Below are positions 1-32,000 of a DNA stretch of 32,000 nt, one piece after another. Numbering within the stretch: position 1 is the first letter of the stretch; every line of letters starts with the position of its first letter. The notes beneath the pieces are model-generated. The model was not told where the DNA came from. It ran no database searches and was given only the letters and a program-made list of their open reading frames with translations. This stretch comes from Candidatus Omnitrophota bacterium (GTDB taxonomy: Bacteria > Omnitrophota > Gorgyraeia > Duberdicusellales > 4484-171). The DNA is taken from the NCBI GenBank assembly GCA_021735045.1, contig JAIPHU010000010.1:10468-42467 (forward strand), in the 5' to 3' direction. The position numbers and the translations under genes were made by a program.

Positions 1-88
1 TATAAAAAAACCTGCTCCTTCTTGCGGTCTTTATCTTAAACGAGTTAAATATTGAGGAAAGCATTTGGCTAGATTTTTTTATCCTATA

Positions 89-97
89 TGGTATAAT
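89..97 (+). promoter_or_regulatory. extended -10 element TGgTATAAT upstream of the first ORF
   Basis: TG at 89-90 and TATAAT at 92-97. There is no -35 at proper spacing (TTGGCT at 65-70 is 21 nt away). ATG 106 is only 8 nt past the hexamer, with no SD in between. Confidence 0.35.
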
Positions 98-99
98 TT

Positions 100-588
100 T
101 TGTCTATGAGAAAAAAAGCTTTATTTATTTTTTTACTGGTAATTTTAGTCTTAAACGGAGGTTGTCATTCTTTACGTAAGAAATTTATCCGTAAAAAAAA
201 GGAAGAAAAGGTACCGGTTTACATAACTCCTAAGGAATATCCTCAAAAACCAACTCGTGATATTTATGTTGATTATTATCTTTATGTCAAAGGCTGGCTT
301 GAAGAGTTAGCCAAGGCATTACGTAAGGGGATAAGCTATAAACGGCAAAAACATACAATAGATGAAGCAGTAATGAATCTTGAGCAAATAATTTCTTTTT
401 TTAATCAAAAAGGAAAAGAAAATATAGAATCTTTGCACAAGGAGCTTAAACAAATACAAGCTGAAATTAATCGGATTCCTAACTTAAGCCGAATTAAAAG
501 AGATTCTCTTATTCGTAAAGTTCAAAAGATTAAAAGAAAATTTGATTCTAATTATACCTATACTGATGTAAAAGAATGGTTAAATTAG
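100..588 (+). CDS. hypothetical secreted protein or lipoprotein
   Basis: 162-aa ORF. The N-terminus MSMRKKALFIFLLVILVLNGGC has a basic n-region, a hydrophobic core and a Cys (lipobox-like, not canonical). The likely true start is ATG 106 (the ORF track starts at TTG 100). The rest is K/E-rich and I recognise no family. Confidence 0.6.
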   Translation: MSMRKKALFIFLLVILVLNGGCHSLRKKFIRKKKEEKVPVYITPKEYPQKPTRDIYVDYYLYVKGWLEELAKALRKGISYKRQKHTIDEAVMNLEQIISFFNQKGKENIESLHKELKQIQAEINRIPNLSRIKRDSLIRKVQKIKRKFDSNYTYTDVKEWLN

Positions 589-1190
589 ATTTAAAGGTTT
601 TTCCTTCTGGCCCGCTAGATACAAATAACTATCTTCTTTTTGATCAACAATCTAAGAAGGGATGTATCATAGACCTTTCCTCATCTTCCGGCCGGTTATT
701 TGATTTTCTTAAAAGAGAAGGGATTAAAGTTGATTTTGTGCTTTTAACGCATGCTCATTTTGATCATATTGAGGGGTTAAGGCATACTGATTTTCCTTTT
801 TTTCTTCATAAAAAAGATTTTGCTTTAATTTCAGATCCAGAAAAGAATGGTTCTGCTTTTTTTTCTGACCCTATAGTTATAGAAAAAAAACCTTATTTTT
901 ATAAAGAAAAGCTAGATTTTTGTGGTTTAAGAATTGATGTTATTCATACTCCTGGCCATACACCCGGGTCAGTTTCATTAAAGTTAGATAATTGGCTTTT
1001 TAGTGGGGATACGATTTTTTATCAGGCAGTAGGCCGCACTGATATTCCTTTAGCTTCTGGTCAAGAGCTAAATAAATCAATTAAAGAGAAAATATTAGTT
1101 TTACCTGATGAAACTATAATTTATCCTGGCCATGGCCTGAGTTCAACTTTGGCTCATGAAAAAAAACATAATCCTTTTTTGGCCATTTGA
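576..1190 (+). CDS. MBL-fold metallo-hydrolase (hydroxyacylglutathione hydrolase-like)
   Basis: HxHxDH motif THAHFDH, a later HTPGHTPGS motif and a C-terminal PGHG, in about 200 aa. This is typical of the small beta-lactamase-fold hydrolases. Confidence 0.85.
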   Translation: MVKLDLKVFPSGPLDTNNYLLFDQQSKKGCIIDLSSSSGRLFDFLKREGIKVDFVLLTHAHFDHIEGLRHTDFPFFLHKKDFALISDPEKNGSAFFSDPIVIEKKPYFYKEKLDFCGLRIDVIHTPGHTPGSVSLKLDNWLFSGDTIFYQAVGRTDIPLASGQELNKSIKEKILVLPDETIIYPGHGLSSTLAHEKKHNPFLAI

Positions 1191-1219
1191 AATTGTTTAG
1201 TGTTTCGAATTTATAACTT

Positions 1220-2116
1220 ATGGATACCTATATTGAAGCATTTTTTGATTACCTAAGGGTTGAAAGAGGATTGGCTCAAAACTCTATAAAATCATACAAG
1301 ACAGATTTAAGTAAATACAAAAAGTATTTAGATAAGTTAGGTATAAATAACCCTAGAAGAGTAAAAAGAGATGATATCTCTGAGTTTATTTTTTCTTTGC
1401 GAAGTTCACTTTCTATAGGTACTATTTCACGGATACTTTCATCAGTTAAAAATTTTCATCAATTTTTATTACGAGAAAAAATAATATCTGATGACCCTTC
1501 TAGTTTAATAGAATCACCAAAGTTAGATAAGAAAATTCCTTCATTTTTAACGTCTCAAGAGGTTGTTCGGGTTCTTAAGGCACCGAACTTAAAAAAAAAT
1601 AAAGGGTTAAGGGCCAGAGCAATTTTAGAAACTATGTATGCAAGCGGGTTGAGGGTTTCTGAGCTGGTTGAGTTAAAGACCCAAGATGCTAATCTAGAAA
1701 TAGGGTTTATTAAATGCAAAGGCAAAGGCTCTAAAGAAAGGATTATCCCCTTAGGTAATACTGCTAATCACTTTATAAAAAGATATAAGCAGGAAGTAAG
1801 GCCTGATTTACTAAAAGAGAAAGAATCTACTTTTTTATTTCTTGCTCAGGGAGGCCATAAACTAAGCCGGCAAAGTGTTTGGAAGATTATCAAGGCCATG
1901 GTTAAAAAGGCAAAAATAAAAAAGAAAGTAAGCCCGCACACTTTAAGGCATTCTTTTGCTACTCATCTCCTAGAAGGTGGGGCGGATTTACGTAGTGTCC
2001 AAGAAATGTTAGGCCATGCAAATATAACTACGACTCAGATTTATACTCATATTAATCAAACAAGGTTAAAAGAAATTCATAATCAATTTCATCCTCGGGC
2101 AAAAAATCAAGGATAG
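1220..2116 (+). CDS. xerD: site-specific tyrosine recombinase, XerC/XerD family (XerD-like)
   Basis: N-terminal SAM-like domain (FFDYLRVERGLAQNSIKSYKTDL). Catalytic region ASGLRVSEL ... HTLRHSFATHLLEGGADLRSVQEMLGHANITTTQIYTH carries the R..HxxR..Y signature. The XerC versus XerD assignment is by resemblance only. Confidence 0.8.
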   Translation: MDTYIEAFFDYLRVERGLAQNSIKSYKTDLSKYKKYLDKLGINNPRRVKRDDISEFIFSLRSSLSIGTISRILSSVKNFHQFLLREKIISDDPSSLIESPKLDKKIPSFLTSQEVVRVLKAPNLKKNKGLRARAILETMYASGLRVSELVELKTQDANLEIGFIKCKGKGSKERIIPLGNTANHFIKRYKQEVRPDLLKEKESTFLFLAQGGHKLSRQSVWKIIKAMVKKAKIKKKVSPHTLRHSFATHLLEGGADLRSVQEMLGHANITTTQIYTHINQTRLKEIHNQFHPRAKNQG

Positions 2117-2124
2117 TTGCTGTA

Positions 2125-3390
2125 ATGATTAACAGATTAAAAAAATTAAATCCCCAATTCAGAAACATTTTAAAAATATCCTCAAGGTTAGCTAAAAAAT
2201 CAGATTATAATATCTATTTAGTTGGAGGAGTAGTAAGAGATCTATTGCTTAATCGGCCTGTGTTTGACCTAGATATAGTGGTTGAAGGTGACGCTATATC
2301 CTTGGTCAGGCAGTTGGCAAAGCGGCTCAAGATAGATTTTCGAAGACATCATAGTTTTGGTACAGCAACTTTATCTTATCAGGGGCATAAAATAGATTTT
2401 GCTACAGCTCGTAAGGAACGATATCCTCATCCTGGTTCATTGCCAAAAGTAAAACCATCTTCTTTAGAAAAAGATCTAATTAGAAGAGATTTTTCTATAA
2501 ATGCCATGGCAATAAGTATAAATAAAAAAAATTATGGCCAGTTGATAGATTTTTATCACGGGCGTCGAGATTTAAAAAATGGATTAATTCGAATATTATA
2601 TTCGGAAAGTTTTTTCGATGATTCTTTAAGAATCTTACGTGCTGTTAGGTTCCAACAACGTTTTTCTTTTAAGATAGAAACAAAAACCTATGCATTAATG
2701 AAACAAGCTATCGGCGCGGGAGCTTTACAATGGATTAATCCTCATCGCCTTAGAGATGAATTAATTCTTTTTTTAGATGAAACTAATCCTTATCGATATA
2801 TAAAAAGATTTTACTTACTTGAGAAGTTTAATTTTATAAATAAACGAATAAAGTTAAATAAGAAAGAGTTTAATTTCTTCATCAGGGCTCAAGCTGCAAT
2901 TAGATTTTATAATAAAACATTTAGCAATAAAGATAAAATTAAAAGATGGTCAATATTTTTGGCTGGTATTTTAGTGAATTTATCTTATCGTGAAGTTATT
3001 GAAGTTACCAATAGATTTGGGTTTAAAAAAGATGAAAGGTTAATTATTAGCTCAATAAAGAAAGATATAGGCAAGATAAAAAAGTTAGATAGAAAGTTAA
3101 AGCCCAGTGTTATTTATAAAATCTTAACCGGTTATAGCCGGGAAGCACTGATCTTTTTTTATGCTTATTTTCCCAGAAAAAAAATACGGAGTAATATAAT
3201 CTTTTTTCTAAAAGATCTATCAGGCCAAAAGTTAAAGATTAAAGGAAAAGACTTACAGAAGATGGGGGTTGAGTCATCGTCCTTTATGGGCAAAACACTA
3301 AAGAAACTATTTTTTTTGAAGTTAGATAAGAACTTAAAGACAAAACGTCAGGAGATAAAAGAGGTAAAAAAAATAGTTAAAATAAAATAA
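2125..3390 (+). CDS. CCA-adding enzyme / poly(A) polymerase family nucleotidyltransferase
   Basis: Head-domain motifs YLVGGVVRDLLL and DLDIVV, followed by RRDFSINAMA. No C-terminal HD domain is seen. The tail is K-rich. Confidence 0.8.
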   Translation: MINRLKKLNPQFRNILKISSRLAKKSDYNIYLVGGVVRDLLLNRPVFDLDIVVEGDAISLVRQLAKRLKIDFRRHHSFGTATLSYQGHKIDFATARKERYPHPGSLPKVKPSSLEKDLIRRDFSINAMAISINKKNYGQLIDFYHGRRDLKNGLIRILYSESFFDDSLRILRAVRFQQRFSFKIETKTYALMKQAIGAGALQWINPHRLRDELILFLDETNPYRYIKRFYLLEKFNFINKRIKLNKKEFNFFIRAQAAIRFYNKTFSNKDKIKRWSIFLAGILVNLSYREVIEVTNRFGFKKDERLIISSIKKDIGKIKKLDRKLKPSVIYKILTGYSREALIFFYAYFPRKKIRSNIIFFLKDLSGQKLKIKGKDLQKMGVESSSFMGKTLKKLFFLKLDKNLKTKRQEIKEVKKIVKIK

Positions 3391-3422
3391 TAATAGATAC
3401 ATTTAGGATTATTTTCATAAGC

Positions 3423-3451
3423 TTGATAATATTTGCAGCTTGCGGTATAAT
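3423..3451 (+). promoter_or_regulatory. sigma70-like promoter TTGATA-17-TATAAT upstream of rbfA
   Basis: TTGATA at 3423-3428, a 17-nt spacer, TATAAT at 3446-3451. GGGAG SD lies before ATG 3485. Confidence 0.5.
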
Positions 3452-3484
3452 CCAGTCTTATTTTTTTAAAAAGCGGGAGTAGGT

Positions 3485-3838
3485 ATGTCGGTAAGAATAG
3501 ACAAAATCAATACAGAAATGCGTAAGCAAATTATGAAAATAGTTCAACAAGAGATTGATGACCCGAATGTAGGGTTGGTGACTATAACTAAAGTGGATAC
3601 CAAACCTGACCTAGAAGAAGCTAAAGTTTATTTTAGTATTTTAGATCAAACCAAGCAAAAAAAAGTAAAAGAGACATTAGATAAGATGAAAGGTTTTATC
3701 AAGGTATTATTAGCAAGGAAAATAAGATTAAAAAAAATACCTGAGTTAGTATTTCAGTTAGATGAATCAATAAAATATAGTGTAGATATCTACCAAAAAA
3801 TAGAGGAGTTAAAGGATGAAGAGGGCAAAGATCAGTAA
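3485..3838 (+). CDS. rbfA: ribosome-binding factor A
   Basis: 117 aa. RIDKINTEMRKQIMKIVQQEIDDPNVGLVTITKVDTKPDLEEAKVYFSIL matches the RbfA KH-like consensus. The rbfA-truB-ribF neighbourhood supports the call. Confidence 0.9.
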   Translation: MSVRIDKINTEMRKQIMKIVQQEIDDPNVGLVTITKVDTKPDLEEAKVYFSILDQTKQKKVKETLDKMKGFIKVLLARKIRLKKIPELVFQLDESIKYSVDIYQKIEELKDEEGKDQ

Positions 3839-4784
3839 AATAAAAAAGATAGTTGAGTTAATTAAAAATAATAACAGTTTTTTAATAACTGCTCATATGA
3901 ACTTAGAGGGAGACGCTTTAGGTTCTGAGTTGTCTTTATTTCTTTTGCTTAAAAAATTAAATAAAAAAGTTACAGTTTATAATCATGATGCCACTCCTGA
4001 TGTTTATAAATTTCTTCCCAAACATAAACTTATAAAAAATAATTTTAAAAAAGGAAAAATTGATCTGGCTTTTGTTTTGGATTGTTCGGACTCTTCTCGT
4101 GCCGGCAAGGTGGAAGATAAGTTAAATGATGCTGGTAATGTAGTAAATATTGACCATCACATCAGTAATACTTTTTTTGGAGACCTAAACTGGGTAGAGC
4201 CAAAGATGAGTTCTGCCTCAGAGATGATTTATCATTTAGCTAAGGAAATGAGAATTATGGATAAAAATATTGCTCTTTGCATATATACGGGTATTTTTAC
4301 AGATACAGGTAGTTTTAGTTATGCAAATACAAGTCCTGATACCCACAGGATAGTGTCAGAGTTAATGAAGTTTAATATTAAACCTCATCTCATTGATAAG
4401 GAAATTCATAGTTTGTGTGTACCAGATGATATTGATTTTATTGGTAAATGCATATCAAGGTTAAAATTTGCTCCTGGCCAGAAGATATCTTGGATAACTA
4501 TCTCTAGATGGCAGAAAAAAAACTATGATCTTACGGAAATAATTTTCTCTATAATGAAACTTTTAAAAAAACCTGAGGTTTTTGTTATTTTTAAAAGAAT
4601 AAGTAAAGATAGAACTAGAATTAATTTCCGTTCTTGCTCGAAGCTGGATGTAAACAAGGTTGCTAAGTTTTTTGGAGGAGGAGGGCATAAGAGAGCTAGC
4701 GGCACAACCTTAAACAAGAATTTAAAAGAATCCGAGAAAAAGGTGATTAATTTTATTAAGGGGTGCCTAAATGGCAAAAAATAA
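3816..4784 (+). CDS. nrnA: DHH/DHHA1 family phosphoesterase (NrnA-like oligoribonuclease / pAp phosphatase)
   Basis: DHH motif NIDHHISN, DxD-type motif GDALGS, and DHHA1 GGGGH near the C-terminus. Its position between rbfA and truB is common for NrnA-like genes. Confidence 0.8.
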   Translation: MKRAKISKIKKIVELIKNNNSFLITAHMNLEGDALGSELSLFLLLKKLNKKVTVYNHDATPDVYKFLPKHKLIKNNFKKGKIDLAFVLDCSDSSRAGKVEDKLNDAGNVVNIDHHISNTFFGDLNWVEPKMSSASEMIYHLAKEMRIMDKNIALCIYTGIFTDTGSFSYANTSPDTHRIVSELMKFNIKPHLIDKEIHSLCVPDDIDFIGKCISRLKFAPGQKISWITISRWQKKNYDLTEIIFSIMKLLKKPEVFVIFKRISKDRTRINFRSCSKLDVNKVAKFFGGGGHKRASGTTLNKNLKESEKKVINFIKGCLNGKK

Positions 4785-5463
4785 TTTTAATAAAAGCCGC
4801 AAAGGAATATTACTTATTAATAAACCTTTGGGGCCTACTTCACATGATATTGTTGGTGTAGCTAGGAAAAAATTAAAATTTCGCAAAATTGGACATGCTG
4901 GTTCTCTAGATCCTTTAGCCGAAGGCCTTTTGATTCTTTTGGTTGGTTCTTATACCAAAAGTTTTGAAAAATTTGTTAATTTTGATAAAGAGTATTTTGG
5001 AACTTTAAAATTAGGGGAAGTTACTGCCACTGGAGATTCAGAAGGAGAAGTTATAGAAGAAAAAGAATGGAGAAATATATCAGAGTTGCAGATAGAAAAA
5101 GTTATTAAAGATTTTCAAGGGGCAATTGAACAAGTTCCTCCCATGGTAAGTGCCTTAAGAAAAAAAGGGCAAAGGCTATACAAATTAGCAAGAAAAGGTA
5201 TTACTGTAAAAAGAAAACCCAGAAAAATAAATATATATAGCTGCAGTTTAGAAAGCATACGGTTGCCTTACCTAGATTTTTATGTTCACTGTTCCAAAGG
5301 TACCTATATTAGAAAATTAGCAGAAGATATTGGCAAGAAACTTGGTTGTGGCGCCTATGCAACTAAAATATTAAGAAAAAAAATAGGCCCTTTTCATTTA
5401 AAAGATTCGATAAAACCTGAAGATATCAATGAAACTTATTTACAAGAATTTACCTTCTCATAA
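4771..5463 (+). CDS. truB: tRNA pseudouridine(55) synthase
   Basis: GHAGSLDPLAEGLL catalytic Asp motif, QVPPMVSALRKKGQRLYKLAR and GTYIRKLAEDIG. Confidence 0.95.
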   Translation: MAKNNFNKSRKGILLINKPLGPTSHDIVGVARKKLKFRKIGHAGSLDPLAEGLLILLVGSYTKSFEKFVNFDKEYFGTLKLGEVTATGDSEGEVIEEKEWRNISELQIEKVIKDFQGAIEQVPPMVSALRKKGQRLYKLARKGITVKRKPRKINIYSCSLESIRLPYLDFYVHCSKGTYIRKLAEDIGKKLGCGAYATKILRKKIGPFHLKDSIKPEDINETYLQEFTFS

Positions 5464-6334
5464 AGTTGATAACTGTATAGTAACTATTGGGGCTTTCGAT
5501 GGTGTTCATCTGGGCCATCAACATATATTAAAGGAAGTAAAGTCTCAAGCAAAAAAAAACCATAAGCCTTCTTTGGTAATTAGCTTTGACACTCCCCCGA
5601 AAAAAGTTTTATATTCGAAGCAAAAATTTAAGGGTTACTTGACTGACTATAGGCAGAAAGCTTCTTTGATTGAATCTTTGGGAGTTGATTATTTATGGAT
5701 TTTAGAAACTAAAACAAATTTGTTAAATTATACTGCTGATAAATTTTTATCATATATAAGTAACTATTTTTCAATAGATGAAATGATTGTCGGCAGTGAT
5801 TTTCGTTTTGGTATCAAGGCTGGAGCTGGAACTACTCGGCTGAGTCAACTTTCAGATGATTACAATTTTCGTTTGAAAATTATTAATAAAAAAAAGTTTG
5901 ACAAGACTCTTGTAAGTAGTTCTTTTATACGAGAGTTAATAAGGTCATCTAAACTAGAAAAATCAAAAAAATTATTAGGAAGAAATTATACTTTAAAAGC
6001 TAAAGTAGTTAGAGGTAAAGGGGTGGGAAGACAGCTTGGTTTTCCTACAGCGAACTTAAATACTTTTGATTATATTTTACCTGGCCAAGGTGTTTATGCA
6101 GCTTATAGTAAAGTAGAAAATAAGGATTTTCTTGCTGCTGTTAATATCGGTAAAAAAGATTTTGAAGTTCATCTGTTAAATTTTTCTAAGGATATATTAA
6201 ACAGTAATATTGAAGTAACTCTTTTAAGCAAAATTCGGGATGAACTAAGTTTTCAGTCACGAGGCCAATTAATCAAACAAATCCAAAAAGATATTCAAAA
6301 TATCACCTCAAAATATAGTACCCCCACTAATTAA
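5429..6334 (+). CDS. ribF: bifunctional riboflavin kinase / FMN adenylyltransferase
   Basis: N-terminal IGAFDGVHLGHQ nucleotidyltransferase motif. C-terminal kinase part VVRGKGVGRQLGFPTANL. Confidence 0.92.
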   Translation: MKLIYKNLPSHKVDNCIVTIGAFDGVHLGHQHILKEVKSQAKKNHKPSLVISFDTPPKKVLYSKQKFKGYLTDYRQKASLIESLGVDYLWILETKTNLLNYTADKFLSYISNYFSIDEMIVGSDFRFGIKAGAGTTRLSQLSDDYNFRLKIINKKKFDKTLVSSSFIRELIRSSKLEKSKKLLGRNYTLKAKVVRGKGVGRQLGFPTANLNTFDYILPGQGVYAAYSKVENKDFLAAVNIGKKDFEVHLLNFSKDILNSNIEVTLLSKIRDELSFQSRGQLIKQIQKDIQNITSKYSTPTN

Positions 6335-6337
6335 TTT

Positions 6338-6353
6338 ACACAATCCCTTGTGT
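6338..6353 (+). terminator. weak hairpin after ribF (possible terminator)
   Basis: ACACAA (6338-6343), loop TCCC, TTGTGT (6348-6353). The stem is only 6 bp and AT-rich, and the downstream sequence is only loosely T-rich. Confidence 0.25.
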
Positions 6354-6379
6354 TAGAGTAATTTATTTCGCTATATGCC

Positions 6380-6408
6380 TTGACAGGCTACTATATTCGA
6401 GATATATT
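6380..6408 (+). promoter_or_regulatory. dcw/mraZ promoter TTGACA-17-TATATT
   Basis: Consensus -35 TTGACA at 6380-6385, an exactly 17-nt spacer, and -10 TATATT at 6403-6408, about 70 nt upstream of mraZ. Confidence 0.65.
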
Positions 6409-6414
6409 AGTCAT

Positions 6415-6439
6415 GTGGAATAAAGTGGCACAAAGTGGA
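6415..6439 (+). promoter_or_regulatory. MraZ operator: three direct GTGGN repeats at 10-bp spacing
   Basis: GTGGA at 6415, GTGGC at 6425 and GTGGA at 6435, each followed by an A-rich 5-nt spacer, starting 7 nt after the -10. The architecture matches the described MraZ boxes (TGGGN repeats with 5-nt spacers in E. coli, AAAGTG-type boxes in Mollicutes). Confidence 0.7.
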
Positions 6440-6476
6440 AAAAATCTCGGTAGAACAATATTTTTGAGGTGACCAA

Positions 6477-6914
6477 ATGTGGTACGGTCAATATTTACAT
6501 ACCTTAGATAAAAAAGATAGATTTATCCTTCCTGCTAAATTCAGAGAAAAAATAAAAAGAGAAGAAAGTTTTTATTTTTATATGACCCGCGGCCTTGAGG
6601 GCTGCCTTTTTTTATATTCAAAAGATGTATGGAAAGAGTTAGAAGGCAAATTGCAGTCTCTTTCTTTTACAAATCAAAAACCACGTTTCTTTAACCGTAT
6701 TTTTTTCAGTGGAGCTTCAGAAATAGAGGTAGCCCCGCAAGGAAGAGTTGGCCTTCCTCAAAACTTAAAACAGTTTGCAGATATAAAAAAAGAAATAGTT
6801 ATTATTGGTGTAGGAAATAGAATTGAGGTTTGGGATAAAGATAGATGGGACCAGTTCTATTTAAAAAATAAAAGTAATTTTGAAAAGATGGCCGAAGATC
6901 TTTTTCAAATATAG
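6477..6914 (+). CDS. mraZ: transcriptional regulator MraZ
   Basis: 145 aa with two SpoVT/AbrB-like halves (LDKKDRFILPAKFR and PQGRVGLPQNL). It is the first gene of the dcw cluster. Confidence 0.93.
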   Translation: MWYGQYLHTLDKKDRFILPAKFREKIKREESFYFYMTRGLEGCLFLYSKDVWKELEGKLQSLSFTNQKPRFFNRIFFSGASEIEVAPQGRVGLPQNLKQFADIKKEIVIIGVGNRIEVWDKDRWDQFYLKNKSNFEKMAEDLFQI

Positions 6915-6940
6915 AGGGGGCAATTGATTAACTGGTTATT

Positions 6941-7026
6941 ATCAACGAATATACGAATTAATTACGAATTTGCGAATGAAAGTTTATTAAATTCGTATAT
7001 TCGTATAGATTAGTAAATTCGTTGAT
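6941..7026. repeat. palindromic short-motif array (RCGAAT x4 then ATTCGT x3)
   Basis: ACGAAT at 6945, 6953 and 6964, and GCGAAT at 6972. ATTCGT at 6991, 6999 and 7017. There is a perfect 15-bp inverted repeat 6945-6959 / 6990-7004 with a 30-nt loop. An alternative 10-bp pairing is 6941-6950 / 7017-7026. Confidence 0.85.
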
Positions 7027-7072
7027 TACTTACTGTTTACTAATTAACTATTCACCTAAAACAGGAGGTTTT

Positions 7073-7255
7073 ATGAGTAGAGGTGTTAGTAAAAAAAGAA
7101 GTAGGCACTCAAAAAGTAAGAGCGATCAAAAAGTGCTTGTAGGTTCTTCTATAGTTCACCTTTCAGGATTTTCTCTTTGTGCTGGAAAATCAGGAGAGTT
7201 AGATTTAACTTCATTAAGTAGTAAGCAAATCAGAAAAAAAATCGGATGGCTCTAA
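7073..7255 (+). CDS. small basic hypothetical protein (60 aa) between mraZ and rsmH
   Basis: AGGAGG at 7063-7068 lies 4 nt before ATG 7073. The stop at 7253-7255 is 3 nt before the rsmH ATG. The protein MSRGVSKKRSRHSKSKSDQK... has a K/R/S-rich N-terminus. The ORF-track start TTG 7022 lacks an SD and overlaps the repeat region. I recognise no family. Confidence 0.5.
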   Translation: MSRGVSKKRSRHSKSKSDQKVLVGSSIVHLSGFSLCAGKSGELDLTSLSSKQIRKKIGWL

Positions 7256-7258
7256 TTT

Positions 7259-8182
7259 ATGGTTATTACCAAACATTTAGATGAAATGACAAAGATTTAT
7301 CATTATCCAGTTATGTGGCAAGAAACGCTTGATAGCTTACAACTTTCCAAGCGAGAAGTTATCATAGATTGTACGACAGGTTTGGGTTCACATGCTTACA
7401 AAATGATTCAAGCAAGCCAAAAAAATTCCTTTTACATAGGTATAGATAAAGATAGCCAATCTTTAAAAGAAGCTTATTGGAAACTTAAGCCTTTTGAAGG
7501 TAGGTTTGTTTTGCTTCAAGAAGATTTTATGCATTTAGATAAAGTTTGTCACGAGTTTAATATTGAAAAAGCTGATATTTTCTTTTTTGATTTAGGAATA
7601 TCGACCTATCAATTAGCTAATCCTCAAAGAGGTTTTAGTTTTTTAGGTGAAGGCGCCTTAGATATGAGGATTAATAAAGATAATTTTCTTACTGCTTTTG
7701 ATTTAGTAAATAATTTAAGCGAGCCAGAACTAATCAACATATTTAAAAAATTTGGAGAAGAGCGTTATTCAAGACGAATCGCTCATGCGCTAGTAACTTA
7801 TCGGCGCCAAAAATCAATTGCGACTACTACACAATTGGCTGAGATTATTGAAAAAAGCGTGCCGGTAAAAGCGCGTTTTGGGAGAATTCATCCAGCTACT
7901 AGAGTTTTTCAAGCCTTAAGGATTGCGGTTAACCGAGAGCTAGAATCTCTTAAAATTGCCCTGCCCAAAGCGATTAACTTTTTAAAAAAAGGGGGCAGGA
8001 TAGGCGTTATATCATTTCATTCATTAGAGGATAGAATAGTTAAACATACGTTTAAAGATTTTGCTTCACGAAATTTATTAAAAATTATTACCAAAAAACC
8101 TAAAAGGCCGACAGAAAAAGAAAAAAAGATTAATCCAGCTTCGCGTTCGGCAAAATTGCGGATAGCAGAAAAAATTGGGTAA
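7259..8182 (+). CDS. rsmH: 16S rRNA (cytosine1402-N4)-methyltransferase
   Basis: HYPVM motif, DCTTGLGSHA SAM-binding motif, FDLGISTYQL and SFHSLEDRIVK. It sits in the canonical position after mraZ. Confidence 0.95.
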   Translation: MVITKHLDEMTKIYHYPVMWQETLDSLQLSKREVIIDCTTGLGSHAYKMIQASQKNSFYIGIDKDSQSLKEAYWKLKPFEGRFVLLQEDFMHLDKVCHEFNIEKADIFFFDLGISTYQLANPQRGFSFLGEGALDMRINKDNFLTAFDLVNNLSEPELINIFKKFGEERYSRRIAHALVTYRRQKSIATTTQLAEIIEKSVPVKARFGRIHPATRVFQALRIAVNRELESLKIALPKAINFLKKGGRIGVISFHSLEDRIVKHTFKDFASRNLLKIITKKPKRPTEKEKKINPASRSAKLRIAEKIG

Positions 8183-8540
8183 AATGCGCAAAATATCACC
8201 ATTAATATTGGTATCTATTATATTTATTTTTCTTTCAGTGTATCTTCATCAGAAGGTTCAAATCTATACAGCTGCTTTTTATCTTCAAAAAAATTATAAT
8301 AACTACCAGGAACTTGTTGCAAAAAAAGATTATTTGATGCATAATTTTTCAAAGAAAGTGTCTTTATCCCACGTAAGCAAATGGGTTTTGGCAGAAAAGC
8401 TTTCCTCGCCGGGAAAAGAAAAGCTTCTGGTGTTTAAGCCTAACGACCAAGTTGAAACTGATACGGTTTCTAAAAAATCATTTTTCAAACGGATCAGGTC
8501 TTCTGCTTCAATCGCTGACGTTTTTGCAAAAGAGCGGTAA
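8175..8540 (+). CDS. ftsL: FtsL-like cell division protein
   Basis: 121 aa with a single N-terminal TM (ISPLILVSIIFIFLSVYL) followed by a helical segment. It lies between rsmH and ftsI. The call is positional and architectural, with no sequence signature. Confidence 0.6.
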   Translation: MGKMRKISPLILVSIIFIFLSVYLHQKVQIYTAAFYLQKNYNNYQELVAKKDYLMHNFSKKVSLSHVSKWVLAEKLSSPGKEKLLVFKPNDQVETDTVSKKSFFKRIRSSASIADVFAKER

Positions 8541-8573
8541 AAATAACCTGTTTCTCTCTAAAAGTTTAAAACA

Positions 8574-10226
8574 GTGAAGAAAAAACCTTTTTTTCGATTT
8601 GATACAATATATTTATTATTTGTCTTTTTGTTCCTAATTCTTTTTGTTAAAATAATATCTCTCCAAATTTACCGCCAAGATTTTTTTGATCAACTTGCCA
8701 AAGAACAGCACTATGGTTTATTTCAAATTCAAGGTAAAAGAGGCAAAATTATCGACTCTAACAGAGATGTCCTTGCTAAAAGTATTTATTTTTATTCGGT
8801 CTTTGCTGATCCACTTTTTGTTGATAATAAAAATAAGTTTGCCGAAATTCTTTCTACAAAGCTTAATATTTCAAAAGAAAGATTAATAGGTAGGCTGAAT
8901 AAAAAAAAGCGTCGTTTTGTTTGGGTAAAACGAAAGATAAACTGGAAACAAAAAAAAGATATAGAAAACCTCAATTTGGCTGGGGTTGGGTTTATAAGAG
9001 AAAACCAGAGGTTTTACCCGGAAAAGAGCCTATTTTCTTCAGTTTTAGGCATCGTAGACATAGATAATAATGGCTTAGAGGGAATTGAGCTTTATTATGA
9101 CCAGTATTTGCGGGGCAAAAAAGGTTGGGCTAGAGTTTTAAGAGATTCAACCTCACAACATTTGATTTTAACTCCTTCTCTGGTAGAATTGCAAAAAGGG
9201 GCTGACTTAGTAGTTACTTTAGATACTAGAATTCAATATTGGGTTAAGCAATATTTAAAAGAAACAATTAAAAAATATAGAGCTAAAAAGGGCTCAGTGG
9301 TAGTAATGAATGCCCAAAATGGTGAGATATTAGCTTTAGCAAATTCTAACAGTTCCGGTTTAAATAATGATAAATTTTATTTTCGAAAAAATAGTGCAGT
9401 TACAGATATGTTTGAACCAGGTTCAGTTTTTAAAGTAGTAACTTTAGCTGCTGCAATTTCTCAAAAAAGATCATTTGACAAGATTGATTGTGAACAAGGA
9501 CGCTTTAAAATTCCCGGAACTGTTTTAAATGATTGGCGGCCTTATGGAGATCTTTCTTTTCAAGAAGTTTTTTATAAATCAAGTAATATAGGTGTAGCTA
9601 AGATAGCTACAACTGTCGGTTATAAAAAAATATATAACTATATCAAAAAAATGGGGTTTGGCCAAAAAACTGGTATAGATTTTCCTGGTGAATCTCAAGG
9701 CAGGTTGATGCATGTAGATAAATGGTCAAAAACTGCCAGATATATTGTCCCTATCGGGCAAGGGATAGGAGTAAATTTGTTACAGCTGGTGAGAGCTTTT
9801 GCTGTAATTGCAAACGGCGGAGATTTGGTAACTCCTCATTTGGGCAAAGAGTTATGCGCTAAGGGCCTTTGTCGAGCGATTGAATACGATCGAAAAAAAA
9901 ATATTTTATCAGCTAGAGTAGCCAATCAAGCTAAAAGAGTTTTAATCAAAGTAGTTGAGCAAGGAACCGGTAAGAGAGCAAAAATTGATGAAGAACGAAT
10001 TGGAGGAAAAACCGGAACTGCACAAAAGTTTGATTCAAAACTAGGCAGATATTCTTCTAGTAAATATAGAGCTAACTTTATTGGTTTTATTGATAGTAGT
10101 AAAAAACCAATTGTAATTGGGGTAACTATTGACGAACCTAAAAGGTCACATTTTGGGGGAGTAGTAGCAGCTCCTTTATTTAAGAAGATTGCTAAAAAAA
10201 TTATTAGTTATGAGTTGTTCAAATAA
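8574..10226 (+). CDS. ftsI: peptidoglycan D,D-transpeptidase FtsI (class B PBP)
   Basis: N-terminal TM, SxxK (GSVFK), SxN (SSN) and KTGT (GGKTGTA). GTG start at 8574. Confidence 0.92.
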   Translation: MKKKPFFRFDTIYLLFVFLFLILFVKIISLQIYRQDFFDQLAKEQHYGLFQIQGKRGKIIDSNRDVLAKSIYFYSVFADPLFVDNKNKFAEILSTKLNISKERLIGRLNKKKRRFVWVKRKINWKQKKDIENLNLAGVGFIRENQRFYPEKSLFSSVLGIVDIDNNGLEGIELYYDQYLRGKKGWARVLRDSTSQHLILTPSLVELQKGADLVVTLDTRIQYWVKQYLKETIKKYRAKKGSVVVMNAQNGEILALANSNSSGLNNDKFYFRKNSAVTDMFEPGSVFKVVTLAAAISQKRSFDKIDCEQGRFKIPGTVLNDWRPYGDLSFQEVFYKSSNIGVAKIATTVGYKKIYNYIKKMGFGQKTGIDFPGESQGRLMHVDKWSKTARYIVPIGQGIGVNLLQLVRAFAVIANGGDLVTPHLGKELCAKGLCRAIEYDRKKNILSARVANQAKRVLIKVVEQGTGKRAKIDEERIGGKTGTAQKFDSKLGRYSSSKYRANFIGFIDSSKKPIVIGVTIDEPKRSHFGGVVAAPLFKKIAKKIISYELFK

Positions 10227-11673
10227 GATGAAAATAAAAGATATTGTAAGATCAGTCAAAGACCCTAAGGTTGCGGGGTTAGATGTATCAGATATTGCTG
10301 ATGATTCTAGATTTGTTAAACAAGGAAGTGTTTTTTTTGTAATTAAGAGATCTAATTTTGATATATTTTCTGTTTTAAAAGAAATAGAAAAGAAGGTGAA
10401 AGTTTATGTTGTTAGTTTAGAAGATAAAGATCAATTCATAAAAATGGCTATAAATAAGCCAGTTATTTATGTAAAAAAAATCGAAGCTTGTTTTTATCGA
10501 GCCGTTAAGAAATTATATAAACCAAAACCCAGCCTTAAAATAATTGGAATCACCGGGACTAACGGAAAAACGTCTACTGGCTATTTTTTATATCAGTTAT
10601 TTAAAAAAATGGGCAAAAAAACAGCTTTTTTTGGGACGATTGGCTATTTTATTGATTCACATAAATATAAAATAGCTTATACTACTGCTGATTTTCTTAC
10701 GCTTTACAAAATGATTAAAAAAGCTAGTCAAAGAAATGTTGATTTTTTAATCATGGAGGTTTCTTCCCATAGCATAGCCCAAGAAAGAATAAAAGGGATA
10801 AAATTTATGAGATGTGTATTTACTAATATAAGCCGGGACCATCTTGATTACCATAAAACAATGGACTCTTATTTTAAAGTAAAAAAGAGTTTTTTTCTCC
10901 GGAACAACTATTCGATCATTAATAATGATTGTTATTATGGCAAGAAAATACTATCTGATTTAGATAAAGCGATATCTTATGGGATAAAAGACAAGTCCGA
11001 TTACCAAGCAAAGAATGTGAGGTTATTTAAAAGCAGGACAAACTTTGATTTAGTTGTAGGCAATAAAAACTTTTCTGTATCAACATCTATAACCGGATAT
11101 CATAATGTTTTGAATCTTTTAGCAGCTCTAGCTACAGCTCATTCTTTAGGATTTTCTCGAACAAAGCTATTAAAATTAACCTCATCTCTTAGGAAAGCTG
11201 AAGGCAGATTTGAAAGAATAGCTCAAGATATATTTATAGATTATGCTCATACTCCAGAAGGGCTTAAACAGATTATTTCTTCTCTGCGGGAGGTAGGCTA
11301 CAAGCAAATTATATCTGTTTTTGGCTGCGGTGGGCAGCGTGATCAAGGGAAAAGAGCCATTATGGGAAAAATATCTTCTCAACTATCTGATTTTACTGTT
11401 ATTACTTCAGATAATCCTAGAAAAGAAGATCCGTTAGATATTTGCAAACAAATTAAAAAAGGATGTTTGAATAGAAAATTTGAAATCATTATCGACCGAA
11501 AGAAAGCCATTAAAAAAGCGATATTACTATATCGAAATAAGAAAAAAATTGGTAAAAAAGTATCTGTTTTGATCGCGGGCAAAGGCCATGAAGACTATCA
11601 AATATTAAAAAATAAAAAAGTTGCTTTTAAAGATTCAAGAATGGCAAAAGATATTTTAAAAAGTTTAGGCTGA
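10189..11673 (+). CDS. murE: UDP-N-acetylmuramoyl-L-alanyl-D-glutamate--2,6-diaminopimelate ligase
   Basis: P-loop GITGTNGKTST and Mur ligase middle and C-terminal domains. The DNPR motif (SDNPRKEDP) indicates meso-DAP specificity. The true start may be ATG 10210 or 10228 rather than 10189. Confidence 0.93.
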   Translation: MLKKLLVMSCSNKMKIKDIVRSVKDPKVAGLDVSDIADDSRFVKQGSVFFVIKRSNFDIFSVLKEIEKKVKVYVVSLEDKDQFIKMAINKPVIYVKKIEACFYRAVKKLYKPKPSLKIIGITGTNGKTSTGYFLYQLFKKMGKKTAFFGTIGYFIDSHKYKIAYTTADFLTLYKMIKKASQRNVDFLIMEVSSHSIAQERIKGIKFMRCVFTNISRDHLDYHKTMDSYFKVKKSFFLRNNYSIINNDCYYGKKILSDLDKAISYGIKDKSDYQAKNVRLFKSRTNFDLVVGNKNFSVSTSITGYHNVLNLLAALATAHSLGFSRTKLLKLTSSLRKAEGRFERIAQDIFIDYAHTPEGLKQIISSLREVGYKQIISVFGCGGQRDQGKRAIMGKISSQLSDFTVITSDNPRKEDPLDICKQIKKGCLNRKFEIIIDRKKAIKKAILLYRNKKKIGKKVSVLIAGKGHEDYQILKNKKVAFKDSRMAKDILKSLG

Positions 11674-11701
11674 AAATAAAGAAAAAAAACTAAGTTTTAA
11701 T

Positions 11702-13045
11702 ATGAATATTAGTAGTTTTAAAACCATAGAAAAACTCATAAAACCTTATCAGATATATAACTTGTATCATTTCAGGCCGGTTAAAAGGTTTTGTCTGGAC
11801 TCTCGTTCTATTAAGCCCGGCGACGCTTTTATTGCCTTAAACGGTAAATACAAGGATGGCCATGATTTTATTAAAAAGGCAGTTAAAAAAGGCGCGGTTT
11901 TAGTAGTATCTGAAAAAAAAATAGAAACTAAGCCAAAAGTTCCTCAATTTATTGTTCAAGATACAATTAATGCTTTAGAAGAGATAATTTTGTTTTTAAG
12001 AAAAAAACATAAAAAAGTAACTGTTTTTGCCATAACCGGTTCTTTGGGCAAAACCACTACTAAAGAGATGTTAAGTTTTCTTCTTTCTCCTTATAGAAAT
12101 GTTTTAAAAAACAAAGCTACTGAAAATAATATTTTTGGAGTGGCTAAAACTATTTTTTCTTATAACAATCAAGATTCTATCATTTTTGAGCTTGGAACAA
12201 ATAAAGCTGGAGAGATTAAGAGTTTGGCTAAAGCGGTTAAGCCCAACCTAGGTGTTGTTACTTGCATAAAACCGGCTCATTTAGTTGGATTAAAAGATAT
12301 AAAAAAAATTAAAAAAGAAAAAATTTCACTTTTTGAACAAAACCCAAAGGCAAAAGCTGTATTAAATGATGATGACAAAATGCTCTCCGGGCTCAGGTTA
12401 AAAAATAAAACATTTTGGTATGGTAAAGGCAAAAATAATAACTTATACTACCGTCTAGCCAAAAGAAAGGAAGAAAAGGTTTATTTTAAAATATTAGATA
12501 AATATGATTTAGTTATACCGCTTCGCTTTGAAAGTTTTATTAATAATTATTTAGCAGCTATATTAGCTGCTCATACCTTAGGTATTTCTTATCGGGATCT
12601 TATTTCCAGAATAAATAATTTCGGTAATTTTCCTTCGATGCGGATGGAAAAGAAAACAATTGGCAGCTACATTATTTTAAATGATGCCTATAATGCTAAC
12701 CCTTATTCTTTTAAGCAATCTCTTTTGACTTTAAGGCGGTTTAGGCTGCCTAAAGTTGTTATTGCAGCAGATATGCTTGAGCTGGGTTCTAAAACTGCAT
12801 TTTATCACCGTAAGTTAGCTGATCAGATCTATAAAACCGGTTGTAAATATTGTATTACTTATGGGGATAACAGTAAGATAACAAAAAATCAACTAAAAGC
12901 CTTGGGTTATCAAAATGTATTTCATTTTTCTTCTCAGAAAAAAATTGCCTTATTTTTGAAAAAAAAGCTAAAAAACAAAAGATATTTAATTTTTCTAAAA
13001 GGTTCTCGAAAAATGAAGCTAGAAAAAATAGTTAAATATCTATAA
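11702..13045 (+). CDS. murF: UDP-N-acetylmuramoyl-tripeptide--D-alanyl-D-alanine ligase
   Basis: ITGSLGKTTTKE P-loop, LNDAYNANP motif, and position after murE. Confidence 0.93.
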   Translation: MNISSFKTIEKLIKPYQIYNLYHFRPVKRFCLDSRSIKPGDAFIALNGKYKDGHDFIKKAVKKGAVLVVSEKKIETKPKVPQFIVQDTINALEEIILFLRKKHKKVTVFAITGSLGKTTTKEMLSFLLSPYRNVLKNKATENNIFGVAKTIFSYNNQDSIIFELGTNKAGEIKSLAKAVKPNLGVVTCIKPAHLVGLKDIKKIKKEKISLFEQNPKAKAVLNDDDKMLSGLRLKNKTFWYGKGKNNNLYYRLAKRKEEKVYFKILDKYDLVIPLRFESFINNYLAAILAAHTLGISYRDLISRINNFGNFPSMRMEKKTIGSYIILNDAYNANPYSFKQSLLTLRRFRLPKVVIAADMLELGSKTAFYHRKLADQIYKTGCKYCITYGDNSKITKNQLKALGYQNVFHFSSQKKIALFLKKKLKNKRYLIFLKGSRKMKLEKIVKYL

Positions 13046-13059
13046 TATTTTCCACTTTT

Positions 13060-13068
13060 TGGTACAAT
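13060..13068 (+). promoter_or_regulatory. possible extended -10 element TGgTACAAT
   Basis: TG at 13060-13061 and TACAAT at 13063-13068, just after the murF stop and before the palindromic element. No -35 is seen. Confidence 0.3.
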
Positions 13069-13073
13069 ATAAA

Positions 13074-13146
13074 TTAGCTCATAGCTGATGGCTCATGGTT
13101 GATAGTTAATTATTTCTCAACTAAGAGCTATGAGCCAAGAGCTAAG
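13074..13146. repeat. palindromic short-motif element (GCTCAT / ATGAGC family) upstream of mraY
   Basis: Nested complementary segments: TTAGCTC 13074-13080 / GAGCTAA 13139-13145, GGCTCAT 13090-13096 / ATGAGCC 13130-13136, and GTTGA 13098-13102 / TCAAC 13117-13121. An alternative 10-bp pairing is GCTCATAGCT 13077-13086 / AGCTATGAGC 13126-13135. Confidence 0.75.
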
Positions 13147-13157
13147 AACCAATTATT

Positions 13158-14240
13158 ATGCTTTACCATCTACTATATCCATTATCAAAATATTTTTTTA
13201 TTTTCAATGTCACCAGATATATTACTTTTCGCAGTGGATGTGCGTTTTTTACTTCTTTTTTTCTCGTCTTTCTTTTTTGGCGTCCGCTGATAAAAAGACT
13301 TCATAAGATGCAGATTGTAGAAAATATTGATATGTATGGGCACCTGCATCTTGAAAAGCTACATAAAGATAAAAAAGGTACTCCTACCATGGGTGGGCTG
13401 TTGATTGTTTTTTCAATGTTTCTCTCTAGTTTAATCTGGGCTAGATTAGACAATTTTTTGGTATGGGTAGTATTATTTACTATGGGAGCTTTGGCTCTTT
13501 TAGGTTTTATTGATGATTCTTTAAAAATAAAAAAAGGGAAAGGATTAACTCGTCTCCAGAAGTTATTATGGCAAAGCCTGGTTGGTTTAGCTTTAGGTAC
13601 CTTTATAGTTTTATATAAAGGTATAGAGCCTAGCTGGAGCTTACCTTTTTTTAAAAGTGTAGTATTAAATTTAGGATATTTTTATATTTTTTGGGCTGTT
13701 TGTTTAATAGTAGCTACATCCAATGCAGTAAATTTTACTGACGGCCTTGATGGTTTAGCTATAGGCAGTTTGATTATTAATGCAGTGATTTTTTCGTTAT
13801 TAGCTTATTTGGTGGGCAACCTAAAATTTGCTGACTATCTTTTTATTCCTTATATAAAGGGTGCAGGAGAATTAACTGTTATAACATTGAGCTTAGCAGG
13901 TTCTGGCTTAGCTTTTCTTTGGTTTAACTCTTATCCGGCTCAAGTTTTTATGGGGGATGTAGGGGCATTAGCTTTAGGAGGAGTTATAGGGGCAGTTGCT
14001 TTAATTATAAAGAAAGAATTTATTCTTTTTATTAGTGGAGGGCTGTTTGTAATTGAAGCATTGAGTGTAATTTTACAGATAACATCTGTGAAATTAAGAA
14101 AAAAGAGGATATTTAAAGCTGCTCCGATTCACCATCATTTTCAAATCAAAGGTTGGCCGGAACCAAAGATAATCGTTCGTTTTTGGATTATTACAATAAT
14201 CTGCGCTTGTTTAGCTTTACTTACCCTTAAGCTTCGGTAG
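13158..14240 (+). CDS. mraY: phospho-N-acetylmuramoyl-pentapeptide-transferase
   Basis: Polytopic membrane protein with KKGTPTMGG, NAVNFTDGLDGLA and the HHHF motif. Confidence 0.97.
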   Translation: MLYHLLYPLSKYFFIFNVTRYITFRSGCAFFTSFFLVFLFWRPLIKRLHKMQIVENIDMYGHLHLEKLHKDKKGTPTMGGLLIVFSMFLSSLIWARLDNFLVWVVLFTMGALALLGFIDDSLKIKKGKGLTRLQKLLWQSLVGLALGTFIVLYKGIEPSWSLPFFKSVVLNLGYFYIFWAVCLIVATSNAVNFTDGLDGLAIGSLIINAVIFSLLAYLVGNLKFADYLFIPYIKGAGELTVITLSLAGSGLAFLWFNSYPAQVFMGDVGALALGGVIGAVALIIKKEFILFISGGLFVIEALSVILQITSVKLRKKRIFKAAPIHHHFQIKGWPEPKIIVRFWIITIICACLALLTLKLR

Positions 14241-14243
14241 TTA

Positions 14244-15494
14244 ATGAAAATTATTAAAGATTTAATAACAATTTGTGTGGCAGGATGGGGCAAAACAGGT
14301 ATTTCTTTAACAAAGATGTTGTTGGATTTGGGTAAAAAGGTTAAAGTAACTGAACAAAGAAAAAAAAAATATTTTTGTTCTCAATCCATTCAAAATTTTC
14401 AAGCTAAAGGAGTCAAGTTTGAATTCCGCAAACATTCAGAAGAATTTATTAAATCTTGTGAACTAATTATTTTAAGCCCAGGCATAGATCTTTCTAGGTC
14501 AAAGTTAACTAATATTGCGATAAAAAATAAGATATCTTGCATAGGAGAGTTAGAATTTGCTTTTTATTTTACTGATGCAACTATTATTGCAATTACTGGA
14601 ACTAACGGAAAAACCACAACGGCTCATCTAGTCTATCGGTTGCTTAAGCAAAAAAAGAAAAAAGTTTATTTAGGGGGTAATATTGGACGCCCTTTTTCCG
14701 AATTTGTATTAAATACCAAAAAAGGGGATGTAATAGTTTTGGAAGTAAGTTCATTCCAACTGGAGACGGTTGTTAAATTTAGGCCAAAAGTAGCTGTTTT
14801 ACTTAACCTTGAGCCTGATCATCTCAATCGGCATAAAAGTTTTGATAATTACTTAAAGACAAAACTGAAAATTTTTCATAATCAAAAAAAATCTGACCGG
14901 GCAATTATTAATAAAGAAATAAATTTAGCTAAACCTTACCTGTCAGAGATAAACTCAAAAATCATATATTTTAAAAATGAGTTATCTGACCAAAATCTAT
15001 CAGCTGCTTATAGGGTGGGGAAAATATTTGGTATCACTAAAGACGACTGCCGTATACTTTCTTCCAAATATAAAAAATTGCCTCATCGTCAGCAACTGGT
15101 AAAGGAAATTGATAAGATAAAGTTTATAAATGATTCGAAAGCCACCAACCTTTCTTCAACCTTGTTTGCTCTAAAGTCAATAAAGAAATCTGTAATATTG
15201 ATTGCGGGGGGTAAAGATAAAGGTTTTCATTACTTTGATTTAGGAAAATATGCAAGAAAGATCAAAAAGATAAACCTTATTGGACAAGCCGCAGATAAAA
15301 TTAATGATGAAATTGGTAATAAAATTAAATGTGATAAGTTTGATTCATTAAAAGAAGCGGTATTATCATCCTATAAAGAAGCAAAGCCTTCTGATACTAT
15401 TCTTTTTTCTCCGATGTGCTCTAGTTTTGATATGTTTTCTGATTATAAAGAAAGAGGACAAAAGTTTGTTGAAATTGTAGATAATCTTTTTTAA
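14244..15494 (+). CDS. murD: UDP-N-acetylmuramoylalanine--D-glutamate ligase
   Basis: ITGTNGKTTT P-loop, NLEPDHLNRH, DSKATN, and position after mraY. Confidence 0.93.
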   Translation: MKIIKDLITICVAGWGKTGISLTKMLLDLGKKVKVTEQRKKKYFCSQSIQNFQAKGVKFEFRKHSEEFIKSCELIILSPGIDLSRSKLTNIAIKNKISCIGELEFAFYFTDATIIAITGTNGKTTTAHLVYRLLKQKKKKVYLGGNIGRPFSEFVLNTKKGDVIVLEVSSFQLETVVKFRPKVAVLLNLEPDHLNRHKSFDNYLKTKLKIFHNQKKSDRAIINKEINLAKPYLSEINSKIIYFKNELSDQNLSAAYRVGKIFGITKDDCRILSSKYKKLPHRQQLVKEIDKIKFINDSKATNLSSTLFALKSIKKSVILIAGGKDKGFHYFDLGKYARKIKKINLIGQAADKINDEIGNKIKCDKFDSLKEAVLSSYKEAKPSDTILFSPMCSSFDMFSDYKERGQKFVEIVDNLF

Positions 15495-16693
15495 TGCGAC
15501 CAGATTATTTTATGATAAATAAAGTAAAATTTTTTTTAAGAGGCAGAAGCAACAGCTTAAGAGGGTATCTGTTTGGCCTTTCTTCTAACTCAGAGTTGTT
15601 GCGTAGGGAAAGAAGAACTATTTTTTTTCTAATTTTTAGTTTAACTCTTGTTGGTTTGCTTTTTATTTATGAGTCTTCTAGCCTTTATGCTTTAAAATAT
15701 CAAAATAACCCAGCTTATTTTTTTAAAAAACAAATTTTGTTTTTTATTTTATCACTTTTTTTCTTTTACGGGTCTCTTTTTATAGATTTAAATTTTCTTA
15801 GGCAACAGAGTAAAAAAATATTACTTTTTTTAATTATTGTTTTAATAATTGTTCCTTTTTTTGGCCAAAAATCTGGCGGAGCTTCAAGGTGGGTTGAGCT
15901 AGGAGGTTTTAGTTTTCAACCATCTGAACTGTTAAAAATATTTTTTCTTATTTATTGTGCTGATTATTGTAGTAGAAAAGAAAGAATTTTAAAAAATCTC
16001 AATTACGGTTTTATTCCAGTAGGATTGGTATTAACTTTAATTTGTTTACTTTTATTAGCTCAGCCGGATTTAGGCAGTGTGGTTTTTTGGATTATTTGGT
16101 TTTTAATTTTTGTCTATTTGTATGGAGCAAAATTAAAACATATAGCCATAATTGTTTCGGGTTGCTTGGTAAGTTTCTTTTTTTTAGTGAAGATGTATCC
16201 CTATCGGGTAAGAAGAATAGCTGCTTATCTTGATCCTTTCTCTGACCCGCAAGGCTCAGGTTTCCAAATTATTCAGTCTCAATTAGCTTATAGCCGCGGT
16301 GGGCTGTTTGGGGTGGGGTTAGGAGAAGGTAAGCAAAAGTTATTTTTTTTACCGGCTGCTCATACTGATTTTATATTTTCAATTATTGCTGAAGAATTAG
16401 GTCTTATTCTGTCTTTAGGTATTGTATCTATATTTTTTTTAATTATTCATAAAATGTTTAAAATTTCCAAATTTATTAACGATAAATTTAGGAAGGGAAT
16501 ACTTTTTGGAATAGCTATTATTTTTTTTCTGGAGGTGTTTATTAATATAGGTGTTACCTGTGGTTTATTGCCTACCAAAGGTATGTCCCTTCCTTTTATC
16601 AGTTATGGTGGTACTAATTTAGTCGTTCATTACATACTCTTGGGTTTGTTTTTTAATGCTTCAAAGGAACCATTTAGAAATAAGGTTAATTAA
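15494..16693 (+). CDS. ftsW: SEDS-family peptidoglycan glycosyltransferase FtsW
   Basis: About 10 TM segments, FQPSELLK, PAAHTDFIFS and LPFISYGGT motifs, in the murD-ftsW-murG context. Confidence 0.93.
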   Translation: MRPDYFMINKVKFFLRGRSNSLRGYLFGLSSNSELLRRERRTIFFLIFSLTLVGLLFIYESSSLYALKYQNNPAYFFKKQILFFILSLFFFYGSLFIDLNFLRQQSKKILLFLIIVLIIVPFFGQKSGGASRWVELGGFSFQPSELLKIFFLIYCADYCSRKERILKNLNYGFIPVGLVLTLICLLLLAQPDLGSVVFWIIWFLIFVYLYGAKLKHIAIIVSGCLVSFFFLVKMYPYRVRRIAAYLDPFSDPQGSGFQIIQSQLAYSRGGLFGVGLGEGKQKLFFLPAAHTDFIFSIIAEELGLILSLGIVSIFFLIIHKMFKISKFINDKFRKGILFGIAIIFFLEVFINIGVTCGLLPTKGMSLPFISYGGTNLVVHYILLGLFFNASKEPFRNKVN

Positions 16694-16698
16694 CTTAA

Positions 16699-17733
16699 AT
16701 GAAAATATTATTAGTAACTGAAAGAAGTGCAGGGCATGTTTATCCGGCTTTAGCTATTGGCGAAAAAATTAGAGAAAAAAATTTAGGAAAAAATATAATT
16801 TTTTTCTTCACTAGTTCAAAGTTTTTTAAAAAGTATATTAAAAATAAAGGCTATCCTGTGTTAGGATTAACTTTTAGGTTTAGGAATATTTTAGTTGATT
16901 TATTTTGTCGTTTTATTGAGTCTATCTATATCCTTGTTAAGGTTTCGCCAGATAAAGTTATTGGATTTGGGGGAAGAGACAGTTTGTTTTTAGTTCTGTT
17001 TAGTTATATGCTTGGTAAGGAAACTTATATCTATGAACCGAATGCAGAAATGGGTAAGTCCAATAGATTAATCTCTCGTTTTATAAAAAATGTGTTAAGA
17101 GGTATCCCTCCTTTTGAGAAAAAACAAAATCACAAAATTATTGGGATTCCTTTAGGAAAAAACATAGTAAAAAAAGGAAAAGAAGAATTAAAAGAAAAAT
17201 TTAACTTTAACCATAAGCCGGTTGTTTTTTGTTTTGGAGGCAGTCAAGGTTCTCAGTTTATAAATGATAGTTTTTTTAGTTTTGTAGAAAAATATAATAA
17301 TGGTTCATACCAGATAGTTCATATTACCGGAAAAAAGGATTATTTTAGGATGGTTGATTTTTATAAAAAGATAAAGAACAATAAAGTGGTAAAGGACTTT
17401 TATCAAGATATGTCTGATTTTTATAATCTAGCTGATCTTATTTTGTCTAGAGCAGGGGCTTTGACTTTAGCCGAGATTTCTTTTTATAATATTCCCGCAA
17501 TTTTAATTCCTCATCCCAAAGCTTTTGGCCACCAGAAAACAAATGCAAACTATCTAGGAGATAAAGGTGGTGCAGTTGTATTTGAGCAAAATAACTTTGA
17601 TTCTAAAAAATTTGAATTTTATTTAAATAAATTAATTCAAGATGGCAGAACTCGGCAAAAAATGAAAAATAATCTTAAAGATATAACTATTGGAGTAAAC
17701 TATGAGAAATTTTCTTTTAATTATATTAGTTAA
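16699..17733 (+). CDS. murG: undecaprenyldiphospho-muramoylpentapeptide beta-N-acetylglucosaminyltransferase
   Basis: GT28 fold with FGGSQGS, SRAGALTLAEI and the N-terminal GH motif, after ftsW. Confidence 0.9.
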   Translation: MKILLVTERSAGHVYPALAIGEKIREKNLGKNIIFFFTSSKFFKKYIKNKGYPVLGLTFRFRNILVDLFCRFIESIYILVKVSPDKVIGFGGRDSLFLVLFSYMLGKETYIYEPNAEMGKSNRLISRFIKNVLRGIPPFEKKQNHKIIGIPLGKNIVKKGKEELKEKFNFNHKPVVFCFGGSQGSQFINDSFFSFVEKYNNGSYQIVHITGKKDYFRMVDFYKKIKNNKVVKDFYQDMSDFYNLADLILSRAGALTLAEISFYNIPAILIPHPKAFGHQKTNANYLGDKGGAVVFEQNNFDSKKFEFYLNKLIQDGRTRQKMKNNLKDITIGVNYEKFSFNYIS

Positions 17734-18517
17734 TTTGTTTTTGTTATCCGGGGAGTTTTTATTAAATCCTCAAGATGCTGATGCAAAAGTTAAAGATTTT
17801 AGGCAGTTAAAAAGTAGTCATTTTATTATAAGTTACTCTCCTGAAGTCAAAAGGCCATATGTAACTGAGGTTAAGAAAAAGGCTGAAAAATTTTATCGTG
17901 AAATCACTCAAGAGTTTCATTTAGTTCGGGATGAACTTTGGCTTTGGGATAATCGGGCCAAAATTTTTATAGCTGAAAACAGAGAAGAATACCTTGATAA
18001 TTTTAATTGCCCTAATTGGTCGTCTGCCTGTGTAAACTATAGAGAAAAAAGGATCTACACATACCCCGATCAGAAAGATTTTATATCAACTCTAGCTCAT
18101 GAGTTGACTCATATTGTCTTTCGGGAGTATGTAGGAAGGCAAATCTTGCCGCTTTGGCTGGATGAAGGGATGGCTATGTATACAGAAACAAAATTTTCTG
18201 ACTCAAGATATAAAAATTATTCTAGCCAAATTAAAAAAAAGATAAAAAATAACAGCTTTATCCCTTTTGATGAATTAACAACTATAAATGCACGAGTTTT
18301 AGGAGAAAAACCATCCTCTTATGTAGATACTTTTTATCTTCAATCTTTTTCTCTGATAAATTTTTTGATTGAAAACTATAAAAAACATCGTTTTTCACAG
18401 CTTTTGTGGAACTATAAAAATGAATCAGATATAAAAAAAGCTTTGTCTAAAACTTATTATCAACTTAATAATTTAGAAGATTTAGAAGAAAGATGGAAAA
18501 ACTATTATCTAAAGTAA
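17702..18517 (+). CDS. secreted zinc metallopeptidase, peptidase-MA (gluzincin)-like
   Basis: Signal peptide MRNFLLIILVNLFLLSGEFLLNPQDADA. HExxH motif (LAHELTHIVF) plus a downstream Glu (WLDEGMAMY), as in Peptidase_MA_2-type proteins. It overlaps murG by 32 nt and murC by 25 nt. Confidence 0.7.
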   Translation: MRNFLLIILVNLFLLSGEFLLNPQDADAKVKDFRQLKSSHFIISYSPEVKRPYVTEVKKKAEKFYREITQEFHLVRDELWLWDNRAKIFIAENREEYLDNFNCPNWSSACVNYREKRIYTYPDQKDFISTLAHELTHIVFREYVGRQILPLWLDEGMAMYTETKFSDSRYKNYSSQIKKKIKNNSFIPFDELTTINARVLGEKPSSYVDTFYLQSFSLINFLIENYKKHRFSQLLWNYKNESDIKKALSKTYYQLNNLEDLEERWKNYYLK

Positions 18518-19878
18518 AAAAAATTCATTTAATTGGAATCGGCGGTGTTGGGATGAGTGGTTTGGCTCTTCTTTTGCAAGATAAAGGATTTTTAGTCCAA
18601 GGTTCTGATATTTGCCAAACAGCTAAAACTGAGATGTTAGAAAAAAGAGGCATCAAGGTTTATTTTGGGCACAAGAAAGCTAATATTGATTCAAAAGTAG
18701 ATTTAATTTGTTACTCTTCTGCTGTTAGCCTAGACAATAGAGAGTTAGAAGAGGCGAAAAATAAGGGAATACAAATAATGCAAAGAGGAAAGTTGTTAGC
18801 TTGTTTGTGCAAAGATACAAAAACCATAGCAGTAGCAGGGAGTCATGGTAAGACTACCATAGTTTCTTTGTTAAGTTATATTTTTAAAAAAATAGGCTAT
18901 ACTCCTACACTATTTGTGGGCGGGCTGCCAGTAGACGGGTCTTTATCTGCTGTCTGGGGTAGGGATTATTCAATTATAGAGACAGACGAAAGTGACGGGA
19001 CTTTTCTTGATTACCAACCCTATATTTCAGTTATTACCAATATAGATAAAGAGCATCTAAACTATTATGGCAGTTTTGCCAATTTAAAAAAATCCTTTTT
19101 AAGTTTTGCTGAAAAAACTAACGAGAAAGTTTTTGGTTGTGGTGATCAAAAAGAGGTTAAGGAAATAGTAGATAAAGTAGGAGGGGTTAGTTATGGCCTA
19201 GATAGTGGTTGCTATCTAACTGCTAAAAATATAAGTTCAGATAAAAAGTTTAGTTACTTTGATTTATATAAAGGTAAGAAGTTATGTTTTTCAGTAAAAA
19301 GCCCTCTTTTGGGTATGCATAATTGTTGTAATTTATTGGCGGTATTGGCTATTTTTGATTATTTAAAATTAGATTTAAAAAAAATAAAAAATTATCTAGT
19401 TGATTTTAAAGGCACAGAAAGACGTTTTCAAATAAAGGCAAATATTTATGGGGTTACATTCATAGATGATTATGCCCATCATCCGACCGAAATTAGAGCT
19501 ACTTTAGAGGCTGCTAAAACTTTATCGGCAAAAAGATTAGTTGCTATATTGCAGCCGCATAGGCCATCAAGGGTTAAATTGTTATTTAAGGAGTTTTCAT
19601 CTTGTCTAGAACAAGCTGATTTAGTATTAGTAACTGATACTTATCGAGCTTCTGAGCCATACCTAGAGGAAGTAAACAGTTTTAAGCTGGTTGAGGCAAT
19701 AAAGAACCGAGGCTATAAAACTATTAACTACCTAAAAAAAGATAAATTAAGACTAAAGGTGCCAAAAATGCTTAGAGAAGGTGATCTAGTAGTATCTTTA
19801 GGTGCAGGTGATATAAATAAACAATTAGAAGGGATTATTGATGAATTCAAAAAAAATAAAACTGAAACAAAATGTTGA
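18493..19878 (+). CDS. murC: UDP-N-acetylmuramate--L-alanine ligase
   Basis: GIGGVGMSGLA Rossmann motif, AGSHGKTT P-loop and DDYAHHPTEI. Confidence 0.95.
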   Translation: MEKLLSKVKKIHLIGIGGVGMSGLALLLQDKGFLVQGSDICQTAKTEMLEKRGIKVYFGHKKANIDSKVDLICYSSAVSLDNRELEEAKNKGIQIMQRGKLLACLCKDTKTIAVAGSHGKTTIVSLLSYIFKKIGYTPTLFVGGLPVDGSLSAVWGRDYSIIETDESDGTFLDYQPYISVITNIDKEHLNYYGSFANLKKSFLSFAEKTNEKVFGCGDQKEVKEIVDKVGGVSYGLDSGCYLTAKNISSDKKFSYFDLYKGKKLCFSVKSPLLGMHNCCNLLAVLAIFDYLKLDLKKIKNYLVDFKGTERRFQIKANIYGVTFIDDYAHHPTEIRATLEAAKTLSAKRLVAILQPHRPSRVKLLFKEFSSCLEQADLVLVTDTYRASEPYLEEVNSFKLVEAIKNRGYKTINYLKKDKLRLKVPKMLREGDLVVSLGAGDINKQLEGIIDEFKKNKTETKC

Positions 19879-20698
19879 GCTAGGGCAATTGACTACTCTA
19901 GGAATAGGAGGAAAAGCTAAATATTTATTTTTAGTTAAAAATAGCGCCGAGTTATCAAGACTATTGAAAAAAATAGGAAATCAATTCTATATTTTAGGGA
20001 ATGGCTCAAACCTATTGATAAAAGATATATTAATAAAAAAACCAGTTATAAAATTAACAGATGAGTTTGGGTTGATAAAACAGAAAGGCAATCTTTTAGA
20101 AGTTGGTTCTTCAACTTTACTTTCTTTTCTGGTAAAATACTGCATTGAACATCATCTCGAAGGTATAGAAAATTTAGCTGGTATTCCGGCAACAATTGGT
20201 GGCATGCTTTCATCCGCAGCTTCATCATTTGGGACTAATATCTTTGATTGCTTAGAAGAAGTCGAGGTCATAGACAGAAAGGGTAGTATCTACAGGCTCA
20301 AGAAAGACGAAATTAATTATGGTTATAGATACTCTAGCCTTAGAGATTTAATAATAGTTAAAGGTTACTTTAATTTTTCTAAAGAAGGCAAGAAAATCAA
20401 AGAAAAAATAAAAAATATAGTTAAAAAAAGGATTGCTTTACAGGATTTTTCTTTTCCCAGTTGTGGCTCGGTTTTTAAAAATCCCGCTTCTCTGGCTGCA
20501 GGAGCTTTGGTTGAACAGGCTGGTTTGTCCGGAAAGCAAAAAGGGGATGTTAAAATTTCCAATAAACATGCTAACTTTATCCTAAACCTAGGAAGAGGCT
20601 CTTATAGCCAGGCAGATTATTTAATTAAACATGTGAAGGAAGTTATTTACCAAAGAGAAGGGATCATTTTAGAGGAAGAAGTCAAAAGATGGAGTTAA
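19838..20698 (+). CDS. murB: UDP-N-acetylenolpyruvoylglucosamine reductase
   Basis: FAD-binding region LGIGGKAKYLF ... ILGNGSNLL, and C-terminal GSVFKNP and ISNKHANFILN. Confidence 0.93.
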   Translation: MMNSKKIKLKQNVELGQLTTLGIGGKAKYLFLVKNSAELSRLLKKIGNQFYILGNGSNLLIKDILIKKPVIKLTDEFGLIKQKGNLLEVGSSTLLSFLVKYCIEHHLEGIENLAGIPATIGGMLSSAASSFGTNIFDCLEEVEVIDRKGSIYRLKKDEINYGYRYSSLRDLIIVKGYFNFSKEGKKIKEKIKNIVKKRIALQDFSFPSCGSVFKNPASLAAGALVEQAGLSGKQKGDVKISNKHANFILNLGRGSYSQADYLIKHVKEVIYQREGIILEEEVKRWS

Positions 20699-21621
20699 CC
20701 AATATAAAAGTAGGTGTTTTGGCTGGAGGAGTTTCTGAAGAAAGGGATATTTCTTTGCTTTCAGGGAGGCAAGTTTTTTCTGCCCTGGAGAGAAAAAATA
20801 TCAAAGCAGAGTTTATTGATATAAAAACCTCAGAAAATAATGAAATAAAAAAAATAATAAAAGCAGCCCAGATAGACCTAGCCTTTATTGCTTTACATGG
20901 TTCATTTGGGGAAGACGGTAAGATTCAAACTATACTTCAAGAGATTCCTTTAGCCTATACCGGTTCAGGCCCAAAAGCAAGTCTTTTTGCAATGGATAAA
21001 ATAATAGCAAAAGAAAGATTTAGCCAAAGCGGAGTTAAAACTGCTTTTTATCGTTTAGCGACAGCTAAAAACTATAATTATAAAGGTCTTACATACCCGG
21101 TTGTAGTCAAACCTTCTCATTCAGGATCAAGTTTTGGCATTTCAATCGTAGATAGTAAAGAAAAAATCAAAGAAGCTCTCAAAGAATCTTTTAAGTTTAG
21201 TGAATCAGCAATAATCGAAGATTATATTAAAGGCCGGGAGTTAACAGTAGGGATTTTAGGAGAAACTCCTTTAGCAGTAGTTGAGATTGTTCCCCAAGGA
21301 AAATACTTTGATTTTAAAAATAAATATACAAAAGGAAATTCTGTTTTTGTTGTACCGGCTAAGCTTGATAAAAAAATATACAAGCAACTACAGCAATTGG
21401 CTTTGCAGGCTCATAAAGCATTAGGTTGTCGGGATTTTTCTAGAGTTGATATAAAATTAAAGGGCGATTTGCCTTATGTTTTAGAGGTTAATTCAATACC
21501 GGGGTTAACTGAGCGTAGCTTGTTACCGCTTTCAGCTTCTGCTTGTGGTATAAGTTTTGATGAGTTGATTTTTATTTTTGTAGAAAAAGCATTATCAAGA
21601 AGAAAAAAAGTTTTGAAATAA
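20689..21621 (+). CDS. ddl: D-alanine--D-alanine ligase
   Basis: VLAGGVSEERDISLLSG, ALHGSFGEDGKIQ, ATP-grasp VVKPSHSGSSFGI, and LEVNSIPGLT. Confidence 0.95.
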   Translation: MELTNIKVGVLAGGVSEERDISLLSGRQVFSALERKNIKAEFIDIKTSENNEIKKIIKAAQIDLAFIALHGSFGEDGKIQTILQEIPLAYTGSGPKASLFAMDKIIAKERFSQSGVKTAFYRLATAKNYNYKGLTYPVVVKPSHSGSSFGISIVDSKEKIKEALKESFKFSESAIIEDYIKGRELTVGILGETPLAVVEIVPQGKYFDFKNKYTKGNSVFVVPAKLDKKIYKQLQQLALQAHKALGCRDFSRVDIKLKGDLPYVLEVNSIPGLTERSLLPLSASACGISFDELIFIFVEKALSRRKKVLK

Positions 21622-21645
21622 AAAATAGAGGAGAGTTAATAACTT

Positions 21646-22455
21646 ATGGCTAGAAGAAGAAAAAACAAAAAAATACAGTTATCTAAATTTTTCACAAATA
21701 AATTCTTTATTGGGGCTTTTATATTTTTTTTAGTTGCGGGTGTTTTTCTTTTGATTGGATATCAAATCTATACAGCAGATTTCTTTGAGATTAGTAAAAG
21801 AAATCTAAAATCTAATTTAAATATAAATAAAAACATAATAAGTAAAATAGAAGGAAAATCAATTTTTGAACTTGATTTAAATAAGTTACATTCTTATTTA
21901 ATTCGGCAGTATCCTGAATACAAAGAGATTAAAATTTTAAAAAAGTTTCCTAATTTTATTGAAATTCAGATTGAAAAAAGAAAACCAATTGCCCAAATAC
22001 GGGCTAAAAACTTTTATTTAGTTGATAGAGATGGGGTGGTAGTTAGTCAAGGTAAGAGCAATTACTTTGAAGGTTTTCCGATTATAACTGATTCGTCATT
22101 TAGACAGTATTTGCCCAAAGGTAAAAATGTTTATAGCCGGGAATTAACAGCTGCTTTTAGATTAATACAAGTTATTAAAGATGAAAACTTATTAGAGCTA
22201 ATTAATTCGCTTGACTCTGACTACCAATTTAAGTTAAAAGATATTAATATATCTTCTCCAGAGACGATATATTTTTATTTGACAAATCAAAAGTATTATC
22301 AGAAAAGGATTAAAGTTATTTTAAATAGGCAGGAATTAAAAGAAAAAATCAGCCTTTTGAAGGAACTTATAAAACAAAAATTAAAAGATAAACTATCTCT
22401 AATAAGATATATAGATTTTCGTTTTCAAAAAGTTGCGGTGGGTTTTAAAAGGTAG
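21646..22455 (+). CDS. ftsQ: cell division protein FtsQ (POTRA domain)
   Basis: Basic N-terminus, a single TM (FFIGAFIFFLVAGVFLLIGY), then a POTRA-like segment (YPEYKEIKILKKFPNFIEIQIEKRKPIAQI). It lies between ddl and ftsA. Confidence 0.8.
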   Translation: MARRRKNKKIQLSKFFTNKFFIGAFIFFLVAGVFLLIGYQIYTADFFEISKRNLKSNLNINKNIISKIEGKSIFELDLNKLHSYLIRQYPEYKEIKILKKFPNFIEIQIEKRKPIAQIRAKNFYLVDRDGVVVSQGKSNYFEGFPIITDSSFRQYLPKGKNVYSRELTAAFRLIQVIKDENLLELINSLDSDYQFKLKDINISSPETIYFYLTNQKYYQKRIKVILNRQELKEKISLLKELIKQKLKDKLSLIRYIDFRFQKVAVGFKR

Positions 22456-22457
22456 TT

Positions 22458-23606
22458 ATGAAAGCTTTTTGTGCAGTGGTTCTAGAAAAAGATAAAGCTT
22501 TTCTTTCTTTTGCCGGCCTTAAAAAAGGTAGCTTAGAGCTTCTAGCCGAGAAAGAACTACTTATCTTAAACAATGAAGATTTTCTTCAACGATTAAGAAC
22601 TAATGCCGAAAAGATAGAGCAACTAATAGCAGATTTTGAACAAGAATATTCCCTTTCTTTAAAAAAAATATTTATGGAGTTGCCTTCAGGCTTAACTAAA
22701 GAAGTCGGAGTGCAAGAAACAATAGTTTTGCCTAAAAAAAAGAAGGTTACTCCGTCAATTATTAATTCAGCCAAAAAATATATTGAAAATAAATTTCTTG
22801 AATGGAATCATCACTGCATACATCATATTGTCCTAGACTATCAAACAGAGGGCATAAAGGCTAATGAAGCACCTTTAGGGGTTTTTACTAATAAAATAAA
22901 GTTTAATTCTTTGCTTATTTATATAAAAGAGAGTTTTTATAAAGAAGTTGCGGATATTTTTTATAATATGGAAAAAGATTTTTTTGGTTTTGTAGCACAT
23001 AAAATAAGCGTGCTTTCACAAGGTTTTAAGTGTTTTAAAGGCAGCCAGGTTGCAATTAGCATCAATAGTTTTAATAGTTATGTGGGGATAAAAGATGAAA
23101 AAGGAAAAGTATCTGAAAAAGAATTTAATTTTTCTCTAGAAAAAATTATTAATGAGTTATCGAAACAGTATGCAATATCATCTGTAATCTCGGGGCAGCT
23201 ATTAAGGCGCTATGGGTCTTTTAAAGAAATTCCTTATTTTAAAGAGATAACTATAAAAAAAGAAGAAAGTTACCTAAACTTAAGTACCAAGGCTTTAGGT
23301 AATTTTTTAAAGAGAATTTTTTCTAGCAACATAAAACCGATTATAGAGGAAGCCTTAAGCGATATTAAAGAAAGCAAAAGAGAAACAACTATTTTTTCCT
23401 TTATCGGCCCTTTAACTATAAAAGATGGTTTTTATGGCTATGTTAAAAAATTATTGCCTCATAAGGTGGAGGTACCTGTTTATAAATGTAGCTCTTCTGC
23501 TTTTGGCTGCATAAAATACGGTTGCTCTAAGTCTTTAGAAAAAGCTTATGAGAAAAAAGAGTCACTATTAGGAAGAATCAAAAGAGTTTACCATGAATAT
23601 TTTTGA
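22458..23606 (+). CDS. ftsA: divergent FtsA-like actin-fold protein, ATP-binding motifs apparently degenerate
   Basis: It follows ftsQ immediately (2-nt gap). The central segment (IHHIVLDYQTEGIKANEAPLGVFTNKIKFNSLLIYIKESFYKEV) follows the FtsA 'p..y.vD...i.nP.G' pattern. The C-terminal LLGRIKRVYHEYF resembles the amphipathic membrane-targeting helix of E. coli FtsA (IKRLNSWLRKEF). The DxGT and DxGGGT phosphate motifs are not recognisable. Confidence 0.65.
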   Translation: MKAFCAVVLEKDKAFLSFAGLKKGSLELLAEKELLILNNEDFLQRLRTNAEKIEQLIADFEQEYSLSLKKIFMELPSGLTKEVGVQETIVLPKKKKVTPSIINSAKKYIENKFLEWNHHCIHHIVLDYQTEGIKANEAPLGVFTNKIKFNSLLIYIKESFYKEVADIFYNMEKDFFGFVAHKISVLSQGFKCFKGSQVAISINSFNSYVGIKDEKGKVSEKEFNFSLEKIINELSKQYAISSVISGQLLRRYGSFKEIPYFKEITIKKEESYLNLSTKALGNFLKRIFSSNIKPIIEEALSDIKESKRETTIFSFIGPLTIKDGFYGYVKKLLPHKVEVPVYKCSSSAFGCIKYGCSKSLEKAYEKKESLLGRIKRVYHEYF

Positions 23607-23630
23607 TTTGACTAATTATAAAAAATAGTT

Positions 23631-25523
23631 ATGGATAATGATATATATCAGGATTTTGTAAAAAAGTTTAGGGTTGCACTTACAAATTGCTCAGTTTATT
23701 TTTCAGAACATCCTATTTTTTTTCAGTCGATAGAAAGTTTTAAAGAGAATATTGACTTACTTACCCGGGATAAATCTTTTCTTTTAATCCAAGTAAAACC
23801 AGAGGCCTTAATCATCAACGGTAAAAATTTAGAGAAAAGAATTTTATATAAAGATTTAGCTACTTTTTTTCATAGAAAAAAAATTAAAAGCATAAAGATT
23901 AAAAAAGAAACTACTTTTCAGGAGTTATCTGAATTTTTACTCAATGTTTCACAAACTGAGAAAAATATTTTATCTAAAGGCGGGATGAAAAAAATATTAA
24001 AAGATAAGGGAGTAAAAAACATTGAAGTTGATGAGCTTGACTATTCGCAATTAATAAAAGGAGAAGGTAAAGAAGTAAAAGATGTCTGGAGTTATCTTTT
24101 AAGTTCTGAACAAATACAAGATAATAGTAAAGTTGCTAGTAGTAGTTTCGTTGATAAATTTATGGTAACAACAAAAAAATATGGAGTTAAAGAGATATTA
24201 GAAGATAAGAAACTATCTAAACAGCTATTTGATTTATTCGCAAAAATTGAAGATAAAGATAATTTTAAAAAGGTTGTTAGAAGTTTAGCCCAATCTATTC
24301 TAGATGGTAAGGCATTAGATAATATAACAAATAAAGGGCAACTTAAAAGTTTGTTTTCTTACCTAGATCCGCAAGATTTAGTTCAGTTTTTAACGAAATT
24401 TTTACAATCTGAAAAACGTTTTGATCCAGTATCATTTAGGATATTTTCTACTTTATTATCTCCTGATTTTCATAAGGCAGCTGCAAATAAATTGGGCAAA
24501 GAAATTAAAAAAGAAAAAAGCAAATTTAATATAGGCCAGATTAAAAATTTGCTTACATCTTTTGATGATAAAAATATTATTTCTATTTATCAAAAAAATC
24601 TATCAGTGAATGGTTTTAACAGTGTTAGTAAAGATTTTTTTTCTTTTGATTATAAGCATCTTCACCAAAATTACCGCCTAATCCTTTTAGATCTATTTTT
24701 TTATGAGATAAATCCGGCTCGTCTTGAGTTGATTTTAAAAAAAATAAACGCGGAAATCGAAAATGATTTTTTTAAAAATATAGATTTTATTAATAAATTT
24801 GCAAAAGTATATATTGAAAAACCAGCAAGTATAAAATTAAAAAGGCTTCAGAGCATAGCAAATAAGATTTGGTTTCAAGCTGAAAAAAACATTTTTGATA
24901 TAGATGATTTCAGAAAGTTATTTTTTTTAACAAAAATCCTAGATTCAACCACTTTAAATCTTTCTTTTTATTTAGATAAAATTGAAAAAAAGCAGTTTAA
25001 TCCCCTAGTGTTTAGGCTTTTTTTTAAGTTTTTTCCCCGACAAGCAGATAAAATATATCTAAGAATTAAAAGCAAAACTACTGATTTTAATTTTTTGAAA
25101 AAAATTATATCAGATTTAAAGTTAAGTAATAACCAGCTTGCTTTAGAGGTTTTTAAGAACTTATTTCAGTTGGTGCCGGTTCCGGTAAAAATTGATATAT
25201 TGGATACAATCAAAGGTTACTCTCGGTGTGATCCAGATTTTATTTTACCTTTAACCAATAACCAAAACTTCCATCTTCGTAAAAAATCAATTGAGGTGGG
25301 AATAAAATTTCCCCAACTCCATAAACAAATAGCCAAAAACCTTTTTTCTTTACCGAACTATTTTGGCTTGAATTCCAAGACTATTTTGGAGAATTTAGAG
25401 ATAATCGATCAAAATTATATTTCCCAGGTTAAACTATTTATAGAAAAGCTGGCAAAAGCGAAATTTTTTTGGAATAGGCAAGTAAGAAAAAAAGCTAAAC
25501 AAATATTAGAGAGCCATTTATAA
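23631..25523 (+). CDS. hypothetical 630-aa protein, N-terminal domain paralogous to the downstream HD-GYP protein
   Basis: Long uninterrupted ORF with the same codon style as its neighbours. Residues about 9-130 align by eye with residues about 8-130 of ORF 25547..26881 (F[VL]K, Y-x3-HP-x-F-x2-S, K-I-x2-I-x-[FI]-K ... EL). No tubulin/FtsZ GGGTGSG signature is present. HEAT-like helices near the C-terminus are possible but weak. Confidence 0.6.
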   Translation: MDNDIYQDFVKKFRVALTNCSVYFSEHPIFFQSIESFKENIDLLTRDKSFLLIQVKPEALIINGKNLEKRILYKDLATFFHRKKIKSIKIKKETTFQELSEFLLNVSQTEKNILSKGGMKKILKDKGVKNIEVDELDYSQLIKGEGKEVKDVWSYLLSSEQIQDNSKVASSSFVDKFMVTTKKYGVKEILEDKKLSKQLFDLFAKIEDKDNFKKVVRSLAQSILDGKALDNITNKGQLKSLFSYLDPQDLVQFLTKFLQSEKRFDPVSFRIFSTLLSPDFHKAAANKLGKEIKKEKSKFNIGQIKNLLTSFDDKNIISIYQKNLSVNGFNSVSKDFFSFDYKHLHQNYRLILLDLFFYEINPARLELILKKINAEIENDFFKNIDFINKFAKVYIEKPASIKLKRLQSIANKIWFQAEKNIFDIDDFRKLFFLTKILDSTTLNLSFYLDKIEKKQFNPLVFRLFFKFFPRQADKIYLRIKSKTTDFNFLKKIISDLKLSNNQLALEVFKNLFQLVPVPVKIDILDTIKGYSRCDPDFILPLTNNQNFHLRKKSIEVGIKFPQLHKQIAKNLFSLPNYFGLNSKTILENLEIIDQNYISQVKLFIEKLAKAKFFWNRQVRKKAKQILESHL

Positions 25524-25546
25524 AATATAAATAGGCCGTTAAAAAG

Positions 25547-26881
25547 ATGAAAGAAAAAATTGAAAAATTTTTAAAAAGTTTATCTTCTTGTTTTCAATTG
25601 ATACAGATGTATGGGGGGAATCATCCAGAATTTGAGAAATCTCTCTTGCAACTATACCAAGAGTTAAAACAGATATTAGAAGATCAAGATCAAATAACTA
25701 TAGCACTAGTGGCTGGGGAGCTAACAAGCGGAGAACATATTTTTTTTGATTTAACTAAAAAATTGACAACTTTAATCAATAAATTAAAAAATAAAGGTAT
25801 TGAAAAAATAACTTTTAAAGAGAGCGTTGAAAAATATGAGTTAGAAAATCTTTTTTTATTTTTTCTGACTCCAAAAAAAGAAAGCGAAGGAATTGATAAT
25901 TACTTTAAGCTACATCAAATAAAGAATATTCAAATCGGCAAAATAAAAGGGTTTGGTCCCAAAAAGAACAAAAATGAAAAAATTTCTTTTAAAGAACCTT
26001 TTGGCCGGCTATACGCAGAGTCTGTGGATAACTTAACGTCTTCTTTAGGTGATTTTATCCAAAAACAGTTATTGGATTTTACAAAATTTGGGTCAGTTGT
26101 AAACAATCTGATGCAAGGGATTGGTTACCACTATCAGGAGATATTAAAATTATCTAGGTTAAAAGGCAAAGATGCCGTTACTTTTTCTCATCTTTTAAAT
26201 GTTTCTTTTTTGTCGATACATTTTGCTAAATTTTTAGGTTTTACTGATTCTGAGGCCAAAGAGATCGGCCTGGCTTCTCTTTTTCATGATATTGGCAAGC
26301 TTTATATTTCAAATAAAATACTTAAAGGGGGAGAACTTATCGATAAAGAATTTGAAGAAATTAAAAGCCACTCACTTTTAGGTGCAGAAATTCTTCTTAA
26401 TTTTGTTGATAAGATAGGAGAATTGCCGCTGGTGGTTGCTCTTGAGCATCATCTAAAGTTTAATTCAGGAGGTTATCCTCGATTAAAATTCCCTCGGCGC
26501 CTTCATCTTATATCAATGTTAGTTTCACTTTGTGATGTCTACGATGCTTTAAGCCAAAGGCGTAGTTATAAAAATAGTTTTCCTCCTGAGCGAATTTATA
26601 AGATTATGGAAGAAGGCAGAGGCTCACAGTTTCATCCTGTACTTTTTGATAATTTTTTTAAATTTATTGGAGTTTGGCCAAATGGAACAGTTGTTGTATT
26701 AAGTAATGATAAGGTTGCTCGGGTTAAGAGTCAAAATCCCGATGATATTTTTTCTCCTGAGGTCGAGATAGTTTCTGATTCTTCGCATAAACTCATCAAT
26801 ATAGGAAAAAATGGACTAGATCTAAAGATCAAAAAATCTCTCAATCCCTATAAAGAAGGAGGAAAGTATTTAAATTCATAG
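25547..26881 (+). CDS. HD-GYP domain protein (putative c-di-GMP phosphodiesterase)
   Basis: HD motif LFHDIGK and HHxxxxxGxGYP motif (EHHLKFNSGGYPRL), with CDVYDALSQRRSYK following. The N-terminal regulatory domain is shared with the upstream ORF. Confidence 0.88.
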   Translation: MKEKIEKFLKSLSSCFQLIQMYGGNHPEFEKSLLQLYQELKQILEDQDQITIALVAGELTSGEHIFFDLTKKLTTLINKLKNKGIEKITFKESVEKYELENLFLFFLTPKKESEGIDNYFKLHQIKNIQIGKIKGFGPKKNKNEKISFKEPFGRLYAESVDNLTSSLGDFIQKQLLDFTKFGSVVNNLMQGIGYHYQEILKLSRLKGKDAVTFSHLLNVSFLSIHFAKFLGFTDSEAKEIGLASLFHDIGKLYISNKILKGGELIDKEFEEIKSHSLLGAEILLNFVDKIGELPLVVALEHHLKFNSGGYPRLKFPRRLHLISMLVSLCDVYDALSQRRSYKNSFPPERIYKIMEEGRGSQFHPVLFDNFFKFIGVWPNGTVVVLSNDKVARVKSQNPDDIFSPEVEIVSDSSHKLINIGKNGLDLKIKKSLNPYKEGGKYLNS

Positions 26882-26901
26882 GGGTTATCCTTTATGAACT
26901 A

Positions 26902-26930
26902 TTTACCCACCTAACCTTTTATGATATAGT
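26902..26930 (+). promoter_or_regulatory. promoter TTTACC-17-TGaTATAGT upstream of the glycolipid genes
   Basis: TTTACC at 26902-26907, a 17-nt spacer, TATAGT at 26925-26930 preceded by TG at 26922-26923 (extended -10). Confidence 0.45.
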
Positions 26931-26944
26931 TAATCAATAAAACT

Positions 26945-28069
26945 ATGATTAAAAAACCAATAATTCATATTTTTCATATTTCTGATTTTGGTGGGCACAG
27001 CCAAGCTGCCTTAAACATTAAAGAGGCCATTTTAGCTAAAGATAACAATGCTAAAGTTGTAAATTTAAATAGTTTCCAGTATTTCTATCCTCGTACAGAA
27101 AAAGTAGTGGATGCTATTTATAAACTAGTAATTAAACAAATTCCTTCTCTTTGGGGCAAAGCTTATGACCATGAAACAGTAGTTAAGCGCCTCAGGCCTT
27201 GGCATAAAGTTGTTAATCATATTTGTTTTCCCAAATTACGTAAATATATAAAGTTTGAAAAACCAAATTGTTTTATTACCACTCAAGCTTTTCCTTGTGG
27301 AATAATTGCTGATTATAAAAAAAAGCATAAGCCAGACATACCCTTAATTGCTGTAGTTACTGATTTTCATCCGCATCGTTTTTGGGTGCATTCATCTGTT
27401 GATCATTATGTAGTTGCTTCAGACGAAGCAAAAAATACATTAGTTAAAGAAGGTGTAGCCGAAGATAAGGTATCAGTTTTTGGAATCCCTATATCTATCA
27501 AGTTTATTAAAAGCTCTTTTGACAGTGAGCCTATAGAAAAATTAGGCCTTTCTTCTCAGCGAAAATCAGTTCTAGTTATGGGGGGTGGCTTAGGTATCGG
27601 GCCAATTGAAAAAATTGTAAGAAATCTTGATCAATTAAACCATGATTTTCAACTAATTGTAGTCTGTGGTAAAAACAGATTTCTTTACCGCAAATTAGAA
27701 AAAATAAAAAATAAAATAAAAAAACCACTATTTATTTTTAGCTATGTGGAATATGTAGATAAAATTATGGATTTTTCTGACATTATTATTACTAAAGCCG
27801 GTGGGATTACTGTATCTGAGGCTTTAGCAAAAAGAATAGCAATAATAATTACAAACCCCATCCCCGGCCAAGAAGAGTTGAACGTTGATTTTTTAATTAG
27901 GCGCAATGCAATTATAAAAGCAGATGGCTTTAAACAAATAAATAAAAATGTAGCTAGCTTAATTGAAAATTCCGATAAGCTGAGATTTTTTAAAAAAAAT
28001 GCTGAAGAAAATTCCCAGGGAAACTCTTCAGCCAAAATTGCTGACTTAATCTTTAAATTTATTAACTGA
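26945..28069 (+). CDS. MGDG-synthase / UgtP-like diacylglycerol glycosyltransferase (GT28)
   Basis: N-terminal MGDG_synth-type region (ISDFGGHSQAALNIKEAI, VTDFHPHRFWVH..VDHYVVAS) and C-terminal GT28 region (VMGGGLGIG, ITKAGGITVSEALA, PIPGQEELN). Confidence 0.85.
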   Translation: MIKKPIIHIFHISDFGGHSQAALNIKEAILAKDNNAKVVNLNSFQYFYPRTEKVVDAIYKLVIKQIPSLWGKAYDHETVVKRLRPWHKVVNHICFPKLRKYIKFEKPNCFITTQAFPCGIIADYKKKHKPDIPLIAVVTDFHPHRFWVHSSVDHYVVASDEAKNTLVKEGVAEDKVSVFGIPISIKFIKSSFDSEPIEKLGLSSQRKSVLVMGGGLGIGPIEKIVRNLDQLNHDFQLIVVCGKNRFLYRKLEKIKNKIKKPLFIFSYVEYVDKIMDFSDIIITKAGGITVSEALAKRIAIIITNPIPGQEELNVDFLIRRNAIIKADGFKQINKNVASLIENSDKLRFFKKNAEENSQGNSSAKIADLIFKFIN

Positions 28070-28905
28070 TGTACTATCTCTTTATCTTAGGAAAAATAAT
28101 CGCTTTAGCCGGGCCGCGGGCGGTTTCTTATCGAATTGCTAAGTTTTTTGCTTTACTTCATTGCTGCTTTTCCAAGAAAGATAGGGAGGCAGTCCTTTAT
28201 AATTTAGGACCTTTGGTCAGACAAAGACAAAGAAAAAAAAAGGTGGCAAAAAAGGTTTTTATTAACTTTGCCTACTATCTTACTGATTTTTTTCGTTATT
28301 CAAGATTGACCAAAAAGTTTATTAAAAAATACGTTAGTTTTGGAGGCCTAGATTTAGTTGATAAAATAGTCAAGGAAAAAAGAGGAGCGATACTGCTTAC
28401 CGCTCATTTAGGTAACTATGAATTAGGCGGGGCGGTTATGTCGTTGCTTGGCTATCCTCTATCAGTTGTTGCATTGCCGCATCTTGACCTGCGTACTAAT
28501 ATTTTTTTTAACCGGCAACGCAAGAGGGTGGGTATAGATGTTATTCCTACTGGAGTTGCAATAAAAAAAACCATCAAAGCTTTGAATCAAGGAAGGCTTT
28601 TGGCCTTACTTGGTGATAGGGATTTTTCACATTCCGGGAGGCGGCAAAAAGTCTTTTCGCGTTTTGCAGAAATTCCGCGGGGAGTGGCTTTTTTTGCAAA
28701 AAAGACCGCTGCAGCAGTAGTCCCTACTTTTTTTGTCCGAGAAAACAAATATCATTACCGGCTTATCTTTGAAAATGAGATTGAGTATGATCGGGAAAAT
28801 GAAAATGTTGAAGAAGATATACTTCAAAAATATGTAGCTGTATTAGAAAAATACTTAAAAAAATATCCCGACCAATGGTATTTATTCCAAAAATACTGGC
28901 AATAA
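28069..28905 (+). CDS. LpxL/HtrB/PatA-family lysophospholipid/glycolipid acyltransferase
   Basis: HX4E active-site motif in TAHLGNYELGG, an N-terminal hydrophobic anchor and a GDRDF segment. Its start overlaps the upstream stop by 1 nt (TGATG). Confidence 0.85.
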   Translation: MYYLFILGKIIALAGPRAVSYRIAKFFALLHCCFSKKDREAVLYNLGPLVRQRQRKKKVAKKVFINFAYYLTDFFRYSRLTKKFIKKYVSFGGLDLVDKIVKEKRGAILLTAHLGNYELGGAVMSLLGYPLSVVALPHLDLRTNIFFNRQRKRVGIDVIPTGVAIKKTIKALNQGRLLALLGDRDFSHSGRRQKVFSRFAEIPRGVAFFAKKTAAAVVPTFFVRENKYHYRLIFENEIEYDRENENVEEDILQKYVAVLEKYLKKYPDQWYLFQKYWQ

Positions 28906-28910
28906 AATTT

Positions 28911-28940
28911 GGTTAATTGGTGAGTGGTTAATTGGTGAGT
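28911..28940 (+). repeat. 2x direct 15-mer GGTTAATTGGTGAGT, ending 4 nt before the four-helix-bundle gene start
   Basis: Copies at 28911-28925 and 28926-28940 are identical. TTGGTTAATTGG (28909-28920) is the exact reverse complement of CCAATTAACCAA in the downstream array. Confidence 0.9.
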
Positions 28941-28944
28941 AGAA

Positions 28945-29316
28945 ATGCAATATAGTTTTGAAAATTTAGAAGTATACAAAGAAGCCCGTGAGTTTAGAAA
29001 GGAAATGTATAAACTAATTAAAGAATTACCTGCTAAAGAAAAATATAATCTTGTAAGCCAAATAAGAAGGGCTTCACTCTCTTTAACTAATTGCATAGCA
29101 GAAGGCCACGGCCGTTACCATTATCAGGAAAATATTCAATTTTTACGTCAATCTAGGGGTTCATTGGAAGAATTAATTGATGATTTAAACACTTGTATTG
29201 ATGAACAATATCTGGAAGAACCTAGATTAAATAAATTAAAAGAAAAAGCTTATGAAGTCTTAAAGAAACTCAATGGCTACATCAAATATTTACGCAGTCA
29301 AAAAAATAAAAATTAG
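28945..29316 (+). CDS. four-helix-bundle protein (23S rRNA intervening-sequence protein / Avd family)
   Basis: 123 aa. FENLEVYKEAREFRKEMYKLIKELPAKEKYNLVSQIRRASLSLTNCIAEGHGR ... QFLRQSRGSLEELIDDL matches the TIGR02436/PF05635-type pattern (F..L.v...A......y.....P..E.y.L..Q.rRAa.Si..NiAEG.gr ... a.GS..E). Confidence 0.9.
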   Translation: MQYSFENLEVYKEAREFRKEMYKLIKELPAKEKYNLVSQIRRASLSLTNCIAEGHGRYHYQENIQFLRQSRGSLEELIDDLNTCIDEQYLEEPRLNKLKEKAYEVLKKLNGYIKYLRSQKNKN

Positions 29317-29332
29317 GTAGATAGCAATAATT

Positions 29333-29341
29333 TGATATAAT
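29333..29341 (+). promoter_or_regulatory. extended -10 element TGaTATAAT between the four-helix-bundle gene and the 8-mer array
   Basis: TG at 29333-29334 and TATAAT at 29336-29341. No convincing -35 is seen. Confidence 0.4.
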
Positions 29342-29346
29342 CCTTA

Positions 29347-29426
29347 TTAACCAATTAACCAATTAACCAATTAACCAATTAACCAATTAACCAATTAACC
29401 AATTAACCAATTAACCAATTAACCAA
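29347..29426 (+). repeat. perfect tandem repeat (TTAACCAA)x10
   Basis: Ten uninterrupted identical 8-bp units from 29347 to 29426, ending 2 nt before ATG 29429 of the GT2 gene. All three frames hit TAA, so it is non-coding. Confidence 0.98.
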
Positions 29427-29428
29427 GC

Positions 29429-30094
29429 ATGCAAATTTGGGCCATAATTCCCGCTTACAATGAAGCTGATGATTTGGGTGAGTTTCTCACTAAAATAAAA
29501 GAGAAAAACTTATCGATTTTGGTGGTTGATGATGGCTCAACTGACAATAGTTATCAAGTGGCTAAAAGAGAGGCTGATCTGGTAATCAAAAATCAAACCA
29601 ATTTTGGTAAAGGCCTGGCTTTACGCAAAGGCATAGATTATTTAATTAATAATAAATATTTTGACTATCTGATTACCATGGATGCGGATGGCCAGCATAG
29701 CCCAGATGATTTAGATAAGTTTATCGGTGAAACTAAGCAGGGGAGCTTATTTGTGATTGGAAATAGAATGGAAAATCCTGATCAGATGCCAAAAACAAGG
29801 ATTATCACTAATTATTTTATGTCTTGGTTGATCTCAAAAATAGCCGGTCAATCTATCCCTGATTCCCAGTGTGGTTATCGTTTGATCAAAAGAGAAGTTA
29901 TAGAAAATCTAACTATAAAAACAAAAAAATTCGAGATAGAGTCAGAAATGTTAATCAATGCTTCAAAATTAGGCTATCCAATAAGAAGTATTCCGATTAA
30001 AAGTATCTATTACAAAAATGTATCCAGTAAAATAAAACCAATTTCGGATAGTTTCCGTTTTATTAAATTTATTTTAAGGTTAAAAGATGGATAA
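29429..30094 (+). CDS. family 2 glycosyltransferase (polyprenyl-phosphate glycosyltransferase-like)
   Basis: IIPAYNEA, VVDDGSTDNS, the DxD motif in MDADGQH, and QCGYRLIKR. It is a soluble protein of about 220 aa. Confidence 0.88.
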   Translation: MQIWAIIPAYNEADDLGEFLTKIKEKNLSILVVDDGSTDNSYQVAKREADLVIKNQTNFGKGLALRKGIDYLINNKYFDYLITMDADGQHSPDDLDKFIGETKQGSLFVIGNRMENPDQMPKTRIITNYFMSWLISKIAGQSIPDSQCGYRLIKREVIENLTIKTKKFEIESEMLINASKLGYPIRSIPIKSIYYKNVSSKIKPISDSFRFIKFILRLKDG

Positions 30095-30743
30095 AAAAGA
30101 CTTTAAACTTCTAAGACAAAAAATGGTTTCTGGTCAATTGGCAAGCAGGGGCATTGATGATCCCAAAGTTTTACAAGCTTTTCGAGAAGTTCCTCGAGAA
30201 ATATTTGTTCCCGAAGCAATGCAAGAATTTGCTTATCAGGATAGCCCTCTTTCGATTGGAGGAGGCCAAACGATTTCACAACCTTACATTGTGGCACTAA
30301 TGACTAAGTTGCTAGAAGTAAAATCTGGTGATAAGATTTTAGAGGTTGGAACTGGATCTGGTTATCAAGCAGCAATTTTATTAAATATGGGTGCTGAAGT
30401 TTATGGGGTAGAAAGACATTTAAATTTAGGCCAGGAAGCAAAAGAAAAAATTAAAGCCTTAGGATATGCTATAGAAGTAAAAATTGGCGATGGCACTTTA
30501 GGTTGGAATAAGTTTGCGCCTTATCATAAAATCGTAGTTACCGCAGCTGCACCAAAACTACCGCAAAGTTTATTCGAACAACTTGCCGTAGGGGGAAGGT
30601 TAGTAGTTCCGGTAGGATCGCGTTTTAGCCAAGAATTAACCGTCGTTGTCAAAAAAGGAAAAAATGAACTTAGTTCCCAGGCAGTTTGTGGTTGTGTGTT
30701 TGTGCCCTTAATTGGCCAAGAAGGTTGGGATGAGTCTGGATAA
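30087..30743 (+). CDS. pcm: protein-L-isoaspartate O-methyltransferase
   Basis: GGGQTISQPYIVALMTKLLE, the SAM motif ILEVGTGSGYQAAIL, and VPLIG near the C-terminus. Confidence 0.95.
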   Translation: MDKKDFKLLRQKMVSGQLASRGIDDPKVLQAFREVPREIFVPEAMQEFAYQDSPLSIGGGQTISQPYIVALMTKLLEVKSGDKILEVGTGSGYQAAILLNMGAEVYGVERHLNLGQEAKEKIKALGYAIEVKIGDGTLGWNKFAPYHKIVVTAAAPKLPQSLFEQLAVGGRLVVPVGSRFSQELTVVVKKGKNELSSQAVCGCVFVPLIGQEGWDESG

Positions 30744-31224
30744 CTTATTTTTATTGATCAAGGAAGAACTAATCGTGGTAGGGGTTGCAACCTTGCCCAT
30801 TTTTGAACTAAGGGGCTCAATCCCTTTAGGGGTTAGTTTTGGTTTATCTATTTATAAAGTTTATTTTTTATCCGTACTGGGTAATTTAATTCCGGTTTTG
30901 CCTTTACTTTTATTTTTTAAATTTTTCTTTCATAAGTTAGAAAAGGTAAAATTTGTAGGAAAGTTTTTTTCTTGGTGGTTCAGGCGAGTAGAGAAAAAGT
31001 CCGAAAGTGTAAAAAAATGGGGCTTTTGGGGCCTAGTTCTTTTGGTTGCGATCCCGCTTCCTGTAACTGGTGCCTGGACGGGTACCGTAGCTGCTAATCT
31101 TCTAGAAATAAAAACAAAAAAAGCATTTCTTGCGATATTGATTGGGGTCTTAATTGCGGGATTAGTTGTGAGCTCGGTAGTAAAAGGGATAATTAGTACA
31201 CATCTTTTTATTCGTTCCTTATAG
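30712..31224 (+). CDS. small membrane protein of the putative small multidrug export family (COG2426-like)
   Basis: Four TM segments. FELRGSIPLG near the N-terminus and LVAIPLPVTGAWTG are typical of that family. The likely true start is ATG 30730 (the ORF track starts at TTG 30712). Confidence 0.7.
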   Translation: MAKKVGMSLDNLFLLIKEELIVVGVATLPIFELRGSIPLGVSFGLSIYKVYFLSVLGNLIPVLPLLLFFKFFFHKLEKVKFVGKFFSWWFRRVEKKSESVKKWGFWGLVLLVAIPLPVTGAWTGTVAANLLEIKTKKAFLAILIGVLIAGLVVSSVVKGIISTHLFIRSL

Positions 31225-31245
31225 TGATTTGGCTTAAAAAAAAGG

Positions 31246-31274
31246 TTGACGCGGATAAAAAAAAAGGATAGAAT
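31246..31274 (+). promoter_or_regulatory. promoter TTGACG-17-TAGAAT upstream of the terminal repeat-protein gene
   Basis: TTGACG at 31246-31251, a 17-nt spacer, TAGAAT at 31269-31274. Confidence 0.5.
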
Positions 31275-31348
31275 TAATAAAGTTAAATATTTTTATACTT
31301 TTATATTTCAAAAAAAGGTGGCTTTGGTTTGGAACATAGTGAAGATAG

Positions 31349-32000
31349 TTCTTTTTTAGCTTAAATAAAAAATCGTTTTTTCTTTTTTTTAGCATCCTTG
31401 CTTTATTCTTATCTTTTCATTTTAATCTTAATGCTTTTGCTGACACAGCGGATAAAAATAATTCTCAAGAACAACTTCAAATCTTACGGCAAAAACAGCA
31501 AACAGTAAACGATCTTTACCATCAGGCTAAATCTGCTTATGCAGAACAAAACTTTGACCAGGCCGAAAACCTTTTCAACCAAATCTTAAAAATTGACCCT
31601 CTTCATAGAAGTGCAGCTATCTATCTTGATCAATATATCCCGAACAAAAAACAACAATTAAAGGAAGCAGCCCAACGCGAAAAAGAAAGACAGCAGCGGA
31701 TCGCCCAAGAAAAGGCCGAACGAGAAGCTCGCCAAAAAAGATTAGCCGCAGAGCGTAAAGCCAGAGAAAAACAACAAGCTGCCGAACGAGCCAAGCAAGA
31801 AAAAATTAACAACTTTTACAATCAGGCTAAAGTTGCTTATTCCGAGGAAAACTTTGATCAGGCCGAAAACCTTTTCAAGCAAGTCCTAGAAATAGATCCT
31901 GAACACAGCGGAGCAGAAACTTACCTTAATAACTATATACCGAATAAAAAACAGCAACTTAAAGCAGCCGCCCAACGCGAAAAAGAAAGACAGCAGCGGA
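31349..32000 (+). CDS. secreted TPR-like / charged-helix repeat protein, partial (runs off the window), start undefined
   Basis: The frame is open from 31349 to the window end (217 codons), so it is absent from the ORF track. It begins with a signal-peptide-like FFFSLNKKSFFFLFFSILALFLSFHFNLNAFA|DTAD. Repeated units follow: LY.QAK.AY.E.NFDQAENLF.Q.L.IDP ... YIPNKKQQLK.AAQREKERQQR. There is no in-frame ATG/GTG/TTG (see findings). Confidence 0.7.
31511..32000 (+). repeat. 300-bp (100-aa) tandem coding repeat, at least 1.6 copies in the window
   Basis: ATCAGGCTAA occurs at 31521 and 31821. CCCAACGCGAAAAAGAAAGACAGCAGCGGA occurs at 31671-31700 and 31971-32000. The period is exactly 300 nt, and the copies have diverged at many codons. 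Confidence 0.9.

Follow-up and report, generated by a model that had tools for sequence, protein, structure and literature searches.

The Planctomycetota and Chlamydiota, which belong to the same superphylum as the Omnitrophota, carry dcw genes without ftsZ. Both of these phyla also lack FtsA, whereas the Omnitrophota keep ftsA, ftsQ, ftsW, ftsI and the complete mur set in one cluster. The absence of FtsZ from Omnitrophica has already been published (Pende et al., 2021; PMC8178401 with its Supplementary Data 2): FtsZ was missing from four of five genomes, and three of these four retained FtsA.

Known proteins can be compared with each of the proteins encoded at the end of the dcw cluster considered here. 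The first, of 382 aa, is similar to the FtsA proteins of T. maritima (1E4F/4A2A), S. aureus (3WQT) and E. coli (7Q6D) in its fold including the 1C subdomain (TM about 0.7), in its position after ftsQ and in an amphipathic C-terminal helix ending …EYF. It differs from them in that it is only ~12% identical, falls under every family cutoff, lacks the phosphate-1, phosphate-2 and adenosine motifs and has no FtsZ gene after it. A second protein, of 444 aa, has a catalytic domain like those of PmGH from Persephonella marina (4MCW), V-cGAP3 (5Z7C) and PA4781 (4R8Z), the alignment with PmGH extending over about 190 residues. In contrast to these enzymes, its N-terminal input domain is not a REC domain, finds no match in Pfam or among solved structures and has no sequence similarity to the N-terminal domain of PmGH, and the enzyme has an obligate neighbour gene that encodes a paralogous copy of that domain. 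The product of this neighbour, of 630 aa, has a solenoid that appears to be built of stacked helical hairpins like the HEAT/ARM scaffolds (PP2A A subunit, importin-β, designed armadillo proteins), from which it differs by having no HEAT or ARM sequence match, by TM values of ≤ 0.26 and by its fusion to an N-terminal domain of signalling type. That a cyclic-di-GMP enzyme can influence cell division is known from E. coli YfiN/DgcN (PMC4992967); this is a cyclase that acts via FtsZ and ZipA and whose gene lies outside the dcw cluster, whereas the enzyme described here is a putative phosphodiesterase and FtsZ is missing.

A dcw cluster that ends at ftsA

The window, that is, the whole 32-kb stretch of DNA analysed, contains a dcw cluster on the forward strand that runs from mraZ to ddl and ftsQ and is followed by the genes for the 382-aa FtsA, the 630-aa protein and the 444-aa HD-GYP protein (Table 1). 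The order from ddl onwards, the 24-nt gap after ftsA and the ORF coordinates are exactly as given in the initial annotation. In addition to the match listed, ftsQ scores 7e-4 (20.2 bits) against Pfam POTRA_1, just under the 23-bit cutoff. A promoter scan returned fewer promoter-like sites in the window than in shuffled sequence, and a terminator scan returned no terminator-like sites at the gene junctions of the window.

Table 1. Positions in the window of the genes and domains at the end of the dcw cluster.
Feature	Position	Strand	Evidence
ddl (D-Ala-D-Ala ligase), last enzymatic dcw gene	20689..21621	+	Pfam Dala_Dala_lig_C 7e-51; NCBIfam NF002378 8e-99
ftsQ	21646..22455	+	Pfam FtsQ_DivIB_C 1.2e-8, above cutoff; position after ddl
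Diverged ftsA, 382 aa	22458..23606	+	AF2 fold, Foldseek, position after ftsQ
630-aa ORF, whole	23631..25523	+	24-nt gap after ftsA
630-aa protein, N-terminal α/β domain, aa 1-160	23631..24110	+	hhalign against HD-GYP N-terminus
630-aa protein, all-helical α-solenoid, HEAT/ARM-like, aa 170-630	24138..25523	+	AF2, Foldseek
444-aa HD-GYP ORF, whole	25547..26881	+	23-nt gap after 630-aa ORF
HD-GYP protein, N-terminal domain common to the 630-aa protein, aa 1-138	25547..25960	+	hhalign
HD-GYP catalytic domain, aa about 200-365	26144..26641	+	Pfam HD 6.6e-12, HD_5 1.1e-10
HD-GYP protein, conserved C-terminal extension (GVWPxGT…P.VEIV)	26642..26881	+	Conserved alignment columns
MGDG-synthase-like glycosyltransferase and LpxL-like acyltransferase	26945..28905	+	Pfam MGDG_synth 1.2e-26, Lip_A_acyltrans 4.6e-37

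The window was reported to contain no ftsZ and the two ORFs after ftsA no tubulin/FtsZ signature, and all searches agree on both points. An HMM was constructed from 14 FtsZ sequences and, when run with filters off, matched none of the window's six frames; the signature GGG[TS]G[TS]G is present in no frame. Neither the 630-aa nor the 444-aa protein has a tubulin/FtsZ match in Pfam or NCBIfam, and the GGGTG[ST]G signature is absent from both. A protein 100% identical to the 630-aa protein (K9L84_00850) is encoded on contig JAIPHE010000002.1 of a Candidatus Omnitrophica MAG (GCA_021735365.1), and ftsZ was not found in the ~49.5 kb of this contig that was searched.

The same arrangement is seen throughout the phylum in the loci sampled, as none of 27 Omnitrophota dcw loci (18 of the window's clade and nine others) has ftsZ after ftsA, in keeping with the original observation that the cluster ends without it. 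The same search found ftsZ after ftsA in 14 of 14 loci from other phyla, including Verrucomicrobiota and Lentisphaerota, these being the loci with an FtsA gene and sufficient downstream sequence. The nine other Omnitrophota loci have a canonical FtsA (Pfam-verified in three of them, L022, L029 and L056) followed by unrelated genes that are likewise not ftsZ. Nothing has therefore replaced ftsZ at this position, and the proposal that its slot was taken by the 630-aa and HD-GYP genes is not supported. The FtsZ HMM detected no FtsZ relic in or near any dcw locus. A weak match of this HMM in locus L100 does not lie in the 651-aa ORF downstream of the pair, which has only a sub-threshold GH127-like Pfam match, but in another frame within an intergenic gap.

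In this genome, and in Omnitrophota as a whole, ftsZ could conceivably be located at another site, in which case division would be canonical and the local gene order uninformative about it. The genome was searched over only about 49.5 kb and absences from MAGs are inherently weak. Furthermore, Omnitrophica have been stated to encode FtsZ on the basis of genome OLB16 (Rivas-Marin et al., 2016; 2017; Devos group), and Henriques et al. (2025) place the Omnitrophota among the phyla with conserved dcw genes; in the account of the phylum by Seymour et al. (2023) fts genes and c-di-GMP go unmentioned. However, the ftsZ of OLB16 adjoins ftsA, unlike the situation in all 27 loci, which suggests that the phylum assignment of OLB16 is doubtful. 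The survey of Pende et al. (2021), the lack of relics and the eroded nucleotide-binding motifs of all Omnitrophota FtsAs aligned, which fit a changed partnership, also argue against a canonical system, and an ftsZ located elsewhere is considered unlikely. From the literature, and by inference, the phylum is probably FtsZ-less, and the option of an FtsZ-less lineage raised in the initial annotation is plausible, given the four of five genomes of Pende et al. (2021).

A diverged FtsA

The 382-aa protein has no match in Pfam, including FtsA/SHS2_FTSA, and scores 19.4 bits against the NCBIfam model TIGR01174, the cutoff of which is 175.85. Its AF2 model (pLDDT 91.5, pTM 0.88) shows an actin-like fold with the FtsA-specific 1C (SHS2) subdomain. 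Superimposing this model onto the PDB with Foldseek gives FtsA for all of the top 19 matches (TM 0.63-0.73), with PilM next at about 0.5 and FtsA also ahead of MreB. A profile of the protein matches FtsA 7q6f in the PDB (E = 0.002), and two homologues from the clade carry a precomputed PF02491 annotation. The assignment of this ORF as ftsA is thus supported by a fold that best matches FtsA crystal structures, although the sequence cutoffs fail.

Alignment with canonical FtsAs demonstrates that the phosphate-1 (DxG[TS]xK), phosphate-2 (DxGGGTT) and adenosine (GGGA) motifs are lost, the three sites reading …VVLEKDKA…, …ISINSFNSY… and …FIGPLT…, respectively. The C-terminal amphipathic membrane helix is retained (…RIKRVYHEYF), and in the alignment the C-terminus …LLGRIKRVYHEYF falls on the corresponding helices of canonical FtsAs. 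Erosion of the nucleotide-binding motifs is observed across the Omnitrophota FtsAs aligned and is strongest in the window's clade, to which every locus with a Pfam-negative FtsA belongs. Taken together, sequence and model indicate that the protein is a structurally genuine, membrane-anchored FtsA of degenerate sequence that is probably nucleotide-blind.

The solenoid and HD-GYP proteins

The AF2 model of the 630-aa protein (pLDDT 83.7) contains about 25 helices. AF2 and Foldseek describe a small α/β domain joined to an α-solenoid, not a Rossmann-like GTPase fold with a C-terminal domain. Searching the PDB with the solenoid (aa 170-630) returns generic HEAT/ARM scaffolds only, and Pfam gives no HEAT or ARM match for the protein. 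The solenoid contains no catalytic motif, and no nucleotide-binding motif is found in the whole protein. A degenerate HD-GYP domain in the C-terminal 470 aa was also considered and is ruled out (hhalign probability 2%). The family is large, with 320 representative (50%-identity) clusters at E ≤ 1e-30 and 2,174 matches at E ≤ 1e-3, and the top 150 matches are all about 640 aa in length.

The 444-aa protein was proposed to be an HD-GYP phosphodiesterase, and its HD-GYP identity is well founded. Its matches to Pfam HD and HD_5 exceed the cutoffs, and its profile matches PmGH (4mcw, 1.5e-38), V-cGAP3 (5z7c, 1.6e-26) and PA4781 (4r8z, 5.6e-21) in the PDB. The metal ligands of the HD superfamily are complete (H215, H247, D248, H275, H301, H302 and D330) and the GYP motif (HHExxDGxGYP region) is intact, with E300-H301-H302 and G309-Y310-P311. 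All of these residues are invariant in 13 homologues, as are N218, K251, R338 and R339. The substrate is presumed to be c-di-GMP, possibly another cyclic dinucleotide; it could be 3'3'-cGAMP, because V-cGAP3 is the second-best PDB match.

The two proteins have in common an N-terminal domain of roughly 135 aa. Direct BLASTP between them gives no better than E = 0.15 for the N-termini, so profile-profile comparison is needed to reveal the homology, and hhalign aligns aa 4-141 of the 630-aa protein with aa 3-138 of the HD-GYP protein (probability 98.4%, E = 1e-14). In the 630-aa protein this domain has no Pfam, NCBIfam or PDB sequence match, and in the HD-GYP protein (aa 1-138) it matches no Pfam family at E < 0.001. 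Invariant positions of the 630-aa copy include Y23, H27, P28, H81, K84, K86 and an L-D-Y-S-Q-L motif at 136-141. Loci L092 and L097 carry a second, paralogous pair, in which a HEAT_2-positive solenoid (Pfam, 2e-15) and an HD-GYP protein both have the ~135-aa domain.

The two genes are closely associated. In each of the 22 metagenome loci with sequence beyond the 630-aa homologue, the next gene is an HD-GYP homologue; the same is seen in all loci of the window's clade that have both the 630-aa gene and downstream sequence, and in L005, L006, L112 and L113. The genes overlap by 1-20 nt in most loci. Extra HD-GYP genes cluster near the pair, and in five of the metagenome loci a homologous gene encoding 310-330 aa lies immediately upstream of it; its product in L102 is a PAS-GGDEF diguanylate cyclase according to Pfam. 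Judged from gene order and sequence, the solenoid and HD-GYP genes are an autonomous, self-contained and usually translationally coupled two-gene module. No paper that links an HD-GYP protein with a HEAT-repeat partner was found in the literature. One partner would be a phosphodiesterase with an intact active site, and the other a non-catalytic protein in which a paralogue of the N-terminal domain of the enzyme is fused to a HEAT-like α-solenoid. The two proteins may be made in fixed proportion, and their homologous N-terminal domains may either hold them together or be a site of competition between them. The solenoid could then scaffold or regulate the phosphodiesterase by positioning or gating it.

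Linkage of the pair to the dcw cluster

Of the 18 distinct loci of the window's clade, 16 have the ftsA-630aa-HD-GYP string, which is therefore not a chance ORF pattern. The gap between ftsA and the 630-aa gene is -4 to 39 nt in most of these loci, and the order is still found where the 630-aa proteins are as little as 24-27% identical. By contrast, when metagenome loci are anchored on the 630-aa gene itself, the pair is found beside ftsA in one of 24 only (L087), and the 13 anchored loci whose upstream sequence extends for 5 kb or more contain none of ddl, ftsQ and ftsA. The pair follows mnmA-nadA-thiI in L005 and L006 and occupies other, non-dcw contexts in L112 and L113. On the complete chromosome CP070684.1 (L010) ftsA runs straight to the glycosyltransferase gene, with the pair cleanly missing between them, and on the complete chromosome CP070797.1 the pair itself is lost. 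The conservation of the string that the initial annotation had proposed to check holds within one clade, whereas of the 24 gene-anchored loci only one is linked and L005/L006, L112 and L113 are unlinked.

The glycosyltransferase and LpxL-like genes keep their order after the pair in L001, L004, L008, L017, L019 and L111, among others, and the order of the GT2, PCMT and small exporter genes farther on is likewise kept. As the PCMT, exporter and GT2 genes are functionally unrelated and equally syntenic, gene order in this clade is conserved whatever the function. HD-GYP genes of three architectures persist at the ftsA junction; a REC and a GAF-HD-GYP gene are both present in L011, L012, L015, L040 and L111 and are all that remains in L021. 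The ancestral order may have been ftsA, solenoid, HD-GYP, REC, GAF-HD-GYP and glycosyltransferase, from which different genomes would have lost different parts. In the loci compared, the dcw adjacency of the pair is confined to one clade and is part of a long block of unrelated syntenic genes. The explanation that we prefer, and consider fairly probable, is that an FtsZ-free end of the dcw cluster and a diverged FtsA lie next to a self-contained phosphodiesterase/scaffold pair that is dcw-adjacent in one clade.

The position of the pair directly after a degenerate ftsA might instead mean that it is co-transcribed with ftsQ-ftsA and couples cyclic-di-GMP to a modified divisome, for instance by docking of the solenoid to FtsA or FtsQ. 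The short gaps in the clade and the lack of terminator-like sites between the genes in the window are consistent with this, and Pfam-negative FtsA occurs only in this clade, the pair being adjacent to ftsA in none of the loci where FtsA is canonical. The dcw-linked copies are spread over deep branches of the tree of the family, L021 retains REC and GAF-HD-GYP genes at the same junction, and YfiN illustrates that c-di-GMP enzymes can act on the divisome elsewhere. However, the correlation with the degenerate FtsA represents a single phylogenetic event with no independent replicates, and the unrelated downstream genes are just as syntenic. The single ftsA-adjacent locus among the 24 anchored on the 630-aa gene, the empty junction of CP070684.1 and the loss in CP070797.1 make such a coupling improbable, and the tie to division suggested in the initial annotation is not borne out.

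In a rough NJ tree the dcw-linked copies fall into several deep branches and not into a single derived clade, which suggests that dcw linkage may be ancestral for most of the family. It is possible to imagine a deep FtsZ-less Omnitrophota clade with a divisome rebuilt on nucleotide-blind FtsA, in which the co-transcribed pair docks onto FtsA/FtsQ, cyclic-di-GMP hydrolysis times septal peptidoglycan synthesis and the dcw linkage is ancestral for the family. Division in such a clade, if this is true, would be independent of FtsZ and gated by a second messenger, although we regard it as highly doubtful. A cytoskeletal or constriction role of the 630-aa protein in place of FtsZ is close to refuted: its gene lies immediately after ftsA and its family is large, conserved, uniform in length and without annotation, but it has no GTPase, tubulin or any nucleotide-binding motif, its fold is an α-solenoid with a small α/β domain common to a signalling enzyme, its gene is always paired with HD-GYP and mostly far from dcw, and CP070684.1 has the same degenerate FtsA with no 630-aa gene after it.

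Neither a replacement of FtsZ by the pair nor a role of the pair in division is supported by these data. In the window and about 27 related loci the dcw clusters of Omnitrophota consistently end at ftsA. The phylum is a useful intermediate case, because the cluster stops at ftsA and FtsA persists with its motifs eroded, whereas Planctomycetota and Chlamydiota have none. The pair itself represents a large unannotated α-solenoid family that is strictly paired with an HD-GYP enzyme via a common uncharacterised N-terminal domain, a new architecture for cyclic-dinucleotide signalling that is biochemically testable.

The dcw cluster and ftsZ

The window has a G+C content of 31% and contains 32 ORFs of 100 aa or more, every one on the + strand. 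Pfam and NCBIfam searches identify a nearly complete dcw cluster in the order mraZ, mraW, an unannotated 121-aa ORF, ftsI, murE, murF, mraY, murD, ftsW, murG, a Peptidase_MA_2 gene, murC, murB, ddl and ftsQ. The 121-aa ORF, between mraW and ftsI, occupies the ftsL position and has no family match. The Peptidase_MA_2 gene (zinc metallopeptidase-like) lies between murG and murC, overlapping both, and has the same position within the dcw cluster in three other loci (L001, L003 and L004). After ftsQ come ftsA, a 630-aa ORF and a 444-aa ORF encoding an HD-GYP protein, in the order and spacing described by the initial annotation. The 630-aa protein shares 100% identity with K9L84_00850 of a Candidatus Omnitrophica MAG. 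Beyond the HD-GYP gene lie those for an MGDG-synthase-like glycosyltransferase, an acyltransferase resembling LpxL, an Avd-like four-helix-bundle protein (TIGR02436, 23S rRNA intervening-sequence protein), a GT2 glycosyltransferase, PCMT and a small exporter. The four-helix-bundle gene is an insertion: in the relatives L001, L004 and L111 no gene separates the LpxL-like gene from the GT2 gene.

Features of the window and of the compared loci
Feature	Locus	Position (nt)	Strand	Context
121-aa ORF	window	8175-8540	+	ftsL position
Peptidase_MA_2 gene	window	17702-18517	+	between murG and murC
382-aa ORF (ftsA)	window	22458-23606	+	gap 2 nt after ftsQ
630-aa ORF	window	23631-25523	+	gap 24 nt after 382-aa ORF
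444-aa ORF (HD-GYP)	window	25547-26881	+	gap 23 nt after 630-aa ORF
Four-helix-bundle gene	window	28945-29316	+	between LpxL-like and GT2 genes
TPR protein, ShlB/POTRA two-partner-secretion transporter, start of 3832-aa protein (no Pfam match)	L114 (contig JAIPHE010000002.1)	12289-20657		just 3' of the window
ddl-ftsQ-ftsA separate from mur genes; PAS histidine kinase, response regulator and two small ORFs 5' of ddl	L111 (CP070807.1, closed 1.82-Mb chromosome)	1-8000
72-aa FtsZ-like stretch	L100 (JGI contig Ga0116202_10002718, 68% G+C)	~6466-6681		310-nt gap directly 3' of HD-GYP gene
Second solenoid/HD-GYP pair	L092	14224-17560		directly 3' of first pair
Second solenoid/HD-GYP pair	L097	4773-7909		directly 3' of first pair

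An FtsZ HMM was built from 13 FtsZ genes of related loci and an E. coli FtsZ sequence, the latter being counted as valid because it recovered 14 bona fide FtsZ genes (32-54% identity). With all filters off, this HMM found no match in six-frame translations of the window, from which the GGG[TS]G[TS]G signature is also absent, so that the reported lack of ftsZ in this stretch is borne out. The search was equally negative for ~49.5 kb of contig JAIPHE010000002.1 (104 kb, GCA_021735365.1), to which the window was assigned. Synteny was surveyed in one genome per GTDB species, with Ddl as the anchor and 10 kb read downstream. In this survey ftsZ lies 3' of ftsA in 14 loci from Verrucomicrobiota, Lentisphaerota and assorted other phyla, and in none of the 27 Omnitrophota loci, which comprise 18 distinct loci from the clade of the window and nine of other lineages. 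The latter have a canonical FtsA followed by unrelated genes; FtsA exceeds the Pfam SHS2_FTSA and FtsA cutoffs in the three checked (L022, L029 and L056). The Omnitrophota dcw cluster ends at ftsA whatever gene comes next and there is therefore no slot to fill, which lends little weight to the proposal that the 630-aa and HD-GYP genes had taken that of ftsZ.

Omnitrophica were listed among the FtsZ-less PVC phyla by Pende et al. (2021; PMC8178401), whose Supplementary Data 2 gives FtsZ as missing in four of five genomes, three of these four having FtsA. Papers from the Devos group take the opposite view, of Omnitrophica with FtsZ, from genome OLB16 (Rivas-Marin et al., 2016, 2017), and the matter is thus disputed in print. 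The FtsZ-less reading is probably correct, and is phylum-wide and already published. Three closed chromosomes fall in the window's clade (CP070807.1, CP070684.1 and CP070797.1).

The degenerate FtsA

The 382-aa protein has no Pfam match and scores 19 bits against TIGR01174, compared with a cutoff of 176. Its AlphaFold model (26 homologues in the alignment; pLDDT 91.5, pTM 0.88) has FtsA structures as all of its 19 best PDB matches (TM 0.63-0.73, ~12% identity), with PilM and MreB behind, and FtsA is also the best PDB sequence match of the clade profile. Alignment with canonical FtsAs shows conservation of the C-terminal amphipathic helix (…EYF) and loss of the phosphate-1, phosphate-2 and adenosine motifs. 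From the model and alignment the protein is read as a membrane-anchored FtsA orthologue that is probably unable to bind nucleotide. Six Omnitrophota FtsAs from outside the clade (L022, L082, L056, L037, L027 and L036, with L022 and L056 Pfam-verified) were aligned in the same way, and in all six the phosphate-2 loop is degenerate, reading DVGKDVT, DIGKDIT or YISYPTT rather than DxGGGTT. It would follow that nucleotide binding has been eroded throughout the phylum and most extremely in the window's clade, where the extent of FtsA degeneration is new.

The HD-GYP and solenoid proteins

The 444-aa protein exceeds the Pfam HD and HD_5 cutoffs, and its metal ligands and GYP motif are all conserved without exception across 13 homologues. 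The closest PDB match to its profile is the Persephonella marina HD-GYP protein PmGH (4MCW; 1.5e-38), followed by the cGAMP-specific V-cGAP3 (5Z7C) and PA4781 (4R8Z). Judged by sequence, it is a canonical HD-GYP protein with an intact catalytic site.

Pfam, NCBIfam and PDB sequence searches with the 630-aa protein gave no match. Its AlphaFold model (pLDDT 83.7) consists of a 160-residue α/β domain and then ~460 residues of α-solenoid, the likeness of which to HEAT/ARM scaffolds in the PDB is generic only. Residues 4-141 of the 630-aa protein and 3-138 of its HD-GYP neighbour are homologous by profile-profile comparison (98.4% probability, E = 1e-14); beyond this domain the two are unrelated. 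The family profile, run exhaustively in HMMER, matches 2174 representative proteins at E ≤ 1e-3. At E ≤ 1e-30 the number is 320, and the 150 strongest matches are all full length at ~640 aa. By these matches the family is large, uniform and unannotated. A second, paralogous pair in L092 and L097 comprises a HEAT_2-positive solenoid of 611-621 aa and an HD-GYP protein of 425-492 aa, both with the shared N-terminal domain.

Genomic context and the solenoid/HD-GYP module

Within the window's clade the pair lies 3' of the degenerate ftsA, with small gaps, in 16 of 18 distinct loci, and the linkage persists where the 630-aa proteins share as little as 24% identity. This count is biased because the sample used dcw as its anchor. 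A second sample was anchored on the 630-aa family itself (24 JGI metagenome loci). Here the HD-GYP gene follows the 630-aa homologue, usually with overlap, in all 22 loci with downstream sequence; ftsA is upstream in one of the 24, and 13 loci whose upstream sequence extends 5 kb or more have no dcw genes there. The string of ftsA, 630-aa and HD-GYP genes is thus conserved in the clade but not across the family. Other contexts are mnmA-nadA-thiI (L005/L006), CRISPR adaptation genes (L112) and glutamine synthetase (L113). The gene directly 5' of the pair belongs to one homologous cluster in five loci, and the member examined, from L102, is by Pfam a PAS-GGDEF diguanylate cyclase.

CP070807.1 and four other loci have the order ftsA, solenoid, HD-GYP, REC, GAF-HD-GYP and glycosyltransferase. 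REC and GAF-HD-GYP are missing from the window and are the only two left in CP070797.1; CP070684.1 has none of the four genes between ftsA and the glycosyltransferase. Compared in sequence, the clade junction after ftsA shows differential loss. A link between the pair and division, as first proposed, would fit the operon-like spacing with ftsA, which is kept over deep divergence, and a rough, poorly resolved NJ tree in which dcw-linked copies form several basal branches, so that the dcw linkage may be old. Such a link is nevertheless unlikely, given the rarity of ftsA beside the pair in the family-anchored sample and the equal synteny of unrelated genes farther 3' in the clade. Inherited synteny best accounts for the position of the pair beside dcw.

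G+C content ranges from 27% to 68% across the loci. Some family members have been deposited as Candidatus Aminicenantes (three), Deltaproteobacteria (one) and Babeliales (one), and 'uncultured Planctomycetia' is the label of several genomes of the clade; either these are mislabelled bins or the module is present beyond Omnitrophota. The FtsZ-like stretch of L100, VAVVIEPLIAEGLLRCRNAREGMARLRAHVDTAIAI, lies in a frame without an ORF call, matches FtsZ HMM positions 124-195 and aligns to the FtsZ consensus (…vvt.PF.FEG..r…A.eG…L….DtlI.iPNd.Ll). The highest score in controls (reversed sequence and random 68%-GC sequence) is 8 bits and that of the stretch 27 bits; it looks like an ftsZ relic adjoining a solenoid/HD-GYP pair in a distant organism. 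The surrounding genes are not division-related.

Newly defined here is a solenoid/HD-GYP module whose two proteins share an N-terminal domain. The sequences show an intact HD-GYP site, a paralogous N-domain in a non-catalytic solenoid, and strict adjacency, usually with overlapping frames; other cyclic-di-GMP genes recur in the neighbourhood. The two products may form a complex via the shared domain, or alternatively this domain could set them in competition for one ligand or partner. The role of the solenoid would be that of a scaffold or gate for the phosphodiesterase.

Follow-up and report, generated by a model that had tools for sequence, protein, structure and literature searches.

The ORF-bearing intervening sequences (IVSs) in the 23S rRNA of Coxiella burnetii and Leptospira resemble the cassette described here in that their terminal inverted repeats form a stem with a PF05635 ORF (S23p) in its loop. 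In Coxiella, the terminal stem is 28 bp long and RNase III cuts within it, removing a putative Shine-Dalgarno sequence located in the stem, and two to four GACAGAT heptamers lie directly 5' of the ATG in strain-variable copy number (PMC4990558). Like the cassette, these IVSs show a sporadic distribution suggesting horizontal transfer, and ORF-less and ORF-decaying versions exist (PMC4990558). The host molecule is different, as IVSs occupy the tip of 23S helix 45, 25 or 9, whereas the cassette lies in an operon mRNA, in the spacer between a stop and a start codon. In addition, RNase III excision has been shown for the rRNA IVSs and is only inferred for the cassette, and the cassette protein is under strong purifying selection, in contrast to the Coxiella ORF, which is decaying and probably not translated. 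Since 1993, to our knowledge, nothing more has been said on the function of PF05635 than that its members occur in some 23S IVSs and are relatives of Avd. Avd, the accessory protein of diversity-generating retroelements (DGRs), is a homologous pentameric four-helix bundle that serves a genetic element as a nucleic-acid-binding helper (PMC10053308).

Short tandem arrays in transcribed spacers have also been described on their own. In the 5' untranslated region of hmw in Haemophilus influenzae, (ATCTTTC)n forms an arm of a hairpin that RNase III processes (Rapun-Araiz et al. 2025, PMC12721329). As in the cassette, a transcribed heptamer array of variable number is found directly 5' of a surface-related gene (PMC12721329). 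Unlike the cassette, the hmw hairpin has an empty loop and an array in one arm only, and it is restricted to one locus of one species without horizontal spread. Intergenic heptamer arrays (STRR/LSSR) include GGGAATC in Xanthomonas, GGGGAYT in Nostoc and TAACTGA in Beggiatoaceae, Cyanobacteria and Bacteroidetes, and Xanthomonas contains 70 to 75 convergent (inverted) array pairs capable of forming stem-loops (PMC4692102, PMC4679880). Their copy number and sequence differ among close relatives, and their function is unknown (PMC4692102, PMC4679880). The main texts of these two papers contain neither "four helix" nor "S23" and draw no tie to 23S IVSs or to insert/empty-site polymorphism. Similar to the cassette arms, STRR/LSSR arrays are tandem 7-nt spacer units; many of them separate co-oriented genes and run right up to a start codon. 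However, a single motif dominates in STRR/LSSR genomes, whereas the motif is different for each hairpin in the window studied here.

REP/REPIN-RAYT systems and hairpin MITEs, such as the Correia elements of Neisseria, are short spacer hairpins co-transcribed with their neighbours, as is inferred for the cassette. RAYT also places a protein gene between inverted copies of the same repeats, and Correia elements are reportedly RNase III substrates. The cassette differs from these elements by the absence of an IS200-like or other recombinase domain, by its tandem micro-arrays in place of a fixed palindrome, and by the fact that the motif changes between hairpins of one genome.

A four-helix-bundle gene between complementary arrays

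The window, i.e., the whole stretch of 32,000 nucleotides that was analyzed, contains the cassette between two protein-coding genes, organized as follows.

28069-28905, + strand: upstream host gene, lipid-A-type acyltransferase (stop codon 28903-28905)
28906-28941, + strand: left (5') arm, AATTT plus 2x GGTTAATTGGTGAGT, equal to four 7-8-nt units, G+T-rich
28934-28939, + strand: GGTGAG, Shine-Dalgarno-like, 6 nt 5' of the cargo ATG, last left-arm unit
28945-29316, + strand: cargo gene, PF05635 four-helix-bundle protein of 123 aa (profile match)
29317-29346, + strand: linker from the cargo stop codon to the right arm, including TGATATAAT at 29333-29341
29347-29426, + strand: right (3') arm, 10 perfect TTAACCAA copies (TRF score 162)
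29429-30094, + strand: downstream host gene, GT2 glycosyltransferase (start codon 29429-29431, 2 nt past the right arm)

The first-pass annotation had recognized a single 123-aa four-helix-bundle ORF in the acyltransferase-GT2 gap, and the profile search agrees (28945-29316, PF05635, E 3.4e-31). The two arrays that it placed around the ORF, 2x GGTTAATTGGTGAGT at 28911-28940 and 10x TTAACCAA at 29347-29426, are present as described, with the left arm beginning one base after the acyltransferase stop. The scanned neighbours encode an HD-domain protein, an MGDG-synthase-like GT, the acyltransferase, the GT2 enzyme, PCMT and a small exporter. The cassette site is a spacer of two protein-coding genes and not a 23S rRNA helix; an Rfam search of 28700-29600 matched no rRNA or other family.

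The right arm is A+C-rich without any G and corresponds to the left-arm unit TTGGTTAA in reverse complement. The longest perfect match between the arms equals 13 nt (TTGGTTAATTGGT / ACCAATTAACCAA), one more than the 12 bp first noted, and is available in nine registers for the first left unit. When extended, the arms (28906-28941 / 29345-29380) span 36 nt and are 72% complementary. The window contains 11 occurrences of the motif, compared to 0.71 expected, and all are confined to the two arrays. The inverted-repeat score of the locus is 20, while the maximum over 100 shuffles is 11.5. A long-range stem enclosing the ORF had been proposed, and ensemble thermodynamics indeed favour it: for the best 20 bases of the left arm, the summed probability of pairing with the right flank is 0.999, versus 0.31 when this flank is shuffled, and the stem is present in the minimum free energy structure of 28896-29440. 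The complementary arms around the cargo gene are not a product of chance. Formation of the stem would be inferred to sequester the Shine-Dalgarno-like GGTGAG in the left arm.

An outward-facing extended -10 element had also been proposed at the 3' end of the cassette. The sequence TGATATAAT is found at 29333-29341, but its function as a promoter is unsupported, as the promoter scan found no two-hexamer sigma-70 promoter at this position and the TG is not kept in an 88%-identical cassette (L002, see below).

In a near-identical assembly (JAIPHE010000002.1), the right arm has 12 TTAACCAA copies versus 10 in the window. The sequence to the left is identical for 10.4 kb, and the sequence to the right shows a single mismatch over 2.57 kb. 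Population heterogeneity and assembly ambiguity are both possible sources of the copy number difference. Arrays of this kind break assemblies.

The PF05635 match of the cargo protein scores 108 bits (cut-off 33.8) and aligns residues 6-111 to the complete profile (positions 1-106 of 106). In the PDB, the protein matches only 2GSC, a pentameric four-helix bundle (E 3e-10; sequence similarity only), and the homologue is a homopentameric toroid according to PMC4990558, which cites Lin 2006. The dN/dS values of 0.05-0.12 against homologs indicate that the cargo protein is under strong purifying selection. Copies in other phyla encode proteins that are 70-79% identical, and the family as a whole comprises 9,809 clusters at 50% identity. 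A DGR accessory role was considered and rejected: the bAvd profile PF22296 (E 1.8e-5) reaches 25.6 bits, under the Pfam cut-off of 40, and no reverse-transcriptase domain is encoded by the scanned neighbours. No transposase domain was found in the cassette, the sole ORF of which is the 123-aa helical bundle.

Arms across the protein family

The survey covered 76 homologous loci, which represent ten phyla or more, with shuffles, direct orientation, cross-locus pairs and other genes as controls. The lineages were Planctomycetota, Bacteroidota, Ignavibacteria, Verrucomicrobiota, Omnitrophota, Elusimicrobia, Calditrichia, Acidobacteriota, Actinomycetota and one CPR lineage. If the arrays belonged to the gene, other family members were expected to have complementary flanks as well. 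This is the case: flanks beat their own shuffles in 56/76 loci, and 80% of the four-helix-bundle genes (76 loci) exceed the 95th percentile of flank complementarity of other genes (p 3e-23). The mean inverted-repeat score is 14.9, compared to 7.2 for shuffles, 7.8 in direct orientation, 9.6 for cross-locus pairs and 7.7 for other genes of the surveyed loci. RNAduplex flank energies proved too noisy, with shuffled controls at about -30 kcal/mol, and were dropped in favour of strict local alignment and ensemble pair probabilities.

Across the family, the arms are ~32 nt long and ~75% complementary, which meets the criterion for terminal inverted repeats, although they consist of micro-arrays and not of unique ends. 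Arm periods of 7-8 nt dominate, whereas only 4/228 control windows are periodic, and the number of units per arm varies from 3 to 12. The 5' arm is G+T-rich in 56/61 loci and the 3' arm is A/C-rich. The median left arm starts at -4 nt from the upstream stop, and the median right arm ends 10 nt before the next start. Both neighbours are co-oriented with the gene in 55/73 loci, a modest excess over the 58% of background gene triplets (p 0.017).

Arm motifs vary from locus to locus, yet left and right co-vary, and the own partner arm ranks among the top 5 of 76 in 32 loci. Arm similarity also correlates with protein identity (Spearman 0.46 and 0.43). The arms and the gene thus move and diverge as a single unit.

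Ensemble pairing has a moderate advantage family-wide (0.74 versus 0.48 for shuffled arms); part of this advantage is explained by the complementary base composition of the arms. Among arm mismatches, no excess of G.U-compatible over A.C-type pairs was found (119 versus 112), and a DNA-level role for the arms can therefore not be excluded. The ORF is kept with one arm lost at five loci (L014, L030, L037, L074 and L076), and the arms are in direct orientation at two others (L016 and L067), indicating that the stem is not indispensable for gene retention. Pseudogenised copies exist as well. Arrays of this type also surround family members beside housekeeping genes (thyA-folA, ahcY, fabD, etfA and suf). 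Some insertion sites (metK-like/ahcY, thyA-folA and fabD) are conserved across families and even phyla, which points to long residence rather than frequent movement.

Insertion sites and hairpins without an ORF

An 88%-identical cassette (L002) is located 3' of a flippase gene, in a different genomic context. Its homology to the window starts exactly at the left array, and the right array found in the window also follows the L002 gene. Another cassette (L003) resides within a gas-vesicle operon, and several genomes contain more than one copy (L013/L019, L025/L033 and L035/L038). Carriers available in culture include Riemerella anatipestifer, in which a cassette separates an iscA-like gene from sufB, as well as Calothrix brevissima NIES-22 and N. 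punctiforme. Junctions lacking the insert, which were anticipated for a mobile cassette, were recovered: 13 orthologous acyltransferase-GT2 junctions have spacers of only 2-46 nt, and the closest relatives have other array hairpins in this spacer. A filled/empty pair was also found on plasmids of cultured cyanobacteria, where Calothrix and N. punctiforme are filled and Tolypothrix and N. carneum are empty, with a flank identity of 83-92%. At this junction there is no target-site duplication, and ~11 nt of the target are replaced.

In the window itself, divergence at the junction is too great for a target-site duplication to be assessed. As a candidate, the direct repeat AAATTTGG of 8 nt (28905-28912 and 29433-29440) was rejected, as its right copy lies within the conserved GT2 N-terminus, away from the arm. 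An integron attC cassette was likewise ruled out, because repeats flank the gene in place of a single downstream site and there is no cassette array. No recombinase was found for the cassette, nor were homologs found in phage genomes or IMG/VR viral contigs, so that no viral vector is evident. Sequence comparison establishes presence/absence at orthologous sites and spread between phyla; without a target-site duplication or recombinase, mobility is inferred from this distribution only.

The arrays are not exclusive to the cassette. Similarly built ORF-less hairpins are located in other spacers, both in relatives and in the window:

6941-7026, + strand: ORF-less array hairpin, ACGAATWT / ATTCGTAT units, in the mraZ-rsmH spacer
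13067-13159, + strand: ORF-less array hairpin, GCTCATR units, filling the murF-like / mraY spacer (dG -34.9, z -5.6)

The three hairpins of the window have three unrelated motifs. Elsewhere, further arrays of a cassette's motif occur within 3 kb in 11/54 loci, versus 5% expected; ORF-less arrays sharing the motif are found near the cassettes of L004, L050 and L067, and in L067 an NAD kinase gene also appears to be array-bracketed. One ORF-less hairpin is nested within a four-helix-bundle ORF. ORF-less hairpins of the same motif can evidently insert as discrete units.

Competing explanations and significance

Generic simple-sequence spacer repeats might by coincidence surround an ordinary host gene. 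The ORF-less array hairpins in other spacers of the window and in the relatives' acyltransferase-GT2 spacer would fit this idea, as would the bracketed NAD kinase gene of L067. It is hardly tenable, however, given that complementary flanks accompany 80% of the four-helix-bundle genes and about 5% of other genes of these loci, and that the arms move with the gene and co-diverge with its protein. A contingency switch, in which the length of (TTAACCAA)n would tune a surface glycolipid through GT2 while the four-helix-bundle gene is incidental, has the hmw heptamer tract as a precedent (PMC12721329). The tract ends 2 nt 5' of the glycosyltransferase start codon and differs between otherwise near-identical assemblies (10 versus 12 copies). 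Nevertheless, this difference could be an assembly ambiguity, the tract is part of the cassette and follows the L002 gene in an unrelated context, and similar arrays flank family members beside thyA-folA, ahcY, fabD, etfA and suf, which makes phase variation a very unlikely explanation.

A further alternative assigns the arms to DNA. They could be terminal inverted repeats, possibly as cruciform or hairpin DNA, for a recombinase encoded elsewhere or for the four-helix-bundle protein itself, with the ORF-less hairpins being MITE-like and the RNA hairpin a by-product. Such an element would account for the presence/absence polymorphism, the nested ORF-less hairpin, the multiple copies per genome, the 70-79% protein identity between phyla, the pseudogenised copies and the lack of strand asymmetry in the arm mismatches. 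It sits poorly with a clean junction without target-site duplication in which ~11 nt of target are replaced, a protein without a transposase domain, low-complexity arms of variable copy number in place of defined ends, the extremely precise stop/start placement and the absence of copies from phage/viral contigs; we regard it as unlikely. Alternatively, the protein and repeats could form a RAYT/REP-like system in which the pentamer binds 7-8-nt units, one per subunit, in its own flanks and in dispersed ORF-less arrays, and in this way keeps up, spreads or regulates these repeats. Its substrate would then be the heptamer arrays known from cyanobacteria, Xanthomonas, Beggiatoaceae and Bacteroidota, and lineages reported to be heptamer-rich also have the PF05635 family (PMC4692102, PMC4679880). 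The 7-8-nt periodicity, the toroidal homopentamer reported in PMC4990558 (citing Lin 2006), the co-divergence of protein and arms, the same-motif ORF-less arrays near L004, L050 and L067, and the purifying selection on the protein even with an arm lost are all compatible with this. Still, there are no binding data, the three hairpins of the window have unrelated motifs, the unit number per arm is not fixed (3 to 12), and the strongest signal, left-right complementarity, is not required by the model. We consider it quite unlikely.

The explanation that we favour, and hold to be probable without being secure, is an IVS-type selfish cassette residing in operon mRNA instead of rRNA and composed of a left arm, a four-helix-bundle gene and a right arm, with RNA cleavage and read-through being inferred. 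The ORF-in-a-stem design that the first-pass annotation had seen transplanted into an mRNA context is supported by the arm, pairing and empty-site results and by the anatomy of the Coxiella IVS. Without a promoter of its own, the cassette would depend on read-through from the glycolipid operon for its transcription. In the operon transcript, the arms would pair, looping out the gene and bringing the upstream stop and downstream start together. By analogy with the Coxiella 23S IVS and the hmw hairpin, RNase III probably cuts the roughly 30-bp duplex, which would separate the upstream, cassette and downstream RNAs. Slippage would shift the array copy number (10 versus 12) and may tune GT2 expression as a by-product. 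As the most economical guess, movement may occur by recombination into existing hairpins or stop-start junctions, with the low-complexity arms serving as homology, and the cargo protein may assist by binding nucleic acid, as its relative Avd does. There are no RNA data to support the RNA model, and selection on RNA rather than DNA has not been shown.

A broader proposal, which we offer only tentatively and consider doubtful, is that PF05635 proteins are the trans-acting partner of an unrecognised but widespread class of mobile heptamer-array hairpins, with ORF-bearing cassettes autonomous and ORF-less ones non-autonomous. By recognizing the 7-8-nt units, the pentamer would promote hairpin copying or recombination into stop-start junctions and rRNA helix tips. 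Many of the heptamer repeats found between genes in cyanobacteria, Xanthomonas, Beggiatoaceae and Bacteroidota would fall under this proposal, as would the ORF-less 23S IVSs. One might also speculate that the arrays explain the listing of the PF05635 family among CRISPR-array-associated proteins.

The recurrence of the cassette across at least ten phyla suggests that it represents a type of mobile element that is widespread and has gone largely undescribed. Full-text searches turned up no account of PF05635 cassettes outside rRNA that are flanked by arrays; mention in Ralph & McClelland 1993 or Elhai 2008 cannot be excluded. One anatomy joins the PF05635 family, the spacer heptamer repeats and the classical rRNA IVS, namely a hairpin with a gene or nothing in its loop and with arms made of 7-8-nt arrays that are positioned exactly at the stop-start junctions of operons. 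Bacterial spacers have more than once been observed to contain an excess of heptamer repeats, which has remained unexplained. Should the apparent mobility of the cassettes be real, they represent a mobile element without any known recombinase. If RNase III cuts the hairpins, a hidden RNA-processing site would be present in thousands of operons, spread over at least ten phyla and including essential ones such as the dcw cell-wall and division cluster, thyA-folA and suf. As the carriers Riemerella, Calothrix and Nostoc punctiforme are cultured, direct testing is possible.

Complementary arrays around a PF05635 gene

The 523-bp gap between the acyltransferase and GT2 genes contains the following features:

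28903-28905, + strand: stop codon of the lipid-A-type acyltransferase gene (ORF analysis)
28911-28940, + strand: left array, 2x GGTTAATTGGTGAGT (sequence)
28945-29316, + strand: four-helix-bundle ORF, 123 aa, the sole ORF of the gap
29347-29426, + strand: right array, 10 perfect copies of TTAACCAA (sequence)
29429, + strand: ATG of the GT2 gene, right border of the gap

The 123-aa ORF matches PF05635 ("23S rRNA intervening sequence protein") over its full length (E 3.4e-31), and a search of PDB sequences matched its product only to 2GSC, a pentameric four-helix bundle. The first-pass annotation had described complementary arrays enclosing this ORF, and these are real: TTGGTTAATTGGT and ACCAATTAACCAA are perfectly complementary in nine registers, and the 36-nt arms are 72% complementary. 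The long-range stem that it envisaged is also favored, being present in the predicted minimum-free-energy fold of the cassette region; the best 20 left-arm bases show an ensemble pairing probability with the right flank of 0.999, versus 0.31 when the right flank is shuffled. The array motif has 11 matches in 32 kb (0.7 expected), none outside the two cassette arrays. The last left-arm unit is a Shine-Dalgarno (SD)-like GGTGAG, 6 nt before the ATG. No Rfam model covers the cassette region, and the outward promoter suggested at the cassette 3' end found no support.

The window (1-32000) has 32 ORFs of 100 aa or more, all on the + strand. It spans a dcw cell-wall/division cluster (mraZ, rsmH, Mur ligases, mraY, ddl, and ftsQ) followed by glycolipid genes. 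JAIPHE010000002.1 (L001), a Candidatus Omnitrophica MAG contig, is identical to the window on the left side and shows a single mismatch on the right. Near the cassette, the two differ only in the number of TTAACCAA copies, 12 in L001 (10403-10498) versus 10 in the window (29347-29426), which reflects either population heterogeneity or assembly ambiguity.

Conservation of the arm-gene-arm unit

The flanking arrays belong to the four-helix-bundle gene. An 88%-identical homolog (L002) lies in a different context, 3' of a polysaccharide flippase gene. Its left array is that of the window with three units instead of two, the linker and TTAACCAA array are shared, and DNA homology to the window starts exactly at the left array. 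A 78%-identical copy within a gas-vesicle operon of a Thermodesulfovibrionales MAG (L003) carries GGTTAAA-type arrays on one side of the gene and TTAACCA/TTACCA-type arrays on the other. Arm similarity between loci increases with protein identity (Spearman 0.46 and 0.43; 1,540 pairs), so arms and gene diverge together.

For a family-wide comparison, 80 loci with relatives 31 to 79% identical were fetched from Planctomycetota, Bacteroidota, Ignavibacteria, Verrucomicrobiota, Omnitrophota, Elusimicrobia, Calditrichia, Acidobacteriota, Actinomycetota, and one CPR lineage. Nearly all have upstream short-motif arrays with downstream reverse complements. The motif differs between loci while left-right complementarity is kept, as in these pairs:

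left GAGGAGTGG, right CCACTCC
left CGTTATTCG, right CGAATAACG
left GCCACTAGCC, right GGCTAGTGGC
left ATTATTGATTA, right TAATCAGTAAT

An inverted-repeat score was obtained by local alignment of the upstream 100 nt with the reverse complement of the downstream 100 nt. Its mean was 14.9, versus 7.2 after shuffling, 7.8 with the flanks in direct orientation, and 9.6 for cross-locus flank pairs. Complementary flanks thus extend to other family members, with the best of 100 shuffles exceeded in 56 of 76 loci; in 32 loci, the locus's own partner flank was among the five best of 76. For other genes at the sampled loci, the mean score was 7.7, and 80% of the four-helix-bundle genes exceeded the 95th percentile of these other genes (p 3e-23). 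In two exceptions, L067 and L016, the arms are in direct rather than inverted orientation.

The arms have a median length of 32 nt. At the median, the left arm overlaps the upstream gene by 4 nt and the right arm stops 10 nt short of the next start codon. They are made up of 7- or 8-nt units, a periodicity found in only 4 of 228 control windows, and their polarity is fixed, the 5' arm being G+T-rich in 56 of 61 loci. In 55 of 73 loci, both neighbors share the orientation of the cassette, a modest enrichment over ordinary gene triplets of the same loci (58%). With dN/dS values of 0.05 to 0.12 among homologs (synonymous sites saturated), the protein is under strong purifying selection. Frameshifted or truncated ORFs with long arms kept occur at five fetched loci (L012, L013, L039, L053, and L056), indicating cargo decay with hairpin retention, as reported in Coxiella strains.

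Certain junctions carry a cassette repeatedly in different families or phyla (L008, L015, L032, L036, and L057; also L070/L072, L074-L083, L043-L045, and L063). Examples are the position immediately 5' of the S-adenosylhomocysteinase gene (Ignavibacteria and Bacteroidota), the thyA-folA spacer (Bacteroidales), and positions upstream of fabD (Chitinophagaceae) and etfA (Planctomycetota). Either long vertical residence or site preference would explain this recurrence. In Riemerella anatipestifer (L121, NZ_CP081938.1), a cassette with AAGGTTY / RAACCTT arrays lies within the suf operon. The 102-kb record is labeled a plasmid and carries lepA, an iscA-like gene, and sufB; it looks like a chromosomal fragment. 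This location in a cultured pathogen makes it a convenient experimental system.

Filled and empty sites, and hairpins without an ORF

The first-pass annotation had raised the possibility of empty orthologous junctions, and these exist. In thirteen metagenomic relatives, the gene order is conserved (HD protein, MGDG-synthase-like GT, acyltransferase, GT2, optionally PCMT, and exporter), with an acyltransferase-GT2 spacer of 2 to 46 nt and no four-helix-bundle gene. The closest relatives (acyltransferase 77 to 84% identical) also lack the gene; their spacer of 115 to 123 nt is full of other short-motif arrays and hairpins that differ per genome, and it turns over fast. In these Omnitrophota (L115-L119, 3338-3460), the spacer contains GGACGAT/ATCGTCC, (AAGGWTA)x5-6, (TATCTGTNN)x4, and ACGAATTT/ATTCGTA. 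AAGGWTA, which is akin to the left arms of other cassettes, is possibly a remnant. In L086 (3826-3997), a 54%-identical relative, the junction holds a 172-nt ORF-less hairpin with GCCGATA-type arrays (z -4.9).

The cleanest insertion case is a junction on complete plasmids from cultured cyanobacteria. Tolypothrix PCC 7601 and Nostoc carneum have the empty site, in which 3 nt separate an integrase gene from the next gene. At the orthologous junction (flanks 83 to 92% identical), Calothrix brevissima and Nostoc punctiforme carry a cassette whose arms are of the GGGTGTA and TACACCC motifs. The integrase gains a new stop codon from the insert, which ends at the base preceding the downstream ATG and replaces ~11 nt of the empty site; no target-site duplication was found at this junction. 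The arm-gene-arm unit is an insertion placed precisely at a stop-start junction, which some orthologous sites have and others lack.

The window holds two further array hairpins without an ORF:

6941-7026: ACGAATWT / ATTCGTAT units, in the 345-nt mraZ-rsmH gap
13067-13159: GCTCATR-type heptamers and complements, filling the spacer between the murF-like Mur ligase gene and mraY (dG -34.9, z -5.6)

The former is followed by a 60-aa ORF (7074-7256) with a strong AGGAGG ribosome-binding site, and four-helix-bundle genes of Calditrichia (L047 and L060) and Phycisphaerales (L067) are bordered by the CGAAT motif class found in this hairpin. In 11 of 54 loci (5% expected), further arrays sharing the local arm motif lie within 3 kb; among these, L004 and L050 have complete ORF-less hairpins in the operon's next spacer, and L067 has a run of such hairpins. 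In L067 (1128-3555), ACGAATTTT-type unit arrays fill four consecutive spacers, so that msrA and the NAD kinase gene also look bracketed. On N. punctiforme pNPUN01 (L124), an ORF-less hairpin of 188 nt that has the cassette-arm motif (GGGTGTR/YACACCC; dG -99.8, z -5.8) interrupts the four-helix-bundle ORF itself (alignment A2 columns 447-634). This nesting indicates that ORF-less array hairpins insert as discrete units. L067 has a comparable insert of ~120 nt within its ORF (3220-3340).

Relation to 23S intervening sequences

In the 23S IVS of Coxiella burnetii, the S23p ORF lies in the loop of a 28-bp terminal stem, with two to four tandem GACAGAT heptamers, depending on the strain, directly before the ATG (PMC4990558). 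The window cassette shows this anatomy, including copy-number variation and the SD-like last unit. A full-text literature search found no description of such PF05635 cassettes outside rRNA. For Xanthomonas (where 70-75 pairs are inverted), Nostoc, Beggiatoaceae, and Bacteroidetes, spacer heptamer arrays are on record with no function given (PMC4692102, PMC4679880); neither "four helix" nor "S23" appears in the text of these articles. A large clustering survey lists "23S rRNA IVP" among CRISPR-array-associated proteins (PMC10910872); we speculate that flanking 7- to 8-nt arrays might have been mis-called as CRISPR arrays.

We infer that the cassette would be transcribed by read-through, and that arm pairing would loop the gene out, bringing the upstream stop and downstream start close together again. 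The resulting duplex could be cut by RNase III, and slippage would expand and contract the arrays. One arm of an RNase III-processed 5'-UTR hairpin in Haemophilus influenzae consists of a transcribed (ATCTTTC)n tract, and repeat-number changes require hairpin, transcription, and RNase III together (PMC12721329). More speculatively, with an A/C-rich 3' arm the hairpin is not followed by a U-tract on either strand, so that an intrinsic terminator would be avoided. Present evidence cannot separate selection on an RNA stem from selection on DNA-level inverted repeats, and neither a recombinase nor a viral vector was revealed for the cassette.

The association of gene and complementary arrays is real, and the proposed reading as an IVS-like cassette withstood every test that could be run. 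Since membership among 23S IVSs fails only on the defining 23S location, the window element is filed as an IVS-type cassette that resides in mRNA and belongs to a very large family. This arm-gene-arm unit is common to several phyla, with co-varying arms and a protein under selection, and the related ORF-less array hairpins may explain a class of bacterial repeats that has long been noted.
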